Source of the DNA: an uncultured Actinomycetota bacterium
GTDB lineage: Bacteria; Actinomycetota; Thermoleophilia; Solirubrobacterales; Solirubrobacteraceae
Length of the DNA stretch: 64,000 nucleotides
Direction: 5' to 3'
NCBI GenBank assembly: GCA_963721515.1
Contig: CAVRKJ010000010.1
Location: 606,672-670,671, forward strand
Below, piece by piece: positions 1 to 64,000 of the stretch. The notes beneath the pieces were generated by a model that saw nothing but the letters and a program-made list of their open reading frames with translations, made no database searches and had not been told where the DNA came from. How positions within the stretch are numbered: the stretch's first letter is position 1; each line of letters starts with the position of its first letter. A program made the position numbers and the translations under genes.

Positions 1-851
1 AGGCCCCTCGGTTCGGCGCCGGGACGATGGGCTCCCGTCAGCTCGTGGGGACGCTGACCGGCGAGGACCTCCACGCTTTGCGCGATGCGGACGGCGTCAG
101 CGCCGCCGACGCGCTCGCCGCCTATCTGGACCAGCTGTCGGACCTGCCTCGCGTCGAGCCGCCGCTCGATCGCCTGCGCGCCCACGCCGAGGTCCACGTC
201 GCGCAGCGCCGGTCCCTACGCGATCTCGGCGTCGTCACCGCGGTGGCCTCGCCGCGGCGGTTCGTGGTGCGGATCGAGGGCCAGGCCGGCCACTCGGGCG
301 AGGTGGCGATGGCCGAGCGTCACGACGCCCTCGCGGCAGGCGCCGAGGTCGTGCTGGCGGCGGAGGCCGCGGCGCGCGCGGAGCCGCCCGAGACCGTCGC
401 CACCGTGGGCACCCTCAGCGTCGCGCCCGGCGCGGTCAGCGTCATCCCCGGCGAGGTGCGCCTGGGCATCGATGTGCGCGGGATCGAGTCGGGGTCCCTG
501 GCGCGCGTGGAGGCCGCGATCCGCTCCGCGGTGACCGAGATCGCGCAACGGCGCGGGGTTGCGGCACAGCTGCAGTTGACGCGCGCCGGCGAGCCGGTCG
601 CGATGGACCGCCGGCTGGTCGACGCGGCGCTCCGAGCCACGCACGAGCTGGGGATCCCTGCCGCCGAGACGTGGTCCGGCGCCGGGCACGACGCCCAGCA
701 CCTCATGACCCTCGCCCCCGCGCTGCTTCTGTTCGTCCCGCTCCACGGCGGCGAGAGCCACACCCCGCAGGAGGGCGCCGACATGGACGAGATCGTCGAG
801 GCGACGCGGGTGGTCGTGTCGGTGCTCGGCGCCGAACTCGCCGCGGCATAG
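1..851 (+). CDS. M20-family Zn amidohydrolase (allantoate amidohydrolase / N-carbamoyl-L-amino-acid hydrolase type), 5'-truncated at window edge
   Basis: ORF 27..851 stays open back to nt 3. The C-terminal block 'GAGHDAQHLMTLAPALLLFVPLHGGESHTPQE' is typical of this family. Only about 275 of an expected ~410 aa are present. Confidence 0.75.
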   Translation, partial: APRFGAGTMGSRQLVGTLTGEDLHALRDADGVSAADALAAYLDQLSDLPRVEPPLDRLRAHAEVHVAQRRSLRDLGVVTAVASPRRFVVRIEGQAGHSGEVAMAERHDALAAGAEVVLAAEAAARAEPPETVATVGTLSVAPGAVSVIPGEVRLGIDVRGIESGSLARVEAAIRSAVTEIAQRRGVAAQLQLTRAGEPVAMDRRLVDAALRATHELGIPAAETWSGAGHDAQHLMTLAPALLLFVPLHGGESHTPQEGADMDEIVEATRVVVSVLGAELAAA

Positions 852-1140
852 GTCATACTCCCGGGAGGAGCGGAGATGGACGAAATTGTCCAAACGGCCA
901 ACCCGAAGGCAGCGACTCCCGGCGTCCGGCGCTTGACACTGCGTCGCGGGTGTGAAACAACCGTGACTAGTGGAGGGGCGACGAGGAACCGTCAGCGCGC
1001 TGCGGCGCATGCCATGATCTGCGCCCAATCTACACTGAGGCGGTGGAGAATGCGCCGCGAGGCTGTCCACGAACTATGCCCGGAGGAGGGCCGACTTCGC
1101 GGCGAGGGCACACGCCCCCGCGACAGAAAGGTGACGGAGC

Positions 1141-2853
1141 ATGGCTAATGACCACAAGAGGCTTGACGCGATCCGCAACGATCGCTCGGAGCTCGAGAAC
1201 CACTACATCGACGAACTGGTGGCCGGGCGCATCGACCGGCGCCAGTTCATGCGCAAGGGCGCCGTGATCGGCATGTCCACCGGGCTGATGGGCGCGATCC
1301 TGGCCGCCTGTGGCGGCGCCAACAATGTCGGCACGTCCGCCGCGTCGTCCTCGGCGGCCGGCGGCAGCTCGAGCTCGAGCGCCGCTGCCACCAAGGGCGG
1401 CACGCTGAAGCTGGCCCAGCAGACACCGACGACGGCGATCAACCCGCTGATCGTCAACGACGCCGGTGGCCTGAACATGCTGGCCCAGACCGGCGAGTTC
1501 CTCGTCTTCGACAACAACCAGACCCTCTCACTGCAGCCGATGCTGGCCACCAAGTGGACGCCGAGCAAGGGCGGCTCGGTCTGGACGTTCACGTTGCGCC
1601 CCAACGTCAAGTTCCATGACGGCTCCCCGATGACCGCGGACGACGTCGTGTACTCCATCCAGGGGCTCGCCAATCCCAAGAACGCGTCCAACGCGCTCTC
1701 GACGTTCGCCAACGTGCTCAAGCCCGACGGCGTGGTCAAGGTCGACGACACGACCGTCGCCTTCCACCTCGAGGCCGCGAACGGCAACTTCCCCTACCTC
1801 GTCTCCTCGGACAACTACAACGCGATCATCGTTCCCAAGGGCACCGATTACGCCAAGTGGCAGAAGACGTTCATGGGGACCGGGCCGTTCAAGCTCCAGA
1901 GCTACACCACCAACACCGGCGCCAACTTCGCCGCCAACGCGGCCTACTGGGGCGGAGCGCCCAACCTGGCCTCCACGCAGTTCACCTTCTACACCTCCCA
2001 GCAGCCCCAGATCCTCGCGCTCCAGGGCGGCACGGTCGACGTGATCGTCCAGTTCGTCGTCCAGGGCGCACAATCGCTGCTCAACAACTCCCAGTACAAC
2101 ATCATCAAGCTCAAGTCGGCCGGTCACCGCGAGCTGTCGATGCGCAACGACCAGTCGCCGTTCACCGACAAGCGCGTGCGCCAGGCCATCGCGCTGTCCC
2201 TGGACCGACCCGGGATGGTCAACGCGCTGCTCGCCGGCGACGGCGACCTGGGCAACGACAGCCCGTTCGCGCCGAAGTTCCCCTCGACGGACACCAGCAT
2301 CCCTCAGCGCAAACAGGACATCGCCAAGGCCAAGCAGCTCCTTTCCGCGGCCGGGCACCCCAACGGGTTCAGCACGCAGCTCGCCACCGAGCAGTACGAG
2401 GAGATCCCCCAGCTGGCGCAGGTGATCGCCGAGGCAGCGAGCAAGATCGGGGTCAAGATCAACCTCAAGGTCGAGAACCAGGCCAGCTACTACGGCAAGG
2501 CGACGTTCGGCAACTCGGATTGGCTCGACGCGACGATGAGCCTCGTCGACTACGGAGACCGCGGCGTGCCGAACGTGTATCTCGACGCCCCTCTGCTCTC
2601 CAACGGGACGTGGAACGCGGCCCACTTCAAGAACCCCACCTACGACAACCTCGTCAAGCAGTACACGGCGGCCGTCGACCTGCAGACCCAGAAGCAGATC
2701 GCTGGCAAGATCCAGACGCTGCTGCTCGACGAGACGCCGCTGGTCATCCCCTACTTCCTGGAGGGGCTGACGGCGACGACCAGCAGCGTGCATGGGGTCA
2801 ACCCCACGTCGATTGCTGCGATCTACCTCAAGGACGCGTCCAAGTCGGCGTAG
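1141..2853 (+). CDS. ABC transporter substrate-binding lipoprotein, family 5 (peptide/nickel, DppA/OppA-like)
   Basis: 570 aa. Tat-like 'RRQFMRKG' followed by the lipobox-like 'LAACGG'. The length and sequence are typical of family-5 SBPs, and it is the first gene of a permease/ATPase operon. Confidence 0.85.
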   Translation: MANDHKRLDAIRNDRSELENHYIDELVAGRIDRRQFMRKGAVIGMSTGLMGAILAACGGANNVGTSAASSSAAGGSSSSSAAATKGGTLKLAQQTPTTAINPLIVNDAGGLNMLAQTGEFLVFDNNQTLSLQPMLATKWTPSKGGSVWTFTLRPNVKFHDGSPMTADDVVYSIQGLANPKNASNALSTFANVLKPDGVVKVDDTTVAFHLEAANGNFPYLVSSDNYNAIIVPKGTDYAKWQKTFMGTGPFKLQSYTTNTGANFAANAAYWGGAPNLASTQFTFYTSQQPQILALQGGTVDVIVQFVVQGAQSLLNNSQYNIIKLKSAGHRELSMRNDQSPFTDKRVRQAIALSLDRPGMVNALLAGDGDLGNDSPFAPKFPSTDTSIPQRKQDIAKAKQLLSAAGHPNGFSTQLATEQYEEIPQLAQVIAEAASKIGVKINLKVENQASYYGKATFGNSDWLDATMSLVDYGDRGVPNVYLDAPLLSNGTWNAAHFKNPTYDNLVKQYTAAVDLQTQKQIAGKIQTLLLDETPLVIPYFLEGLTATTSSVHGVNPTSIAAIYLKDASKSA

Positions 2854-2874
2854 GGCGCCGGCGGGGGATCACAG

Positions 2875-3828
2875 ATGACGATCTTCATCCTCAAGCGCAT
2901 CGGCCTCGCGCTGATCACGCTGTGGATCCTGAGCATCATCGTGTTCTTCGCCGCGCAGGTGCTGCCGGGCGACCCGGCCCGAGCGATCCTCGGGCCGTTC
3001 GCCCAGCAGTCGGCCGTCGACGCCCTCAACCACCAGTTGGGCACCGACAAGTCGTTGATCTCGCAGTACCTGACGTGGGTCGGCCACATCCTCACTGGCA
3101 ACCTGGGGACCTCATACGCCCAGCAGACGCCGGTCGGCCCCATCCTGGGCAAGGCGTTGGTCAACTCGCTCAAGCTCGCGCTGCTCGCGTTCATCATCGT
3201 CGTCCCGCTGGCCATCAGCGGCGGGGTGGTGTCGGCGCTCAACGCGGGCAAGCGGCTGGACCGCACGATCAGCGTGGCGGGACTGTCGTTGATGGTGATC
3301 CCGGAGGTGGTGTCCGGGATCGTGGTCATCCTGGTGTTCGGGATCTGGCTCAACGTCCTGCCGATCCAGGCCACGACGCCGCCGGGCTCGAGCATCGGCG
3401 ATCAGGTCTACCACCTCATCCTGCCGGCGATCCCGCTGGTGCTCATCCTGTTCGGGTACATCCAGCAGATGTCCAGGGCCGGTACCATCGAGGCGCTCAA
3501 CTCCGACTATGCGCGGACGGCCACGCTGAAGGGGCTGCCGCGCGGCGTAATGATCCGCCGCCACGTCCTGCGCAACTCGCTGCTGCCGACGATCACCGTG
3601 ATCGCCACCCAGACCGGGTATCTCATCGGTGGCCTCGTGCTGGTCGAGACGCTCTTTCACTACAACGGGATCGGCTCGCTCACCTTCACCGCGGCCAACC
3701 AGAAGGACTTCCCCATGCTCGAGGCCTGCGTGCTCGTCATCGGGACGGTCTACATGGTGGCCACGCTCGCCGCGGATATCCTGTTCACGCTGCTCAACCC
3801 GCGCATCCGCTACCGGGGGGTCGAATGA
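2875..3828 (+). CDS. ABC transporter permease (DppB/OppB-like)
   Basis: 317 aa and multi-TM. The N-terminus 'ILKRIGLALITLWILSIIVFF' and the EAA-type loop 'YARTATLKGLP' are typical of the family. Confidence 0.85.
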   Translation: MTIFILKRIGLALITLWILSIIVFFAAQVLPGDPARAILGPFAQQSAVDALNHQLGTDKSLISQYLTWVGHILTGNLGTSYAQQTPVGPILGKALVNSLKLALLAFIIVVPLAISGGVVSALNAGKRLDRTISVAGLSLMVIPEVVSGIVVILVFGIWLNVLPIQATTPPGSSIGDQVYHLILPAIPLVLILFGYIQQMSRAGTIEALNSDYARTATLKGLPRGVMIRRHVLRNSLLPTITVIATQTGYLIGGLVLVETLFHYNGIGSLTFTAANQKDFPMLEACVLVIGTVYMVATLAADILFTLLNPRIRYRGVE

Positions 3829-4712
3829 GCATCGACACCGTCCCCGTCGAGGATGCCGGCGCGGTCAGCACCGCCGGAGCCGACCTCCGCCGCCGCGAGT
3901 TCCTCCGGGAGCTGACGCACCAGAAGGCGTTCGCCGTCGGCGCGTTCATCATCGGCTTCTGGATCCTGGCGGCGATCTTCGGCAGCCTCGTCGTCCAGGA
4001 CCCGCTGGCCCAGAACCTCTCTAACATCAACCACGCGCCGTCCTCGGCGCACCTGTTCGGCACCGACCAGCTGGGCCGCGATATCTTCGCCCGGGTCATC
4101 GTCGGCTCGCGCCCCATCCTCATCATCGCCCCGCTGGCGACGCTGCTGGGCACGGTGCTGGGAACGGCGCTCGGGCTGGTCATGGGCTATTTCCGCGGAG
4201 CGGTCGACGACGTCCTCGGCCGCTTCGTCGAGGCCTTCCTGGCGCTCCCACTCGTCGTCACCGGCATTCTCTTCATCGTCGCGCTCGGCAACTCGGACAT
4301 CACGCTGATCATCGTCATCGGGATCATCTTCACGCCGCTGATCGCCCGTACGGTGCGCGCGGCGGTGCTGGTCGAGCGCGACCTGGACTACGTGGCCGCC
4401 GCCCGGCTGCGGGGCGAGCGCTCGTCCTACATTATGTTCTCCGAGATCCTGCCCAATATCATGGCCCCGATCGCGGTCGAGTTCACCGTCCGTCTCTGTT
4501 ACGCGGTGTTCACGATCGTGACGTTGTCGTTCCTGGGCTTCGGGATCCAGCCGCCGACCCCGAGCTGGGGGTCTGACATCGCGGCCAACGTCACCCAGGT
4601 GACTGCCGGGTATTGGTGGGAGGTGCTGTTCTATGCCCTTGCTATCGCCACCTTGGTGATAGGCGTCAACATGCTCGCCAACTCCATCGAGACCGCTGCG
4701 GACGCCTCATGA
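3825..4712 (+). CDS. ABC transporter permease (DppC/OppC-like)
   Basis: Internal ATG at 3825 in ORF 1857..4712, overlapping the upstream stop (ATGA). 'HLFGTDQLGRDIFARV' is the typical DppC N-terminal motif. The earlier part of the 951-aa ORF is out-of-frame read-through of the SBP gene. Confidence 0.85.
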   Translation: MSIDTVPVEDAGAVSTAGADLRRREFLRELTHQKAFAVGAFIIGFWILAAIFGSLVVQDPLAQNLSNINHAPSSAHLFGTDQLGRDIFARVIVGSRPILIIAPLATLLGTVLGTALGLVMGYFRGAVDDVLGRFVEAFLALPLVVTGILFIVALGNSDITLIIVIGIIFTPLIARTVRAAVLVERDLDYVAAARLRGERSSYIMFSEILPNIMAPIAVEFTVRLCYAVFTIVTLSFLGFGIQPPTPSWGSDIAANVTQVTAGYWWEVLFYALAIATLVIGVNMLANSIETAADAS

Positions 4713-6823
4713 GCACCGTCGCCGAGCCCAGCCCCAGCGCAAACGCTCCCGAGACCGCCGACGCGCTGCGCCTGTCGCACGTCGACATCAGCTACCGCGT
4801 CCGGCGAAAGGACCAGCGAGTCGTCCGCGACGTCAGCTTCCACGTGGCCCGGGGCGAGTCGTTCGGCCTCGTGGGCGAGTCGGGCTGTGGCAAGTCGACG
4901 ATTGCGCTCTCGATCGTGCGCTACCTGGCGCGCAACGGGCGGGTGAGCGCGGGCGACATCGAGATCGACGGCACCGACGTCCTGGCGCTCAAAAAGGACC
5001 AGCTGCGCCAACTGCGGGCCCGCAAGGTCTCGATGGTCTATCAGGAGCCGGGGCGCGCGCTGAACCCGTCGATCCTCGTCGGCCGCCAGGTCGCCGAGGT
5101 CTACGACATCGCCGGGCTGGGTCACAAGGAGGCGCTGGCCAAGGCCCAGGACATCCTCACCAAGGTCCGCATCTCTGACCCCAAGGGGGTCATGGGCCGC
5201 TATCCCCACCAGCTGTCGGGCGGCATGCTCCAGCGCGTCGTCATCGCCATGGCGCTGGCCGCAGAGCCGGCCCTGCTCATCCTCGACGAGCCGACGACCG
5301 CGCTGGACGCCACCGTGGAGGCCGAGGTGCTCGACCTCATCCGCGGCCTGCGCCAGGAGTTCGACACGTCACTCCTGTTCATCAGCCACAACCTGGCGGT
5401 GATCGCGCAGATGTGCGATCGCGTGGGCGTGCTGTACGCCGGCGAGCTCGTGGAGGAAGGGGTCGCCACCGAGGTCTTCAAGAGCCCGCGGCACCCCTAC
5501 ACCGTCGGGCTGCTGCGCTCGATCCCCCGGCGTGACGTCGATCCCATCCCGGGCGGTCGGACGCGGGCGCCGCTGACGACGATCCCCGGCTCGCTGCCGG
5601 CGCCGGGGTCCGTCCTCGAGGGCTGCATCTTCGCCGAGCGCTGCGGGCTGGCCGAGGACCGCTGCCGCACCGAGGCGCCGCCGATGTATGAGATCGGGGG
5701 CGGCCGGGGCTCGCGCTGTCACTTCCACGAGCGCGCCCAGAGCGTGCCCTCGGGCGCGACCGCCGAGGATCTTCCGAGCGACACGGCGGCCCGCGACCGC
5801 CGATCCGGCGAGCCGATCGTCCGCGTGCGTGACGCGAGCAAGACGTTCCACTTCGGCGGCCAGACCGTCCGCGGCCTCTACGGCGTCGATCTCGACATCG
5901 CGGCCGGAGAGACCGTCGGCCTCGTGGGCGAGTCGGGCAGCGGCAAGACGACGATGGCGCGCGTGATCATCGGCCTGACCGCGCCCGACGCCGGTGCCGA
6001 GGTGGAGCTGGACGGCCATCCCGTGGCGTCGCTGGCCCCCCGGCGCTCCACCGCCGACCAGAAGGCGCTTCAGATCGTCTTCCAGAACCCGGACTCGGCG
6101 CTCAACCGCCGCCACTCCGTGCGCCGCCTCATCTCCCGCTCGCTCTCCAAGCTCGGCGGCTACCGGGGGGAACAGCTCACGGAGCGGCTGCTGGCGCTGG
6201 TCAAGTCGGTGCGCCTGCCCGAGCGCTACCTCGCGATGCGGCCATCCCAGCTCTCCGGCGGCCTCAAGCAGCGGGTGGCCATCGCCAGGGCATTCGCCGG
6301 GGACCCGCGGATCGTCATCTGCGACGAGCCGACCTCCGCCTTGGACGTCTCGGTCCAGGCGGCGATCCTCAACCTCCTCACCGACCTCCAGCGCCGCGAG
6401 GACGTCGCCTACCTGTTCATCAGCCACGACCTCGGCGTCGTGCGCTACTTGGCCGACCGCATCGTCGTGCTCTACCTCGGCCGCGTCATGGAGGTCGGTC
6501 CCGCCGAGCGGGTGTTCGGCGGCCCCCAGCACCCCTACACCGAGGCGCTGCTCAGCGCGGTCCCGACGCTTGACGATCTGGACCGCCTGCGCATCCGGCT
6601 CGAGGGCGAGATCCCCAGCGCCGCCGATCCACCGACGGGATGCCCGTTTCACACGCGCTGCCCCCGCAAGATCGGCGAGATCTGTGAGACCACCGAGCCC
6701 GAGCTGCGCGAGGAGGAGGCCGGTCACGGGATCCGCTGCCACATCCCGCTGGCCGAGCTGCGCCGCCTGCAGGCGATCGACGGGTCAGCCGAGGCCGCGC
6801 CAGCCGCGCAGGCCGACACGTAG
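4709..6823 (+). CDS. Fused double ATPase of the peptide ABC transporter (DppD-DppF-like)
   Basis: Two Walker A motifs ('GESGCGKST', 'GESGSGKTT') and two signature motifs ('LSGGMLQR', 'LSGGLKQR'). Start ATG 4709 overlaps the upstream stop (ATGA). Confidence 0.9.
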   Translation: MSTVAEPSPSANAPETADALRLSHVDISYRVRRKDQRVVRDVSFHVARGESFGLVGESGCGKSTIALSIVRYLARNGRVSAGDIEIDGTDVLALKKDQLRQLRARKVSMVYQEPGRALNPSILVGRQVAEVYDIAGLGHKEALAKAQDILTKVRISDPKGVMGRYPHQLSGGMLQRVVIAMALAAEPALLILDEPTTALDATVEAEVLDLIRGLRQEFDTSLLFISHNLAVIAQMCDRVGVLYAGELVEEGVATEVFKSPRHPYTVGLLRSIPRRDVDPIPGGRTRAPLTTIPGSLPAPGSVLEGCIFAERCGLAEDRCRTEAPPMYEIGGGRGSRCHFHERAQSVPSGATAEDLPSDTAARDRRSGEPIVRVRDASKTFHFGGQTVRGLYGVDLDIAAGETVGLVGESGSGKTTMARVIIGLTAPDAGAEVELDGHPVASLAPRRSTADQKALQIVFQNPDSALNRRHSVRRLISRSLSKLGGYRGEQLTERLLALVKSVRLPERYLAMRPSQLSGGLKQRVAIARAFAGDPRIVICDEPTSALDVSVQAAILNLLTDLQRREDVAYLFISHDLGVVRYLADRIVVLYLGRVMEVGPAERVFGGPQHPYTEALLSAVPTLDDLDRLRIRLEGEIPSAADPPTGCPFHTRCPRKIGEICETTEPELREEEAGHGIRCHIPLAELRRLQAIDGSAEAAPAAQADT

Positions 6824-8074
6824 CGGCCCCACGCGACCGGCGGCGCTCGCCACCAGGCAGGCCGCGACGGCCAGCGAGGGGACGATGACCGCGAGGTAGG
6901 CCATCTCGGCGCCCGCTGCCTGCTCGACGGCGCCGGCGACCAGCGGCATCAGCACCGTCGCGGCGGCCCACGCGCCGTTGAGCATGCCGAACACGACGCC
7001 GTCGCTGCCGCCGTCCTCCGCACGCTGGGAGGCGAGCGAGTAGGCGATCGTGCTGATGACCGCGCGCGGCGCGGCCGTGAACATGAGCGCCATCACCAGG
7101 GCCACGGTGCCGCTGCCGGCCATCGCCGGCAACAGGGCCACGGCCAGCACCGCGGTGGTGACGGCGTTGAACTTCAACGTCTGCGCCCGCGTGCCGAGCC
7201 GGACGATCACCGCGCTGACCGCGATGAAGCAGACGGCGGCCACCGAGAAGGCCAGCCCGATGCGCCCGGTCGAGAGGCCGAGGCGGTGCAGGCCGCCGCT
7301 GACCAACAGCTGGCTGGCGCTGCTCACCGCGCCCGAGACCACCAGCGCCCCCGCCGCCGCGGCCACCCGGGGGCGCCGGGCCAGTGCGAGCAGAATGCGC
7401 GGGGTCACCGGTGCGGGACCGTCGCTGACCCGAGGCTGGAAGTAGGCGATCTCCAGCGGCAGATCGGCGGGCTCGACCGGCGGGGCCGGGATCGCCGGCC
7501 GCGTCGCGGTGGTGCCGAGAGCCAGCGGCGCCACGACCGCGGCCGTGGCGACGGCGATGACCGCGAACGGGGCGCCGAGCCCAAGGTGCTGGGCGAGCAC
7601 GCCGCCGACCGCCGGGCCGAGCATGATCCCCACCGAGGAACAGGTCACCGCCGGGCCCAGGCCGGACCCGCCGCGAGCCGCGTCGAGGTCGGCCAGCCAC
7701 GCCATGCCGCTCGTCCACACGACCCCGAAGGCCACCCCGAACACCATCCGTCCCGCCAGCACCGCCGCCAGCGACGGCATCGCCTGGGCGACGCAGGCGA
7801 GGCACAACAGCGCGCCCGCGCCCAGCGTGACGCGGCGGGGGCCGATCCGGTCGGCGGCGATCCCCGACGGCACCGAGACCGCCAGCGTGGCGAGGCCGGG
7901 CAGGGCCAGTAGCAGCGCCGTCTGCGACGCCGACAGCCCGAAGGCCGCGGACATGCGGGGCAGCAGCGGGACGATCGCGGCCTGGGCCACGCCCGCGGCG
8001 AGAAACAGGCCGTAGACCAGCCACAGCGACACGCGGGCGGGAAGGGGGCGGACGTGAACACGCTGGAAAAGCAT
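6785..8074 (-). CDS. MFS transporter
   Basis: About 429 aa from internal ATG 8074 ('MLFQRVHVRP...'). It has 12 predicted hydrophobic helices and the MFS loop motif 'GIAADRIGPRR'. The upstream 50 codons of the ORF are Pro/Arg-rich and unlikely to be coding. The 3' end overlaps the convergent ATPase gene by 39 nt. Confidence 0.75.
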   Translation of the reverse strand: MLFQRVHVRPLPARVSLWLVYGLFLAAGVAQAAIVPLLPRMSAAFGLSASQTALLLALPGLATLAVSVPSGIAADRIGPRRVTLGAGALLCLACVAQAMPSLAAVLAGRMVFGVAFGVVWTSGMAWLADLDAARGGSGLGPAVTCSSVGIMLGPAVGGVLAQHLGLGAPFAVIAVATAAVVAPLALGTTATRPAIPAPPVEPADLPLEIAYFQPRVSDGPAPVTPRILLALARRPRVAAAAGALVVSGAVSSASQLLVSGGLHRLGLSTGRIGLAFSVAAVCFIAVSAVIVRLGTRAQTLKFNAVTTAVLAVALLPAMAGSGTVALVMALMFTAAPRAVISTIAYSLASQRAEDGGSDGVVFGMLNGAWAAATVLMPLVAGAVEQAAGAEMAYLAVIVPSLAVAACLVASAAGRVGPLRVGLRGWRGLG

Positions 8075-8130
8075 CTGCAGGAGATAGTACGATTCAGTTG
8101 GTCGGTTACAGATGACCCTTTTTGCTCTAT

Positions 8131-9051
8131 ATGATCGATCTAATTGATCAAAGCTCAATCGATCTGAAGGCGCTGCGCGCGTTGGTGGCCGTGGCCGACC
8201 AGGGGTCGTTTCGCGCGGCGGCAAAGGCGCTGGGCTATACCCAATCCGCCATCTCTCATCAGGTCGGCACGTTGGAGCGCGCGCTTGAGGCCCCGCTGTT
8301 CACTCGACCCGGTGGGCGCGGGCAGGTCGGGCTCACCCCCGCGGGCGACGTTGCCTACGTCCGTGCGCGGCGGGTCCTGGGCGAGGTCGAGACGCTCGGG
8401 GCCGACGTCGCCGCCGTCACGCGCGGGGAGCGCCAGACGCTGCGGATCGGCGTCTTTCAGACCGCCACCACCGAGCTCCTGCCCGGGGCGCTGCGCACGC
8501 TGCGCGAGCAGCGCCCCGACGTCGAGGTGGTCCTCACCGAGATCCAGGACAACGCCCGGACGTTCGACCGCATCGCCGGCGGCGAGCTCGACCTCGCGTT
8601 CCAGGTCAACCCGATCCCTGATGACCGCATCCAGTCGATTCCCCTGCTCGACGACCCGTGGGTGATCCTGACCCGGCGCGACAGCGAGCTGGCGGCGGCC
8701 GAGACGCCCACGTTCGACCTGCTCGACGGCGTCGACCTCGTCGCCTGGAACCGCCGCTGGCGCACCCAGCAGGAACTGGAGCGCGCCTGGCGCCGGCGCG
8801 GGATCCGCCCGCGCGTCGTGTTCCGCACCGACGACAACCTCGCCCTGCAGCGCCTCGTCGCGGCCGGCTACGGCCATGCGTGCCTGGATCGACTGGGCGC
8901 CTCGGGAGCGGTGGAACCGTCGCTGACGTGGCTCGAGCCCAAGGAAGCGCTCATCCCCCGCACGATCGCGCTATGCCACCCGCGCCGCCGGGACCCCAGC
9001 AGCTCAGCCGTCATCCTCATGGACGCCGTTCGGGCCCAGTTCGGAGTCTGA
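8131..9051 (+). CDS. LysR-family transcriptional regulator
   Basis: N-terminal HTH 'FRAAAKALGYTQSAISHQVGTLERAL' followed by a LysR substrate-binding domain. It is divergent from the MFS gene and upstream of the ADH operon. The start is ATG 8131, with TTG 8122 as the alternative. Confidence 0.85.
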   Translation: MIDLIDQSSIDLKALRALVAVADQGSFRAAAKALGYTQSAISHQVGTLERALEAPLFTRPGGRGQVGLTPAGDVAYVRARRVLGEVETLGADVAAVTRGERQTLRIGVFQTATTELLPGALRTLREQRPDVEVVLTEIQDNARTFDRIAGGELDLAFQVNPIPDDRIQSIPLLDDPWVILTRRDSELAAAETPTFDLLDGVDLVAWNRRWRTQQELERAWRRRGIRPRVVFRTDDNLALQRLVAAGYGHACLDRLGASGAVEPSLTWLEPKEALIPRTIALCHPRRRDPSSSAVILMDAVRAQFGV

Positions 9052-9118
9052 GTTCCGTGATCCGCTTGACAGCCGCGGGTCCGTGTGCGACAACGCCGCC
9101 CGTGGAAGGGGTCCAGGG

Positions 9119-10303
9119 ATGACCGACACGACGCTGACCGTTGCGCCGCCCCGGACCAGCCTCCAGGTGCGCGCCAGCGTTCTGCGCGAGCCCGGCCGCC
9201 CGCCTGCCGTGGAGACGGTGCTGCTCGATCCGCCGGGGCCCGGCGAGGTACTCGTGCGCGTCGCCGCCGCCGGTGTCTGCCACTCCGACGTCCATCTCGC
9301 CGACGGCGCGCTCGGGGACGGCCGCTGGCCGATGGTGATGGGCCACGAGGGCGCCGGGGTGATCGAGGCACTCGGCGAGGGCGTGACGGGTGTGCGCCCC
9401 GGCGATCACGTGGTGTTCTGTCTGGTGGCCTCGTGCGGCACCTGTGCGGCGTGCCGGTCCGGGCACCGCACGCTGTGCGAGCCGGTCGGCGCCCAGTCGG
9501 TCGCCGGGAACCTGCCGACCGGCGCCCGACGGCTGCGCGATGCCGCGGGTGACAGCCTCCAGCACGGCCTGACGATCGCGTGCTTCGCCGAGCACGCCGT
9601 CGTCTGCGCCAGCAGCGTCATCCCGATCCCCCACGACGTCCCGCTGTGGCAGGCCGCGCTGCTCGGCTGCGGCGTGGTGACGGGCTTCGGCGCGGTCACC
9701 CACGCCGCCGGCGTACGGATCGGCGAGCGTGTGGCCGTCATCGGCTGCGGCGGGGTCGGGCTGCAGGTGATCGCCGCCGCACGGCTGGCCGGCGCGGGCA
9801 CCATCGTCGCCGTGGACCGCCGCCCGGAGAAACTCGAGCACGCGCTGCGCCGCGGCGCCACCCATGCGGTCGACGGCTCGGACGCAGACGCGGCCGCCGA
9901 GATCGTCGCGCTCACCGACGGGGGCGTCGACCACGCCTTCGAGGTCGTCGGCGCGTCGGCCACGATGCGGCTGGCCTGGGACGCGCTGCGACCGGGCGGC
10001 ACCGCCGTGGTGGTCGGCCTGGCGCCCCGCGGCGTCGAGGTCTCGCTCCCGGCTATCGAGTTCCTATCCGAGAAGTCGATCGTGGGCAGCTACTACGGGA
10101 CCGGCGACCCGGTGGCGACGCTGCCGGGGCTCGTCGACCTCGTCCAGACCGGACGGCTTGAGCTGGCGGACATGGTCTCGCACCTGATCGACCTCGACGG
10201 CGTCGCTGACGCCATGGAGCGGCTGCGCCGGGGCGAGGGTGACCGGTCCGTCATCGTCATCGACCCCGAGCTGGCGGGAGCGACCGCCGGAGGTACGCCA
10301 TGA
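9119..10303 (+). CDS. Zn-dependent alcohol dehydrogenase, class-III-like (formaldehyde-dehydrogenase-type architecture)
   Basis: 'GVCHSD' and 'GHEGAG' Zn-ligand motifs, structural-Zn Cys cluster 'CGTCAACRSGHRTLC', 'LLGCGVVTGFGAV' and Rossmann motif 'IGCGGVG'. ATG 9119 is preceded by GGAAGGGG. Confidence 0.85.
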   Translation: MTDTTLTVAPPRTSLQVRASVLREPGRPPAVETVLLDPPGPGEVLVRVAAAGVCHSDVHLADGALGDGRWPMVMGHEGAGVIEALGEGVTGVRPGDHVVFCLVASCGTCAACRSGHRTLCEPVGAQSVAGNLPTGARRLRDAAGDSLQHGLTIACFAEHAVVCASSVIPIPHDVPLWQAALLGCGVVTGFGAVTHAAGVRIGERVAVIGCGGVGLQVIAAARLAGAGTIVAVDRRPEKLEHALRRGATHAVDGSDADAAAEIVALTDGGVDHAFEVVGASATMRLAWDALRPGGTAVVVGLAPRGVEVSLPAIEFLSEKSIVGSYYGTGDPVATLPGLVDLVQTGRLELADMVSHLIDLDGVADAMERLRRGEGDRSVIVIDPELAGATAGGTP

Positions 10304-10836
10304 GGAACTTCCAGTTCGACCACCTCGACGGCCTCATCGGCGAGGGCTGGAGCGGCACCGACCCCAACGGTGCTCACGTCAACATCGTGCTGGGCGTGCG
10401 CGGGACGCCGACCGCGGCGGCGCTGCTCACCACCTTCACCTCCCCCGCCCCCGGCCACGCCCCCATCCTCGTCGTCGTCGGCGAGGACAAGGCCCATTAC
10501 GAGCCGATCTGGCCGCCGACGATCATGATCAACAAGGAGACCGCGCTCGAGCCAACCCACCAGAAGATCACCTGGGGCGCGGCGCAGCTTGGCATCGCCC
10601 AGGGCGTGCTTGACGCCGTCGCCGAGGAGCTCATCCCCGCCAGCGGGGACCTGATCGTCTTCGTCGCCATCTACATCGATCCCGGCGCCCACGACGAGAC
10701 CGCGGTACGCGTCGCCTCGCGTGCCGCGACGCTCAAGGGGGTGCGCACGGCCCGCCACGGGCGCCCGGCGGCGGACGTGCAGGCCCTCGTCGACCGCCGC
10801 GACACCGTCACCAGCCCGTTCTACAGCGGCTCGTGA
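10300..10836 (+). CDS. Formaldehyde-activating enzyme (Fae) family protein
   Basis: 178 aa. It aligns by eye along its full length with Methylobacterium Fae. Matching blocks: 'GEGWSGTDPNGAHVNIVLGVRGTP' vs '[24 protein letters not shown]', and 'GAAQLGIAQGVLDAVAEELIP' vs '[21 protein letters not shown]'. The start overlaps the ADH stop (ATGA). Confidence 0.75.
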   Translation: MRNFQFDHLDGLIGEGWSGTDPNGAHVNIVLGVRGTPTAAALLTTFTSPAPGHAPILVVVGEDKAHYEPIWPPTIMINKETALEPTHQKITWGAAQLGIAQGVLDAVAEELIPASGDLIVFVAIYIDPGAHDETAVRVASRAATLKGVRTARHGRPAADVQALVDRRDTVTSPFYSGS

Positions 10837-10858
10837 TAGCCCACGGGAGCGACCACTC

Positions 10859-11977
10859 GTGAAGATCACCGCCATCGAGCTCGAGCGGCTGACGCTTCCG
10901 CTCTCCCCGCCCTTCCACGCCGCCTGGGACCCGGACCCGCGCACCCGCTTTGACGCGACACTCGTGCGCGTCCACACCGACGAGGGCGTCACCGGGACCG
11001 CTAGCGGCGACACGATGAGCGGCTTCGAGGCCTTCGCGCACCTGTTCGTCGGCCGCGACCCACTTGCGCTGGCAGCCCACGCGCGGACGCTCGAGACGAT
11101 CGCGTTTCACGCCGGGCGCTACTGGCCGCTCGAGGCCGCCCTCTGGGACCTGGCCGGCCGGGTGCTGGGGGCGCCGGTGGCCACGCTGCTGGGCGGCGCC
11201 TCCGACCGTCTGCCGGTGTACGCGTCCCTGGGCGAGCTGCGCTCCCCCACGCATCGCGCCGACGATGCCCGGGCGCTCGTCTCAGACGGCTTCCGGGCCG
11301 TGAAGGTTCGCATCGCCCGCGACCGGATTCCCGAGGGCATCGCGGTGGTGGCGGCCATGCGCGACGCCGTCGGCGACGCCCTGGACATCATGGTCGATCT
11401 CAACCAGTGGTGGCGGATGCCCGGCGACATCGCGCCGGGCCTGGGCCCCCAGGCGGCGCGCCGCATCATTGACGAGCTGTCCGCCCACGGCGTACTCTGG
11501 GTGGAGGAGCCGCTGGCCGGTGACGACCTGTCGGGGATGCGGATGCTCCGCGAGGTGACCGGCACGCGTATCGCCGGCGGCGAGATGGCGCGTAGCTTCG
11601 ACGATCTGCGCCGTGCGCTGGACGCCGACGCGCTGGACGTGTTCCAGCCCGACGTCGTGCTCGCGCTCGGCATCTCGGGGACGCGGACACTCGCCGACCT
11701 GGCGCTGCGGAGCAACCGCTGGTTCACGCCCCACACCTGGACCAATGGCCTCGGCCTGATGGCCAACCTCCACGTCTGCTGCGGGGTCGGCGGCGGCCCG
11801 TACCTGGAATACCCCTACGACCCGCCCGGCTGGACTCCCGAGCGCCGCGACTTCATGCTCGCCCAGCCGCTGGAGGTCGACGGCGACGGCTGCTTGGCCG
11901 TGAGCGACGCGTCCGGCCTCGGCATCGAGCTCGACGAGGAGGCGGTCGCGCACTACGCGGCCGCCGCCGCCGCATGA
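10859..11977 (+). CDS. Enolase-superfamily enzyme (mandelate racemase / muconate lactonizing enzyme family)
   Basis: GTG 10859 starts 'VKITAIELERLTLPL...'. It has a capping domain followed by a TIM-barrel with metal-ligand contexts 'MVDLNQ', 'WVEEP' and 'FQPD'. The substrate is not inferable. Confidence 0.8.
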   Translation: MKITAIELERLTLPLSPPFHAAWDPDPRTRFDATLVRVHTDEGVTGTASGDTMSGFEAFAHLFVGRDPLALAAHARTLETIAFHAGRYWPLEAALWDLAGRVLGAPVATLLGGASDRLPVYASLGELRSPTHRADDARALVSDGFRAVKVRIARDRIPEGIAVVAAMRDAVGDALDIMVDLNQWWRMPGDIAPGLGPQAARRIIDELSAHGVLWVEEPLAGDDLSGMRMLREVTGTRIAGGEMARSFDDLRRALDADALDVFQPDVVLALGISGTRTLADLALRSNRWFTPHTWTNGLGLMANLHVCCGVGGGPYLEYPYDPPGWTPERRDFMLAQPLEVDGDGCLAVSDASGLGIELDEEAVAHYAAAAAA

Positions 11978-12894
11978 CGACTCCCGAGCCGATCAAGCGC
12001 GTCGCCTTCATCGGCCTTGGCCACATGGGTGGCCACATGTGCCGCAACGTGATCACCGCCGGCTTGGAGGTCACCGCCTACGACCTCGATCCCGAGGCGC
12101 TGGCCCGCACCGCCGCCGATGGCGCTCGGCCCGCCGAGAGTGTCGCTGACTGCGTGCGCGACGCCGAGATCCTGCTCACCAGCCTCCCCGGGCCGCCCCA
12201 GGTGGAGGCGGTGCTCTGCGGCGCCGGCGGCGCCATCGCCGGCATGGCCCCCGGCTCGGTCGCGGTGGACATGAGCACCAGCTCGCTCGAGGTCGGCCGA
12301 CGCGCCCGCGCCGCCGCTGAGGCGGCCGGCGTGCACCTGCTCGACGCGCCGGTGGCCGGCCAGACGATCGGCGCCGAGGCCGGCACCCTGGCGATCTACG
12401 CCGGCGGCGAACCGGAGGTGTTCGCCCGCGCGCTGCCCGTGCTGGAGACGATGGGCGACCCTCAGCGGATCTTCCTGCTCGGCCCCGGCGGCTGCGGGTA
12501 CGCGGTCAAGCTCCTGCTCAACCTCACGTGGTTCATCCAGGCGGTGGCCACTGCCGAGGCGCTGTCGATCGGCGTCAAGGCCGGCGTCGACCTCAGCAAC
12601 CTGCACAGCGCGCTCGTCGCCTCCCCGGCCAACTCGGTGTTCCTCGAGCGCGACGTGCTGCCGCTGCTGGAACGCGGCGATTACGATGACGGCTTCACCA
12701 TGAAGCTGGTGACCAAGGATCTGGGGTTGGCCGTCGATCTGGCGCGCGACATGGGCGTGCCCGTCGAGCTGTCGTCGCTGGTGGAGCAGATCCACCGGCG
12801 CGCTCGCGCCGTCTACGGCGACGACGCCGGGGAGATGAGCGCGGTGCGCCTGTACGAGGACCTCGCCGGAGTGCAGCTGCGATGGCATATGTAG
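11974..12894 (+). CDS. NAD(P)-dependent beta-hydroxyacid dehydrogenase (3-hydroxyisobutyrate / tartronate-semialdehyde reductase family)
   Basis: N-terminal Rossmann motif 'VAFIGLGHMGGHM' and the family core 'GAGYAVKLLLN'-type segment ('GCGYAVKLLLNL'). ATGA overlap with the upstream gene. Confidence 0.85.
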   Translation: MTTPEPIKRVAFIGLGHMGGHMCRNVITAGLEVTAYDLDPEALARTAADGARPAESVADCVRDAEILLTSLPGPPQVEAVLCGAGGAIAGMAPGSVAVDMSTSSLEVGRRARAAAEAAGVHLLDAPVAGQTIGAEAGTLAIYAGGEPEVFARALPVLETMGDPQRIFLLGPGGCGYAVKLLLNLTWFIQAVATAEALSIGVKAGVDLSNLHSALVASPANSVFLERDVLPLLERGDYDDGFTMKLVTKDLGLAVDLARDMGVPVELSSLVEQIHRRARAVYGDDAGEMSAVRLYEDLAGVQLRWHM

Positions 12895-13169
12895 TGCTGG
12901 CCCGCTGGGTCGCCAAGCCGGGCGAGGAGGACGCGGTCGCCGCCGCCATCGACGCGCTCATCGAGCCGTCCCGGGCCGAGCCGGCCAACCTGGTCTACGA
13001 GGCCCACCGCGATCCCGCAGACCCCCGCGTGTTCATGCTCTACGAGCAGTACGTGGACGAGGCCGGCTACCGGGCCCATGGTGAGAGCGAGCACTTCAAG
13101 CGCCACGGACACGGCAACGCGCTGCCGCGCCTGGCCGACCGCGAGCGCTCGTTCTACGAGACGTGGTGA
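12882..13169 (+). CDS. ABM-domain (antibiotic biosynthesis monooxygenase / YgiN-like) protein
   Basis: 95 aa. 'YEQYVDEAGYRAHGESEHFK' is the typical ABM C-terminal half. It overlaps the upstream gene by 13 nt. Confidence 0.75.
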   Translation: MAYVVLARWVAKPGEEDAVAAAIDALIEPSRAEPANLVYEAHRDPADPRVFMLYEQYVDEAGYRAHGESEHFKRHGHGNALPRLADRERSFYETW

Positions 13170-13876
13170 CCGTCGGGGTCGCGGGGCTGGGCACCGGGTC
13201 TCACCAGGCCTGACTCGTAGGCGGTCACCACCAGCTGGGCACGGTCGCGGGCGCCGAGCTTGGAGAACAGGCGGGCCACGTGGGTCTTGGCGGTCAGTGG
13301 GGAGAGCACGAGCCGTTCGGCGATCTCGGCGTTGGAGCGGCCGCGGCCGACCAGCGCCAGGACCTCGCGCTCGCGCGGGGTTAGCCGCTCCAGCGCCCCG
13401 GCCGTGGCCGACGCCGACGGCCCGGCCCCGACGCTCCCAGCGCCGCCGGGCCCGGCCACGAACGCCTCGATCAGCCGCCGCGTCAGCCGCGGGGCCAGCA
13501 GCGCATCGCCGGCAGCGACGACGCGGACCGCGGCCACCAGATCGGCGGGCTCCACGTCCTTGAGCAGGAACCCCGACGCGCCGGCGCGCAACGCGCCGAA
13601 CACGTACTCGTCGAGCTCGAAGGTGGTGAGCACGACCACGCGGGTCTCACACAGGTCGGGGTCAGCGGTGATCTGGGCAGTGGCCTGCAGCCCGTCCACC
13701 TTGGGCATGCGGATGTCCATGAGCACGACCTGGGGCCGATGCTCGCGCGCCTGCGCCACCGCGCTCTCGCCGTCGGCGGCCTCGGCCACCACACTGACGC
13801 CTTCCTCGGCGTCCAGGAGCGCGCGAAAGCCCGCGCGGACCAGCGCCTGGTCATCTGCGAGCTGGACGGTGATCAC
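13154..13876 (-). CDS. NarL/LuxR-family response regulator
   Basis: GTG 13876 ('VITVQLADDQALVRAGF') overlaps the kinase stop. It has a receiver domain ('VLMDIRMP') and a LuxR HTH ('REREVLALVGRGRSNAEIAERLVLSPLTAKTHV'). Confidence 0.9.
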   Translation of the reverse strand: MITVQLADDQALVRAGFRALLDAEEGVSVVAEAADGESAVAQAREHRPQVVLMDIRMPKVDGLQATAQITADPDLCETRVVVLTTFELDEYVFGALRAGASGFLLKDVEPADLVAAVRVVAAGDALLAPRLTRRLIEAFVAGPGGAGSVGAGPSASATAGALERLTPREREVLALVGRGRSNAEIAERLVLSPLTAKTHVARLFSKLGARDRAQLVVTAYESGLVRPGAQPRDPDGHHVS

Positions 13877-15099
13877 GGCCGCAGCTCGCCGCCCTCGCGC
13901 TCCGCGGCGACCAGGGCCGCTCCGCCGTTGGGCGCCGGCGCGCTCATCGGCAGCCACGCGTGCACCCCCCAGCCCCCGTCGTCCCGGCGGCCGGCCTCGA
14001 GTGACCCGCCCAATGCGGCGGCCCGCTCCCGCATGCCCCGGACGCCGTTGCCCATGGGCTCGGACCCGGCAGTCCCGGCCGCTCCGCCCGGCTCGGGCGC
14101 CGCAGTGCCGTCGTCCACGACGTCGATCGTGATCGCGCCCGGGGCGCGGCGCACTCTGACCGTGGTGCTCGTGGCCTGCGCGTGGCGGGCCACGTTGGTC
14201 AGCGCCTCCTGCACGATCCGATAGGCGACGCTCTGTACGGCCGCGGGGACGTCGGCGGCGCTGTCGATGTCCAGCGTCACGTCCACCCCGGCCGAGCGCA
14301 GGCCGCCGGTCAGCTCGGCGATGTCGCCGAGGCCGGCGGGCGGCCCCAGGGGCGCCGCCGCCGAGGGATCGCGGAGCACGTCCAGGGTGGAGCGCAGGTC
14401 GGCCAGGGCGGCGCCGCTGGTGTGCTTGATGTTGCGCAGCGCGCCGTAGGCCTGGCGGGGGTCGCGTTCGAGCAGATGCGCCGCGACGCCCGCCTGGACG
14501 TTGATCGCGGTCATCGCGTGGGCCACGACGTCATGGATCTCGCGGGCGATGCGCAGCCGCTCCTCGCCCACCCGCCGCAGGGTCTCCTGCTCGGCGGTCT
14601 CCACCAGGCGCTGCTCGGACACCCGGCGCGACCGAATCACCTCGCCGGCGGCGATGGCCAGCAGGACGAGAGCGGTGTTGCGGATCACGATCGAGGTGAT
14701 GTGGGAGAAGCCGCTGGCGAACGGGATCACGCTGATGACCACGCACGGCACGATGGCCAGGCTCATCCACAGCGAGCGGCGGCGATCGCCGTTGAGGGCC
14801 AGCTCGAACAGGGCGATCATCGGGATGAGGACGACTGTGTTGGCGGGATGCAGCTGCCACAGCGCGAGCGTCACTCCGCCGACGATGAGCGGCGTCAGCA
14901 CCGGGAAGCTGACGTGCCGGCGCAGCGCCAGCGGCGCGCAGGCGACGAAGACGCAAAGGACGTTGATCACGCCGATCGGCTTGCCCTGCGCCGAGAGCGC
15001 CGCGTCGATGATCAGCACGACGGGGACCAGCAGCACGGGCAGCCAGTCGAGCACGACCGGTGAGCGGGCAAGGCGTCTCGCCACGGCCACCCGGATCAT
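13873..15099 (-). CDS. Sensor histidine kinase (HisKA_3 / NarX-LiaS type), polytopic membrane N-terminus
   Basis: H-box 'REIHDVVAHAMTAINVQ' and ATPase G-box 'GNGVRGMRERAAALGGSL'. ATG 15099 overlaps the MMPL stop (ATGA). Confidence 0.85.
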   Translation of the reverse strand: MIRVAVARRLARSPVVLDWLPVLLVPVVLIIDAALSAQGKPIGVINVLCVFVACAPLALRRHVSFPVLTPLIVGGVTLALWQLHPANTVVLIPMIALFELALNGDRRRSLWMSLAIVPCVVISVIPFASGFSHITSIVIRNTALVLLAIAAGEVIRSRRVSEQRLVETAEQETLRRVGEERLRIAREIHDVVAHAMTAINVQAGVAAHLLERDPRQAYGALRNIKHTSGAALADLRSTLDVLRDPSAAAPLGPPAGLGDIAELTGGLRSAGVDVTLDIDSAADVPAAVQSVAYRIVQEALTNVARHAQATSTTVRVRRAPGAITIDVVDDGTAAPEPGGAAGTAGSEPMGNGVRGMRERAAALGGSLEAGRRDDGGWGVHAWLPMSAPAPNGGAALVAAEREGGELRP

Positions 15100-17189
15100 A
15101 CGGCCGGCGCGGCCACTCCCGGGCGCCGCGCCTCCTGGGGCGCGACCCGGCCATGCAGCCGGCGTAGGGCGGGCGGCGCCCACCAGTTCCAGCGGCCCAG
15201 CAGCGCCATCAGCGACGGCACGAGGAGCGAGCGGACGATGAAGGCGTCCAGCAGCACCCCGGTGGCGACCGCCACCCCGATCTCCTGGATGAAGGAGATC
15301 GAGCTCGTGCTGAAAGCGCCGATGGCCACCGCCAGCAGGATCGCCGCCGCCGTGACGACGCGCCCGGTGGCGGCCAGGCCCGTGGCCACCGCCTCGCGTT
15401 CATCCCCGGGGTTGGCCTCGCGCGCCTCCTTGATGCGCCCGAGCAGGAAGACGCCGTAGTCCGTGGAGAGGGCGAATACGACCGTGGCGGCGACGACGAA
15501 GTCGGTGGGCTCCACGCCGCCGTCGGAGGTGTAGCCCAGCAGCCCGGTGAGGTTGCCGTGCTGGTAGATCAGCACGAGCGGGGTGAGCGCCGCGCCCACG
15601 GTGAGCGCGTTCATGAGGATCGCCTTGACCGGCAGCACGACCGAGCCGGTCATCAGCCACAGCACGACGAACGTGAGCGCCACCAGTAGCCCGATCGCCT
15701 CCGGCAGGTGGGACGCGATCGCGTTCTGCTGGTCCACGAACGTGGCGGCGTCGCCCGTGACCTTGGCCGGGAACGGGGCGGAGACGGCGCGGATCCGGTT
15801 GACGACCCGCTGGGCCGTGGCGCCGGCGCTGTCGCCGGCGACGGGCGCGTTGATCTGCCACGTGGCGTCGCCCAGCAGCCGGGGCGGGGTCACGGCCTCC
15901 ACGCCGGGGATGGCGGCGATCCGGTGCGCGTAGGCGTCCACGGCCGCGCGGTCAGACGCGGGCGCGCGGACGGCCACGGTCACCGGGGACCGGCCCGCAC
16001 CGGCGAAGTCCCGCGCCAGCGCGTCGGCCACCGTGCGCGCGCTCTTGCCCTGCGGGATGACCGAGCTGTCGTTGGCCGAGGACCAGATCGTGCTCAGTGC
16101 CGGTAGGGCCGCCACCACCATCAGCGCCGCGGTGGTCGCGGCCACGATGCCGGGCCGGCGCATGACCGCCCGGGCGAAGCGATACCAGCGGTCGCGCCCC
16201 GCATCCACGTCGGGGCGCGCCAGCTTCATGCCCCACAGGGCCAGCAGGGCCGGGGAGACGGTCACCGACACCACCGCGGCCACGATTGCCGTTGCTGCTC
16301 CGGCGATCCCCATCGACTTCAGGAACCCCTGTGGGAACAGCGTGAGCGTGGCCAGCGCGCAGGCCACCGTGACCGCCGAGAACAGCACCGTCCGGCCGGC
16401 GCGCATCATCGTGGTCGCGATGGCGTCGCCCACGTCGGCTCCCGCCGCCAGCTCCTGGCGGAAGCGCGTGACGAGGAACAGCGTGTAGTCGACCGCCAGC
16501 CCCAGGCCCATGCCGATGACCAGGTTCAGGGCGAAGATGCTCAGCCCGTACACGTGGTTGACCCCGGTGAGGACGAGGAAGGTGCCGAGGACCGTGGTGA
16601 CGCCCACCGCCAGTGGCATCAGCGCGGCGCGCCCGCGGAAGAACAGGATCGAGAGCACGATCAGCAGCGGGAACGCCAGCAGCTCGGCAAAGCCGAGGTC
16701 CGCGGTCACGGTCGAGCTGATCTGCTCGTCGGCGACCTGGGTGCCTCCGACGGTGACGTCGCGATCGTGTGCGAACGCCGACACCGCCGCCTTGGCCGAG
16801 CCCTTGTCATCTGCGGTGGCCGCCAGCGTGGCGGTGATGAGGACGTGGCGCCGGTCACGGGCCACGTCGGCGGGCGCCACCGTGCGCGCGACGCCCGGCA
16901 CCGCCTCCAGGCGGGCGTTGAGCGCCGCAATCCGCGCGCCGGCGGCGGCGGCCCCGCTTGGGGTGTCCACCAGCAGCACGATCCCGGGGACCGGCTCGGT
17001 TCCGCTGGCGCGCTCGAGCATCCGCGTAGCGACCTGCGAGTCAGAGTTGGGCGGCGCGAACCCGCCGGAGCTCTTCAGCGAGCCCGCCAGCGGGCCGCCG
17101 ATGACGCCGGCGACGACGATGAATGCGAGGGTGAGCAGCAGGGTGCGGCGGGGGCGGGCAGAGACCGTGTTGGCGAGTGTTCGAAGCAT
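15096..17189 (-). CDS. MMPL-family (RND superfamily) membrane transporter
   Basis: About 697 aa from ATG 17189 ('MLRTLANTVSARPRRTLLLTLAFIVVAG'). It has two 6-TM bundles with soluble loops, typical of MMPL. The upstream 119 codons of the ORF look non-coding. Confidence 0.85.
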   Translation of the reverse strand: MLRTLANTVSARPRRTLLLTLAFIVVAGVIGGPLAGSLKSSGGFAPPNSDSQVATRMLERASGTEPVPGIVLLVDTPSGAAAAGARIAALNARLEAVPGVARTVAPADVARDRRHVLITATLAATADDKGSAKAAVSAFAHDRDVTVGGTQVADEQISSTVTADLGFAELLAFPLLIVLSILFFRGRAALMPLAVGVTTVLGTFLVLTGVNHVYGLSIFALNLVIGMGLGLAVDYTLFLVTRFRQELAAGADVGDAIATTMMRAGRTVLFSAVTVACALATLTLFPQGFLKSMGIAGAATAIVAAVVSVTVSPALLALWGMKLARPDVDAGRDRWYRFARAVMRRPGIVAATTAALMVVAALPALSTIWSSANDSSVIPQGKSARTVADALARDFAGAGRSPVTVAVRAPASDRAAVDAYAHRIAAIPGVEAVTPPRLLGDATWQINAPVAGDSAGATAQRVVNRIRAVSAPFPAKVTGDAATFVDQQNAIASHLPEAIGLLVALTFVVLWLMTGSVVLPVKAILMNALTVGAALTPLVLIYQHGNLTGLLGYTSDGGVEPTDFVVAATVVFALSTDYGVFLLGRIKEAREANPGDEREAVATGLAATGRVVTAAAILLAVAIGAFSTSSISFIQEIGVAVATGVLLDAFIVRSLLVPSLMALLGRWNWWAPPALRRLHGRVAPQEARRPGVAAPAV

Positions 17190-17398
17190 GCAGTCGATTC
17201 TGCGGGCGCCGGGGGATCCGCACAATCGCCCCGCGGATGTGTCTTTGCCGCCGCCGTAATCCCCGGGATGTACTCCCCGGTGTGCAATCTCAGCCCGCAT
17301 AGTGGCTGTCGCATAAACGAGCGTGACGCGTCGTAGCAAAGTCGACGATCGCGCCGGGCGCCGACAGAGGCTACAGCGCCGCTGCTGCCTGCCGCATG

Positions 17399-17445
17399 AC
17401 TCTGGGACGAAAGGCGCCGGAACTCGACGCTTTCTGTCCCAGAGT
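17399..17445. repeat. Long inverted repeat (15-bp stem with one bulge, 16-nt loop) in the 375-nt gap upstream of the MMPL gene
   Basis: ACTCTGGGACGAAAG (17399-17413) pairs with CTTTC-T-GTCCCAGAGT (17430-17445). Confidence 0.6.
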
Positions 17446-17519
17446 GTCCTCCCGGATGCAGGCGCAGGTGACCAGCCACGCCACTCACCGCCGTTGTCGT
17501 CCTCAGGAAATCGTGGATT

Positions 17520-17547
17520 TGTGTCATAGGGCGCATGAGATGACACA
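17520..17547 (-). terminator. Hairpin 17 nt downstream of the HAL-like gene stop (candidate terminator, no U-tract)
   Basis: TGTGTCAT (17520-27) and ATGACACA (17540-47) form an 8-bp stem with a 12-nt loop. Confidence 0.3.
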
Positions 17548-17564
17548 CGTCCGCCGCCAACCGC

Positions 17565-18986
17565 TCAGCCGGGGATCCCACCCCCGAGCCGCTCCGCCAG
17601 CCGCCCCAGTTCGGCGCCGATCGACCGGCGCGCCACCACCGGCGGGCAAATCTCGAGCACATCGGCTGTGAACGCGCTCAGGGCCGGCGGCGGCGCCCGG
17701 TCCGTGCGCGCGAAGGACTGAGCGGCCATGGCCGCGAGGCACGTGAGCGAGCCCACCACGAAACCGCGCACGCGGTCAAAGCGGTTCCAGGCGTGAAACG
17801 ACGGCGACGGCGCGTCGTTCTGCCCAAACCCCGGCAGCGGCAGCAACGAAGGTACCGCCGCCGTCCGGGCCTCCTCGGCGTAGCCGGCACTCACCATCTG
17901 CATCGTCCCCAGCGCCAGCGAGTCCAGGCCGGGCATCGCCTCGGGGTTCGTCTGCAGCCGCTGGAGCTGATGCTGGGCCAGCTGGGCCAGGTCAGCCAGC
18001 GCGAAGGTGAGGCCGTCGATGGCCGCCGGCGCGGCGCCGTTGTGAAAGCCGCCGGTCGAGACGATGTCGCCCGTGTCGCCGTTGGCCTGGCCGTCGCCGT
18101 CGCCGTCGCCGAACAGGAAGACGGGGTTGTCCGACACGGCGGGCAAGGCGATCTCCGCGGCCTCGCGCGCCGCGCCCAGCAGCCGGTTGGCGTTGCCCAA
18201 CACCCGCGGCAGGATCCGGAAGCTGACCGGCGGCTGCGGGTGCGCGTCAGCGCCCGGCGGCGGCCCGGCGCCGGCGATCCCGGCACGGATCGCCTGCAGG
18301 GCGGCGGTCTGCGCCGGATCGCCCCACAGCGCCTCCAGGCGCTCGTTATAGATTGAGGCGCTGACCCCGAAGGCCGCCACCGCCAGGCAGAACGCGTCCA
18401 CCGCCACCGCGAGCGTCCGCTCGGTGCACAGAGCGGCATCGGCGAGCAGCGCCGGGGCACACGGGGCGCCGTTGATGAGCGCCATCCCCTCCTTCACGCC
18501 CAGCTCCATCTCCCTGGGCACGTCCTCGAACAGCCAGCCGAGCGCCAGGATCTCGCCCGGGCCGCCGTTGCCCAGCCGCGGGACCGGCGGCAAGTCCCGG
18601 CCGTCCAGCTGCCGGGCCACCGCCTCCACCAGCGCGGGGGTGACCCCGGCGTGCCCCTCAACGAGGTTGGCCAGCCGCGCCAGCACGAACCCCCGGACCA
18701 CCCGCCGCGGGAACGGCGCGCCGAACGAGGTGGCGCTGTGCAGACCACGGGCGTAGTCGCGCTGCTCGGCCTCGCTCATCAGCCGGTCCGAGCCGTCGCC
18801 GGCGTGGACGTTGACGCCGTAGATCTTGCGGGCGGGGTCAGCCGTCACCAGCGCCAGGAACTCCGCGCGCCGGCGCGCCACCTCGGCCAGTGCCGCGGGG
18901 GTCACCACGACGTCCTCGCCCCGCCAGGCCACGCGGGCGAACGCGGCCAGGTCGATGTCGGCGCGGCGCGCGAGAGTGACCGTCAC
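17565..18986 (-). CDS. Aromatic-amino-acid-lyase family (HAL/PAL, PF00221-like) protein, divergent, no Ala-Ser-Gly triad (paralog 1)
   Basis: GTG 18986 overlaps the hutF stop (GTGA). Family blocks present: 'IYGVN', 'GMALINGAP', 'SDNPVF', 'STGGFHNGAAPAAIDG'. The MIO position reads 'LGNGGPGEILALG' (nt 18555-18563 encode GPG). The 124 Arg/Pro-rich codons upstream in the ORF were rejected. Confidence 0.7.
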   Translation of the reverse strand: MTVTLARRADIDLAAFARVAWRGEDVVVTPAALAEVARRRAEFLALVTADPARKIYGVNVHAGDGSDRLMSEAEQRDYARGLHSATSFGAPFPRRVVRGFVLARLANLVEGHAGVTPALVEAVARQLDGRDLPPVPRLGNGGPGEILALGWLFEDVPREMELGVKEGMALINGAPCAPALLADAALCTERTLAVAVDAFCLAVAAFGVSASIYNERLEALWGDPAQTAALQAIRAGIAGAGPPPGADAHPQPPVSFRILPRVLGNANRLLGAAREAAEIALPAVSDNPVFLFGDGDGDGQANGDTGDIVSTGGFHNGAAPAAIDGLTFALADLAQLAQHQLQRLQTNPEAMPGLDSLALGTMQMVSAGYAEEARTAAVPSLLPLPGFGQNDAPSPSFHAWNRFDRVRGFVVGSLTCLAAMAAQSFARTDRAPPPALSAFTADVLEICPPVVARRSIGAELGRLAERLGGGIPG

Positions 18987-20122
18987 GGCCGCACGCCCAC
19001 GCGGACCACCCCTGCCGACGCGCAGGTCGCGACCGCGAGCATCACGTCCGCCTCGGCCACGTTGGCGAGGTCCGGGTGGTCGAGGTTGAGCTCGATCTCG
19101 GCAACGGGCGCTGCGGGGAGGCCCAGGCTCGCGCGCCCGTTGACCGCCGTCTGCCCCCACAGGTCCCCGCCGGCGGCGGCCAACAGAGCGAAACGGGTGT
19201 GGCCCTCGCGGCGGGCCAGCGTCTCCATCTCGCGCAGCTCCTCGAAGGGATCGATCCGCACCTGCTCGTCGGTCCCGATGGCCAGGCGCACGCCGGCGTC
19301 GCGGTAGCGCAGCCCCGGCAGGAAGCCGTCGCCGAGGTTGCCCTCGGTGGTCGGGCACGTGACCACGATCGAGTCGCTCTCGGCCACCAGCGACACGTCA
19401 CGCTCGGAGACATGGATGGCGTGGATGACGCTCGTGCGCGGGCCGAGGAAGCCGGTGCGCGCCAGGAGCTCGATCGGCGAGCACCCGTGCTCGGCCTCGC
19501 ACTCAGCCAGCTCCCGCCGCTGCTCGGAGGCATGGACGTGGCGAACCAGACCGTGCTCCTCGGAGTAGCGCGCGATCTCCGACAGCCACCCGGCGGGGAC
19601 GGCCCGCACGCTGTGGGCCGCCACTCCCACGCTCACGCCATCAACGCCCGCGGCCCAGCGGCGCAGCCCGTCCACGCGCTCCAGGAACGCCTGTACCGAA
19701 GGGTCGCAGAAGCGCAGCTGTCCCGCCCCGGGCGGGGAGTCAGACCCCGCCCACCCGCCGCGGTGATAGGCGGCCGGCAGCAGCGTGATCTCGAGCCCGG
19801 CCGCGCGCGCCGCCTCGGCGAGCGCGATCGCCATCGCATTGGGCTCGGGGTAGGGCGTGCCGTCGGTCTGGTGGTGGACGTAGTGAAACTCGCCGACGGC
19901 GCCGTAGCCCGCCGCCGCCATCTGACCGTAGACGCGACGGCCGACCTCGCCCATCGTCTCCGGGGTGTGGCTCCCGGCCAGGCGGTACATCTCGGTCCGC
20001 CAGCTCCAGAAGTCGTCGGTGGCGCTCGAGGCGCTCACCCGCTCTGCGATGCCGCGCAGGTCGAGCTGGAACGCGTGCGAGTGCGCGTTGGCCATCGCGG
20101 GAATGCGAGCGATGCGGGTCAT
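18983..20122 (-). CDS. hutF: Formimidoylglutamate deiminase (HutF-type amidohydrolase), short N-terminus
   Basis: 'IPAMANAHSHAFQ' compares with Pseudomonas HutF 'LPGMPNLHSHAFQ'. 'FWSWRTEMYRL' and 'GEFHYVHH' also match. At 379 aa it lacks the ~55-aa N-terminal segment of the ~450-aa enzymes. ATGA overlap with hutI. Confidence 0.75.
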   Translation of the reverse strand: MTRIARIPAMANAHSHAFQLDLRGIAERVSASSATDDFWSWRTEMYRLAGSHTPETMGEVGRRVYGQMAAAGYGAVGEFHYVHHQTDGTPYPEPNAMAIALAEAARAAGLEITLLPAAYHRGGWAGSDSPPGAGQLRFCDPSVQAFLERVDGLRRWAAGVDGVSVGVAAHSVRAVPAGWLSEIARYSEEHGLVRHVHASEQRRELAECEAEHGCSPIELLARTGFLGPRTSVIHAIHVSERDVSLVAESDSIVVTCPTTEGNLGDGFLPGLRYRDAGVRLAIGTDEQVRIDPFEELREMETLARREGHTRFALLAAAGGDLWGQTAVNGRASLGLPAAPVAEIELNLDHPDLANVAEADVMLAVATCASAGVVRVGVRP

Positions 20123-21381
20123 GGGCCGCTGATTCTCTCCGCCGCCGCGTCGTCGCGCACGTAGGCGACCTCGCCGCCCACGATCGCGATCGCCACCGGG
20201 TTGTGGCCGAAGCGGTAGGGCACCGATTCCGCGGGCCCGTCCAGCACCACCAGGTCGGCGCGCTTGCCCACCTCGATCGACCCCCGGTCATGGTGCAGGT
20301 CAAGCGTCCAGGCGGCGTTCAGCGTGGCCGCCCCCAGCGCCTCGCACACGCTGAGCCCGTACAGGCGCGCGCCCAGTCCGATGACCACCGGCATCGAGAA
20401 CACCGGCGAGGTGCCGGGGTTGGCGTCGGTGGCCAGCACGAAGATCGCTCCCGCGTCGATGATCGCCCGTCCCGGGGCGCGGTGCTCGGCACCGAGGAAC
20501 TCCGCGCCCGGCAGCAGCACGGCGGCGCAGCGGGCCTGCGCCAGCGGGACGATGTCGTCGGGGTGGATCATCGACAGATGGTCGACGCTGCGCGCGCCGG
20601 CGGCGAGCGCCACCGGGACCGAGCGCAGGCACGACAGCTGCTCAACGTGGGTGCGCAGCGCCAGCCCCGACGCCGCCGCCAGCTCCCCCATCAGCTCGAG
20701 ATGCCCCAGGCCGAACGCGATCGACTCGACGAAGATGTCCAGCGCGGTCACGCTGCCCGCAGCCACCACCTCGGGCATCATCTCCTGCACCACCGCCATC
20801 CACGAGTCGGCGGTGTGGCCTTCGGGGACGGCGTGGGCGAGCAGCGCCGTGGAGGTGGTCGTTTGCACGACCTGGATCTCGAGCTCGCGCGCCAGCACCA
20901 GCGCCCGCATCTCCCCCTCGCGCGAGAGCCCGTAGCCCGACTTGCACTCGAACGTGGTGGTGCCCGCGGCGAGCATCTCCTCGGCCAGACCCGACGCCTG
21001 ATCGAGCACGGCGTCATCCGAGGCCTCGTGCAGCGCCCGCGCCGAGGACTTGATGCCTCCCCCGGTGCGCGCGATCTCCTCGTATGGCACCCCGGTCAGC
21101 TTCTGCTCGTACTCGCGCCAGCGCCACCCGGCGAACGGCAGATGGGTGTGGCAGTCCACGAACCCGGGGATGACCGTGCATCCGGAGGCGTCCACGGTCA
21201 CCTCGGCGATCGGGTCGGCCTCCAGTGCGGCGATCCGGCCGTCACGCGCGGCCACCGACCCGGGGTCGAGCGTCTGGGCGCCCAGCTCGTCGCCGCGCAG
21301 GTGCTCCATGCGGTCCCGGGGCGGGCGCAGCACCTGGGCGGCGCCCGTGATCGACAGCGGCGGCGGCGCTGGGCTCACCAC
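20119..21381 (-). CDS. hutI: Imidazolonepropionase
   Basis: 420 aa. '[18 protein letters not shown]' metal-binding motif, amidohydrolase fold, and position between hutU and hutF. Confidence 0.9.
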
Positions 21382-21385
21382 GCGC

Positions 21386-23032
<1,647 letters not shown>

Positions 23033-23095
23033 TGGCGCCGCACGCTACCGCAGCGGGCGTCCGGCCGGGGTCCGCGGGTAGGGTGCAAACCACTG

Positions 23096-23692
23096 ATGGT
23101 CTTCAACCCGCTGAGCGCCCGCGCGGAGCGCAAGACCAGCCGGATGCTCACGCGCGTCGGCTGGGAGCCGCCGCAAACCTGGCCGGTGGCGCGCGCCGGC
23201 GAGCCGCCGCTGGTCTTCCAGACCCGGCTGCCCGCCGCCGAGTTCGTGCCCGCCGCGCAGCTGCCGGCGCAGCACCGCGACGCTCTCGCCTCGCTCGGCG
23301 GCGAGGCGATGCCGCTGGCGCAGGCCGAGCGCGCCGAGGACGTGTTCCTGGCCGCGGCGATCTGCTCCACGCAGGGCGACCACGGCGTGCTGGCGACGAT
23401 GACGGCGGCCTTGGCAGCGCAGCCGCTGCCGTTCCTGGATCGCCGCGGCGTCGAGCAGGGGCGCCGGGCCCGCAAGAAGGTCAACGGCATGCTCGGCCGC
23501 GTCACGATGATCGAGCGTCTGGACGGCGATGCGTCGCCGTCGCCCCTCGTCGTCCAGTACGCGATCGCACACCGTTACGGCACGCTCACGCTCACCTTCG
23601 TGGCGCACGGGTCGGGGCTGGCCGGCAACGCCCGCCGCCTGTTCCAGAACATCGTCCGGGGCTGCCATCTCGGCACCGAGCCGCTCATTTAG
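23096..23692 (+). CDS. Hypothetical protein (198 aa), no recognisable domain
   Basis: ATG 23096 lies inside ORF 22073..23692; the upstream part is antisense to hutU. Third-position GC is very high throughout, as in neighbouring real genes. Its stop overlaps the stop of the convergent OCD-family gene. Confidence 0.55.
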   Translation: MVFNPLSARAERKTSRMLTRVGWEPPQTWPVARAGEPPLVFQTRLPAAEFVPAAQLPAQHRDALASLGGEAMPLAQAERAEDVFLAAAICSTQGDHGVLATMTAALAAQPLPFLDRRGVEQGRRARKKVNGMLGRVTMIERLDGDASPSPLVVQYAIAHRYGTLTLTFVAHGSGLAGNARRLFQNIVRGCHLGTEPLI

Positions 23693-24693
23693 CGGTACGA
23701 GAGCGTCGTGCCCACCCCGAGCGCGCGCGCCTTGGCCAGCATTGCCTGACCCAGGGCGATGTCGGTGATCGAAAGCCCGCGGTGCCAGAACAGGATCCGC
23801 TCGTCCTCGCGCTCACGGCCGGGCCGGGCCCCGCACACGATCTGTCCCAGCTCGGCATGGAGGTTGTCCTGGGTGAGCCGGCCCGAGTCGACGTGCGCGC
23901 GCAGCGACCCGAGCGGGCCGATGCCGGCCTGGCCCCAGTCGTCGACGATGATTTTGTCCATCACGTCGGTGAGGTCCAGCTCCACCGCGCTGACCGTCCC
24001 ATAGGGGATGACCAGCGCGCCCGGTCGCACCCACGCGGTGGCCAGCAGCGGCTCGGGCTCGGTCAGCCGGGTGGCCTCGACGATGACGTCGGCGCCCTGC
24101 AGGCATTCGTCCCAGCTGTCCACCGCGCGCACCGGCGGGGCGGGCCGGGGCAGTGTCTCAGTGAGCCGCTGGGCGAACGCCTCGCGGCTCTCGCGCCGTC
24201 GCGAGTGGACGCGGACCTCCTCAAGCGCGGGTAGCACGTGGCACAGCAGCCGCACGTTCCAGTACGCCGTCCCGCGGGCGCCCACATGCCCGAGTACGCG
24301 CGCGTCACGCCGGGCCAGGTGCTCGGCGCCGATCGCGGTCACCGCCCCGGTCCGCATCTCGGTGATGGCGGTGGCGTCGATGACGGCGCGGGGCACGCCG
24401 GTGCCCGGGTCCATGAGCAGCAGCAGCGCCAGCTCGGACGGCAGTCCGACGCGGTGGTTGTCCACGTAGTCACCCACCACCTTGACCCCGGCGAACTCCG
24501 GCACGGCGCCGCGCAGCACGTTGAAGTGGCCGTTGACGGCGCGCGGGAACAGGTGCGTGCGGGGCTCGATCACGGTCTCGCCCCGCCCCTGGGCGGCGAG
24601 CACCCCGCGCACCGCCTCGAGGATCTCGTCGTCTGAGAGCGCCAGCGCCTCGACGTCCGCACCGCTGAGGTAGGTCAACTCGATGACACTCAC
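23689..24693 (-). CDS. Ornithine cyclodeaminase / mu-crystallin family NAD-dependent enzyme
   Basis: GTG 24693 ('VSVIELTYLSGADVEAL') overlaps the stop of the upstream lyase-like gene (GTGA). It has the 'TEMRTGAVTAI' family motif and the Rossmann segment 'LGHVGARGTAYWN'. Confidence 0.8.
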   Translation of the reverse strand: MSVIELTYLSGADVEALALSDDEILEAVRGVLAAQGRGETVIEPRTHLFPRAVNGHFNVLRGAVPEFAGVKVVGDYVDNHRVGLPSELALLLLMDPGTGVPRAVIDATAITEMRTGAVTAIGAEHLARRDARVLGHVGARGTAYWNVRLLCHVLPALEEVRVHSRRRESREAFAQRLTETLPRPAPPVRAVDSWDECLQGADVIVEATRLTEPEPLLATAWVRPGALVIPYGTVSAVELDLTDVMDKIIVDDWGQAGIGPLGSLRAHVDSGRLTQDNLHAELGQIVCGARPGREREDERILFWHRGLSITDIALGQAMLAKARALGVGTTLSYR

Positions 24694-26225
24694 GCCAACG
24701 TCACCGCGGCGCGCACTCGCTCGAGGAGATCGCCGCCGATGAGGGCGTGAGCGGCGAGCCGTTCCACGTCGGGCCCGACCGGCCGGTCCTCCGACAGCGT
24801 GTCGACCCAGTCGCGGACCACGGCGAAGGCGGCGGCGGTGCCCGCTCCGAGGAGCTCGGCCCGTCCGGCCGCGACCAGGTCGACCGCCTGGGCGGCGACG
24901 ATGAGCTCGATCGCCGCCACCAGCCACATCCGCTGCAGCTGCTCACGCAGCCGCAGCGCCGCGTGGGTGGCGCCCGTGGAGTCGTCTTCCACGCCGTCGC
25001 CGCCGATCGTCGGCATGATCGAGAGCGGCGCGGCGAGGTGGCGGATCTCCACCGTCAGCGCCTGGGCCGTCTTGGTCAGCGGCGACAGCCCCGAGCCGGT
25101 CACGCCCAGCGGAGACAGCCCCGCCGGGAGGCCGCTGAGGCGCTCGGTCTTCAGGCGGGCCTGGCGCTGGGCGCTTGCCGCCGCCACCTGCGCCAGCGCG
25201 ATCGCGGCCGCGTCCAGCGCCAGAGCCAGCGCGGGCACGTGGAAGTTGCCGGTGGAGAGGATCTCATCGTCCCCGGTGAGGACCAGCGGGTTGTCGGCCG
25301 CGCCCTGCAACTCGGCGGCCACCGCCGGCGCCAGCAGCTCCAGCGCGGCGCGCAGCGAGCCGTGGATCTGGCTGGCGCAGCGCAGGCTGATCGGATCCTG
25401 GAGCCGCCGGGCTGCCCCGGGCTCGGTGAGCGCACCGCCGGCCAGCAGCTCGCGCAGCCCCGCCGCCGACCACTCCTGGCCCGGCGCCGGGCGCGCCGCG
25501 ACCACGCGCGGATCCAGCGGGCTGAGATTGGCGCGGAATCCCTCCATCGACAGCGCCGCCGCCACCTGCATGGTCTCCAGGCACGCGGCGGCGTCGAGGA
25601 GCGCCAGCGCCGCCACCCCGGCGGACACCGCGGAGCTCGAGCAGATCGCCAGACCGTCCTTGGGGCCCAGCGTCACCGGGGCCAGGCCAGCGCGGGCGAG
25701 GGCATCGCCTGACGCCATCCGCACGCCGTCCAGCTCCGCGTCGCCCTCGCCGATCAGCGTCAGCCCGACATGGGCGAGCATGCACAGATCCGACGCGCCC
25801 ACCGAGCCGGTGTGCGGGATGCACGGGTGCACCCCGGCGCGGATGAGCGCCGCCAGCCCGTCGGCGATGGCCACGCTCGCGCCCGCGCCGCCGGCGCACA
25901 GGCCGTTGCACCGCACCGCCATCGCCGCCCGGGTGAGCTCCGCCGGCAGCGGCTCACCGACGGACATCGCCCGGCCCCGCAGCGTGCGCAGCGAGAACTC
26001 GGCGGCCGCCGCCCCATCGATCCGCTCCACCACCCGCGGGCCCAGGCCGGTGGTCAGGCCGTAGACCGGGGTGCCGGCGCGGGCGGCCCGCTCCACCACC
26101 GCCGCGGCGGCGAGCATGCGCTCGCGCGCCTCCGGTGCGATCGCGACGCCGGCGCCCTCACGCGCGATCCGAGCCACATCCCGCGGCATCAGCTCGGATC
26201 CGTCCAGCAAGACGCTCCCGTCCAT
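24690..26225 (-). CDS. Aromatic-amino-acid-lyase family (HAL-like) protein with degenerate MIO motif (paralog 2)
   Basis: 511 aa. Contains 'VYGLTTGLG', 'QDPISLRC' and 'STGNFH'. The MIO position reads 'GSVGAS-DLCMLAH' (nt 25788-25799 encode G-A-S-D), so the Gly of Ala-Ser-Gly is missing. Confidence 0.8.
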   Translation of the reverse strand: MDGSVLLDGSELMPRDVARIAREGAGVAIAPEARERMLAAAAVVERAARAGTPVYGLTTGLGPRVVERIDGAAAAEFSLRTLRGRAMSVGEPLPAELTRAAMAVRCNGLCAGGAGASVAIADGLAALIRAGVHPCIPHTGSVGASDLCMLAHVGLTLIGEGDAELDGVRMASGDALARAGLAPVTLGPKDGLAICSSSAVSAGVAALALLDAAACLETMQVAAALSMEGFRANLSPLDPRVVAARPAPGQEWSAAGLRELLAGGALTEPGAARRLQDPISLRCASQIHGSLRAALELLAPAVAAELQGAADNPLVLTGDDEILSTGNFHVPALALALDAAAIALAQVAAASAQRQARLKTERLSGLPAGLSPLGVTGSGLSPLTKTAQALTVEIRHLAAPLSIMPTIGGDGVEDDSTGATHAALRLREQLQRMWLVAAIELIVAAQAVDLVAAGRAELLGAGTAAAFAVVRDWVDTLSEDRPVGPDVERLAAHALIGGDLLERVRAAVTLA

Positions 26226-26267
26226 CGCGGGCGACGATACTGACCGGTGGCACTAGAGTGCCGCGCG

Positions 26268-27797
26268 ATGTCGACGCCGGCATTCACCGACGGCGAGCAC
26301 CCGCCCGTTGTCCTCGACGGCTCCACCCTCACCCCGCAAGGGGTGGCGGCGATCGCCCGCGACGGCGCGGTGGCGGTCCTCTCCTCCGGAGCGCGGGCGC
26401 GCAACGATCGTGCGCGCGAGGCGATCGCGGCGCTGCTGGCCCGCGGCGACGACCTCTACGGCGTCACCACGGGCGTCGGCGCGCTCCGCGCCTACCGGGT
26501 CCCCGAGGAGGACCGCGAGCGCTACGGGCTCAACCTGCTGCGCAGCCACGCCTGCGGCGCCGGTCTCATCCTCACCGCGCCCGTGGTCCGCGCCGCCATG
26601 GCCACCCGGGCCAACCAGATCGGCGCCGGCGGCGCGGGCGTTGCCAGCGAGCTTCTGGACACCCTGGTCGGCGCCCTCAATGCTGGGCTGACGCCGTTCA
26701 CCCGCGAGCTGGGCTCGCTGGGGACCGGCGATCTGACCAACCTGGCCGACGTGGCCCTGGCCCTGCTGGGCGAGGGCCGCGTGTGGCGGGGCGACGACCT
26801 CATCGACGCCGCGCAGGGCCTTACCGATGCCGGCGTGGAGCCGGGACGCATCGGCCCGCGCGACGGCCTGGCGTTCATCAGCTCCAACGCCTTCAGCATC
26901 GGCTACGCGGCGCTGCTCGTCGTTGATGCGCGGCGGCTGCTCGACGCCTGGCTGTCGGTGGCGGCATTGTCCTTCGAGGCCGCCGCTGCCGACCCGGTGG
27001 TGCTCGACCCCCGCATCCACTCCGCGATCCACCGGCCGGGCCAGTCGGCGGTGGCCCGTCGCATGCGCGAGCTGCTGGCCGGCCTGGAGGAGCGGGCGCG
27101 CGAGCCGGGTCCGCTGGGGATCCAGGACCCGTACCCGTTCCGCGCCCAGCCGCAGGTCGACGGCGCCGTGCACGATGCGCTGCGCGCGCTCGAGGAGACC
27201 GTCTGCCACGAGCTCAACTTTGCCGGCGAGAACGCCCTGATCGTCCCCGGGGAGGACATCGCACTGCCCAACGGCAACCCTCACGCGGCGCCGCTGGCCA
27301 ACGCCATCGACGGCCTGCGCACCGCGCTGGCGTCGTCAGCGGCGCTGATCGCCGCCCGAGTGTCGACCCTCCTGGACACCGGCCTCACCGGGCTGCCCCC
27401 GTTCCTGGCCCGCCATCCCGGCCCGGAGTCCGGCGCCCTCGTGCTCGAGTACACCGCTCACGCCGCCGTGGCGGAGGTGCGCTCGCTCGTCACCCCGGTG
27501 GCGGCCCAGACCGTGTCGGTGTCCCGCGGCGTCGAGTCGCATTCCAGCCTCGCGCCCATCGCCGCGCGGCGCGCCCACGAGACGCTGCGCGCCTTGCGCG
27601 TCGCGGTCGCCACGGAGCTCGTTGTCGCCGTGCGGGCCCTGCGCGTGGCCGGGCAGGAGCCCGTGGGCGCGGGCACGCGCGAGCTGTGGGCGCTAGCGGC
27701 CGAGCGCCTGGACCCGGACCTCCGCGACCGGCCGCTGCATCCTGACGTCGAGGCCGCTCGCGAGCTCATCGACGCGTGGGACACCGCGCTGGGCTGA
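26268..27797 (+). CDS. Aromatic-amino-acid-lyase family (HAL-like) protein with non-canonical triad (paralog 3)
   Basis: Contains 'LYGVTTGVG', 'LRSHACGAG', 'IQDPYPFRAQPQV' and 'GVESHSS'. The MIO position reads 'GSLGTGDLTNLA' (nt 26721-26729 encode G-T-G). The start is ATG 26268 or GTG 26247. Confidence 0.8.
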   Translation: MSTPAFTDGEHPPVVLDGSTLTPQGVAAIARDGAVAVLSSGARARNDRAREAIAALLARGDDLYGVTTGVGALRAYRVPEEDRERYGLNLLRSHACGAGLILTAPVVRAAMATRANQIGAGGAGVASELLDTLVGALNAGLTPFTRELGSLGTGDLTNLADVALALLGEGRVWRGDDLIDAAQGLTDAGVEPGRIGPRDGLAFISSNAFSIGYAALLVVDARRLLDAWLSVAALSFEAAAADPVVLDPRIHSAIHRPGQSAVARRMRELLAGLEERAREPGPLGIQDPYPFRAQPQVDGAVHDALRALEETVCHELNFAGENALIVPGEDIALPNGNPHAAPLANAIDGLRTALASSAALIAARVSTLLDTGLTGLPPFLARHPGPESGALVLEYTAHAAVAEVRSLVTPVAAQTVSVSRGVESHSSLAPIAARRAHETLRALRVAVATELVVAVRALRVAGQEPVGAGTRELWALAAERLDPDLRDRPLHPDVEAARELIDAWDTALG

Positions 27798-27911
27798 GCC
27801 GGCTCTCGGACTGCGTCGCCGCGTCCGGCTACGACGAAGGTCCCATTGAAACTCGGACCGCCGAGGCCGCAGCATGGCCGGACAACGCAATCCACTCCCA
27901 AGGAGACGGCT

Positions 27912-28139
27912 ATGCATTCTCGACTGACCAAGACACTGGTGTCACTGGCCGCCGTCGGCGCGCTGAGTGTTCCCGCCGTGGCTCAGGCTCGCCACGGCTC
28001 TGATGATCCCGCGGGGCACGTCCGCCAGGAGCACCACGCAGCGCGCCATCACGCCGCCAGGCACCACGACCGGCCCGACCGCGACCGCAACGACCGCCAC
28101 GACAACGATCGCAACGACGATCACGGCGGCGACCGCTGA
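27912..28139 (+). CDS. Small secreted His/Asp/Arg-rich protein (75 aa)
   Basis: AAGGAG is 7 nt upstream of ATG 27912. Signal peptide 'MHSRLTKTLVSLAAVGALSVPAVAQA'. The mature part is 'RHGSDDPAGHVRQEHHAARHHAARHHDRPDRDRNDRHDNDRNDDHGGDR'. Confidence 0.65.
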   Translation: MHSRLTKTLVSLAAVGALSVPAVAQARHGSDDPAGHVRQEHHAARHHAARHHDRPDRDRNDRHDNDRNDDHGGDR

Positions 28140-28147
28140 TTGAGCTC

Positions 28148-28174
28148 CCGACCGCTGACTGAGCTCCCGGTCGG
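28148..28174. terminator. Weak hairpin between convergent genes, embedded in TGAGCTCCC direct repeats
   Basis: CCGACCG (28148-54) pairs with CGGTCGG (28168-74). TGAGCTCCC occurs at 28141 and 28160. Confidence 0.3.
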
Positions 28175-28206
28175 ACCCCGCGCGCCGGCCGGCGCTGTCT
28201 CTGAGC

Positions 28207-28836
28207 TCACCTGCCGATCTTGTGGCGGTGAGCCCACAGCGCCGCCTGCGTGCGATCGGTGACCCCGATCTGCGCGAACACCTTGGTCAGGTGGGCCTTC
28301 ACCGTCTTCTCGGAGATCTCGAGCCGGCGCGCGATGAGCTTGTTGGGCAGCCCCTCTGCTACGAGCGCGAGGACCTCCAGTTCTCGCGCGCTGAGGTCGG
28401 AGTCCTGACGCCCCTGTCCCTCGCTGCGCTCGATGATCAGCTGGTGCGCCGCACGGGGCGCCAGCGGTGACTCGCCCCGCGCCGCCGCGCGCACGCCGCG
28501 GATGATCTCCTCCGGCTCTGCGTCCTTGAGCAGATAGCCCAGTGCCCCGGCGTCGAGCGCACCGAGGATCCGGTCGCGGTCCGAGAACGTCGTCAGCACC
28601 ACCACCCGCGCCCCCGAGCCGGCCTCATGCAGCGCACGCGTGGCATCGGTGCCGTTGAGCTCGGGCATCTCCAGGTCCATGAGCACGACGTCGGGATCGG
28701 TCTCCAGAGCGACCGAGACCGCCTCGCGGCCGTCGGCGGTGACCCCGACCACATCGATGTCCTCCGCGCCCGCGAGCAGGTTCGCGAGCGCATCGCGCAC
28801 CAGCGGATGGTCGTCGGCGATCAGCAGCCTGATCAC
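28207..28836 (-). CDS. NarL/LuxR-family response regulator
   Basis: Receiver domain ('VLMDLEMP') plus LuxR HTH ('LSARELEVLALVAEGLPNKLIARRLEISEKTVKAHL'). Overlaps the kinase stop by 4 nt. Confidence 0.9.
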   Translation of the reverse strand: MIRLLIADDHPLVRDALANLLAGAEDIDVVGVTADGREAVSVALETDPDVVLMDLEMPELNGTDATRALHEAGSGARVVVLTTFSDRDRILGALDAGALGYLLKDAEPEEIIRGVRAAARGESPLAPRAAHQLIIERSEGQGRQDSDLSARELEVLALVAEGLPNKLIARRLEISEKTVKAHLTKVFAQIGVTDRTQAALWAHRHKIGR

Positions 28837-30281
28837 GTCAGCGGCACCTCCAGGCGGACGAGGGTCCCATGCCCCGGGGATGAGAGCACCTGCAGGGTGC
28901 CGCCGGCATGGTCGGCGAGGTCGCGCATCAGGCGCAGCCCGAAGTGATCGCCGCGGTCGGGGTCATCCCCGTCGTCGGGGCCGAACCCACGGCCGTTGTC
29001 CGAGACGCAGAGCATCGCCGAGCGGGAGTGCACCTCGATGGAGATCTCCACCGTGGTGGGCTCGCCGTGGGTGCGCGCGTTGCGCAGCGCCTCCTGGGCC
29101 ACCCGGTAGAGCAGCGCCTCGGTGCCGCTCGGCAGCTGGAGGTCCTCGGGAACGTCGAGCGTCACCGCGATGCCGGCGGCCCGCAGCGGCGCGACGAGGT
29201 CGTTCATCGCCGCGAGCAGGCCCGATCGCTGGAGCGTCGGTGGATAGATGTCAACGAGCAGCGTGCGGAGCTCCCGGATCGTCTCGCGCGTCTCCGCCGC
29301 GGCGCGCGTCAGCGCGCTGCCGGCCTTGCCGCCGTCCTCGGCGCCGCCGAGCGCGTTGGCGCTGGCGGCCAGCGACAGCGACACGCCGGCCAGCCGCTGG
29401 ACGGTGCCGTCGTGCAGGTCGGCCGCGATCCGGCGCCGCTCCATGTCCGAGGCGTCGATGGCGCGGCGCAGCAACTGCTCGCGCTCGCGCTGGCGGGCCC
29501 GCAGCCGCCGCGCCAGAGAGTAGGCGAGCGGGACCTGGACGAGGTAGAGGACGAGCAGGGCGCCCAGCAACGCCGGCACCAGGCTCATCCACTGCCGCCT
29601 GCTGGTCGCGGCGATCGTGCTGGCGCGCTCGTAGTCCTCGTAGAGGAGGCGGGTGCCGCCGGGCCCGCGGATGCCGACGTACACCTCCACCAGCTGACGA
29701 AAGCGGCGTTCGGACCGGTTCTCCGGCCGCGACAGGTTGCTCTCGTCAGCGATCGTGCCGCCGCCGCGCAGGCTGCGCAACTCGTCCTTGCCCAGCGGGA
29801 ACCTCTTGCCGATCAGGTCGCTCGCATCGGAGTAGACGACGCGACCGGAGGCGTCCCAGATCTTCACCCGCGCGATCGGCGTGCCGCGCAGGATGCGCTC
29901 GCGCACCACGCGATCGAGCCGCGCCAGCGCGGCGGGATCGCCCCTGAGCACGCCCGGGGTGATCAGCGGCGCCGCGATGCCCCGCCCCGCCAGCTGCGTC
30001 AGGTCCTTGGCCTGGGTGATGGCGTCAGAGGTGGCCGACCGGCGCACGATCACGAACCCCGCCGCGCCGATGATCACCATGGCGAGCAGGCCGCTGAGCG
30101 CGAACCGCGCGAACAGGCGCGCCAGCGACGGGTCCCGGCCGGCGCGTGCGCGGGGATCGTCGGCGCGGACCGGCCACCGGGCGACGGCGTCACGGGTCGT
30201 GGTCACCGCGGCCCTCACCCGCCGGCCCAGCCGGTCCCGGCCGCGCGGCGCCCGGAGCGCTTCCGAGTTTCGGTGCGGCAC
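28833..30281 (-). CDS. Sensor histidine kinase (HisKA_3 type) with periplasmic loop between two TM helices
   Basis: H-box 'RRIAADLHDGTVQRLAG' and ATPase domain 'DNGRGF...GHFGLRLMRDLADHAGGTL'. The true start within the first ~40 codons is uncertain. Confidence 0.8.
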   Translation of the reverse strand: MPHRNSEALRAPRGRDRLGRRVRAAVTTTRDAVARWPVRADDPRARAGRDPSLARLFARFALSGLLAMVIIGAAGFVIVRRSATSDAITQAKDLTQLAGRGIAAPLITPGVLRGDPAALARLDRVVRERILRGTPIARVKIWDASGRVVYSDASDLIGKRFPLGKDELRSLRGGGTIADESNLSRPENRSERRFRQLVEVYVGIRGPGGTRLLYEDYERASTIAATSRRQWMSLVPALLGALLVLYLVQVPLAYSLARRLRARQREREQLLRRAIDASDMERRRIAADLHDGTVQRLAGVSLSLAASANALGGAEDGGKAGSALTRAAAETRETIRELRTLLVDIYPPTLQRSGLLAAMNDLVAPLRAAGIAVTLDVPEDLQLPSGTEALLYRVAQEALRNARTHGEPTTVEISIEVHSRSAMLCVSDNGRGFGPDDGDDPDRGDHFGLRLMRDLADHAGGTLQVLSSPGHGTLVRLEVPLT

Positions 30282-30444
30282 GCGCCGGAGGCTATCGAGG
30301 GCATGGGGGCTCCAGAGCCGCTTGCCCGGGATGGGCGATGACGGTGACGGACGAGGCCGCCACGCTACGGCGCCTGCGGTCCCCCGCGCAATGGGACGAT
30401 GGTCCTACGACCATCGTGCAGGGGGTCACTAGGATCGAAGCGAC

Positions 30445-31947
30445 GTGAGTGCCACCGCCGCCAGGAACCAGGCCGTGCCGGATCGCCGGACGCGGCTGGT
30501 CATCCTCGGCATCTGCTCGATGAGCCTGCTCATCGTCGGCCTCGACGCCACGATCGTCAACGTCGCGCTCCCCGCGATCCATCGCTCGTTCCACTCCCCC
30601 CTATCGGGGCTGCAGTGGACGATCGACGCCTACACGCTCGTCATCGCCAGCCTGCTCATGCTCTCGGGCTCCACCGCGGATCGCCTCGGCCGCCGGCGGG
30701 TGTTCCAGTGCGGCCTGGCGCTGTTCTCGCTGGGATCGCTCCTCTGCGGTCTCGCCCCCAGCCTGGGGATGCTCATCGCGGCGCGCGTCATCCAGGCGAT
30801 CGGGGGATCGATGCTCAACCCGGTGGCCATGTCGATCATCCGCAACGTGTTCGAGGATCCGCGGGAGCGCGCCCAGGCCATCGGCGTGTGGGGGGCGCTG
30901 ATGGGCATCAGCATGGCGCTGGGCCCGGTGGTGGGCGGGGCGCTCGTGGACTCGGTGGGGTGGCGGGCGGTCTTCTTCGTCAACATCCCCATCGGCCTGG
31001 TGGCCATCGTCCTCACCGCCCTGTTCGTGCCCGAGTCCCGCGCGCCGCATCCGCGGCGGATCGACCCGGTGGGCCAGGTGCTGGTGATCGTCGCGCTGTT
31101 CACACTGACCTACGCGATCATCCAGGGCCCGGAGGCGGGCTGGATGTCGGCGCAGACGGTGATCCTGTTCGCGGTGTCGCTCAGCGCCTTCGCGTCGCTC
31201 GTCGCCTACGAGCTGCGCCGCCGCGAGCCGCTGCTGGAGGTGCGCTTCTTTCGGAGCGCCCCCTTCTCCGGGGCCACCGCGACGGCGGTCGCGATGTTCA
31301 TGGCGATGGGCGGCTTCCTGTTTCTCAACACGCTCTACCTTCAGAACGTCCGCGGCCTCTCACCCCTCGACGCCGGCCTCTACACCCTGCCCATGGCCGG
31401 GGTGATGATGGTGGTGGCGCCGATCTCGGGGCGGATCGTCGGCAACATCGGGAACCGCTGGCCGCTGGTCGCGGGCAGCGTCGGGGTCATCGCCAGCGGG
31501 CTGATGCTCACGCAGCTGACCCGCCACACGTCGTTCGACTATCTGGTTGTCTCCTACGTCCTGTTCGGGGCGGGCATGGGCCTGATCAACCCGCCGATCA
31601 CCAACACCGCGGTGTCGGGCATGCCGCCCTCGCAGGCCGGCGTGGCCGCGGCGGTGGCCTCGACCGGCCGTCAGGTGGGGTCGACGCTCGGGGTCGCGGT
31701 GATGGGCTCGCTCGCCGCCGGCGGCCTGGTGGCGATCGGCCCGGGCTTCACCGCGGCCACCCATGTGAGCTGGTGGATCATGGTGGGGCTCGGAGTCATA
31801 ACCCTCGTGCTCGCCTTCGTCACGACGTCCGCCTGGGGCCTGGCCACCGCCGGACGCGTCGCCGACGAGTTCCGGGAGGTCGAGGGTCCGCCGCGCGGGC
31901 GCGATGCCGAGCGGCGCGACGACAGCGCCACGGTCGTCGTCGGCTAG
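30445..31947 (+). CDS. MFS transporter, DHA2/EmrB-like (14-TM type)
   Basis: 500 aa. 'LDATIVNVALPAI' and 'LGRRRVF' are DHA2 hallmarks, and there are about 14 hydrophobic segments. Confidence 0.85.
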   Translation: MSATAARNQAVPDRRTRLVILGICSMSLLIVGLDATIVNVALPAIHRSFHSPLSGLQWTIDAYTLVIASLLMLSGSTADRLGRRRVFQCGLALFSLGSLLCGLAPSLGMLIAARVIQAIGGSMLNPVAMSIIRNVFEDPRERAQAIGVWGALMGISMALGPVVGGALVDSVGWRAVFFVNIPIGLVAIVLTALFVPESRAPHPRRIDPVGQVLVIVALFTLTYAIIQGPEAGWMSAQTVILFAVSLSAFASLVAYELRRREPLLEVRFFRSAPFSGATATAVAMFMAMGGFLFLNTLYLQNVRGLSPLDAGLYTLPMAGVMMVVAPISGRIVGNIGNRWPLVAGSVGVIASGLMLTQLTRHTSFDYLVVSYVLFGAGMGLINPPITNTAVSGMPPSQAGVAAAVASTGRQVGSTLGVAVMGSLAAGGLVAIGPGFTAATHVSWWIMVGLGVITLVLAFVTTSAWGLATAGRVADEFREVEGPPRGRDAERRDDSATVVVG

Positions 31948-31982
31948 CTGGCGCCGTCGCGATCGCTAGCGTCCCTCGGGCG

Positions 31983-34142
31983 ATGAAGCTCGTCCCCGAC
32001 CGCGCCCACGTGGAGCTGCGCCCCGACCGCGACGGGGGCCAGACGGTCATCCTGGCCTTCCCGTATGACCGGGCGCTGGTTGATCTCTGCCGCTCCATCC
32101 CTCACCGTCGGTTTGACTGGGACACGCGCGAGTGGTCGGCGCCCGCCAGCGACTGGGCGGCGATGAAGGTGACCGAGGCGCTCGAGCGCTATCCCGACCT
32201 CACGCCAAGCCCCGAGGTGCTGGAGTGGCTTGCGGGGGTGAGGCAACGCTGGATCGGCTCGGTGAGCACCACGCGCTACGACGGCCGCGGCTGGCTGGTG
32301 CTCAAGACCCTGGCCGGCCCGCTGCCCGAGCCGCTGACCGAGGGCGCCGTCGAGCACGAGGGCCGGCTGCTGGCCCCGCTGCGCCCGGCGGCCGCGGAGG
32401 CGCTGCGGGCCCAGCGCTCGGCGCATCTCGACATCGCCGCCGAGCGCTGCCTGCAGATTGTCGAGCGCGGCGGCGAGCCGCCGCCGGCTCGGCTCGTCTA
32501 CGTGCGCGGGGTGGACGGCGAGGAGCTGCGTCTCGAGGTGCTGTGGGATCCCGACATCGGCCTCGCCTTCACGGAGCTGCCCGGCGCGAACGGCACGCGC
32601 AGCGTCCCGCTGGATCCCTGGCTGGCCGAGGCCCTGGACGCCTTCCTCGCGCGCCACGAGGTGGAGGTCGCCGGCGAGGCGGTCGACGTGCTCGAGCGGC
32701 TGCTGGCCGCGCACCGCAGCGCCGCCGACGCGGTGCGGCGCTCGCGGGCCACCGAGGGCGAGCCGCTCGCCGACACGGCCGCTGTGCTCGGCGGCGAGCC
32801 CGCTCCGTTCCAATGGGCGGCGGTCCGCTATGCCCTCGACGCCCGCGGCACGTTCCTGGCCGACGAGCAGGGGCTCGGCAAGACGGTCGAGGCGCTGACC
32901 GCCATCGAGGCCGACGGCGCCTTCCCAGCGGTCGTGATCTGCCCGGCGTCGATGAAGCTCGGCTGGGAGCGCGAGACGCAACGCTGGCTGCCCCATCGAT
33001 CCGTGACGGTCGTCCACGGGCGTGGCGCGGTCCCGCGCGAGGCGGAGATCACGATCGTCAACTACGAGGTCGTCGCCGCCCACCACCATGCGCTGACGCG
33101 CACGCGGCCGCGCGCGCTCATCGTGGACGAGTCGCACTACTGCAAGAACCCCCAGGCCAAGCGCACCCAGGCGGTGCGCCGGATGGCGGCGGCGGTGGCC
33201 CCCGGCGGCCTGCGCCTGGCCCTGAGCGGCACCCCGGTGCTCAACCACGCCGAGGAGCTCATCGCGCAGCTGCGGATCATCGGGCGTCTGGAGGAGTTCG
33301 GCTCCGGCGCCAGCTTCGCGCGGCAGTTCCGCGGCCAGCTGAGCGAAGAGAGGCTGCACTGGCACATGCGCCGCGCCTGCTTCGTGCGCCGCCTCAAGTC
33401 AGAGGTGCTCCCGCAGTTGCCGCCCAAGCGCCAGGTGGTCATCCCGGTCGCGCTCACCAACGAGGCTGAGTACCGCCTGGCCGAGCGCGACGTGATCGAG
33501 TGGCTGCGCTCCCAGCCACTGGACCTCTCCGAGCTCAACGCCAGGATCGCGGCCACGCTGCGCGCGCAGCGCCTGGCTCAGCTCGGAACCCTGCAGCGCC
33601 TCGCCGCCCGCGGCAAGCTGGCGGCGGCGCTGGCGTGGATCGAGGACTTCCTGGCCTCCGACGAGCCGCTGGTGGTGTTCGCCCGCCACGTCGAGGTCCA
33701 GCGCGCCGTGCTGGCGCGCTTCCCGCGGGCAGCGCACCTGCTCGGCGAGGACTCGCTCGAGCGCCGGGAGGCGGCGATCGGCGCCTTCCAGCAGCCCGAT
33801 GGGCCGCAGCTGATCGTGTGCGCCACCCGCGTCGCGGCGCAGGGGATCACCCTCACCCGGGCGTCCAACGTCGCCTTCCTCGAGCTCGAGTGGACCCCGG
33901 CGATGCACGATCAGGCCGAGGACCGTTGTCACCGGATCGGCCAGCGCGATGCCGTCACCGCGTGGTACCTGCTGGCGGCCGGCACGATCGACGAGACCAT
34001 GGCCCGGCTCATCCAGTCCAAGCGCGCCGTCGTCGCCGCGGTCACCGACGGGCGCGTGCTCGGTGACGATGGCCTCGTGGACGGCGTCGTGCGCGAACTG
34101 CGCGACGGGCGGCCGTTCACCCACCTGCGCGCGGTAGGGTGA
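31983..34142 (+). CDS. SNF2-family DNA-dependent ATPase/helicase with HARP-like N-terminal domain
   Basis: ATG 31983 lies inside the chimeric ORF 30399..34142. Helicase motifs: 'DEQGLGKT' (I), 'DESH' (II), 'LSGTP', 'QAEDRCHRIGQ' (VI). The N-terminus 'LAFPYDRALVDLCRSIPHRRFDWDTREWSAP' fits the HARP pattern. Confidence 0.85.
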   Translation: MKLVPDRAHVELRPDRDGGQTVILAFPYDRALVDLCRSIPHRRFDWDTREWSAPASDWAAMKVTEALERYPDLTPSPEVLEWLAGVRQRWIGSVSTTRYDGRGWLVLKTLAGPLPEPLTEGAVEHEGRLLAPLRPAAAEALRAQRSAHLDIAAERCLQIVERGGEPPPARLVYVRGVDGEELRLEVLWDPDIGLAFTELPGANGTRSVPLDPWLAEALDAFLARHEVEVAGEAVDVLERLLAAHRSAADAVRRSRATEGEPLADTAAVLGGEPAPFQWAAVRYALDARGTFLADEQGLGKTVEALTAIEADGAFPAVVICPASMKLGWERETQRWLPHRSVTVVHGRGAVPREAEITIVNYEVVAAHHHALTRTRPRALIVDESHYCKNPQAKRTQAVRRMAAAVAPGGLRLALSGTPVLNHAEELIAQLRIIGRLEEFGSGASFARQFRGQLSEERLHWHMRRACFVRRLKSEVLPQLPPKRQVVIPVALTNEAEYRLAERDVIEWLRSQPLDLSELNARIAATLRAQRLAQLGTLQRLAARGKLAAALAWIEDFLASDEPLVVFARHVEVQRAVLARFPRAAHLLGEDSLERREAAIGAFQQPDGPQLIVCATRVAAQGITLTRASNVAFLELEWTPAMHDQAEDRCHRIGQRDAVTAWYLLAAGTIDETMARLIQSKRAVVAAVTDGRVLGDDGLVDGVVRELRDGRPFTHLRAVG

Positions 34143-34146
34143 GAGC

Positions 34147-34371
34147 GTGCCGGGGCAACCGCACACGCCCACCCGCATCCCCAACGTCCACCCCGCCTGC
34201 CGCAACGTTCCGGGGATCAGTGACGATGGCTTCGAGGAGCTCTGCCATCTCGTCACCGATCAGGATCCCGACACCGCGCTGTGCGGCAAGGACGTCACCG
34301 GCTATCCGTGGAATCCGCCATGGCCGCGCTGCGAGGCGTGCCTGGCAGTGGCCCGGGGCGAGCAGAACTAG
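34147..34371 (+). CDS. Small Cys-containing (Zn-ribbon-like) protein, DUF3039-like
   Basis: 74 aa with a GTG start 5 nt after the helicase stop and high GC3. 'ALCGKDV...WPRCEACL' resembles the DUF3039 CxxK...CPxC pattern as I recall it. The family assignment was not verified. Confidence 0.5.
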   Translation: MPGQPHTPTRIPNVHPACRNVPGISDDGFEELCHLVTDQDPDTALCGKDVTGYPWNPPWPRCEACLAVARGEQN

Positions 34372-35135
34372 CCGGCTGTCGCGGCGCGCCGGTAGCGCCG
34401 CACCGCAAGGGGCGCGAACACGACCAGGATCACGAGCGCCCACACGACCGACCCCCAGACGTAGTTGTGGGCCGGGGAGCCGATCCACAGGGCCCGCATC
34501 GCATCGACGAAGATCGTGAACGGATTGACCTCGGCGAACGCCTTCAGCACGGGCGGCATCGTGGCCACGGGCACGAACGCCGATGAGATGAACGTGAGCG
34601 GGAAGATCGCGATGAAGGCCACGGAGTTCGCCGACTCCGGCGTCGTGGCCACCAGTCCGACGAGCGCGAACACCCACGAGAACGCATATCCGATCAGCAG
34701 CAGGAGGCCGAACCCGGCGATTACCTCCGGAACCGACGTCCTGAACGAGAACCCGATGATCAGGCCGGTGACCACCAGCACGAACACCGAGATCGCGTTG
34801 CTCACCACGTCGGACAACGTGCGGCCCGCCAGCACGGCGGGACGCGCCATCGGCAGCGAGCGGAAGCGGTCGATCAGCCCCTTGTGCATGTCCTCGTTGA
34901 GGCCCAGTGCGGTGACGAACCCGCCGAACGCGATGTTCTGGACGACGATCCCCGGGACCAGAAACTCGACGTAAGCCACGCCGCCGGTGTTGATCGCGCC
35001 GCCGAACACGTAGCGGAACAGGAGTAGAAACATGATCGGTTGGACGGTGAACGCGATCAGCAGCTCCGGCTTGCGCGGCAGCCGGATCAGGTTGCGCTCG
35101 GCGATGATCAGGGTGTCGGTGGCGAGCCGTCTCAC
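34368..35135 (-). CDS. ABC-2 type exporter permease (DrrB-like)
   Basis: 255 aa with 6 TM helices. The N-terminus 'TLIIAERNLIRLPRKPELLI' is typical of ABC-2. Overlaps the ATPase gene by 4 nt. Confidence 0.85.
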   Translation of the reverse strand: MRRLATDTLIIAERNLIRLPRKPELLIAFTVQPIMFLLLFRYVFGGAINTGGVAYVEFLVPGIVVQNIAFGGFVTALGLNEDMHKGLIDRFRSLPMARPAVLAGRTLSDVVSNAISVFVLVVTGLIIGFSFRTSVPEVIAGFGLLLLIGYAFSWVFALVGLVATTPESANSVAFIAIFPLTFISSAFVPVATMPPVLKAFAEVNPFTIFVDAMRALWIGSPAHNYVWGSVVWALVILVVFAPLAVRRYRRAATAG

Positions 35136-36145
35136 GCGCCCTCAGCGGCCGAGCCGCCGTCCTCCTCGGCCGCGTGGCCGGTGAGCGCCAGGAACACGTC
35201 GTCCAGCGTCGGCCGGCGCAGGTCGATGTCGTCGACTCCGATCCCATCGTCGGTGAGGCGCCTGACCGCCTCAGCGATGGTGCCGGTGCGCGTCCGGACC
35301 GGCACGCTCACCATCGAGCCCTGACCCGTCGGCGTGTCCTCGGACATCGGTGCCAGCGCGCGGACCGCGGCGTCCAGATCCTCTGCGCGCTCCAGCGTCA
35401 CGTCGACGTGCTCGCCGCCGACGCGGTCCTTGAGCTCGTCGGCGGTCCCATTGGCGATCACCCGGCCGTGATCGATGACCGTGATTGAGTCCGCGAGGCG
35501 GTCGGCCTCGTCCAGGTACTGGGTCGTCAGCAGCACCGTCGTGCCTTCGGAGACCAGCCCCTCGATCGTCTCCCACAGGCCGATGCGGCTGCGGGGATCC
35601 AGCCCCGTCGTGGGCTCGTCAAGGAACAGCACCGGCGGCTGTGCCACCAGCGCCGCGGCGAGGTCCAGGCGCCGGCGCATGCCGCCCGAATACGTGCTGG
35701 TGACCCGCCCACCGGCGTCCGCGAGGTCGAAGCGCTCGAGCAGTTCGGCGCCGCGCCGCTTGGCGTCCGCGCGCCTGGAGCCGTAGAGCCGTCCCACCAT
35801 CGTCAGGTTCTCCAGGCCCGTGAGGTTCTCGTCGACCGCGGCGTACTGGCCGGCCAGCCCGATGCGGTGACGCAGCGCCGCGGCCTCGTGCACCACGTCG
35901 AGGCCGTCGACCGTGGCCGTGCCCGAATCGGGGATGAGCAGCGTGGTCAGGACGCGCACGAGCGTCGTCTTGCCCGCGCCGTTGGGGCCGAGCAGGCCGA
36001 GCACCGTGCCCTTGGCCACAGTGAGGTCCACCCCGCCCAGGGCGCGGACCTCGCCGAACGACTTGACGACGCCGCGCACGACGATCGCCGCCTCCAGGTC
36101 GGATGTCGGCGCGGGGTGCAGCGAGGTCTCAGGGGTAGAAGACAT
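35132..36145 (-). CDS. ABC transporter ATP-binding protein (DrrA/daunorubicin-resistance type)
   Basis: ATG 36145. Walker A 'GPNGAGKTT', signature 'YSGGMRRRL' and Walker B 'LFLDEPTTGLD'. Confidence 0.9.
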   Translation of the reverse strand: MSSTPETSLHPAPTSDLEAAIVVRGVVKSFGEVRALGGVDLTVAKGTVLGLLGPNGAGKTTLVRVLTTLLIPDSGTATVDGLDVVHEAAALRHRIGLAGQYAAVDENLTGLENLTMVGRLYGSRRADAKRRGAELLERFDLADAGGRVTSTYSGGMRRRLDLAAALVAQPPVLFLDEPTTGLDPRSRIGLWETIEGLVSEGTTVLLTTQYLDEADRLADSITVIDHGRVIANGTADELKDRVGGEHVDVTLERAEDLDAAVRALAPMSEDTPTGQGSMVSVPVRTRTGTIAEAVRRLTDDGIGVDDIDLRRPTLDDVFLALTGHAAEEDGGSAAEGA

Positions 36146-36200
36146 TGAGATCACGTTACGGGATCGACCGGCTCGGCCGGTCGGCGGCCGCGCTGTCCCG

Positions 36201-36392
36201 TCAGCGCTTGCGGGGTCGCCGCTGGGACTGGGCGCGCGCCAGGCGCCGGCGTCGCTGCTCAATGCGCAGCGCGACGCCGATTGCGGCGCCCAGCAGAACT
36301 GCCCCCAGGTAGAACGGCGCCACCAGGAGCATGACGGCGACCCCGAGCATGGCGAGCCAGATGGCCGGCCGGAACATACGCCAGTCGTTCAT
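36201..36392 (-). CDS. Small membrane protein (63 aa, two hydrophobic helices, basic tail)
   Basis: ATG start and high GC3. 'AIWLAMLGVAVMLLVAPFYLGAVLLGAAIGVAL' is followed by 'RRRRLARAQSQRRPRKR'. Confidence 0.45.
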   Translation of the reverse strand: MNDWRMFRPAIWLAMLGVAVMLLVAPFYLGAVLLGAAIGVALRIEQRRRRLARAQSQRRPRKR

Positions 36393-36441
36393 GACCCGGC
36401 CAACCCTACCTCGCGCCGCTCATGGCCGATCGCACCTGCCG

Positions 36442-38310
36442 TCAGCGCGTGCCGGTGTCGAGCTCGGCGGCCACGCGCTTCTGGATCGTGGCCACGGCGC
36501 GGAACGCCTGGCGCAGCTGCACGCGCATGAGCGGGCTCAGCTCCTCGGGGTCGATGAAGTCATCGGGCGGGCGGCCGGCGCGCAGCTGGGCCACCTGGTG
36601 CTCGAGGCGGAGGTTGTTGATCAGCTCGAACGCGTCGCGCAGCGTGTGGGTGTCCTCCGGGGCCAGCGTCCCCGCCTCGCCCGCGGCGAGCAGCCGCTCC
36701 GGCGTGGTCGCGCTCGTCACCCCGGCCGCCATCGCGCCCCAGCGCGCGAGGTCCAGGATCGGGACCAGCCCGCCGTGCTTGAGGTCCAGCGTGCCGGGGT
36801 GCTCGCCTCCGTGCTCCACGACGAGACCGCGGAACCGTCGCGTGGGCGGGCGGTGCGACAGTGCGAACCGGGCGAGCATCCGCAGCAGCCGCGGATAGTT
36901 GGCGGCCAGGCGGAACGTGTCGGCCACCGGCGTGCCGGTGTGCACGCCCCACACCGGACGGTTGTCGACGATGACCGATGTGAGGATCAGCGCCTTCTCC
37001 TGCGTAGGGTCGGTCATCCAGCTCTGCGCGGCCTCCTGCCAGGAGGAGAGCGAGCGCACGAACGGCGCGGCGTCGGCGTTGACGCCGTTCTCATCCATCC
37101 GCAGACCGCACGCCCGCATCCCCCCGATCACCTCGCGCGCCAACTCCAGCAGCGCCGCGCGCGTCTGCGTCTCGTCCCTGGTGCCGTCGGGCGTGTCGAA
37201 CCACACGATCGCGCTATCCACGTCGGAGCTGGGCAGCGCCTCGCGCCGTGCCTGGCTGCCCAGCGCCAGCCACGCGAACTCGGCGCCGACGCCGCCGCGG
37301 CGGTCGAGCGCGTGCACCAGCAGCCGCCGCGTCAGGGCGTCGACGCAGACCGCGTAGACGGCCATCACGTTGGCCGCGGCGACACCCGCGTCGTAGAGCG
37401 AGATGACCATGGGGCGCAGCTCGCGCGACATGGTCACGAGCTCCTCGTCCGAGCGCGCGGTGGCGAGGCGTTGGCGCAGGTAGAACGACGTGCGGGTGCG
37501 GAGGGCGACGAGGTCGACGTCGTCCACCACCCCGATGACGCGCCCGGTCGGCGACAGCACCGGGAAATGGCGCACCCCGCGCTCGAACATCTCCGCCAGG
37601 ACGTCCCCCGCTCGCCGGTCCGCCGTGGCGGTGTACGCCGGCGCCGACATCGCGGCCGAGACCGGGGCCTCGCCGCTCAGGCCCCCGGCCACTACCTTCG
37701 TCCGCACATCGCGGTCGGTGAGAATGCCAAAGCCCTCCTGGCCCAGGTCGACGACGACTGCCGTCCCCGGCCCGGCGCCCATGAGCTTGGCCGCGTCGCG
37801 GATGGTGGTCCCGGGGCTGCAGATGGCGGGCTCGCCGCGGACGAGGCTGCCCACGGGCTGATCGGCGGTGTTGACCGCCGGCTCGCGGGCCAGCATGTGC
37901 AGCTCGGTTGGCTCCTCGAGCAGCGACCGCGCCACGAAGCGCACCCCCTCGGGCGCCGACAGGACCGCTCTGGCCTCGTTGGCGGCGATCCGGTAGCAGA
38001 GCGTGTTCTCCGTCGCCCGGGCGGTGAACGCGGGCGGCAGCCCGGACAGCAGCGACCCATGGCCGAACACCGCCCCCTCCGCCAGCACGTCGAGCACCCG
38101 GCCGCGCGTGGCCAGCTCGACAGCGCCCGTGCGGATCACCCGCAGGTGCTGCACGGCATCTGCGCCCTCGGCGAACACGATGTCGCCGACACCGTGGGAC
38201 TCCAGCTCGGCGCATGCGGCGACGCGCTCGACCTCGTCCGCGGCGAGCGCGTCGAACGGGGGATGCGCCCGGAGAAAGCGGGCGGCCTGCCGCGCTTCCT
38301 CCGGCGTCAT
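36442..38310 (-). CDS. cNMP-binding + CBS pair + DUF294-type nucleotidyltransferase protein
   Basis: 622 aa. N-terminal cyclic-nucleotide-binding fold ('IVFAEGADAVQHLRVIRTGAVEL'), then a CBS pair ('GILTDRDVRTKV', 'VIGVVDDVDLV'), then a nucleotidyltransferase core ('LALGSQARREALPSSDVDSAIVW') and a C-terminal substrate-binding domain. Confidence 0.8.
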   Translation of the reverse strand: MTPEEARQAARFLRAHPPFDALAADEVERVAACAELESHGVGDIVFAEGADAVQHLRVIRTGAVELATRGRVLDVLAEGAVFGHGSLLSGLPPAFTARATENTLCYRIAANEARAVLSAPEGVRFVARSLLEEPTELHMLAREPAVNTADQPVGSLVRGEPAICSPGTTIRDAAKLMGAGPGTAVVVDLGQEGFGILTDRDVRTKVVAGGLSGEAPVSAAMSAPAYTATADRRAGDVLAEMFERGVRHFPVLSPTGRVIGVVDDVDLVALRTRTSFYLRQRLATARSDEELVTMSRELRPMVISLYDAGVAAANVMAVYAVCVDALTRRLLVHALDRRGGVGAEFAWLALGSQARREALPSSDVDSAIVWFDTPDGTRDETQTRAALLELAREVIGGMRACGLRMDENGVNADAAPFVRSLSSWQEAAQSWMTDPTQEKALILTSVIVDNRPVWGVHTGTPVADTFRLAANYPRLLRMLARFALSHRPPTRRFRGLVVEHGGEHPGTLDLKHGGLVPILDLARWGAMAAGVTSATTPERLLAAGEAGTLAPEDTHTLRDAFELINNLRLEHQVAQLRAGRPPDDFIDPEELSPLMRVQLRQAFRAVATIQKRVAAELDTGTR

Positions 38311-38336
38311 CCCACGTCAGTTATGGCCGGTGCCGA

Positions 38337-39923
38337 TCACGGCGCCGCTTCGCCCAGCGCTATGTGCTCGCCGGGCAGATCCGGGATCGACGCACGGTGT
38401 TCCTCCAGCACGTCGGGCGACTTCTTCACCTGGACCAGGAAGTAGTACAGGGTGCCGATGATCACCACTCCGCCGACGAACAGGAAGGGCGACCACTGCC
38501 AGTACCAGTGCGGCGTGCCCACCGCGTTGTAGATCGAGTTGCGCGGCCAGGCGATGTTGAGCGTCACCAGCGCGCCGTAGATCACCGCCATGATGTTGAC
38601 GGGCAGCCCCCAGCGCCCGAGGGAGAAGTACGGACCGTGGTTCTGCCTCGGCCATGTCCCCCGTAGCCGGCGGATGAGCATCGGTACGGTGACGCCCAGG
38701 TACGCCAGATAGAACATGATGATCGCCAGCGACGTCAGCACCAGGAACGCGCTCTGGTTGCCGACGTTGATCGCCATCAGCACCAGCGCCAGCACTCCGG
38801 TCACGAGGGCCGGCACGACCGGCACCTTGCGGTGACCTGACACCCGGGCCACGGCGGACCCCGCCGGCAGCCGGTTGTCACGCGCCATCGAGAACAGCAT
38901 GCGGATCGTTGCCGTCTGGACCGCCAGGCAGCACACGAAGATCGCGATCGCGCAGTCCGCCAGGAAGAGGTTCCCCACGGTGTTGCCGAACGCCTGCTTC
39001 ATGACGTACGGAAGGCCGAGCAGTCCGACGTTCTTGTCGAGGATGTGCTTGTTGGCCATCGACGCCAGCAGGATCACGAGGCCGCCGATGAGCGCGGCCG
39101 TAGCGATCGCGCGAATGATCGCGGGCGGCGCGTTGCGCCGCGGATCGTTGGTCTCCTCCGCCAGCGTCCCCGCGGTGTCGAACCCGTACATGACGTACGC
39201 GCTGAGCAGGCCGCCGACGAGCAGCGCCCCGAAATAGCCCCAGGGATGGCCGGCGCCGAAGCCATAGGAGTGAACGATGATCTGCGGTCCGTGGTGCGCG
39301 TTGAACAGCAGCAGGATGACGAGGATGGTGGAGCCGACCAGTTCGCAGATCACGCCGACGTTGTTGATGCGCGACATCAGCTTGACGCCGAGCATGTTGA
39401 TGATCGTCGTGATGATCACGAGGATCCCGCCGAGCACCAGCGCGTTCTGGGCGCCGGCCTTGGTCAGGTAGCTCCCCGCGTCGGCGGCGCCGCCGAAGAA
39501 CTGCAGGCTATTGGTGATCTGGGGCAGCACGATCTGCCAGTCAACCGCGACGGCGGCGATCGTCACAATCGCGCCCACGATGTAGATCCAGCCCGTCATC
39601 CACGACGTGTAGCCGCTGGAGATCTGCTTGGACCACTGATAGACGGAGCCGGCGATCGGGTACTGCCCCGCCATCTCCATGAAGCACAGCGCCACCAGGA
39701 TCTGGCCGCCGACCACCACAGGCCATGTCCACCACACCCCCGGTCCGGCGTTCAGATAGCCGAACCCGTACAGCGCGGTGACGCCGGTCAGGATCGAGAT
39801 GTAGCTGAACCCCGCGGCGAACGAGGAGAAGCTTCCCAGCGACCGATCCAACTCCTGCTTGTAGCCGAACTCGGCGAGTTCGCCACTGTCGACGCCCGCT
39901 TTGGGCGCTTCAACCGTTGCCAT
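38337..39923 (-). CDS. APC-superfamily amino acid/amine permease
   Basis: 528 aa with 12-13 TM helices. The N-terminus 'YKQELDRSLGSFSSFAAGFSYISILTG' is typical of APC. SD GGGGAGG lies upstream of ATG 39923. Confidence 0.85.
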   Translation of the reverse strand: MATVEAPKAGVDSGELAEFGYKQELDRSLGSFSSFAAGFSYISILTGVTALYGFGYLNAGPGVWWTWPVVVGGQILVALCFMEMAGQYPIAGSVYQWSKQISSGYTSWMTGWIYIVGAIVTIAAVAVDWQIVLPQITNSLQFFGGAADAGSYLTKAGAQNALVLGGILVIITTIINMLGVKLMSRINNVGVICELVGSTILVILLLFNAHHGPQIIVHSYGFGAGHPWGYFGALLVGGLLSAYVMYGFDTAGTLAEETNDPRRNAPPAIIRAIATAALIGGLVILLASMANKHILDKNVGLLGLPYVMKQAFGNTVGNLFLADCAIAIFVCCLAVQTATIRMLFSMARDNRLPAGSAVARVSGHRKVPVVPALVTGVLALVLMAINVGNQSAFLVLTSLAIIMFYLAYLGVTVPMLIRRLRGTWPRQNHGPYFSLGRWGLPVNIMAVIYGALVTLNIAWPRNSIYNAVGTPHWYWQWSPFLFVGGVVIIGTLYYFLVQVKKSPDVLEEHRASIPDLPGEHIALGEAAP

Positions 39924-40018
39924 TCAATCTACCTCCCCGTCCGCGCGCGCATTCCACGCACGGCCTTGAGAACACGATCCTTGCCCGGCCCACGGCTCGG
40001 GGGCACTCTGAGAGTCCA

Positions 40019-40052
40019 TTGACCCAGTCGGAATCCGGCTGTTATATATCAG
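40019..40052 (+). promoter_or_regulatory. Candidate promoter (TTGACC -35) whose AT-rich -10 region is the palindrome CTGTTATATATCAG (40039-40052)
   Basis: TTGACC at 40019-24, then 17-18 nt to TTATAT/TATATA. CTG...CAG arms flank the AT core. The element lies in the divergent permease/ALDH intergenic region. Confidence 0.45.
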
Positions 40053-40121
40053 TTGTCGAATTGTGTCAATTGGCCCGGACGGCGCATGATTTCGCCCGGA
40101 TGGGCCGACCGGGAGCGTCCC

Positions 40122-41585
40122 ATGGCCACAGTCACCGAGTTGGACATGTTCATCGGCGGAGCGTGGCGCCCGAGCGCCACCGGCGAAACGTCATCGGCAT
40201 TGAGCCCCGCGACGGGCGAGACCATCGGCTCCGTCGCGCTCGGCGACCGCGATGACGCCCGCGCGGCGATTGCGGGCGCGCGCGCAGCGGCCGACGGCTG
40301 GGCTCGCCTGACCGCATTCGAGCGGGCCGCCAAGATGCACACGGTCGGCGACATCATCGAGACGCGCCGCGACGAGCTCGCGCGGATCCTCACGCTGGAC
40401 CAGGGCAAGCCCCTGCAGGCCGAGGCCTACGGCGAGGTGGACGAGCTGGTCGATTACTGGCGCATGGCCGCCGAGGACGCCAAGCGGCTCGGCGGCGAGC
40501 TGCCCAACTCCTTCTCCCCCGGCAAGCGCGTGATGCTGGCCCGACGCGCGCGGGGCGTGGTCGGCGTGATCAGCCCCTGGAACTGGCCCTACACGATGCC
40601 CGCCGAGCTCGTCGCGCCCGCACTGGCCTGCGGCAACGCGGTGGTGTGGACGCCGGCGCCGTCCACCTCGGTGTGCGCCGTCGAGCTGGCGCGCTGCATC
40701 GCCGACGCCGACCTGCCTCCGGGCGTGTTCAACCTCGTCACCGGGCCCGGCCCCGTCGTGGGCGACGAGATCGCACGCAACCCGGGCGTCGACGGCGTGG
40801 CCTTCATCGGCTCCACCAACACCGGCCGGCTCGTGGCCGGCGCGGCGGCGGGCAAGGCGACGCTGCTCGAGATGGGCGGCAACGGGCCCCTGGTGGTGCT
40901 CGACGACGGCGACGTGGACGCCGCCGTCCAGGCCACGCTGCTGGCGTGCTTTCTCTGCGCCGGCCAGAGCTGCACCGCCGGCGAGCGCATCCTCGTGCAT
41001 CGCGCGGTGTACGACGAGTACGTGGAGAAGCTCGCGCGCGCGGTCACCGACCAGATCGTGCTCGGCGACCCGTTCGCCGCCGAGACCACCATGGGCCCGC
41101 TCAACAACGAGCCGGTGGCGGCCAAGATGGACGAGCACGTGGCCGACGCGCTGCAGCGCGGCGCCGAGACGCTCACCGGCGGCTCGCGCGCAACCGTCTT
41201 CCCCACCGACCTCTACTGGGAGCCCACGGTGCTCGCCGGCGTCCCCGCCGACGCCCACGTGGCCACCGAGGAGACCTTCGGCCCGGTGGCCCCCGTCGTG
41301 GAGATCACCTCGCTCCAGGACGCGATCCGGCTGACCAACGAGTCCCCCTACGGGCTGCTGGCGGCGATCTACACCGCCGACCTGTCGCGGGGACTGGAGT
41401 TCGCCGACCGCGTCCGCACCGGCTGGGTCAACGTCAACGAGTCCTCCAACTACTGGGAGGCCCACCTGCCCTTCGGTGGCCGCGCCGGCACCGACAGCGG
41501 GATCGGCAAGGTCGGCGGCGACTCGGTGATGCAGACGTTCACCGAGCTGCAGACGATCGTGCTCTCGCCGCATACCGGCTCGTAG
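40122..41585 (+). CDS. NAD(P)-dependent aldehyde dehydrogenase (betaine-aldehyde role only by context)
   Basis: ATG 40122 ('MATVTELDMFIGGAWR'). Catalytic Glu context 'LEMGGNGP', catalytic Cys context 'FLCAGQSCTAGER', and 'EETFGPVAPV'. Confidence 0.9.
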   Translation: MATVTELDMFIGGAWRPSATGETSSALSPATGETIGSVALGDRDDARAAIAGARAAADGWARLTAFERAAKMHTVGDIIETRRDELARILTLDQGKPLQAEAYGEVDELVDYWRMAAEDAKRLGGELPNSFSPGKRVMLARRARGVVGVISPWNWPYTMPAELVAPALACGNAVVWTPAPSTSVCAVELARCIADADLPPGVFNLVTGPGPVVGDEIARNPGVDGVAFIGSTNTGRLVAGAAAGKATLLEMGGNGPLVVLDDGDVDAAVQATLLACFLCAGQSCTAGERILVHRAVYDEYVEKLARAVTDQIVLGDPFAAETTMGPLNNEPVAAKMDEHVADALQRGAETLTGGSRATVFPTDLYWEPTVLAGVPADAHVATEETFGPVAPVVEITSLQDAIRLTNESPYGLLAAIYTADLSRGLEFADRVRTGWVNVNESSNYWEAHLPFGGRAGTDSGIGKVGGDSVMQTFTELQTIVLSPHTGS

Positions 41586-41610
41586 TCCGTCGAGGTGGCC
41601 GGGCCGCGGC

Positions 41611-41730
41611 CACTGAAACCACGCGCCACACGCCGCCCGCCGCGCCGATGCGTGGCGCGAGACTGCGGGCCGCTGAAACCTCACGCCACGCGGCTGGTCT
41701 GGCGGCCGTGCGTGGCGTGTGGCTTCAATC
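41611..41730. repeat. Two tandem ~60-nt units, each CTGAAACC followed by a GC-rich hairpin
   Basis: CTGAAACC at 41613-20 and 41673-80. Hairpin 1 is CGCGCCAC (41622-29) with GTGGCGCG (41652-59). Hairpin 2 is CACGCCACGC (41682-91) with GCGTGGCGTG (41710-19). Confidence 0.7.
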
Positions 41731-42034
41731 TCACTCCCCAGAGGCGCCTCTCGAGCGGCGGCGGGATCCTCGCCGCTGGCGAAACCGCACGCGCACGCGG
41801 CGTCGAGCGGCAGCGGGGCGCCCACCGCCAACATGGCGATGAAAAGTGCGCGCACGATCAGCCGGGCAGCGGCGCCGTGTGCAGTTCCGCCGGTCCCGCC
41901 GGTCCCTGGCCCCACAGATCGGACAGCCAGGCCCGCACCCAGCCTTCCAGGCCCACACCCAACCCCTTCCCAAGCCTGTCGTACACGCTCCGGGCCCCGC
42001 CGCACGCTCCGGCGGAGCCCGGGAGACGCTCGTT

Positions 42035-43780
42035 CTACACGTCCGCGGTCGGCGCCGCCTCGGGGGTCTCCGCAGCCGCTGTCGCCTCGCCGTCAGACGC
42101 CGACCCGGCGGCCCGCCCATCCGTCGCCGCCGTCCCGTCCTTGCGCACGTGACGGTAGAACGGCTCGTTGATGGCCGCCAGCGGCGTGTTGCCCATGATG
42201 AGGTCGGCGCTCTTCTCCGCGAGCATCATCGTGGGGGCGTAGATGTTGCCGTTGGTGACGTAGCGCATGGACGAGGCATCGATCACGCGGAGCCCCTCGA
42301 CGCCGTGGACCCGCATCGAGAGCGGATCGATCACCGAGTCCTCGCCGGTGCCCAGGCGGCAGGTGCACGAGGGGTGCAGCGCCGTCTCGGAGTCCTTGGC
42401 CACCCAGTCGAGGATCTCCTGGTCGGTCTCCACCGACGGGCCCGGCGAGAGCTCGCCGCCGTTGTAGGGTTCAAAGGCCGGCTCGTTGAGAATCGTTCGG
42501 GAGATGCGCACCGCCTCGATCCACTCGCGCCGGTCGGTCTTGGTCGACAGGTAGTTGAACTGGATCGCCGGGTGCTCGCGCGGATCGGTGGACTTGATTT
42601 TGATCGTGCCCCGGGCGTCGGAGTACATCGGGCCGACGTGGACCTGGTAACCGTGGCCCTGGGGTGCGGTCCCGTCATAGCGGATCGCCACCGGCAGGAA
42701 GTGGTACATGAGGTTCGGGTAGGCCACGTCCTCATTGGAGCGGATGAAGCCGCCGCCCTCGAAGTGGTTGGTCGCGCCCGGCCCGCGGCGGCCCAGCAGC
42801 CACGCAGTCCCCACCCACGGCCGGTTGCGCCACTTCAGCGCCGGCGCCACGCTGACCGGCTGCTTGGAGGAGTACTGGATGTAGACCTCGAGGTGGTCCT
42901 GGAGGTTCTCGCCCACGGCGGGCACGTCCTCCACCACGTCGACGCCGAGCGCCTGCAGCTCGGAGCCCCGGCCCACGCCGGAGAGCTGGAGCAGCTGGGG
43001 CGAGTTGATCGCGCCACCGCACAGCAGCACCTCGCCGGCCTCGATCGTCTCCGTGCGGCGGTTGTGCACGACGTCGCAGCCGACGGCGCGCTTGCCCTGG
43101 AAGTTGATCTTGGACACGAACGCGCGGGTACGGACCTCCAGGTTGGGCCGGTCCTCGACCGGATGCAGGTAGGCCCGGGCCGCGCTGAGCCGGTGGCCGC
43201 GGTAGATGTTCCGGTCAAAGGCGGCAAAGCCCTCCTGCTTGTAGCCGTTGACGTCGTCCGTGAGTGGATATCCGGCCTCCTGGACGGCGGCGAAGAACGC
43301 CGTGAACAGGGGGTTGACGGCGGGGCCGCGCTCCATCTTCAACGGCCCGTCGTGGCCGCGGAACGGATTGTCGGCCGGCGCGTTGATCGCGTTCTCCATC
43401 CGCTTGAAGTACGGCAGGCAGTGGGCGTAGTCCCAGGTCTCCATCCCCGGGTCCGCCGCCCAGCGCTCGTAGTCCAGCGGGTTGCCGCGCTGGAAGATCA
43501 TCCCGTTGATCGAACTCGAGCCGCCCAGCACCTTGCCGCGGGCGTGGTACACGCGACGCCCGTCCATGAAGGGCTCGGGCTCGGACTCGTAGCGCCAGTC
43601 GTAGAAACGGTTGCCGATCGGGAACGACAGCGCAGCCGGCATGTGGATGTAGACGTCCCACAGCGAGTCGTTGCGGCCCGCCTCCAGCACCAGCACGCGG
43701 GTGCCGGGGTCCGCGCTCAGCCGATTGGCCAGACAGCAGCCGGCCGATCCGCCTCCGATGATCACGTAGTCGTAGCGCAC
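42035..43780 (-). CDS. betA: GMC-family oxidoreductase, choline dehydrogenase-like
   Basis: '[20 protein letters not shown]' FAD motif and GMC signature '[18 protein letters not shown]'. At 581 aa it carries a ~25-aa Ala/Thr/Glu-rich C-terminal tail. Confidence 0.85.
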
Positions 43781-43798
43781 GTCAGGTCCCTCCCTCTC

Positions 43799-44461
43799 TC
43801 AGAGAACGGCGCGGATCTCGCGCTCGAACGTCTCGATGTGCTCGGTGATGATCGCTCGCGCGCGCTCGGGATCGCCGTCGGCGATCGCCCGGAGCAGGTC
43901 CTCGTGCTCGTGGACGCGCGTGAGCAGGTGCGGCAGCCGGTCGAGCACCAGGTACCAGATCCGCAGCGACAGATTGAAGTAGCGGCCCAGCGACTCCTCC
44001 AGGTACGGGTTGCCGGCCGCCCGGTGCACAAAGCGATGGACGCGGGTGTCCAGCGCCATCAGCGCCCGGGTGTCATCGCTGCCACGGCTGCCGTCGAGCT
44101 CGGCCAGCAGGTCGTCCAGCTCGGCGCGCAGCGTGGGGGTGATGCGCTGGGCGGCGCGATAGGCGGCATGGCCCTCCAGCTGCATGCGCACGTCGGAGAT
44201 GTCGGCCAGGTCGGTGATGTTGATGTCCGAGGCGAACGTGCCGCGCCGGGGGAACACCGTGACGAGGTTCTCCAGCGCAAGCCGCTTGATCGCCTCCCGG
44301 ACCGGCGTGCGCCCGATGCCCAGCTCGCCCCCCAGCACGTCCTCGTCGATCGGCGCGCCGGGGGCGATGCGCAGGGTCACGATCCGGTCGCGCAGGTCGG
44401 CATACGCGCGATCGGCGAGCAGCTCGCGCGCAATCCGGGGCTGGGTCGTCTCCGTGCTCAC
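43799..44461 (-). CDS. GntR-family transcriptional regulator (FadR/FCD subfamily)
   Basis: wHTH 'LGGELGIGRTPVREAIKRLALENLV' plus an all-helical FCD domain. GTG 44461 was chosen because the 50 upstream ORF codons have atypical AT-ending codons and include the AT-rich palindrome. Confidence 0.8.
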   Translation of the reverse strand: MSTETTQPRIARELLADRAYADLRDRIVTLRIAPGAPIDEDVLGGELGIGRTPVREAIKRLALENLVTVFPRRGTFASDINITDLADISDVRMQLEGHAAYRAAQRITPTLRAELDDLLAELDGSRGSDDTRALMALDTRVHRFVHRAAGNPYLEESLGRYFNLSLRIWYLVLDRLPHLLTRVHEHEDLLRAIADGDPERARAIITEHIETFEREIRAVL

Positions 44462-44525
44462 GATCAGCCCCGCGGTGAGCGACGCCGCATCCCGGGCGCA
44501 TTCAGGTTGCTCACAGCGGTGACGA

Positions 44526-44537
44526 CTGATATATGAG
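44526..44537. promoter_or_regulatory. AT-rich near-palindrome CTGATATATGAG (extended GACTGATATATGAGTC) between the GntR and dehydratase genes
   Basis: 14 of 16 positions are self-complementary. It is closely related to the sites at 40039-40052 and 61285-61296. Confidence 0.5.
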
Positions 44538-44595
44538 TCATCGGTTACGAGTCTAACATTTGCCGAATGCCGCGCCAAGCCCCTCGCCACGCCCA

Positions 44596-45858
44596 ATGAG
44601 CGCCTCAGCACCGGCCTCGGCCGCCGACGAGGTGGCCGCCCGGATCGCCGCCGGTGAGTCCGCGACCGCCGCCGCGGTCGTGTCCACCCTCGCCCGTCAC
44701 ACGCCCGTGCTCAGCTCGCGCAGCCTGTCGGAGCGCTGTGGCGGCCGCCTGCTGCTGAAGGCCGAGAACCTCCAGCGGACCGGGTCGTTCAAGCTCCGCG
44801 GCGCCGTCCACAAGATCTCGCGCCTCACGGACGCGACGGGGGTCGTAGCGGGCAGCGCCGGCAATCACGGCCAGTCGCTCGCCTACGCCGCGCGCGCCAA
44901 GGGGATCCCGTGCGAGGTGTTCATGCCGCGCGAGGCCCCGGTGGCCAAGGTGGCCGCCGTGGAGGCGTTCGGCGGGATCGTGCACCTGCAGGGCGACTCG
45001 GTGGACGAGTGCGTGGCCGCCGCACGCGCTCGCGCCAAGGAGACGGGGGCCGGGTTCGTGCACCCCTTCGACGACCCCGACGTCATCCTCGGCCAATCCA
45101 CGCTCGGCCTCGAGTTGCTGCAGGACGTCCCCGATCTGGCGCAGGTGGTCGTCCCCGTCGGCGGCGGCGGGCTCATCTCCGGGATCGCCGGCGTCGTCAA
45201 GGCGCGGCCGGGCGGAGACCGCGTCCGCGTCGTGGGCGTGCAGGTCGACGCCTGCGCTCCGTTCCCCGAGTCGCTGCGCGGCAATGCTCCGGTCACCTTC
45301 AGCGCCCGGGCCACGATCGCCGACGGCATCGCGATCAAGCGCCCCGGCGACATCACCCTTCCGCTCGTCCGACGCTGGGTGGATGACATGGTGGTGGTGT
45401 CCGAGGAGGAGATCGCCGACGCCATGGTGTGGCTGCTCGAGCGCTCCAAGCTGGTCGTCGAGGGCGGCGGCGCGGCCGGCGTGGCGGCGCTCCTGGCCGG
45501 TCGCGTGGCCGGCGGGACCCCATCGGGCGGCGCCACCGTGATCGTGCTGTCGGGCGGCAACGTCGACGCCGGGTTGCTGGCGGCGGTGGCCCAGCGCAAC
45601 GAGACGCTCATGGGCCGCCGCATCCGCCTGTTCACGCGGATCTCGGACCGTCCCGGCGGGCTGGCCGCGCTCCTCACGCTGATCGCGGAGGCCGGCGGCA
45701 ACGTCGTGCACGCCGACCACGTGCGCGAGGCGGTGCCCCTGCACGTGCGTGAGACCGGCGTGGAGATCGCGCTCGAGACACGGGGCCCCAAGCACAGCGA
45801 CGAGATCGTCGCCGCGATCGAGGCCGCCGGCTACGAGGTCCACCGGCTCGAGGGGTGA
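44596..45858 (+). CDS. PLP-dependent threonine/serine ammonia-lyase with C-terminal ACT-like domain
   Basis: 'LLLKAENLQRTGSFKLRGA' contains the PLP Lys, and 'GGGGLISG' is the glycine loop. The C-terminus 'RIRLFTRISDRPGGLAALLTLIAEAGGNV' is ACT-like. The start is ATG 44596 or TTG 44560. Confidence 0.85.
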   Translation: MSASAPASAADEVAARIAAGESATAAAVVSTLARHTPVLSSRSLSERCGGRLLLKAENLQRTGSFKLRGAVHKISRLTDATGVVAGSAGNHGQSLAYAARAKGIPCEVFMPREAPVAKVAAVEAFGGIVHLQGDSVDECVAAARARAKETGAGFVHPFDDPDVILGQSTLGLELLQDVPDLAQVVVPVGGGGLISGIAGVVKARPGGDRVRVVGVQVDACAPFPESLRGNAPVTFSARATIADGIAIKRPGDITLPLVRRWVDDMVVVSEEEIADAMVWLLERSKLVVEGGGAAGVAALLAGRVAGGTPSGGATVIVLSGGNVDAGLLAAVAQRNETLMGRRIRLFTRISDRPGGLAALLTLIAEAGGNVVHADHVREAVPLHVRETGVEIALETRGPKHSDEIVAAIEAAGYEVHRLEG

Positions 45859-45896
45859 CACGCCGAGCGGCGGCCGGTAGAGTCGGCGCCCGGATC

Positions 45897-46502
<606 letters not shown>

Positions 46503-47222
46503 CCTGGCAGCTCGCGCGCGTGGTCGAGGTGGCGCCCGAGACCGACCAGACCAAGACGCTCGTGCTCGAAGCGCCCGACTGGGCCGGTCACCGCGCCGGC
46601 CAGCATGTCGACGTCCGCCTCACCGCCGAGGACGGTTACCAGACGCAGCGCAGCTACTCGATCGCCTCAGGGCCCGAGGACGAGCACCTGATGCTGACGG
46701 TCGAGGAGATCGATGACGGCGAGGTGTCGCCCTACCTGACCGAGGTGCTGCGCGCAGGCGATGAGCTGGAGCTGCGCGGGCCGATCGGCGGCTGGTTCGT
46801 CTGGGACGGCACCGAGGGCGGGCCGCTGCTGCTCTTCGGCGGGGGTTCCGGGGTCGTGCCCTTGCGGGCGATGCTGCGCCATCGCGCCGCCACCTCCAAC
46901 CCCACCCCGGCGCGCCTCGTGTACTCGGCCCGGTCGCTGGACGACATCATCTACCGCCAGGAGTTGCAGGATTCCGGCGGCGGGGCCGAGGTCCGCTTTG
47001 CGCTCACGCGCTCGTGGCCCGACGACTGGACCGGGCATCGCGGCCGCGTCGACGACGCGCTGCTGGACGCGGTCACCTGGGCCCCGACGGAGATGCCGGC
47101 GATCTACATCTGCGGCCCGAACGGCTTCGTCGAGGCGATCAGCCGGCAGATGGTCGCGCGCGGGCACTCCCCCGCACGCGTCAAGACCGAGCGATTCGGA
47201 CCCACGAGCTGATAGGAGCGCC

Positions 47223-47468
47223 ATGGAGGACTTCACCGTCGACGGCAATGCGCTGGCAGGCGCGCTCGAGCAGGCCATGGGCCGGGACATGACGACCGAG
47301 CGCGGGACCTGCGGGCACTGCGGCAGTCCGTCCATGGTCGCCGAGCTGGTCGTCTATCCCAAGGCGCCCAGCCCAGTGGCACGGTGCCCGCACTGCGGAG
47401 ACGTGGTGCTGGTCGTCACCGAAATCCGCGAGACCGCGGCGGCGCACTTCAGCGGGTACGAGCTGTAG
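47223..47468 (+). CDS. Small Zn-ribbon protein (DUF6510-like)
   Basis: 81 aa. The 'CGHCG...CPHCG' pair is present. It starts 11 nt after the reductase stop. The family name is from memory and was not verified. Confidence 0.6.
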   Translation: MEDFTVDGNALAGALEQAMGRDMTTERGTCGHCGSPSMVAELVVYPKAPSPVARCPHCGDVVLVVTEIRETAAAHFSGYEL

Positions 47469-47472
47469 CGCG

Positions 47473-48915
47473 TCAGTCGCCCAGCTCGGCGCGCCGCCGC
47501 ACCACGAACTCGCGCAGCGCCTCGTCGACGGCGCCGTCGACGGGAGGCTGCTCGTAGTCCTCGAGGGCCTGGCGCCAGATCTCGCCGGCGCGGGCGGTCG
47601 TGTCGCGCGCGCCGCGCTTGGTCCAGCGGTCGAAGTTCTCCGTCGAGGACAGCATCGGGCGGTAGAAGCACTCGCGGAAGCGCTCCAGGGTGTGCGCGGC
47701 GCCCAGGAAGTGCCCGCCGGCGCCGACCTCCAGATGGGCGTCGAAGGCCAGCGAGGCCTCGTCGATCTCCAGCGGGGTGAACTCGTGGCGCAGCTCGCGC
47801 AGCAGTTCGACGTCGACGATGAACTTCTCGTAGCAGGACACCAGCCCGCCCTCCAGCCAGCCCGCGGAGTGCATCACGAAATTGGTCCCGGCCAAGAAGG
47901 TGGGCAGCAGCGTCATCAGTGACTCGTAGGCCGCTTGGGCGTCGACGGTCTGGGACGCGTTGAGCGCGCCGCCGCCGCGCCACGGGAGCCCGAAGTGGCG
48001 CGCGATCTGGCCGGTGCAGAGCACCCCGATCCCGGACTCGGGGGTGCCGAACGACGGCGAGCCCGACTGCATGTCGGTGTTGGACAGAAACGATCCGAAT
48101 ACCACCGGCGCGCCGGGGCGGATCGTCTGCGCCAGCGCGATGCCGGCGAGGGCCTCGGCCATCTGCTGGACGAGCGTGGCCGGGAGCGAGACGGGCGACA
48201 TCGCGCCCATCAGCAGGAACGGAGTGATCACGACGGCCTGGTTGGCCTTCACGTACTCCACCATCGCCGACAGCATCCGGTCGTCGTAGCGCAGCGGGCT
48301 GTTGACGTTGATGAGCGAGATCGACACCGGGGCGCGCTCGATCGCCTCGCGGCCGCCGAACAGGATCTCGCCCATGGCGATGGTGTCGGCGGCGTTAGGG
48401 CCCGAGGTCACCGAGCCCATGTAAGGCTTGTCGGACAGGGTCTGCAGGGCATAGACCATGTCGAGATGCCGGCTGTCCAGCGGCCGGTCCTCGGGCTCGC
48501 AGATGGTGCCGCCGGGCGAATCGAGCTGGGGATAGAACTGCGACAGGCGCACGAGGTTCTCGAAGTCGGCCATCTTGGCATCGCGGCGCACGTCGCCCTC
48601 GCGGATGAAGGGGCACCCATACACCGGCGCGAACACCATGTTGTTGCCGCCGATGTGGGCGGTGTTGGCGGGGTTGCGCGCCTGAAGCTCGAACTCCCTG
48701 GGGGCCTTGGCCACCTGCTCGAGGATCCACTCGGGGTCAAACCGCACGCGGTTCTCGTCCTCCACAATCTGACCGGCGCCGCGGAGCACCTCCACCGCCT
48801 CGGGCAGCAGGAACTCGATCCCCAGCTCGCTCACGATGCGCCGCCAGCCTCGATCGAGCGTGGCCATGGCCTCCTCGCTGAGGATCTCGTAGCGGGGCAT
48901 GTCGTTGACGAACAT
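47473..48915 (-). CDS. MttB-superfamily (trimethylamine methyltransferase family) quaternary-amine:corrinoid methyltransferase, non-pyrrolysine type
   Basis: 480 aa from ATG 48915 (SD GAGAGGAAG is 7 nt upstream). Full-length family resemblance ('PRYEILSEEAMATLDRGW', 'VNSPLRYD', 'GAMSPVSLPATLVQ', 'MHSAGWLEGGL'). No in-frame TAG. Confidence 0.85.
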   Translation of the reverse strand: MFVNDMPRYEILSEEAMATLDRGWRRIVSELGIEFLLPEAVEVLRGAGQIVEDENRVRFDPEWILEQVAKAPREFELQARNPANTAHIGGNNMVFAPVYGCPFIREGDVRRDAKMADFENLVRLSQFYPQLDSPGGTICEPEDRPLDSRHLDMVYALQTLSDKPYMGSVTSGPNAADTIAMGEILFGGREAIERAPVSISLINVNSPLRYDDRMLSAMVEYVKANQAVVITPFLLMGAMSPVSLPATLVQQMAEALAGIALAQTIRPGAPVVFGSFLSNTDMQSGSPSFGTPESGIGVLCTGQIARHFGLPWRGGGALNASQTVDAQAAYESLMTLLPTFLAGTNFVMHSAGWLEGGLVSCYEKFIVDVELLRELRHEFTPLEIDEASLAFDAHLEVGAGGHFLGAAHTLERFRECFYRPMLSSTENFDRWTKRGARDTTARAGEIWRQALEDYEQPPVDGAVDEALREFVVRRRAELGD

Positions 48916-48976
48916 GGCGGGCTTCCTCTCTGTCTGTCTTCGGCGGGGCGGCCGGGACTGGTGTCTCAACGACCGC

Positions 48977-49004
48977 TTGACTGAGCGGTGTGCGTCCGTA
49001 ATAT
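48977..49004 (+). promoter_or_regulatory. Near-consensus sigma-A-type promoter TTGACT-N16-TAATAT for the iclR-corrinoid operon
   Basis: TTGACT at 48977-82 and TAATAT at 48999-49004. The -35 is embedded in the inverted repeat ACCGCT-N6-AGCGGT (48972-48989). Confidence 0.5.
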
Positions 49005-49013
49005 ATCCCTCCG

Positions 49014-49029
49014 TGGAACAACAGTTCCA
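49014..49029. promoter_or_regulatory. Inverted repeat TGGAAC-AACA-GTTCCA just downstream of the -10 (candidate IclR operator)
   Basis: Perfect 6-bp arms at 49014-19 and 49024-29, ending 4 nt upstream of ATG 49034. Confidence 0.45.
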
Positions 49030-49033
49030 AGAA

Positions 49034-49821
49034 ATGCCTTCAGAGTCTCCGGGCTCGGCCACGCGCGCGTCGGGCACCACCGCCATTGACCGTGGCGCCG
49101 AGCTGCTTGTGCGGGTGCTCGAGTCAGAGCAGCCCATCGCGCTGGCCGAGATCGCGTCCGCCACCGGCATCCCGAAGAGCACCGCCTCGCGGCTGGTGTC
49201 GGCGCTCGAGCGCCAGGGTCTCGTGGAGCAGGACGGGGAGCGGGGACGCCTGCGTCCGGGCCCCGCGATCCTGCGCGTCGCCGAGCGCGGGATGCTGGAG
49301 CGCAGCATCCTCGAGCTCGCCCGCCCGTCGCTGGACACGCTCGGTGAGCTGACCGGCGAGACGATCAACCTGGCCGTGCCCGGGCCCCAGGGCGTCGAGC
49401 ACATCGCCCAGGTCGAGAGCCGTCACTTCCTCGGCGCCGGCCAGTGGCTCGGGCGCTCCGCCGCCTATCACTGCACCGCCAACGGCAAGGTGTTCATGGC
49501 CTTCGATCGCGCGCCGATCCCGGCGCGCCCGCCCGCGCTCACGCCGCAGACCATCACCGACCCCGCCCGCCTCAAGACCGAGCTCGCCCGCGTTCGCCGC
49601 GATGCGTTCGCGGAGGCCATCGAGGAGCTGGAAGTCGGTCTGGCCGCCATCGCCGCCCCGGTGCGCGGGGCGGGCGGGCAGGTGGTGGCGGCGCTGAGCA
49701 TTACCGGCCCGACCGTCCGGATGACCCCCGAGCGGATCGGGGAGCTGAAGGCCATCCTCATCGAGGAGGCGGACGCCTTGAGCCGCCGCCTCGGCAACAC
49801 CGAGCAAGGAGAACACGCCGC

Positions 49822-49825
<4 letters not shown>
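49034..49825 (+). CDS. IclR-family transcriptional regulator
   Basis: wHTH 'IALAEIASATGIPKSTASRLVSALERQGLV' plus an IclR effector domain. The alternative in-frame GTG 49013 would fit a leaderless transcript. Confidence 0.85.
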
Positions 49826-50483
<658 letters not shown>

Positions 50484-50487
<4 letters not shown>

Positions 50488-50855
50488 CAGCGCACGGCTT
50501 GCTCGCCAAGGCGGAGCACGCCGTCAAGGGCCCCATCTGGGGCTGTCAGATGTGCGGGCAATGCGTCCTGCACGACACCGGTCTGACGTGCCCGATGACC
50601 TGTCCCAAGACGCTGCGCAACGGGCCGTGCGGCGGCGTGCGCCCCAACGGCCATTGCGAGGTCAAGCCCGAGATGCGCTGCGTGTGGGTCACGGCCTACG
50701 AGCGCTCGGAGCGCCTGCCGCTGTGGCGTGGGCACATCGACAACGTCCGCCCACCGGTGGACAACCGCCTGAAGGGCACGTCATCGTGGCTGAACCTGTT
50801 CAGCGGCCGTGACAAGCAGGTCCCCGCGGGATGGGCCCCCGATGTCGAGTCTTGA
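50484..50855 (+). CDS. MetV-like Zn-ribbon protein (methylenetetrahydrofolate reductase C-terminal-domain family)
   Basis: The Cys-rich segment 'CQMCGQCVLHDTGLTCPMTCPKTLRNGPCGG' is characteristic of MetV. Overlaps the upstream stop by 4 nt. Confidence 0.8.
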
Positions 50856-51783
50856 GCGCAAGCTGACGGCGGGAGAGTTCGTCGTCACTGCTGAGCTGCC
50901 CGTCATCGACGGCGGCGGCCACGCCGAGCTCCAGCGCCAGCTCGAGCCGATGCGGCCGTTCGTGGACGCGTTCAACGCCACCGACAACCCGGCCGCGCAC
51001 GCCCACGTCTCACCGCTGGCGGTGTCCATCGGCCTGCAGGAGGTCGGCGCGGAGCCGATCATGCAGCTCGTCTGCCGCGACAAGAACCGGCTGGCCCTCG
51101 AGGCCGATCTGATGGGCGCCGCCATGTACGGCATCGAGAACGTGTCGTGTCTGACCGGCGACGACGTCAGCGCGGGCGACGAGCCCGAGGCGCAGCGTGT
51201 GTTCGATCTGGACAGCATCCAGCTGGTCGCGCTCGCCCGTACGCTGGACCGTGGCCACTACCTGTCGGGACGCGAGATCCATCCCAAGCCGCACTTCGTC
51301 GTGGGCGCGGTGGAGAACCCGTCCGCGCCGCCCCTGGAGTTCCGCGTGCGCCGCGCCGCCAAGAAGGCGCTGGCCGGGGCGCAGTACCTCCAGCTCCAGC
51401 TCTGCTACCGCACCGAGCTGCTGGAGCGCTTCATGCGCGCCGCCCACGACATCGGCCTCACCGAGCGCCTCGCCCTCATCCCCTCCATCTGCATTCTGCG
51501 CAGCGTGGGCGGCATGCGCTTTGTCGCCAACCACGTCCCCGGCATCGACGTCCCGCCCGAGACCGTGCGGCGCGTCGAGCAGTCGGCCGACCCCGAGCAC
51601 GAGTGCTTCGACATCGCCTACGAGCTGGCCTCCCACGCGCTGGCCCAACCTGGCGTGGCCGGGCTGCACTTCATCTCGTTCCGCAAGGACGCGGGCATCG
51701 CGAAGCTCTGCGGTCGCCTCGGAATCCCCCCACGAATCGAAAGAGAGTCCAATGGATACAGTGCTTCGGTCGCGCTCGGGTAG
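50842..51783 (+). CDS. metF: Methylenetetrahydrofolate reductase (MetF, MetV-associated type)
   Basis: ATG 50842. 'FVVTAELP', 'FNATDNPAAHAH' and 'QLVCRDKNRLALEADL' are typical MTHFR TIM-barrel segments. Confidence 0.85.
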   Translation: MSSLERKLTAGEFVVTAELPVIDGGGHAELQRQLEPMRPFVDAFNATDNPAAHAHVSPLAVSIGLQEVGAEPIMQLVCRDKNRLALEADLMGAAMYGIENVSCLTGDDVSAGDEPEAQRVFDLDSIQLVALARTLDRGHYLSGREIHPKPHFVVGAVENPSAPPLEFRVRRAAKKALAGAQYLQLQLCYRTELLERFMRAAHDIGLTERLALIPSICILRSVGGMRFVANHVPGIDVPPETVRRVEQSADPEHECFDIAYELASHALAQPGVAGLHFISFRKDAGIAKLCGRLGIPPRIERESNGYSASVALG

Positions 51784-52630
51784 CGTCACGATCGGCGCCA
51801 CGCAGCCGTTCTGCGTGATCGGCGAGCGCATCAACCCGACCGGTCGCAAGGTGTTCGCCGAGGAGCTGCGCAACGGCGACCTCTCGACCGTGACCGTCGA
51901 CGCACTGGCCCAGGCCGAGGCCGGAGCCAACATGCTGGATGTCAACGCCGGGATTCCGCTGGTGGACGAGCCCGAGCTGCTCAAGTCCATGCTCACCGCC
52001 GTCCAGGAGGCCGTGGACCTGCCGATCTGCATCGACTCCTCGGTGATCGAGGCGCTCGAGGCCGGTCTGTCGGTCTACGAGGGCCGCGCGCTGGTCAATT
52101 CGGTGACCGCCGAGGACGAGCGCCTTGACGAGATCCTGCCGCTGGTGGCCAGGCACGGCGCCGCCGTGATCGGTCTGGCCAACGACGAGACCGGCATCCC
52201 CGAGACGCCCCAGAAGCGCCTGGAGTGCGCGCGCAAGATCGTCGCGGCCGCCAACGACCACGGGATCGCCACCGAGGACGTGATCATCGACCCGCTGGCC
52301 ATGACCGTGGGCGCCGCCACCGATGCCGTCACGGTCACGCTGGCCACCATCTCCCTGATTCGGGACGAGCTCGGGGTGAACATGTGCCTGGGCGCCTCCA
52401 ACGTCTCCTTCGGTCTCCCCCGCCGCCATGAGCTCAACGCCGGCTTCTTGCCGATGGCGATGGCCGCGGGCCTGACCAGCGCCATCATGTCGACCGCCGA
52501 GGTGGTGGTGCAGTCGGTGCGGGCCTCGGATCTGCTGCTCGGCCACGACGCCTGGGGCACCAACTGGATCGCCGCGCACCGGGCCCGCCAGGCGGCGCAG
52601 GCCGCCCAGGAGGCTGCGAGCGTCGCATGA
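51752..52630 (+). CDS. Methyltetrahydrofolate:corrinoid methyltransferase (pterin-binding domain, AcsE/MtgA/MtrH-like)
   Basis: 'CVIGERINPTGRK', 'MLDVNAG', 'PICIDSS', 'ALVNSV' and 'LGASNVSFGLP' form the pterin-binding barrel signature series. Confidence 0.85.
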   Translation: MDTVLRSRSGSVTIGATQPFCVIGERINPTGRKVFAEELRNGDLSTVTVDALAQAEAGANMLDVNAGIPLVDEPELLKSMLTAVQEAVDLPICIDSSVIEALEAGLSVYEGRALVNSVTAEDERLDEILPLVARHGAAVIGLANDETGIPETPQKRLECARKIVAAANDHGIATEDVIIDPLAMTVGAATDAVTVTLATISLIRDELGVNMCLGASNVSFGLPRRHELNAGFLPMAMAAGLTSAIMSTAEVVVQSVRASDLLLGHDAWGTNWIAAHRARQAAQAAQEAASVA

Positions 52631-54515
52631 GCGCCGCGGCCCCCAAGCGGCGCGCGCTCGAGCGCGAGGAGGCGGTCGTGGAGACCGACGGCGCCGAGCG
52701 CGTGCGCCTGCGGTTCCTGCCCGACGGCGGCGAGGTCCGCGTCCCGAGCGGAACGCCGATCTTCGACGCCGCCAGCTGGAACGGCATCGCCATCGACTCG
52801 ACCTGCGGCGGTCACGGGACCTGCAAGAAGTGCAAGGTCCGCATCGTCTCGGGCGACGTCCCGCTCTCCAGCGTCGACCCACGGGCGTTCTCCACCGATG
52901 AGCTGCGCCAGGGCTGGCGGCTCGCCTGCCGAGCCAGCGCCCGCGGCGATCTCGTCGTCGAGGTACCGCCGCTGCAGACCCGGCCCAAGGCAGCGCTCGT
53001 CGGCGTCGGCCGGCACGTCATCCTCCGCCCCGCCGTCCAGAAGCGCCACCTCGTGCTCGATGAGCCGACGCTCGAGGATCAGCGGTCTGACCTGCAGCGG
53101 GTCTGCGATGCGCTCGACGATCTCGAGCCCTATGCGTCGCTCGACGTGCTGCGGACGCTCGGCGGCACGCTGCGCCGGTCGCACTTCGACGTCACCGCCG
53201 TGGTGTGCGACGAGGAGCTCATCGACGTCGAGCCCGGCGACACGACCGGCCGGCGGTTCGCCATCGCCTTTGACCTCGGCACGACCACGGTGGTGGCTAC
53301 GCTGCTCGACCTCGAGAGCGGCCAGCCGGCCGCGGTGAGGTCGATGCTCAACCGCCAGCAGCCCTACGGGGCTGACGTCATCACCCGCGTGTCGGCGACG
53401 ATGATGGATGAGCATGCGCTCGGGGCGCTCCAGCAGCGTGCCCACGAGACCTTTGCGGAGCTGACCGGTGAGGTGCTCGCGGACGCCGCCGTCGAGCCGG
53501 ACGAGGTCTATGAGATCGCGGTGTGCGGCAACGTCACCATGATGCAGATTGCGCTCGGGATCGATCCCGAGCCGCTCTCGATGGCGCCGTTCACGGTCGC
53601 GACGCACGAATTCCCGCCCACCCGCGCGTCTGAGTTCGGAGTCACGCTGCACCCGCGGGCATCGGCCTACGTGTTCCCATCGCTCGGCGCCTACGTCGGT
53701 GGCGACATCGTGGCGGGAATGCTCGCCACCGGACTGACCCGCGACCGGCGGCTGCGGCTGTTCATCGACGTTGGGACCAATTCGGAGATCGCGCTCGGCT
53801 CCGTCGACCGGGTGCTCGCCACCGCGGCGCCCGCCGGACCGGCGTTCGAAGCCGCTCAGATCAAGTGCGGCATGCGGGCGGCCGACGGCGCGATCGAAGG
53901 CATCAAGCTGAGCGCCGACGGCCTCGAGCTCGACGTGATCGGTGACACCGAACCGGTCGGCATGTGTGGCTCGGGGCTCGTGGACGCGGTCGCCGAACTC
54001 GTCCACGCCGGTCTGCTGGACCATTCCGGGCGCTTCATCCCCAACGAGGACGCCGCCGACAGGTTCCCCGGGCTGTGCGAGCGGCTGACGAAGATCGGCG
54101 ACGAGCGAGTGTTCGTGCTGCACTGGCGCGGCGACGATCCGGCAGCATCGGTCTACCTCTCCCAGCGCGACGTCCGCGAGCTGCAGTTCGCCAAGGGCTC
54201 GATCGCCACCGGCTGGCACATCCTTCTGCGGGAGATGGGCGTCGAGGCCGCAGACATCTCCCAGGTGCTGCTCGCGGGTAGCTTCGGCGCATATCTCACG
54301 CCGCTGAGCGCGGTGCGGATCGGGCTGGTGCCACGCATCGCGCTCCCCCGGATCGTCTCCGCCGGCAACGTGGCCGGGGAGGGCGCCAAGATCGCCGCCC
54401 TGTCGCTGCGTGAGCGCGCCGAGGCCCAGTCGATCCTGCGCGAGGTCGAGTACGTGGAGCTGTCCGGGCGCGCCGATTTCAACGACCTGTTCATCGACCA
54501 GCTCTCGTTCCCAGG

Positions 54516-54519
<4 letters not shown>
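52627..54519 (+). CDS. Reductive activator of corrinoid enzymes (RACE; N-terminal [2Fe-2S] ferredoxin + ASKHA/DUF4445 ATPase)
   Basis: 'DSTCGGHGTCKKCKV' plant-type ferredoxin motif, followed by 'AFDLGTTTVV' and 'IDVGTNSEI' ASKHA phosphate motifs. Confidence 0.85.
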
Positions 54520-55099
<580 letters not shown>

Positions 55100-55103
<4 letters not shown>

Positions 55104-57067
55104 TCCGCGGCGCCGGCCTCCACCAGCAGCGTCGCGACGTCGGCCACGCGCAGATCGGCGCCGGCGCTCTGGACGCCGTCGTCGAGCATCACCGTGCAGT
55201 ACGGGCACGCCACCGCCAGGGTGCCCGCCCCGGTGTCGGCCGCCTCCCGCACGCGGTTCTCGTTGATCGCCCCGGCGCGCTCCTCCATCCACATGTGCGC
55301 GCCGCCCGCCCCGCAGCAGAACGTCTGCTTGCCGCTGCGCGCCATCTCCACCGGCGTGCCGACGGCGCTGACCAGCTCGCGCGGCGCCGCCAGGACGTCG
55401 TTGTGGCGTGCCAGGTAGCAGGAGTCGTGGTAGGTGATCGACAGTCCTTCGGACTTCTTCGGCGCCAGTCGCCCTTCGCGGACCAGCGCCGCGAGCAGGT
55501 CGGTGTGGTGGACCACCTCGTACTCGCCGCCGAAGTCGGGGTATTCGTTGCCCAGCGTGTTGAAGCAGTGCGGGCAGTTGGCGATGATCTTGGTCACGCC
55601 GGCCGCGTTGAGCGTCTCCACGTTCTGCTCGGCGAAGGCCTGGAAGACGTACTCGTTGCCGATACGCCGCGCGGGGTCCCCCGTGCACGCCTCGCGAGCC
55701 CCGAGGATCGCGAAGTCGACGCGCGCCTTCTGCAGGAGCTTCACGGTGTTCTCAGCGGTGGTTCGGGCACGTTCGTCGAACGAGCTCGCGCATCCCACCC
55801 AGTACAGGTACTCGGGCGCGGTCTCGCCGGGCTCCAGGATGCGCACGCCCAGCCCGTCGGCCCAGTCGGCGCGCTCGGACTGGGCCTTGCCCCACGGGTT
55901 GGATGCCCGCTCGACATCGCGGAGCATCGGCTCGGCCTCGGAGGGGAAGCTCGACTCCACCATAACGAGATGACGGCGCAGGTCGACGATGTGGTCGACG
56001 TGCTCGATCGACACCGGGCACGCCTGGACGCAGGCGCCGCAGGTGACGCAGTCCCACACCGACTCCTCGGGCACCGCGTTGGGAACAAGAGAGATGAGAT
56101 CGATCGGGGCGGCTGGACCGGCCGTTCCGCCATCGCTTCCTGCGCGCGACTTGACGATCGCACCGCCGTCGGAGAACACCTGGTCGCGCAGGCCCATGAT
56201 GAGCAGCTTGGGCGAGAGCACCTTGCCGGTGGCAAACGCGGGGCACACGTCCTGACAGCGGCCGCACTCAGTGCAGGAGAACGTGTCAAGCATCTGTTTC
56301 CAGGTGAGATCGGCGGCGGTCCCGGCGCCGAAGCGGATCTCCTCCTCGGGGATGTCGGGATCGTCGAAACGGAGCGGCTCGAGGCGGCCGCCCGGTCCGG
56401 TGCGGCCGTACCACACGTTGAACGCCGCGGAGGCGATGTGCAGGTGTTTGGAACGCGGCAGGTAGGCCAGGAACGCGAGGATGGTGATCACGTGGGCCCA
56501 CACGAACACCCGCTCGAGCACGCGGGTCAGGCCGTCGTCGGCAAACAGCTTGGAGAGCAGATTGGAGACCGGTGCCGAGGACGCCGGCCACTCGTTGAGG
56601 CCGAGCGCGATCCGCGTCGCGTGCCACAGCAGCAGCGTGGCGGCGATGGTGGCGATCAGCGCGAGGATGAGGTCGGCCTCGCCCAGGTGGCTGCCCTCGA
56701 AACGCCGCGGGCGCTGCACCTTGCGGATCCACAGCGCGCTGACCACGCCAACGAGGACCAACACCGCGAACACGTCGACCAGGAAGGCGTACCACCCCTG
56801 GTGACCGAGCCACGGGAACGTGGCGTGCTTGTCCACCACGCCGATCATGGCGATCACGATCGTGGGGCCCAGGACCAGAAAGCCCCAGAAGATGAAGGCG
56901 TGGATGAGGCCGGGGCCGAACCGCTGCAGGAGCTTGCGCTGGCCCAGCACGATGGTGGCCTCGTGCTCGGCGCGCCGCGAGCGGTCGCCGACGCGCTCCA
57001 CCGGCGCCCCCGCCTGTAGCAGCGCCACCAGGAAGCGGACCCGGACGGTGAAGAGGCTCACGCTCAC
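55100..57067 (-). CDS. Membrane-anchored Fe-S / CCG-domain oxidoreductase (EtfD / HdrD-GlpC-like)
   Basis: N-terminal multi-TM domain, two ferredoxin-type motifs ('CTECGRCQDVCP', 'CVTCGACVQACP') and CCG-domain Cys motifs ('WVGCASSF', 'CPHCFNTL', 'FCCGAGG'). It lies downstream of etfBA. The start is uncertain (see findings). Confidence 0.8.
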
Positions 57068-57108
57068 CGCCAGCAGCGCGGCGAGGACGACGGCGGAGAC
57101 GGCGATGC

Positions 57109-57984
57109 CTATGTCCCGCGCACCTTTCTGATCTCGGCCGAGATCGCGGGTACCACCTCGTGCAGGTCCCCGATGACGGCATAGTCGGCGGACGCGAAGA
57201 TCGACGCCTCGCCGTCAGGGTTGATCGCCAGCAGGCGCTTGGCGCCCTTGCACCCGGCCATGTGCTGGGTGGCTCCGCTGATCCCGCAGGCAATGTAGAT
57301 CTCCGGCGAGATCTTGGTGCCGGTCTGACCGACCTGGTCGGTGTGCGGGCGCCAGCCGGCGCTCGTCACCGCGCGCGAGCACCCGACGGCCCCACCGAGC
57401 AGCGCCGCCAGCTCCTCGATCACCGAGAAGCCCTCGGCCGAGCCGACGCCGCGGCCGCCGGACACCACCACGTCGGCGTCGGCCAGCGACACGCCCGCGC
57501 TCGACGCGGGGATCGTCTCGCTCACCCGCACCACGCGGTCGGCCCCGGATGCCGAGCCGCTGACGGGCACCACCTCCACCTCGGACAGCGGCGCGGCGGC
57601 GACGGCGTGAGGCGCGGCCGTCACCAGCAGCGGTGACCCGTGGACCCGCGCCTCCTCGAGCAGGCTGCCTCCCCAGCGCATGCGCACGACGGTGGCGGGG
57701 TCCCCGGGCGCGATCGACAGGCAGTTGGCCGACATCGGCTGGTCGAGCTTGGCCGCGACGTGGGCCAGCACCTCGTTGCCGCGATCGGTGCCGGGGGCCA
57801 CCACGGCGCCGGCCGAGCGCTGCTGGGCCAGCTCCACCAGTGTCTGGGCCCAGGCGGCGGGCGCGTAGGCCTCGGACGGATCAAACGTCACCGGCTGGAC
57901 GTCGTCCCCGACGCTGCGGGCGAACGTGACGGCCTGCTGGGAGAGCTCGTCGGCGGCGGCCTCGATGAATACGAGCGTCGCCAT
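57109..57984 (-). CDS. etfA: Electron transfer flavoprotein alpha subunit
   Basis: ATG 57984 ('MATLVFIE'). C-terminal FAD-binding signature 'PEIYIACGISGATQHMAG'. The upstream ~99 ORF codons were rejected. Confidence 0.9.
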   Translation of the reverse strand: MATLVFIEAAADELSQQAVTFARSVGDDVQPVTFDPSEAYAPAAWAQTLVELAQQRSAGAVVAPGTDRGNEVLAHVAAKLDQPMSANCLSIAPGDPATVVRMRWGGSLLEEARVHGSPLLVTAAPHAVAAAPLSEVEVVPVSGSASGADRVVRVSETIPASSAGVSLADADVVVSGGRGVGSAEGFSVIEELAALLGGAVGCSRAVTSAGWRPHTDQVGQTGTKISPEIYIACGISGATQHMAGCKGAKRLLAINPDGEASIFASADYAVIGDLHEVVPAISAEIRKVRGT

Positions 57985-58748
57985 CACATCACCCCGATCT
58001 CGGACAGGATCTCCACGACCCGCGGCGCCGCCTCGGGGCCGCGGCCCAGCACCTCGGCCTGCTTGCTCGCGCCCTCGGGTAGCCGGAGCCGGACCATCTC
58101 CAGGCGCGCCGGCGCACGGGCCGGCTCGGAGCCGGCCACCGGCTTGCGCTTGGCGCGCATCCGCCCGGGCACGGACGGATAGCGCGGCAGGTTGATGCCC
58201 TCCAGGACCGAGACGACTGCGGGCATGGGGACCGCATAGACGTCGCGCCCGGGTGGCTGGGACGTTCTCTCGCGCTCGCACCGCAGGCTCGCGCCGTCGA
58301 CGCTGATGCCCTTGATCCCGTTGACTACCGGCAGCCCCAACGCGTAAGCGACCCGCACGGCCACCTGGTAGTTGCCGGCGTCGGCGGACTCGTTGCCGAA
58401 CATCAGCAGGTCAAACGACGTCCCGTCCTCGCGGATGGCGGCGACGATGGCGGCCGCGGTGGCCTGGGGGTCCCATTCGCCGCCATCGGTGACGAGGTGG
58501 ATGCCGCGGTCGATGCCGATGGCCATCATGTCGCGCAGCTGCTCCTCGGCGTCGGCCGGGCCCAAGGTCAGCACCACCGACTCGCCGCCATGGGCCTCCA
58601 CCAGGCGGATCGCCTCCTCGGCGGCGCATTCCTCGTGGGGGCTCACGGTGAACCCGAGGTGGCGGGTCTGGATCGCCTGCTCGTCCTCGCTCAGGGTGAT
58701 CTTGCCGCCGGTGAGCGGCACGCGCTTGACGCAGACGAGAACGTTCAC
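57984..58748 (-). CDS. etfB: Electron transfer flavoprotein beta subunit
   Basis: 'MNVLVCVKRVP' is the typical EtfB N-terminus. 254 aa. The GTG start immediately follows the upstream stop (TAGGTG). Confidence 0.9.
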   Translation of the reverse strand: MNVLVCVKRVPLTGGKITLSEDEQAIQTRHLGFTVSPHEECAAEEAIRLVEAHGGESVVLTLGPADAEEQLRDMMAIGIDRGIHLVTDGGEWDPQATAAAIVAAIREDGTSFDLLMFGNESADAGNYQVAVRVAYALGLPVVNGIKGISVDGASLRCERERTSQPPGRDVYAVPMPAVVSVLEGINLPRYPSVPGRMRAKRKPVAGSEPARAPARLEMVRLRLPEGASKQAEVLGRGPEAAPRVVEILSEIGVM

Positions 58749-61280
58749 CTAGGACCTCACTCGCGCGTTGTCGGGGTCGAACACCGGGGTCGAGTCGTTG
58801 GTGACGACCGTGACCGGATAGAGCTCGCCCATGTACTGCACCTGGAGCTCGGCGCCGACGACGGCGTGCTCGGGCGGCAGGTAGGACATGAGGATGTGCT
58901 TGCCGATCGAGGGGCCGGCACCCGCGCTGGTCACATAGGAGCGCCGGCCGTGGGCGTCGGTGATCGGCTCGCCGTCGGAGGTGAGGATCGGCTCGCCGCC
59001 CAGCATGTAGCGCTTGACCCCTGACTTGGACGTGTGGTCGTCCACGGTCAGCGTGCACATGGCCACGGCCTGCGGCTCCTCGCGGTGACGCACGTGCGCC
59101 CCCTTGCCGATGAAGTCCTGGTCCTTGACCTTGCCCCACGCCATTCCGGCCTCGACGACGTTGTACTCGCCCTCCAGTTCGGCGCCGTAGGCCCGGTAGC
59201 ACTTCTCCAGGCGGCCGGTGGTCCCGTAGACGCCGGCGCCCACCGGAACGGCGCCGTGGGGCAGGCCGGCCTCGGCGATGATGTCCCACAGCCGGGCGCC
59301 CTGCTCGATCGGGACATACAGCTCCCACCCGAGATCGCCGACGTAGGAGATCCGGCTGGCGATCACGGTCAGGGGGCCGACCTCGATCTGGCGCCAGTTG
59401 GCGAACGGGAAGCCCTCGTTGGAGACGTCGTCGGAGGTGACGCTCTCGAGGATGTCGCGGGCCCTCGGGCCCCACATCCCCAGCGTCGTCCATGAGTTCG
59501 TCTGATCGTGGATCTGCACCGATCCGTCCTGCGGCAGGTGGTCCTTGAACCACTTGAGGTCGCTCATCCCCCACGCGCCGCCGGTGACGACGCGGAACAC
59601 GTCGTCGGCCATGCGCATGATCGTCAGGTCCGCCTTGAACCCGCCGCCAGGGGTGAGGATCGGCGTGTAGACGGTGCGCCCGATCGCCACGTCCATCTGG
59701 CGCATGGCGATGCGCTGGACGGCGTCGAGCGCTCCGGGGCCCGTGACGTCGAAGAGCGCGAACGCCGTCAGGTCCGTGTAGCCGGCCCGCTCGCGCATCG
59801 CCAGATGCTCGGCGTTGATGAGCGGGCTCCACCAGCGCGCCTCCCACTCGGCCTCGCGGCGGGTCACGCGCTCGCCGAACTCCTCCAGCAGTGGAGCGTT
59901 GGACTCATACCACTGGGGGCGCTCCCAGCCGGCCGCCTCGTAGAACACCGCCTGGAGCTCCTGTTCGCGCTCATAGTAGGGCGAGACCTTGACGCGCCGG
60001 TCTGACTCCCACTGCTCGGCGGGGTGGACGATGCCGTACATCTTGTTGAAGCCCTCGTTGACCCGCGCCCGGATGTGGGCCTTGGTCTTCTGGTGAGGGT
60101 AGGCGCGGGCGATGTTGGACTCGTAGACGTCGATCTCGGACTCGCCGTGGACCATCAGCTCCGCCACGGTCTTGCCCGAGCCCGGGCCCTCCTTGATCCA
60201 GATCGCCGCCGCGCTCCACAGCCCCGCGACCTCGGGGGTCTCGCCGAGCAGCGGCAGGCCGTCGTGGGTCACTGACAGCAGCCCGTTGATGGCGTAGCGC
60301 ACGCCGACGGATTCGTCGCCGACGATCTCGGGCATCAGCTCGAGCGCCTGCTCCATCTGCAGGTCGAAGTCGGCCTGGGTGAACGGGAGCTCGGTGGGGC
60401 TGAGCGCCGACTCCTCGATGGACGGGATCTCATCGGCGTCGATCATGATCGGGCGGTGGGCGTAGGAGCCGATCTCCAGGCCGCCGCCGTCCTGGCGCTC
60501 GTACATGTTGGTGTCCATGTCGCGCACGATCGGATAGTCCACGAGCGTCTTGGCGTCCTGGAAAAGCTCCACCGGGCCGATGTCGATCATCTGGTGCACG
60601 GCCGGGCTGAGCGGGATCCGCGCGCCTGCCATCGCGGCGATCCGCGGGCTCCAGCAGCCGCAGGCGATCACCACACGGTCGGCCTCAATGTCACCGCGAT
60701 CGGTGCGCACGCGGCGGATGCGTCCGTGCTCGACGTCGAGCCCGAGCACCTCGGTGTTGGCGGCCACCGTCATGCCGGCGTCGACGGCGCGCTCGCGCAT
60801 GATGGTCGCCGCGCGCAGCGAGTCCACCACGCCCGCGCCCGGGGTGTAGAAGCCGCCGAGCAGCAGCTCCTCGTTGATGAACGGCACGAGCTCCTTGATC
60901 TCGGCGGGGGTCAGCAGCGAGGTGGGCTCGATCCCCCACGTCTTGGCGGAGACCATCCGCCGGTCGAGCTCCTGCATCCGCGCCTCGGTGCGCGCGACCT
61001 CGATCCCGCCGCACTCGAGGTAGACGTCGAGCTCCTTGTACTGGCGCATGCTCTCCTTGGTCAGCGCCGTCATCTCCTTGGAATGGTCGACAGGGAAGAT
61101 GAAGTTGGAGGCGTGCCCGGTGGAGCCGCCGGGGTTGGGCAGCGGTCCCTTGTCCAGCAGGGTGATCTCGGTCTCGCCCAGCCGCGAGAGGTGGTAGGCG
61201 ACGCTGTTGCCCACGATCCCGGCGCCGATGATCACGATGCGCTGGTGGGCGGGCAGCGGCCTCGATTCCGAAGTGGCCAT
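58749..61280 (-). CDS. Dimethylglycine/sarcosine dehydrogenase-type enzyme (FAD DAO domain + GcvT folate-binding domain)
   Basis: 843 aa. 'IVIIGAGIVGNSVAYHL' dinucleotide fold, 'STGHASNF' flavinylation-type segment, and a C-terminal aminomethyltransferase (GcvT) fold. Confidence 0.85.
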   Translation of the reverse strand: MATSESRPLPAHQRIVIIGAGIVGNSVAYHLSRLGETEITLLDKGPLPNPGGSTGHASNFIFPVDHSKEMTALTKESMRQYKELDVYLECGGIEVARTEARMQELDRRMVSAKTWGIEPTSLLTPAEIKELVPFINEELLLGGFYTPGAGVVDSLRAATIMRERAVDAGMTVAANTEVLGLDVEHGRIRRVRTDRGDIEADRVVIACGCWSPRIAAMAGARIPLSPAVHQMIDIGPVELFQDAKTLVDYPIVRDMDTNMYERQDGGGLEIGSYAHRPIMIDADEIPSIEESALSPTELPFTQADFDLQMEQALELMPEIVGDESVGVRYAINGLLSVTHDGLPLLGETPEVAGLWSAAAIWIKEGPGSGKTVAELMVHGESEIDVYESNIARAYPHQKTKAHIRARVNEGFNKMYGIVHPAEQWESDRRVKVSPYYEREQELQAVFYEAAGWERPQWYESNAPLLEEFGERVTRREAEWEARWWSPLINAEHLAMRERAGYTDLTAFALFDVTGPGALDAVQRIAMRQMDVAIGRTVYTPILTPGGGFKADLTIMRMADDVFRVVTGGAWGMSDLKWFKDHLPQDGSVQIHDQTNSWTTLGMWGPRARDILESVTSDDVSNEGFPFANWRQIEVGPLTVIASRISYVGDLGWELYVPIEQGARLWDIIAEAGLPHGAVPVGAGVYGTTGRLEKCYRAYGAELEGEYNVVEAGMAWGKVKDQDFIGKGAHVRHREEPQAVAMCTLTVDDHTSKSGVKRYMLGGEPILTSDGEPITDAHGRRSYVTSAGAGPSIGKHILMSYLPPEHAVVGAELQVQYMGELYPVTVVTNDSTPVFDPDNARVRS

Positions 61281-61284
61281 ACGG

Positions 61285-61296
61285 CTGATATATCAG
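61285..61296. promoter_or_regulatory. Perfect AT-rich palindrome CTGATATATCAG, 4 nt upstream of the DMG-dehydrogenase start codon
   Basis: 12/12 self-complementary. It is related to the sites at 40039-40052 and 44526-44537. Confidence 0.5.
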
Positions 61297-61504
61297 ATGC
61301 AGGTCAGCGGCGTCAACGCGACCGCCCACCTTCTCGCGGCGCCGCCGGCGGCGTGCCACCCCCCGCAGCAACTCCATGGCCTCTGAGGGGTTTAGGACTC
61401 GACGTTAGGGTGATATTAGGTTCAGGGGTAGGGCGGGCAAACACGCGTGGCTCCCCTGGCCGGTGCGCATCAGCGCGTCCCAGCAACACAACAGGAGATT
61501 TTTC

Positions 61505-62188
61505 ATGATTGCTACTCACCGACGACTGGCGAGCATCGCGGCGGTGGCGTGCTGCGCGGTGCCGGCCGGCGGCGCGCTGGCCTCGCAGGCCTCGGCGGCG
61601 ACACTGGTCGCCGACCAGGCGTGCTACGTCAACGGCGGCCCGGGCAGCCCCGCGGCGATGACCATCACCGGGGCTGGCTGGGTGCCGGGCACCACGGTCC
61701 AGCTCAACGGCGGGACGACGTTTGCCAACGCCACCGCCGACGCCGCGGGCAATGTGAGCTTCAGCACCGCCGCTCCCGAGCTGTCGGGGATCGCGCCCGG
61801 CGCCAAGTCGACCAAGCTGACCGCCACCGCGACCAACCCAGACGGCAGCATGCTCTCGGGATCCGTCACCGTGTTGTCGGCCAACCTGGCCGTCGCCACC
61901 AGCCCGAGCAGCGTGCGCAACGTCCGCAAGCAGAAGGTCACGTTCTCCTTCTCGGGCTTCATCCCGGGCAAGCACATCTACGGCTACTACCTCCTCAAGA
62001 AGGTCGTGGCCAAGGTGACGTTCGGCAGGGCGCAGGGGCCGTGCGGCGTGCTGAAGCAGAAGGCGCTGCTGTACCCCGGCGGGCGCCCGAGCAAGGACAA
62101 ATACAAGGTCACCTTCGAGAGCTCGAGCCGCTACGACAAGAGTGCCTTCCCACGCGTCACGGGGACGCTGAACATCCTGCACTTCTAG
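61505..62188 (+). CDS. Secreted hypothetical protein (227 aa)
   Basis: SD ACAGGAG precedes ATG 61505. Signal peptide 'MIATHRRLASIAAVACCAVPAGGALASQASA'. The mature part is beta-rich ('MTITGAGWVPGTTVQLNGG'), with no recognised domain. Confidence 0.65.
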   Translation: MIATHRRLASIAAVACCAVPAGGALASQASAATLVADQACYVNGGPGSPAAMTITGAGWVPGTTVQLNGGTTFANATADAAGNVSFSTAAPELSGIAPGAKSTKLTATATNPDGSMLSGSVTVLSANLAVATSPSSVRNVRKQKVTFSFSGFIPGKHIYGYYLLKKVVAKVTFGRAQGPCGVLKQKALLYPGGRPSKDKYKVTFESSSRYDKSAFPRVTGTLNILHF

Positions 62189-62202
62189 GAGGTTCGCGCC
62201 AC

Positions 62203-62240
62203 GGTCCGGCCGCTCGGCGTCAGGCGCCGGCGGCCGGGCC
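62203..62240. terminator. GC-rich hairpin between convergent genes (candidate bidirectional terminator)
   Basis: GGTCCGGCCGC (62203-13) pairs with GCGGCCGGGCC (62230-40), 10/11 complementary, with a 16-nt loop. Confidence 0.45.
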
Positions 62241-62255
62241 GCGCACCGGTGTGGC

Positions 62256-63443
62256 TCAGGCGGGCTGGCGCTCCAGGTGCCCGCGCCGTCGCACGGCGGA
62301 GAACCCGGCGAGCGCCATCGCCGCAGAGCCGACGACGAACGGAGCACTGAATCCGGCCGACGCCACCGCGGCGCCGCCGAGCGCCGCCCCGGCGGCCAGG
62401 CCGCCGATCAGCGCCGACGACACCCAGGTAAACGCCTCGGTCTCAACCCCGGCGGGCACCGCCCGGCCCACGAGCGCGTACTGGCACGAGAACACGGGCG
62501 CGAGCGTCAGCCCCGCCACCAGCGCTCCCACGATGCCCTCGGGGATGGTGCGGGCGAGAATGAGCGGCGCGGTGCATACCACGCCGCTGAGCAACAGGAG
62601 CGGGTAGCGGCGGCCCAACGGAGCCCGCCAGGTGCGCGCCCCGTACCACAGGCCCCCGGTCACGCTGCCCAGGCTCCACACCGCCAGCAGGACGCCCGTG
62701 GCCGGCCGCGAGCCGGCGTGCAGCGCCAGCGCCGGCAAGCCGATACTGATCGCCCCGATCGCCAGGCCGTTGAGGAAGATCGGCGCCAGCATGGCCCGCA
62801 GCTCCGCGATGGCCAAGACCTGCGGCCGGCGGCCGTGCATCGCTCGGACTCCATGACCCCGCGCTCCGGGCGAGGTCACGAACAGGGTCGTGCCGGCGAT
62901 GCACACCGACGCGCTGATCAGCACCGCAACCGTGGGCGACGCGACGGCGATCACGGCGCCGACCACGAGCGGGCCGGCGATCCAGATGACCTCCTGGATG
63001 ACGGACTCCAGCGCGTACGCGGTCTCGCGCACCTCGGGATCGGGCAGCAGGTCGCGCAGCAGCGCCCTCACCGCCGGGGCGATGGGCGGCATCAGGGACC
63101 CGGCGATCGCCGATAGGGCGATGAGCGCGCCGGCGCCGGCGCCGGCATGGGCGGCGATGAGCAGCCCGCACAGCGCCACACATTGGGCCACGGCGACCGG
63201 GGGGAGCACGCGCCGGCGCCCGAACCGATCCACCAGCCGTCCCAGCACCGGGGCGCCGCCGGCGGTGGCGAAGTCATAAGCCCCGACGGCGACGCCGGCC
63301 GCGGCGTAGGACTGGGTGTGCGCGCGGACCAGCAGCAGGATGGCCAGCGACGTCATGCCCTGCGGTAGCCGCCCGATCAGCGCCGTGCCGAACACCCGCG
63401 CGCAGCCGGGGACGGCGAGAACGGAGCGGTAACGGTCGACCAT
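62256..63443 (-). CDS. MFS transporter
   Basis: 395 aa with 12 hydrophobic segments and the loop motif 'GRLVDRFGRRR'. Confidence 0.8.
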   Translation of the reverse strand: MVDRYRSVLAVPGCARVFGTALIGRLPQGMTSLAILLLVRAHTQSYAAAGVAVGAYDFATAGGAPVLGRLVDRFGRRRVLPPVAVAQCVALCGLLIAAHAGAGAGALIALSAIAGSLMPPIAPAVRALLRDLLPDPEVRETAYALESVIQEVIWIAGPLVVGAVIAVASPTVAVLISASVCIAGTTLFVTSPGARGHGVRAMHGRRPQVLAIAELRAMLAPIFLNGLAIGAISIGLPALALHAGSRPATGVLLAVWSLGSVTGGLWYGARTWRAPLGRRYPLLLLSGVVCTAPLILARTIPEGIVGALVAGLTLAPVFSCQYALVGRAVPAGVETEAFTWVSSALIGGLAAGAALGGAAVASAGFSAPFVVGSAAMALAGFSAVRRRGHLERQPA

Positions 63444-63514
63444 GGGTCGAGCCTACATCGGCCCGGGCCTCTGCTTGAATCGCCCCACCTTGAGTTCAGA
63501 GAAAGCGAGATCCG

Positions 63515-64000
63515 ATGCCGTCCCGTGACAAGCCGCCGTTCCGCGCCGACCACGTCGGCAGCCTCCTGCGCCCGCCGGATCTGGCGCGGGCGCGGGCCGA
63601 CTTCAGGGCGGGCCGGATCGCGGGCGAGGCGCTGCGCGCCGCCGAGGACGAGGCGATCCGCGGCGTGATCGAGCTCCAGCGCTCGGCCGGCCTGCGCACG
63701 GTCACCGACGGCGAGTTCCGGCGGACCTCCTGGCACATGGACTTCATCTACTCGCTGGACGGGATCAAGCAGGTCGAGGGCTCGTCGATCCACGTCCAGT
63801 TCCGCAGCGCCGAAGGGGAATACGACTACGCCCCGCCCGCCATGCGGGTGAGCGGACGGGTCGGCCTGTCGGACACGATCTTCGCCGAGGCGTTCGCGTT
63901 CCTGCGCGACAACGCGTCCGCCCAGCAGACCCCGAAGCTGACCGTGCCCTCGCCGAGCATGGTCCATTACCGCGGCGGCAACTCCTCGATCGACGAGTCC
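63515..64000 (+). CDS. Cobalamin-independent methionine synthase (MetE C-terminal-domain) family protein, 3'-truncated at window edge
   Basis: Not in the supplied ORF track because it has no stop in the window. My translation from ATG 63515 gives 'MPSRDKPPFRADHVGSLLRPPDLARARADF...VTDGEFRRTSWHMDF', the typical N-terminus of the short MetE-like family. Confidence 0.75.
   Translation, partial: MPSRDKPPFRADHVGSLLRPPDLARARADFRAGRIAGEALRAAEDEAIRGVIELQRSAGLRTVTDGEFRRTSWHMDFIYSLDGIKQVEGSSIHVQFRSAEGEYDYAPPAMRVSGRVGLSDTIFAEAFAFLRDNASAQQTPKLTVPSPSMVHYRGGNSSIDES

Follow-up and report, generated by a model that had tools for sequence, protein, structure and literature searches.

MIO-less members of the histidase family have been recognized only recently, namely, ergothionase and, since 2025, the histidine-betaine lyases, and all fall within one or two small clades. 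The MIO-less PF00221 enzymes characterized to date are all trimethylammonia-lyases with histidine betaines as substrates: ergothionase of Treponema denticola (Td_ETL, PDB 6s7j), Swoo_3913 of Shewanella woodyi, which is a histidine betaine trimethylammonia-lyase, and the N-pi-methyl-histidine-betaine lyase SO_3299 (bioRxiv 10.1101/2025.08.13.670108; 10.64898/2026.04.22.720169). The authors of the Shewanella study conclude that the trimethylamino group is strongly required by all related MIO-deficient lyases, and the His and Glu ligands of the two imidazole nitrogens are listed as conserved in Td_ETL, Swoo_3913 and SO_3057.

Gene X, its operon and its paralogs

In the window, a 64,000-nucleotide stretch from an uncultured member of Solirubrobacteraceae, gene X (17565–18986, minus strand) encodes a 473-aa MIO-less short HAL-family protein ('X-type'), the translation of which contains GMALINGAP, SDNPVF, TGGFHNG, LGNGGPGEILALG and QPPVSFR. 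As described in a sequence-only reading of this DNA, X starts with a GTG overlapping the hutF stop codon (GTGA); codon-position GC (0.77/0.54/0.93) gives a coding signal only downstream of 18986. The family assignment made in that reading is upheld by the match to PF00221 (157.1 bits, E 7.9e-46; gathering score 27.3), which marks X as a significant but weak member, and by the fold. The AlphaFold monomer model (pLDDT 80.7, pTM 0.84, with low confidence in the active-site loops) has the all-helical HAL-type fold, and Foldseek assigns a probability of 1.00 to all listed HAL, TAL and ETL chains. TM-scores against all PF00221 structures lie between 0.75 and 0.83 and do not separate HAL-like from ergothionase-like folds; the best structural match is HutH, i.e. 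HAL of P. putida (1b8f, TM 0.83). The N-terminus has no obvious signal peptide.

The upstream genes are hutU, hutI and hutF, as previously identified, with hutI and hutF scoring above their model cut-offs. The urocanate hydratase gene hutU (21386–23032, minus; TIGR01228, 921 bits) is of the canonical type, the thiourocanate models scoring 677 and 700 bits, below their cut-offs; it is followed by the imidazolonepropionase gene hutI (20119–21381, minus; TIGR01224, 326 bits, cut-off 298) and by hutF (18983–20122, minus; NF006681, 404 bits, cut-off 362), encoding a short, 379-aa formimidoylglutamate deiminase. An MMPL-family transporter gene (15096–17546, minus; PF03176, 236 bits) follows X on the same strand, starting 19 bp further downstream, and is kept there in most loci, so that X may not be the last gene of the operon, as had been supposed. 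A promoter and terminator scan of the window DNA (72% G+C) gave nothing useful. X is coupled to hutU-hutI-hutF here and in ~35 loci, with overlapping stop and start codons throughout the Solirubrobacterales radiation, and the order hutU-hutI-hutF-X holds in all loci with enough flanking sequence except one, including lineages that have neither of the paralogs A and B described below. The one X homolog outside the hut context (L028) has AsnC, 2OG-oxygenase and SDR neighbors, which give no functional hint. An intact, conserved X gene is present in 42 genome loci. It is the fastest-evolving gene of the operon (protein identity 53–89%, compared with 86–99% for hutU), and dN/dS estimates of 0.16–0.20 for X, 0.14–0.21 for hutF and 0.08–0.18 for hutI show purifying selection at a level equal to that on hutF and hutI.

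Two further HAL homologs lie 6–9 kb upstream of X, both without Ala-Ser-Gly. Paralog A (24690–26225, minus) is a 511-aa ergothionase-like MIO-less protein with the loop GSVG-AS-DL; its best PDB match is ergothionase 6s7j (222 bits), and the thiolate-binding Lys of ergothionase is kept in 24 of 25 orthologs. Directly downstream of A is an ornithine cyclodeaminase/mu-crystallin family gene (23689–24693, minus; PF02423, 173 bits), the 24693 boundary of which is approximate because the listed open reading frame (23689–24927) overlaps A; in relatives the two genes overlap by 4 nt (e.g. A at 2688–4253 and the cyclodeaminase gene at 4250–5245 in L001). Paralog B (26247–27797, plus) is a 516-aa HutH-like protein whose loop, GSLG-T-GDL, contains no Ser and is the same in every locus where the loop falls inside the aligned stretch. 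B is closest in the PDB to HAL 7tqr (244 bits), keeps S82-H83, Y280 and E414, and has a dN/dS of 0.04–0.08; a homolog search returned only Solirubrobacteraceae orthologs with generic names. A tblastn search of the window with P. putida HAL matched only X, A and B, none with Ala-Ser-Gly, and within 10 kb there was no Ala-Ser-Gly-bearing HAL gene in any locus examined. Thus, the canonical hutH search proposed earlier, run on the window and on the flanks of related loci, found none, and the suggestion that the histidase of the cluster is encoded elsewhere gains nothing from A and B, neither of which is canonical.

The MIO site and other active-site residues

The codons of G142-P143-G144 (18555–18563, minus) occupy the site of the histidase Ala-Ser-Gly (MIO) triad, in agreement with the sequence-only reading. 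Pro143 lies opposite HAL Ser143 both in the HMMER alignment with P. putida HAL (1gkm) and in the MAFFT alignment with HAL and ergothionase. The loop reads G-A-S-G-D in HAL, G-E-G-D in ergothionase and G-P-G-E in X; it is one residue shorter than that of HAL, and the same one-residue deletion is found in ergothionase 6s7j. Moreover, [ATCS]-S-G has no occurrence in the whole X protein, which bears out the reported absence of ASG, TSG and CSG and confirms that X is without any MIO-forming triad. Because the site is G-P-G and one residue shorter than the G-A-S-G of HAL, MIO cannot form in X, as had been proposed. Mis-alignment of the triad, the check suggested earlier, is ruled out, since neither HMMER nor MAFFT places an ASG-type triad, the two agree on Pro143, and x-Ser-Gly is absent from the entire protein.

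Among 148 relatives, the Ser143 position holds Ser, Pro or Ala (S77/P43/A24) between invariant flanking residues, and the tree of these sequences implies at least 10 switches among the three. Pro is also present in the nine cluster representatives closest to X, and the Pro and Ala forms constitute large, old and intact sub-clades (60–100% identity) in which dN/dS is not raised. Sequencing error or a pseudogene is ruled out by this conservation, by dN/dS and by the Pro-bearing sister sequences; judging from the relatives, Gly-Pro-Gly is a lineage trait. Since position 143 switches among Ser, Pro and Ala with invariant flanks, the alignment shows MIO to be apparently dispensable across the X family. 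This natural variation at a single position constitutes a ready-made experiment on MIO dispensability.

Much of the remaining catalytic apparatus of HutH is retained, namely, Y53, N195, Q277, R283, N313, F329 and H330, as is the location in a hut operon. By alignment, Tyr56 (18819–18821, minus) is equivalent to HAL Tyr53, the beta-proton acceptor, and is kept in all but one of the 37 orthologs and, in the wider clade, in 88%. The carboxylate clamp (HAL Q277, R283 and N313) corresponds to Q251, R257 and N287, each of these residues, like Y56, being changed in no more than one of the 37 orthologs. In the segment Q251-P-P-V254-S-F-R257 (18216–18236, minus), Q, V and R are invariant among the orthologs, so the reported replacement of Tyr280 is upheld; this position is Val in X, Leu in ergothionase and L/I/V in paralog A. 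Y53, G144, N195-G196, Q277, R283, N313-P314, H330 and D415 are kept in the 37 orthologs as well as in 65 distant cluster representatives, the catalytic Tyr, the clamp, N195 and H330 being about 86–95% conserved in the latter; for the Tyr and the clamp alone, which are close to invariant in the clade as a whole, the range is 88–95%. By contrast, X differs from HutH not only in Ala-Ser-Gly and Tyr280 but also in lacking 22–23 residues after the loop (HAL residues 158–179) and both imidazole ligands. H83 is replaced by Ser (S/A/T in the orthologs) and E414 by Asn390 (17817–17819, minus; N26/T10/S1 in the orthologs), the latter position being Glu in HAL, ergothionase, A and B. As both ligands are replaced in X and throughout the X-type clade, any imidazole substrate must bind differently. 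With these losses and a score of 121.7 bits against the hutH model TIGR01225 (equivalog cut-off 539.15), X is not a canonical histidase, as the earlier reading had recognized.

Ergothionase resembles X in fold (TM 0.80), lack of MIO, shortened loop, catalytic Tyr (Td_ETL Tyr54), Gln/Arg/Asn clamp and aliphatic residue at the Tyr280 position, and X-type genes share its ergothioneine-utilization context. However, identity is only ~18% (phmmer E 1.8e-8), and ergothionase has His and Glu imidazole ligands, Ser where X keeps the HAL-type Asn195, and no 22–23-residue deletion. Furthermore, its essential thiolate-binding Lys384 corresponds to Met in X and in 36 of 37 orthologs, so that X is not an ergothionase in the strict sense, and X is coupled to a canonical urocanase and not to thiourocanate hydratase. 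Swoo_3913 and SO_3299, compared with X through the residues listed in the papers and not by sequence alignment, share with it the lack of MIO, the Tyr base, the Gln/Arg/Asn clamp and a neutral residue at the Lys384 position. Swoo_3913, unlike X, retains the imidazole-binding His117 and Glu467, and the Shewanella enzymes are located in the periplasm and serve respiration through coupled flavocytochrome reductases, whereas X belongs to a catabolic hut operon.

The X-type clade and its gene neighborhoods

X-type proteins, labeled 'histidine ammonia-lyase' or 'aromatic amino acid lyase' in the source databases, form 230 clusters at 50% identity (E<1e-30), and a search started from one sub-branch (P0123) retrieved >2,500 proteins at E <= 1e-30. 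The clade is marked by the short G-x-x-G-[S/A/P]-G-E loop, the 22–23-residue deletion, Val in place of Tyr280 and, at the Glu414 site, Q-[N/T/S/D]-D. By these sequence characters, it is separate from, and much larger than, the known MIO-less groups.

X is linked genomically to both hut and ergothioneine-utilization genes. In L055 and L056, X-type genes (42% identical) are located within ergothioneine-utilization (Ert-like) clusters together with ErtD-like, thiourocanate-hydratase-like, thiohydantoin-desulfurase-like and ErtE genes, and adjoin Opp/Dpp-type importers of the same Pfam architecture as the one in the window (1135–6823, plus), which consists of a family-5 binding protein, permease(s) and a fused double ATPase. 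The window importer also has a counterpart in L047, where it heads an MR_MLE–X-type operon (binding protein 46% and ATPase 58% identical). In that operon, the stop codon of the enolase-superfamily (MR_MLE) gene overlaps the start of the X-type gene, and in L057 the order is ADH–MR_MLE–X-type; in the 8–9 kb flanks of these two loci, the X-type gene is the only HAL homolog called. The window has an MR_MLE gene of its own (10721–11977, plus), 64% identical to that of L047 (E 2e-177), which finds only weak matches in NCBIfam and the PDB, to acid-sugar dehydratases and unnamed structural-genomics entries. One X-type gene has as its neighbor a gene for UbiD, a class of enzymes that decarboxylate alpha,beta-unsaturated acids. 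Other distant contexts are unrelated to histidine (MFS with a PucR-type regulator, flavin reductase, Fe-ADH), and L049 carries a tandem pair of X-type genes in which the stop codon of one overlaps the start codon of the next. Literature searches found nothing on thiourocanate hydratase and only noise on MIO-lacking HAL paralogs.

Possible activities of X

We favor, with about even confidence, the reading that X is an active MIO-independent C-alpha–N lyase of the histidase fold that would convert a histidine betaine, e.g. hercynine, to urocanate; that X is a lyase, as well as its leaving group, substrate and product, we infer. In a mechanism proposed by analogy with ergothionase and histidine-betaine lyase, Gln251, Arg257 and Asn287 would hold the carboxylate of the substrate, the beta-proton would be removed by Tyr56 on a mobile loop, and a leaving group with no need of an electrophilic cofactor, most likely trimethylammonium, would depart to give an imidazole-acrylate. 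Because X is translationally coupled to hutU-hutI-hutF, its product here would most likely be urocanate, in which case the substrate would be a histidine betaine, hercynine or a close relative. Indeed, Swoo_3913 yields trimethylamine and urocanate, and the latter would feed HutU. X probably cleaves a methylated histidine derivative and not histidine itself. Counting for a lyase are the ergothionase-like triad-free loop, the Ser/Pro/Ala switching at position 143, purifying selection, the retained residues, Val at the Tyr280 position, hut synteny, the X-type genes of Ert clusters, the UbiD neighbor and the trimethylammonia-lyase precedent. Counting against it are the lost imidazole ligands, the non-histidine contexts, the fastest evolution in the operon, the low-confidence modeled active-site loops and the lack of any trimethylamine-oxidizing gene in the annotated parts of the window (~1–42 kb), as well as paralog B, which keeps the imidazole ligands and is therefore at least as good a candidate for a hercynine lyase. 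The sequence-only interpretation is thus partly supported: a need for MIO holds for ammonia as the leaving group but not generally, given the known MIO-less trimethylammonia-lyases, and of the options offered in that interpretation a different chemistry is the likeliest outcome.

The loss of both imidazole ligands could also mean that X is active on a non-histidine substrate, e.g. the betaine of a different amino acid or an N-substituted amino acid, imported by the Opp-type system and metabolized jointly with the enolase-superfamily partner, its place behind hutF being a lineage-specific operon fusion. The ancestral-looking module of ABC importer, MR_MLE and X-type gene without hut genes (L047, L057), each part of which has a close counterpart in the window (46–64% identity), and the varied contexts noted above agree with this possible but rather doubtful reading. 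However, hutUIF–X coupling is kept across Solirubrobacterales, X-type genes are independently embedded in ergothioneine-utilization clusters, and the clade-wide residues fit a histidase-like pocket for the carboxylate and beta-carbon. Somewhat less likely still, X may be a pseudoenzyme that lost catalysis along with MIO and serves as a structural or regulatory partner, e.g. a hetero-tetramer subunit with an A- or B-type lyase, or as a ligand sensor. Such a role would accommodate the loss of Tyr280, H83, E414 and the 22–23-residue segment, the lowest protein identity among the operon genes, the co-occurrence with A- or B-type paralogs here and in ergothioneine-utilization clusters, and the overlapping tandem of L049, which hints at hetero-oligomers. 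Yet a scaffold has no need of the conserved catalytic Tyr, clamp, N195 and H330, dN/dS equals that of hutF and hutI, and X stays behind hutUIF without A or B within 10 kb (L030, L032, L035, L042) or is the sole HAL homolog called (L047, L057); the non-lyase binding or regulatory role envisaged earlier is thus disfavored.

That X is the true histidase of the operon, deaminating L-histidine independently of MIO, was the other option raised from the sequence, and we regard it as improbable. X does stand where hutH is expected, lineages lacking A and B have no other HAL homolog near hutUIF, and the examined loci offer no Ala-Ser-Gly alternative within 10 kb. On the other hand, MIO-free elimination of ammonia from histidine has no chemical precedent and conflicts with the trimethylamino requirement stated by the Shewanella authors, and a canonical hutH may sit elsewhere in the genome. 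Furthermore, mutation of H83 or E414, both absent from X, costs histidase about four orders of magnitude in activity. An ordinary MIO-dependent histidase, with its triad mis-aligned or with X a recent inactive mutant of an MIO-making Gly-Ser-Gly form, is largely refuted and has only a very slight chance of being correct: about half of the relatives read G-S-G, which is cyclizable in principle, but the alignments agree, the Pro and Ala sub-clades are old and intact with no rise in dN/dS, all MIO enzymes have a loop one residue longer than that of X and of MIO-less ergothionase, and the hutH score is 122 bits against a cut-off of 539.

A bolder proposal, to which we give a low probability, is that the X-type clade catalyzes a reaction new to the histidase fold, either the release from histidine, without MIO, of ammonia or of an amine that is partly methylated or carries other substituents, or the cleavage of a novel ergothioneine-family metabolite, maybe together with the linked enolase-superfamily enzyme and Opp-type importer. 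If, instead, the favored betaine lyase reading is true, X would let ergothioneine-family compounds enter the Hut pathway. Once the substrate of X-type proteins is known, thousands of annotations would be corrected, the environmental cycling of ergothioneine and hercynine, and the formation of trimethylamine, might gain a step, and the reach of the cofactor-free histidase fold would be revealed.

The hut operon and the triad site of X

The hut genes of the window (72% G+C; closest relatives, metagenome-assembled genomes of Solirubrobacteraceae, Actinomycetota) lie on the reverse strand in the order hutU (21386-23032; TIGR01228, 921 bits), hutI (20119-21381; TIGR01224, 326 bits), hutF (18983-20122; NF006681, 404 bits against a cut-off of 362) and X (17565-18986), the fourth gene of the row, which encodes a protein of the histidase (HAL) family. 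These scores bear out the gene identities of the sequence-only reading. The start codon of X is, as read there, a GTG overlapping the hutF stop (GTGA); codon-position G+C of 0.77/0.54/0.93 confirms its frame and start. X had also been taken for the last gene of the operon; with an MMPL transporter gene starting 19 bp further on in the same orientation, it need not be the final gene of the transcript. HutF, at 379 aa, lacks both termini, its match to the 451-residue model running from position 51 to 415; since it is equally short in relatives (381 aa), the shortness belongs to the lineage and does not reflect a truncated gene. The operon showed no gene for N-formylglutamate deformylase (hutG). 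Beyond hutU, on the opposite strand and before a cyclodeaminase gene, lies a 211-aa ORF (23057-23692, +) with no Pfam match, kept in close relatives at 69-94% identity; in one related locus, L003, an MFS transporter gene takes its place.

X matches PF00221 with 157 bits, in agreement with its proposed family, and reaches only 122 bits with the hutH equivalog model (cut-off 539). All protein strings quoted previously are present in its translation. Codons 18555-18563 encode Gly142-Pro143-Gly144, as had been read, and Ala/Thr/Cys/Ser-Ser-Gly, the source of the 4-methylidene-imidazol-5-one (MIO) cofactor in its Ala form, occurs nowhere in the protein. A mis-aligned triad, raised as the case that could overturn this observation, was not found: Pro143 falls opposite Ser143 of P. 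putida histidase both in the HMMER alignment and when MAFFT aligns X with histidase and the ergothionase of T. denticola (sequences taken from PDB alignments). In both, the X loop (G-P-G-E) is one residue shorter than that of histidase (G-A-S-G-D); the ergothionase loop is G-E-G-D. Around this site, the residues of 148 X relatives do not vary (G-N-G-G-x-G-E-I), and the central one is Ser (77), Pro (43) or Ala (24), requiring at least ~10 switches on a neighbour-joining tree. A methylidene group is not obtainable from Pro or Ala. The Pro and Ala forms make up intact, long-standing sub-clades (60-100% identity), and dN/dS of X in close pairs (0.16-0.20) is like that of hutF (0.14-0.21) and hutI (0.08-0.18), implying that X is functional and that its function is independent of MIO. 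Judged from these sequences, the triad is truly absent from X and its family does not need MIO.

Active site of X and of MIO-less lyases

Across 37 orthologs of X, Tyr53 (beta-proton acceptor; P. putida numbering), Asn195, the carboxylate clamp (Gln277, Arg283 and Asn313) and Phe329-His330 are retained. Tyr280, already reported as replaced, is always Val, and the imidazole ligands His83 and Glu414 have become Ser/Ala/Thr and Asn/Thr/Ser, respectively. A deletion of 22-23 residues corresponds to histidase 158-179. The AlphaFold model has the histidase fold (pLDDT 80.7, pTM 0.84); structural comparison with P. putida HAL, along the lines suggested earlier, gave a TM-score of 0.83 (1b8f), compared with 0.80 for ergothionase (6s7j), the active-site loops being of low confidence in this monomer model.

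All known MIO-less PF00221 enzymes are trimethylammonia-lyases acting on histidine betaines and require no electrophilic cofactor. They include ergothionase (PDB 6s7j) and two Shewanella lyases, Swoo_3913, which converts histidine betaine to urocanate and trimethylamine, and SO_3299, whose substrate is N-pi-methyl histidine betaine (bioRxiv 10.1101/2025.08.13.670108; 10.64898/2026.04.22.720169). Like them, X has a shortened loop, a Tyr as base, the carboxylate clamp and, at position 280, an aliphatic residue. Unlike them, it has lost His and Glu as imidazole ligands, and the ergothionase-specific Lys384 is Met. Given these features, the most plausible reading is that X would work like the MIO-less trimethylammonia-lyases, outside either characterised group.

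A search of 1.84 billion cluster representatives (50% identity clusters) with a profile built from the X family returned 230 clusters with E < 1e-30, and 65 of the 70 full-length hits carry the X-type hallmarks: a short G-x-x-G-[S/A/P]-G-E loop with the 22-23-residue deletion, Asn195-Gly196, Gln277-x-Pro-Val-Ser-x-Arg283, Asn313-Pro, [Phe/Tyr]-His and Gln-[Asn/Ser/Thr/Asp]-Asp. Their source names are only 'histidine ammonia-lyase' or 'aromatic amino acid lyase', and no NCBIfam model claims them.

Paralogs and genomic contexts

Just past hutU, 6-9 kb upstream of X, two further PF00221 genes follow, neither with Ala-Ser-Gly. Paralog A (24690-26225, -; loop GSVG-AS-DL) has ergothionase as its best PDB match (222 bits) and keeps Lys384, with Leu/Ile/Val at position 280 and Arg for His83. 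Immediately downstream is an ornithine cyclodeaminase/mu-crystallin family gene (23689-24693, -), which in relatives, as called, shares 4 nt with the A gene; this pairing is outside the described ergothioneine pathway. Paralog B (26247-27797, +; loop GSLG-T-GDL) resembles true HutH, keeping Ser82-His83, Tyr280 and Glu414; Gly-Thr-Gly stands where histidase has Ala-Ser-Gly, and Phe329 is Pro. Its GSLGTGDL loop recurs in every locus where the site fell inside the aligned stretch, and its dN/dS (0.04-0.08) indicates very strong conservation, equal to that of hutU. B may be a lyase for hercynine, a histidase whose ethylidene-type cofactor would be without precedent, or a protein of another function.

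Scanning one genome per species revealed 42 loci, exclusively in Solirubrobacterales. Wherever the flank sufficed, hutU-hutI-hutF-X was present in all but one. B, A and the cyclodeaminase gene accompany it in most loci and are missing from the deepest X lineages. At every locus, the 10 kb around X are free of a histidase gene with Ala-Ser-Gly. The sole ortholog found outside a hut operon (L028, 10001-11347; 58% identical) adjoins genes for an AsnC regulator and a 2OG-Fe(II) oxygenase/HalD-like protein. A and/or B in L015, L018, L029, L034 and L037, and X in L042 (10074-11406), appear split into at least two reading frames, which could be real decay or assembly frameshift errors.

In two distant loci (L055 and L056), an X-type gene (42% identical to X) sits inside an ergothioneine-utilisation cluster with an ErtD-like hydantoin-5-propionate amidohydrolase (484 bits), an IclR regulator, a urocanase homolog scoring best as thiourocanate hydratase (749-782 bits), a thiohydantoin-desulfurase-like gene (398 bits), ErtE (533 bits, exceeding the cut-off of 520), an A-type lyase and an Opp-type ABC importer. 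The lyase has the same GSVG-AS-DL loop as A. The L047 operon comprises an IclR regulator, an ABC importer, an enolase-superfamily enzyme and an X-type gene (45% identical), the last two overlapping; the window holds close counterparts of the enolase-superfamily gene (10721-11977, 64% identity) and of the importer (ATPase 58%, binding protein 46%). The order Zn-ADH, MR_MLE (enolase superfamily), X-type in L057 recalls ADH, Fae, MR_MLE, dehydrogenase at 8927-12894 of the window. That stretch is part of a conserved block (8116-12894, +) of a LysR regulator, a class-III/NDMA-type Zn alcohol dehydrogenase (formaldehyde-dehydrogenase-like), a formaldehyde-activating-enzyme (Fae) homolog, the enolase-superfamily enzyme and a 3-hydroxyisobutyrate-dehydrogenase-like gene; formaldehyde-handling genes beside putative trimethylamine-releasing lyases are suggestive. 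One locus pairs an X-type gene with a UbiD decarboxylase, a class acting on alpha,beta-unsaturated acids. L049 (3326-6183) has two tandem X-type genes (472 and 480 aa, ~39-40% identical to X) with overlapping stop and start codons, whose products may form a hetero-oligomer. The remaining contexts gave no functional hint.

Function of X

The best-supported reading, to which we give about even odds, is that X is a putative active MIO-independent C-N lyase converting a histidine betaine (hercynine or a relative) to urocanate for HutU, HutI and HutF. Its main weakness is that X is without both imidazole ligands; paralog B, which keeps them, could be the hercynine lyase in place of X. A less probable alternative is that X acts as an enzyme on a substrate other than a histidine derivative and became fused to the hut operon. 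Somewhat less probable again is that X serves A- or B-type lyases as a pseudoenzyme partner: the residues conserved clade-wide are those of the histidase active site, favouring an enzyme over a scaffold. A true histidase working without MIO is improbable, and an ordinary MIO enzyme is effectively refuted, the central residue being Pro or Ala in whole sub-clades.

The original observation is thus correct and non-trivial, and its interpretation partly right: MIO-independent chemistry is plausible in view of the MIO-less precedents, and the proposed non-catalytic role is disfavoured. X is a so far undescribed variant of the known MIO-less histidase-fold lyases. The clade it stands for is large and unstudied, and its ties to the catabolism of histidine and ergothioneine are open to direct testing.

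Follow-up and report, generated by a model that had tools for sequence, protein, structure and literature searches.

We found that the second histidine ammonia-lyase (HAL)-like gene of the window, a stretch of 64,000 nucleotides from an uncultured Solirubrobacteraceae bacterium, encodes a predicted MIO-independent C-N lyase (HAL2) of the ergothionase (trimethylammonia-lyase) branch of the HAL/PAL family, and that its coupling to a gene of the ornithine cyclodeaminase (OCD)/mu-crystallin family is a conserved, widespread functional pair. In our preferred reading, to which we give a probability of about one half, HAL2 takes trimethylamine off oxidised ergothioneine (sulfonate or sulfinate), after which the sulfur oxyanion is lost in an NAD(P)H-dependent step that yields urocanate. 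The features on which this reading draws are collected in Table 1.

Table 1. HAL2, its partner gene and their neighbours in the window (positions counted from its first nucleotide)
Feature	Position	Strand	Remark
HAL2	24690..26225	-	MIO-less HAL/PAL-family lyase, 511 aa; Arg85/Lys385 sub-branch
Shortened loop at MIO position of HAL2	25788..25799	-	codons G143-A144-S145-D146; family motif GA[S/A]D
Tyr55 codon	26061..26063	-	conserved beta-proton base (= histidase Tyr53)
Arg85 codon	25971..25973	-	in place of histidase imidazole-binding His83; invariant in 54 sub-branch representatives
Lys385 codon	25071..25073	-	aligned with T. denticola ergothionase Lys384 (thiolate binder); invariant in sub-branch
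OCD/mu-crystallin-family NAD(P) enzyme	23689..24693	-	334 aa; Arg45/Lys71/Arg114 acid-binding triad retained
GTGA stop/start overlap	24690..24693	-	lyase to OCD-family gene
hutU	21386..23032	-	urocanate hydratase; 921 bits, above cut-off, below cut-offs of thiourocanate variants
hutI	20119..21381	-	imidazolonepropionase
hutF	18983..20122	-	formimidoylglutamate deiminase
HAL3	17565..18986	-	third, very divergent MIO-less HAL-family gene; end of hut operon
HAL1	26247..27797	+	MIO-less paralogue, transcribed divergently; loop GTGD; retains equivalents of His83, Tyr280 and Glu414; 39% identity to HAL2

The HAL2 reading frame is intact, without an internal stop, and its translation matches PF00221 of Pfam over the full length (427 bits, cut-off 27.3, residues 14–471). 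A first-pass annotation, made from the sequence alone, had pointed to a GAS-D motif in place of GASGD and to a protein without the MIO electrophile, and we confirmed both: residues 140–147 read GSVGASDL, with nt 25799–25788 encoding the GASD, and the canonical HutH triad (Ala/Cys/Ser-Ser-Gly) is absent from a loop one residue short. The pattern G-[AP]-[SA]-D-L is present in 111 of 121 close HAL2 homologues, about 40 of which have Ala for Ser. Judged from these alignments, GASD is a family trait, neither a sequence error nor decay, and MIO formation is predicted to be impossible in HAL2; because Ser145 is freely swapped for Ala, no methylidene ring is expected in the family. Arg85, Ser197 and Ile279 of HAL2 lie at the aligned positions of histidase His83, Asn195 and Tyr280, and the latter two replacements ("ICSSSA" and "QDPISLRC"), already noticed at first pass, proved to be common to ergothionase. 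HAL2 shares with Pseudomonas putida HutH (PDB 1b8f/1gkm) its fold, its length, the carboxylate-binding residues and the equivalent of Tyr53, but it lacks Ala-Ser-Gly and hence MIO, and it scores 361 and 366 bits against the hutH equivalog models, far below both cut-offs (539 and 524). In a FastTree tree of 150 representatives, rooted on a divergent paralogue and with its topology read without support values, GASGD proteins form one clade and HAL2 sits among GxxD proteins.

It is therefore hard to credit that HAL2 works as an ordinary histidase in spite of its altered motif, or that it is an inactive paralogue in decay. It is full-length and free of stops, matches the hutH models end to end and has hut genes beside it, as either would, but the exchange of Ser145 for Ala in the family, the low hutH scores, the replacement of all three histidase residues and the presence of a CSG-type, MIO-capable histidase elsewhere in the genome argue against the first, in agreement with the first-pass annotation, and identities of 35–87% across phyla with invariant active-site residues rule out the second.

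MIO-less HAL-family lyases are a described class, the trimethylammonia-lyases, which comprises ergothionase, histidine-betaine lyase and N-pi-methyl-histidine-betaine lyase; all characterised members take trimethylamine off histidine betaines, and Lys384 of ergothionase binds the sulfur. The best solved sequence match of HAL2 is the Treponema denticola ergothionase (PDB 6s7j/6s7q; 222 bits). The two proteins have in common a loop one residue short and without Ala-Ser-Gly (the length is that in 6s7j), the Tyr base and the carboxylate-binding Gln/Arg (Tyr55, Gln276 and Arg282 of HAL2), Ser in place of Asn195, an aliphatic residue in place of Tyr280 (Leu in ergothionase, Ile in HAL2), Lys at the Lys384 position and the Glu-Asp of the imidazole site. 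They differ at His83, which ergothionase keeps within Ser-His, whereas HAL2 and its entire sub-branch have [Gly/Ala]-Arg, so that HAL2 retains the Lys of a strict ergothionase but has an invariant Arg in place of the His. [quoted passage not shown]

Across 54 representatives of the sub-branch (35–70% identity), Arg85, Lys385, Arg282, Glu413 and Asp414 are invariant and Tyr55 nearly so. Arg85 and Lys385 also occur in nine of ten very divergent lyases adjoining OCD orthologues; an OCD-linked Polaromonas lyase is of ergothionase type and retains His83 together with Lys. MIO-less lyases defined by Arg85 and Lys385 form a large sub-branch that includes HAL2. Going by the sequence alignment to ergothionase, the Arg85 and Lys385 positions would correspond to its sites for imidazole N-tau and the C2 sulfur, and Glu413 matches Glu414, which binds the imidazole N-pi. 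Arg85 in place of His83 and the additional Lys385, neither of them in the first-pass annotation, are the most telling changes in the protein.

The GTGA overlap of HAL2 with its partner, also seen at first pass, holds at the nucleotide level: the lyase ends in GCG TGA and the partner starts with GTG AGT GTC, the four shared letters lying at 24693–24690. We favour this 334-aa reading over a longer 412-aa ORF because OCD orthologues align from residue 1–6 of it. The partner matches PF02423 (174 bits) and falls far below the cut-off of all 13 NCBIfam equivalog models (best ala_DH_arch, 174 bits against a cut-off of 409), which include ornithine cyclodeaminase proper, archaeal AlaDH, SbnB, EutC, BhcD and LhpI. 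It belongs to an orthologue group of its own, with 54–87% identity across phyla, and at least 96% of 49 orthologues keep Arg45, Lys71 and Arg114. Among solved structures it is closest to delta1-pyrroline-2-carboxylate reductase (137 bits); with the delta1-pyrroline-2-carboxylate/ketimine reductases (PDB 6t3e, 4bv8) it has in common the Rossmann fold and an Arg/Lys/Arg triad for the acid on the imine carbon.

The pairing recurs in other genomes, as it should if the coupling noted at first pass is functional. In two samples of the phylum, all nine Arg-type lyase loci have an OCD gene next to them and no canonical GASGD locus does, and an OCD orthologue is present in 36 of 48 well-flanked lyase loci, in both gene orders and in many orders of Actinomycetota and Pseudomonadota. 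OCD is nevertheless not obligatory for the lyase, since the other 12 loci lack it, one of them (L119) carrying a dioxygenase-like/amidohydrolase-2 pair instead. A plasmid search with HAL2 (E 1e-60) returned one Streptomyces record only, and the more conserved OCD is the better probe; 86 plasmid records, mostly from Rhizobium, carry the module, as do many Actinomycetota and Alphaproteobacteria.

True hutU/I/F/G genes lie beside the pair in Solirubrobacterales, Alphaproteobacteria, Streptomyces, Actinomadura and an unassigned metagenome contig (L058), and the Rhizobium operon is headed by hutC, the gene of the urocanate-sensing repressor. Because of these hut genes and of hutC, the product of the HAL2-OCD route is probably urocanate. 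The suggestion at first pass that the substrate is a different amino or imino acid therefore turns out to be too general, the context pointing to a histidine-derived betaine converted to urocanate. ABC importers of the OpuAC (betaine) type recur near the pair, genes for SsuA-like binding proteins directly follow OCD, and putative sulfate exporters (PSE/YeiH) lie nearby in Rhizobium, Polaromonas and Paracoccus; the Rhizobium module thus holds hutC, an Arg/Lys-type lyase, OpuAC, OCD and an SsuA-like binding protein, with a sulfate exporter nearby. Five module loci, and contig 18 of the genome studied here, carry a cysteine-dioxygenase-like/amidohydrolase-2 pair. The product of a plus-strand ORF of the window (23096–23692) is not of the cysteine-dioxygenase type (BLASTP E 2.8; no match in the PDB).

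In Streptomyces, an amidohydrolase-2 gene is coupled after the HAL2 gene, and most loci consist of transporter, OCD, lyase and amidohydrolase-2 only, with no hut gene within 10 kb. This arrangement, the loss of the imidazole-binding His83 and the many betaines served by the OpuAC and MttB families would suit a pair that degrades a non-histidine betaine or N-alkyl amino acid, its acidic side chain held on Arg85/Lys385, in which case hut adjacency would reflect common regulation or an end product such as glutamate. We regard this as improbable, given that at least four unrelated lineages have hut genes next to the pair, that hutC heads the Rhizobium operon, that Glu413, the imidazole-site residue, is invariant and that ergothioneine-dioxygenase-like genes co-locate. 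Ectoine (with an EutC-like partner), proline betaine and lysine or ornithine betaines were set aside as substrates, as they leave the hut/hutC linkage and the sulfur-related neighbours unexplained.

From the fold, the lack of MIO, the conserved residues, the conserved pairing and the gene contexts, we infer the substrate, the order of steps and the desulfonation chemistry of the oxidised-ergothioneine route as follows. Tyr55 of HAL2 would abstract the beta-proton while Gln276 and Arg282 hold the carboxylate, and the shortened loop would leave room for the trimethylammonium, so that trimethylamine could leave without an electrophile. Arg85 and Lys385 are predicted from their aligned positions to bind an anionic group on imidazole C2, which is why an S-oxidised ergothioneine is proposed: the likeliest substrate would be ergothioneine sulfonate, possibly the sulfinate, and the product 2-sulfo-urocanate. 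The OCD triad, which in relatives binds the 2-carboxylate of a cyclic ketimine, would here hold the C2 sulfonate, placing a sulfonate on the reduced carbon where the OCD/mu-crystallin reductases (6t3e, 4bv8) have a carboxylate; hydride from NAD(P)H would go to C2, sulfite would be expelled and the ring would re-aromatise to urocanate, which the downstream HutU, HutI and HutF would carry towards glutamate. A version in which OCD is a reductive thiourocanate desulfurase, with the propenoate carboxylate in the triad, was set aside in favour of the sulfonate version, since the acid group that the triad holds sits on the very carbon that is reduced, a geometry that a sulfonate fits. A two-enzyme, NAD-assisted histidase (histidine to imine to urocanate) was rejected, as we could find no way from the imino acid to urocanate without a net redox change.

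HAL2 might instead take trimethylamine off unoxidised hercynine or ergothioneine. OCD would then serve another step of that catabolism, for example by dehydrogenating an amino acid or reducing an imine, be it a by-product or one of the N-methylhistidines that MttB-type or Rieske enzymes leave partly demethylated. We consider this unlikely. Known MIO-less lyases do use such betaines, OCD scores highest in NCBIfam against the archaeal alanine dehydrogenase model, the Polaromonas lyase is of the His-plus-Lys ergothionase type, MttB-family genes are divergent from the lyase in 12 loci (mostly alphaproteobacterial) and L058 also carries Rieske, flavin-reductase and DAO genes. Yet the lyase alone would suffice to turn hercynine into urocanate, which leaves a strictly co-evolving second enzyme without a role; known hercynine lyases have His83 and no Lys, a pattern that the adjacent HAL1 fits better; and ergothioneine would give thiourocanate and require a thiourocanate hydratase, as in the ergothionase clusters checked, which follow that route without OCD, whereas the neighbour of HAL2 and its OCD-family partner is a true HutU. 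The sulfate-exporter and SsuA-like neighbours would also remain unexplained.

The oxidised-ergothioneine scheme does not account for the MttB-family methyltransferases by alphaproteobacterial lyases. Also counting against it are the loci without OCD, the His83 of the Polaromonas lyase, and the window itself, among whose annotated neighbours no sulfate exporter or SsuA-like gene was recognised and where the nearest importer to HAL2/OCD is an MFS protein.

A literature search for a paper describing the lyase-OCD pair found none. In Agrobacterium radiobacter, according to the title of one paper (Yan, Huang, Zhang, ACS Catal 2022, 12:4825) and a sentence citing it, a rhizobial ergothionase-like enzyme is reported to act in the breakdown of ergothioneine sulfonate. 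Going by these, the Rhizobium module has the content that such a pathway should have, and the 2022 pathway probably describes a module of the HAL2-OCD type, although its enzymes may differ from HAL2 and OCD. The first-pass annotation did not recognise the pairing as a described pathway. The pair is indeed conserved, but MIO-less lyases are a known class, and the pairing was probably already described in 2022, as far as the title and citing sentence tell.

Fungi and actinobacteria produce large amounts of ergothioneine, which finds its way into soil, plants and animals; to our knowledge, little is known about the recycling of its oxidised forms. We know of no member of the OCD family with a tested reductive C-S cleavage activity. 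That the partner is a new C-S-cleaving enzyme, an NAD(P)H-dependent reductive desulfonase or desulfurase that delivers hydride to C2 and expels sulfite, and that with the Arg85/Lys385 lyases it makes up an undescribed, widespread soil route from oxidised ergothioneine into the Hut pathway, is the boldest form of our reading, and we think it unlikely. The Arg85/Lys385 signature offers a simple rule to tell these lyases from histidases and ergothionases. Current annotation calls the lyases "histidine ammonia-lyase" and their partners "ornithine cyclodeaminase family protein", and so may hide a pathway that releases trimethylamine and sulfite; the proposed chemistry of the partner, if true, would extend the OCD family to reductive C-S cleavage.

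Translating the lyase gene under study, HAL2, we found the G-A-S-D codons at exactly nt 25799-25788, where the first-pass annotation had put them (residues 140-147 read GSVGASDL), together with the two other described replacements, ICSSSA and QDPISLRC. Its claimed overlap with the partner gene, OCD, also holds: HAL2 ends GCG TGA and OCD begins GTG AGT GTC, giving a common GTGA at 24693-24690, and the partner belongs to the OCD/mu-crystallin family, as proposed. The OCD start codon is supported because orthologues align from the first residues of the 334-aa reading. The window has a G+C content of ~72%, and Solirubrobacteraceae MAGs supply the closest homologues. The HAL2/OCD feature is real, intact and under selection.

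Among the 121 close homologues of HAL2, the loop reads G-A-[S/A]-D, ~40 of them having Ala in place of Ser; the serine needed to form a methylidene group by dehydration is therefore dispensable. That HAL2 is merely a decayed paralogue was rejected, since the loop is kept across homologues. Nor is it an ordinary histidase, in line with the earlier reading: the loop is without the triad, the serine is dispensable, and hutH models score HAL2 at 361-366 bits, below their cut-offs of 524-539. Its best solved relative is the ergothionase of Treponema denticola (6s7j, 222 bits), whose loop, SSIGEGDI, is likewise one residue short and which shares the Ser at the Asn195 position (P. putida histidase numbering) and has Leu at the Tyr280 position. 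Two preprints describe HAL-family enzymes lacking the electrophilic cofactor MIO as trimethylammonia-lyases (ergothionase, histidine betaine lyase and N-pi-methyl-histidine-betaine lyase), in which the quaternary ammonium group departs without an electrophile, and identify Lys384 of ergothionase as a sulfur binder. An exhaustive search, with 150 representatives, separated MIO-bearing histidases from a large, diverse MIO-less assembly. In the HAL2 sub-branch, [Gly/Ala]-Arg replaces His83 and a Lys occupies the ergothionase Lys384 position; across 54 representatives (35-70% identity), Arg85, Lys385, Arg282, Glu413 and Asp414 are invariant and Tyr55 nearly so. The sub-branch retains the base, the Glu that binds N-pi and the clamp on the carboxylate, and two cationic residues are predicted to face the far imidazole edge. 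Judged by sequence, HAL2 belongs to the MIO-less trimethylammonia-lyases, a branch already known, and does not represent a new class of enzyme.

The lyase/OCD pair, whose co-occurrence elsewhere had been suggested as a check, is widely conserved. The genes adjoin in five same-genus genomes, one of which has them in the opposite order and lacks a nearby hut gene. In two samples of the phylum, OCD is next door in 9/9 Arg-type loci versus 0/23 canonical GASGD loci, most of which have hutU. Scanning one genome per species yielded 80 loci, whose sources are Solirubrobacterales, Gaiellales, Streptomyces, Actinomadura, Spirillospora, Acidimicrobiia, Rhodospirillales, Kiloniellales, Dongiaceae, Halofilum and others. 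Where at least 5 kb flanked both sides (48 loci), 36 carried an OCD orthologue, 32 of these within 150 nt and in both gene orders, and 28 carried a hut gene. Of the two partners, OCD is better conserved (59-87% identity; lyase, 46-87%). With OCD alone as the query, 20 of 401 genomes from the phylum gave orthologues. This tally and one other take in two unpublished genomes (G041 and G159), on which none of the specific claims depends. Twelve OCD neighbourhoods were examined: eight have a betaine-type ABC importer and seven a much more divergent MIO-less lyase (~30% identity to HAL2). Tyr55, Arg85 and Lys385 occur together in nine of ten such OCD-linked lyases; the exception, from Polaromonas, retains His83. 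This last lyase, on plasmid 1 of Polaromonas sp. JS666, is of ergothionase type (Ser-His plus Lys) and has a YeiH/PSE exporter on one side and a TTT binding protein on the other.

Neighbouring genes point to the product and the substrate class. In Alphaproteobacteria, OCD comes after a true hutF, and the true genes hutI, hutG and hutU are close by. The Rhizobium leguminosarum operon begins with hutC, an Arg/Lys-type lyase (annotated hutH, loop GSIGAADL), an OpuAC-type binding protein and OCD, followed by an SsuA-like binding protein, two permeases and an ATPase. Because HutC is a urocanate-responsive repressor, urocanate is the likely product of the module. Streptomyces and other actinomycetes repeatedly have OpuAC-type ABC importers as neighbours. 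Twelve loci, most of them alphaproteobacterial, have a non-pyrrolysine MttB-family methyltransferase gene next to the Arg/Lys-type lyase and transcribed divergently from it; possible roles are betaine demethylation or handling of released trimethylamine, and the oxidised-ergothioneine scheme set out below does not account for these genes. One metagenome contig (L058) has hutI-hutH-hutU with flavin reductase, OCD and an Arg/Lys-type lyase immediately behind, and further on DAO, a class-III aminotransferase, an arginase-family gene and a Rieske oxygenase; the whole may form a more extensive catabolic island acting on methylated or guanidino compounds.

Sulfur-related genes form a second set of neighbours. 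Rhizobium, Polaromonas and Paracoccus have putative sulfate exporters (PSE/YeiH) next to the module. In the first two, an SsuA-like binding protein comes within a few nt after OCD, and in Paracoccus it lies near OCD, beside hutC; it could be the binding part of a sulfonate importer or something else, and in Polaromonas no permease is adjacent to it. In seven Streptomyces loci the lyase is followed by a translationally coupled amidohydrolase-2 gene; five further loci have such a gene together with a cysteine-dioxygenase-like one, and another three OCD-module loci have dioxygenase-like genes alone. Among solved structures, the dioxygenase-like protein is closest to the 8qfl series, which we take to be ergothioneine dioxygenase structures. 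A 2024 paper is said to report that actinobacteria pair ergothioneine dioxygenase with a metal-dependent sulfinate desulfinase. On contig 18 of the genome of the window (G000), a coupled pair has 45% (amidohydrolase-2) and 38% (dioxygenase-like) identity to module-linked genes of other actinomycetes, making it a candidate ergothioneine dioxygenase plus sulfinate desulfinase; an ergothioneine dioxygenase is mentioned in the literature. OCD is absent from 12 of the 48 well-flanked loci, one of which has the dioxygenase-like/amidohydrolase-2 pair instead, suggesting alternative routes of sulfur removal. In that locus (L119, from an Actinophytocola MAG), amidohydrolase-2, a dioxygenase-like gene, OpuAC and a HAL2-type lyase lie together, with no OCD in the 17 kb covered; the step that removes sulfur may be interchangeable.

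Features of the lyase/OCD module and related loci (C, contigs of G000; L, other loci, except L152, which is G000 contig 18)
Feature	Location	Strand	Description
HAL2	window 24690-26225	-	511 aa, no internal stop; PF00221 end to end, 427 bits
OCD	window 23689-24693	-	334 aa; PF02423, 174 bits
ORF	window 23096-23692	+	198 aa
hutU	downstream of OCD	-	921 bits, above own cut-off, below thiourocanate-variant cut-offs
hutI, hutF	downstream, same strand as hutU	-	true hut genes by model scores
Third HAL-family gene	window 17565-18986	-	very divergent, MIO-less; after hutF
HAL1	window 26247-27797	+	divergently transcribed, upstream of HAL2; 39% identity to HAL2; GTGD loop, MIO-less
MIO-less HAL-family genes	C16:12063-13433, C10:600840-602219
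Likely histidase	C16:95052-96446		CSG type; x-Ser-Gly triad
ASG protein	C21:523472-524920		x-Ser-Gly triad; without His83
Amidohydrolase-2/cysteine-dioxygenase-like	C18:113921-115308 (L152:9922-11309)	-	304 aa/158 aa; 4-nt overlap
PhnD/SsuA-family binding proteins	L153:13011-13817, L154:10011-10847, L155:11832-12635		Rhizobium, Polaromonas, Paracoccus
Polaromonas lyase	L154:6276-7895
MttB	L098:8301-9833, L100:8312-10138, L095:135-2024, L086:6877-8403, 8 more loci
Metagenome island	L058:6345-14561
Actinophytocola locus	L119:37-7271

HAL1, the paralogue of HAL2, retains the His83, Tyr280 and Glu414 equivalents and is without the Lys (EYT there); of the two, it is the better fit for a hercynine (histidine betaine) lyase. 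An MFS transporter adjoins HAL1 in most Solirubrobacteraceae loci. Between OCD and hutU, which in other genomes follows OCD by 20-45 nt on the same strand, lies an ORF with high third-position G+C, conserved in closest relatives only; it has neither a Pfam nor a PDB match, and a likeness to dioxygenases was looked for and is absent. Among window neighbours as annotated, neither a sulfate exporter nor an SsuA-like gene was recognised. G000 has seven PF00221 genes, two with the triad and five MIO-less (loops: GMSD with Ser-His, ergothionase-like; 'ADQV' type; GTGD; GASD; one degenerate), an unusual expansion of cofactor-less lyases.

A histidine betaine has to shed two groups to become urocanate, and the conserved pair supplies two enzymes. 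Trimethylamine would be removed by the lyase, whose Arg85/Lys385 pair is suited to an anionic S-oxide on C2. OCD retains Arg45, Lys71 and Arg114, the triad by which cyclic ketimines are held at their 2-carboxylate, and among solved structures a delta1-pyrroline-2-carboxylate reductase is closest to it; in an imidazole-2-sulfonate, N=C(-SO3-) would stand where ketimines offer N=C(-COO-). OCD would then deliver hydride to C2; as sulfite departs, the ring would become aromatic again, giving urocanate. We infer this reductive desulfonation, with which the sulfate exporters, SsuA-like proteins and true HutU are consistent. The choice of substrate is narrowed by the sulfur-related neighbours together with the Arg/Lys signature. 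The OCD-less loci, the lack of recognised sulfur genes in the window, the MttB neighbours and His83 in the Polaromonas lyase do not fit the scheme. A 2022 paper on an ergothioneine sulfonate pathway in Agrobacterium radiobacter probably describes this module. We consider the full scheme, from oxidised ergothioneine through reductive desulfonation, evenly balanced between right and wrong, and put at roughly three in four the probability that HAL2 is a lyase for a histidine-derived betaine, with urocanate fed to Hut. Together, the Arg85/Lys385 lyases are a distinct sub-branch that co-evolves with a dedicated OCD-family reductase.
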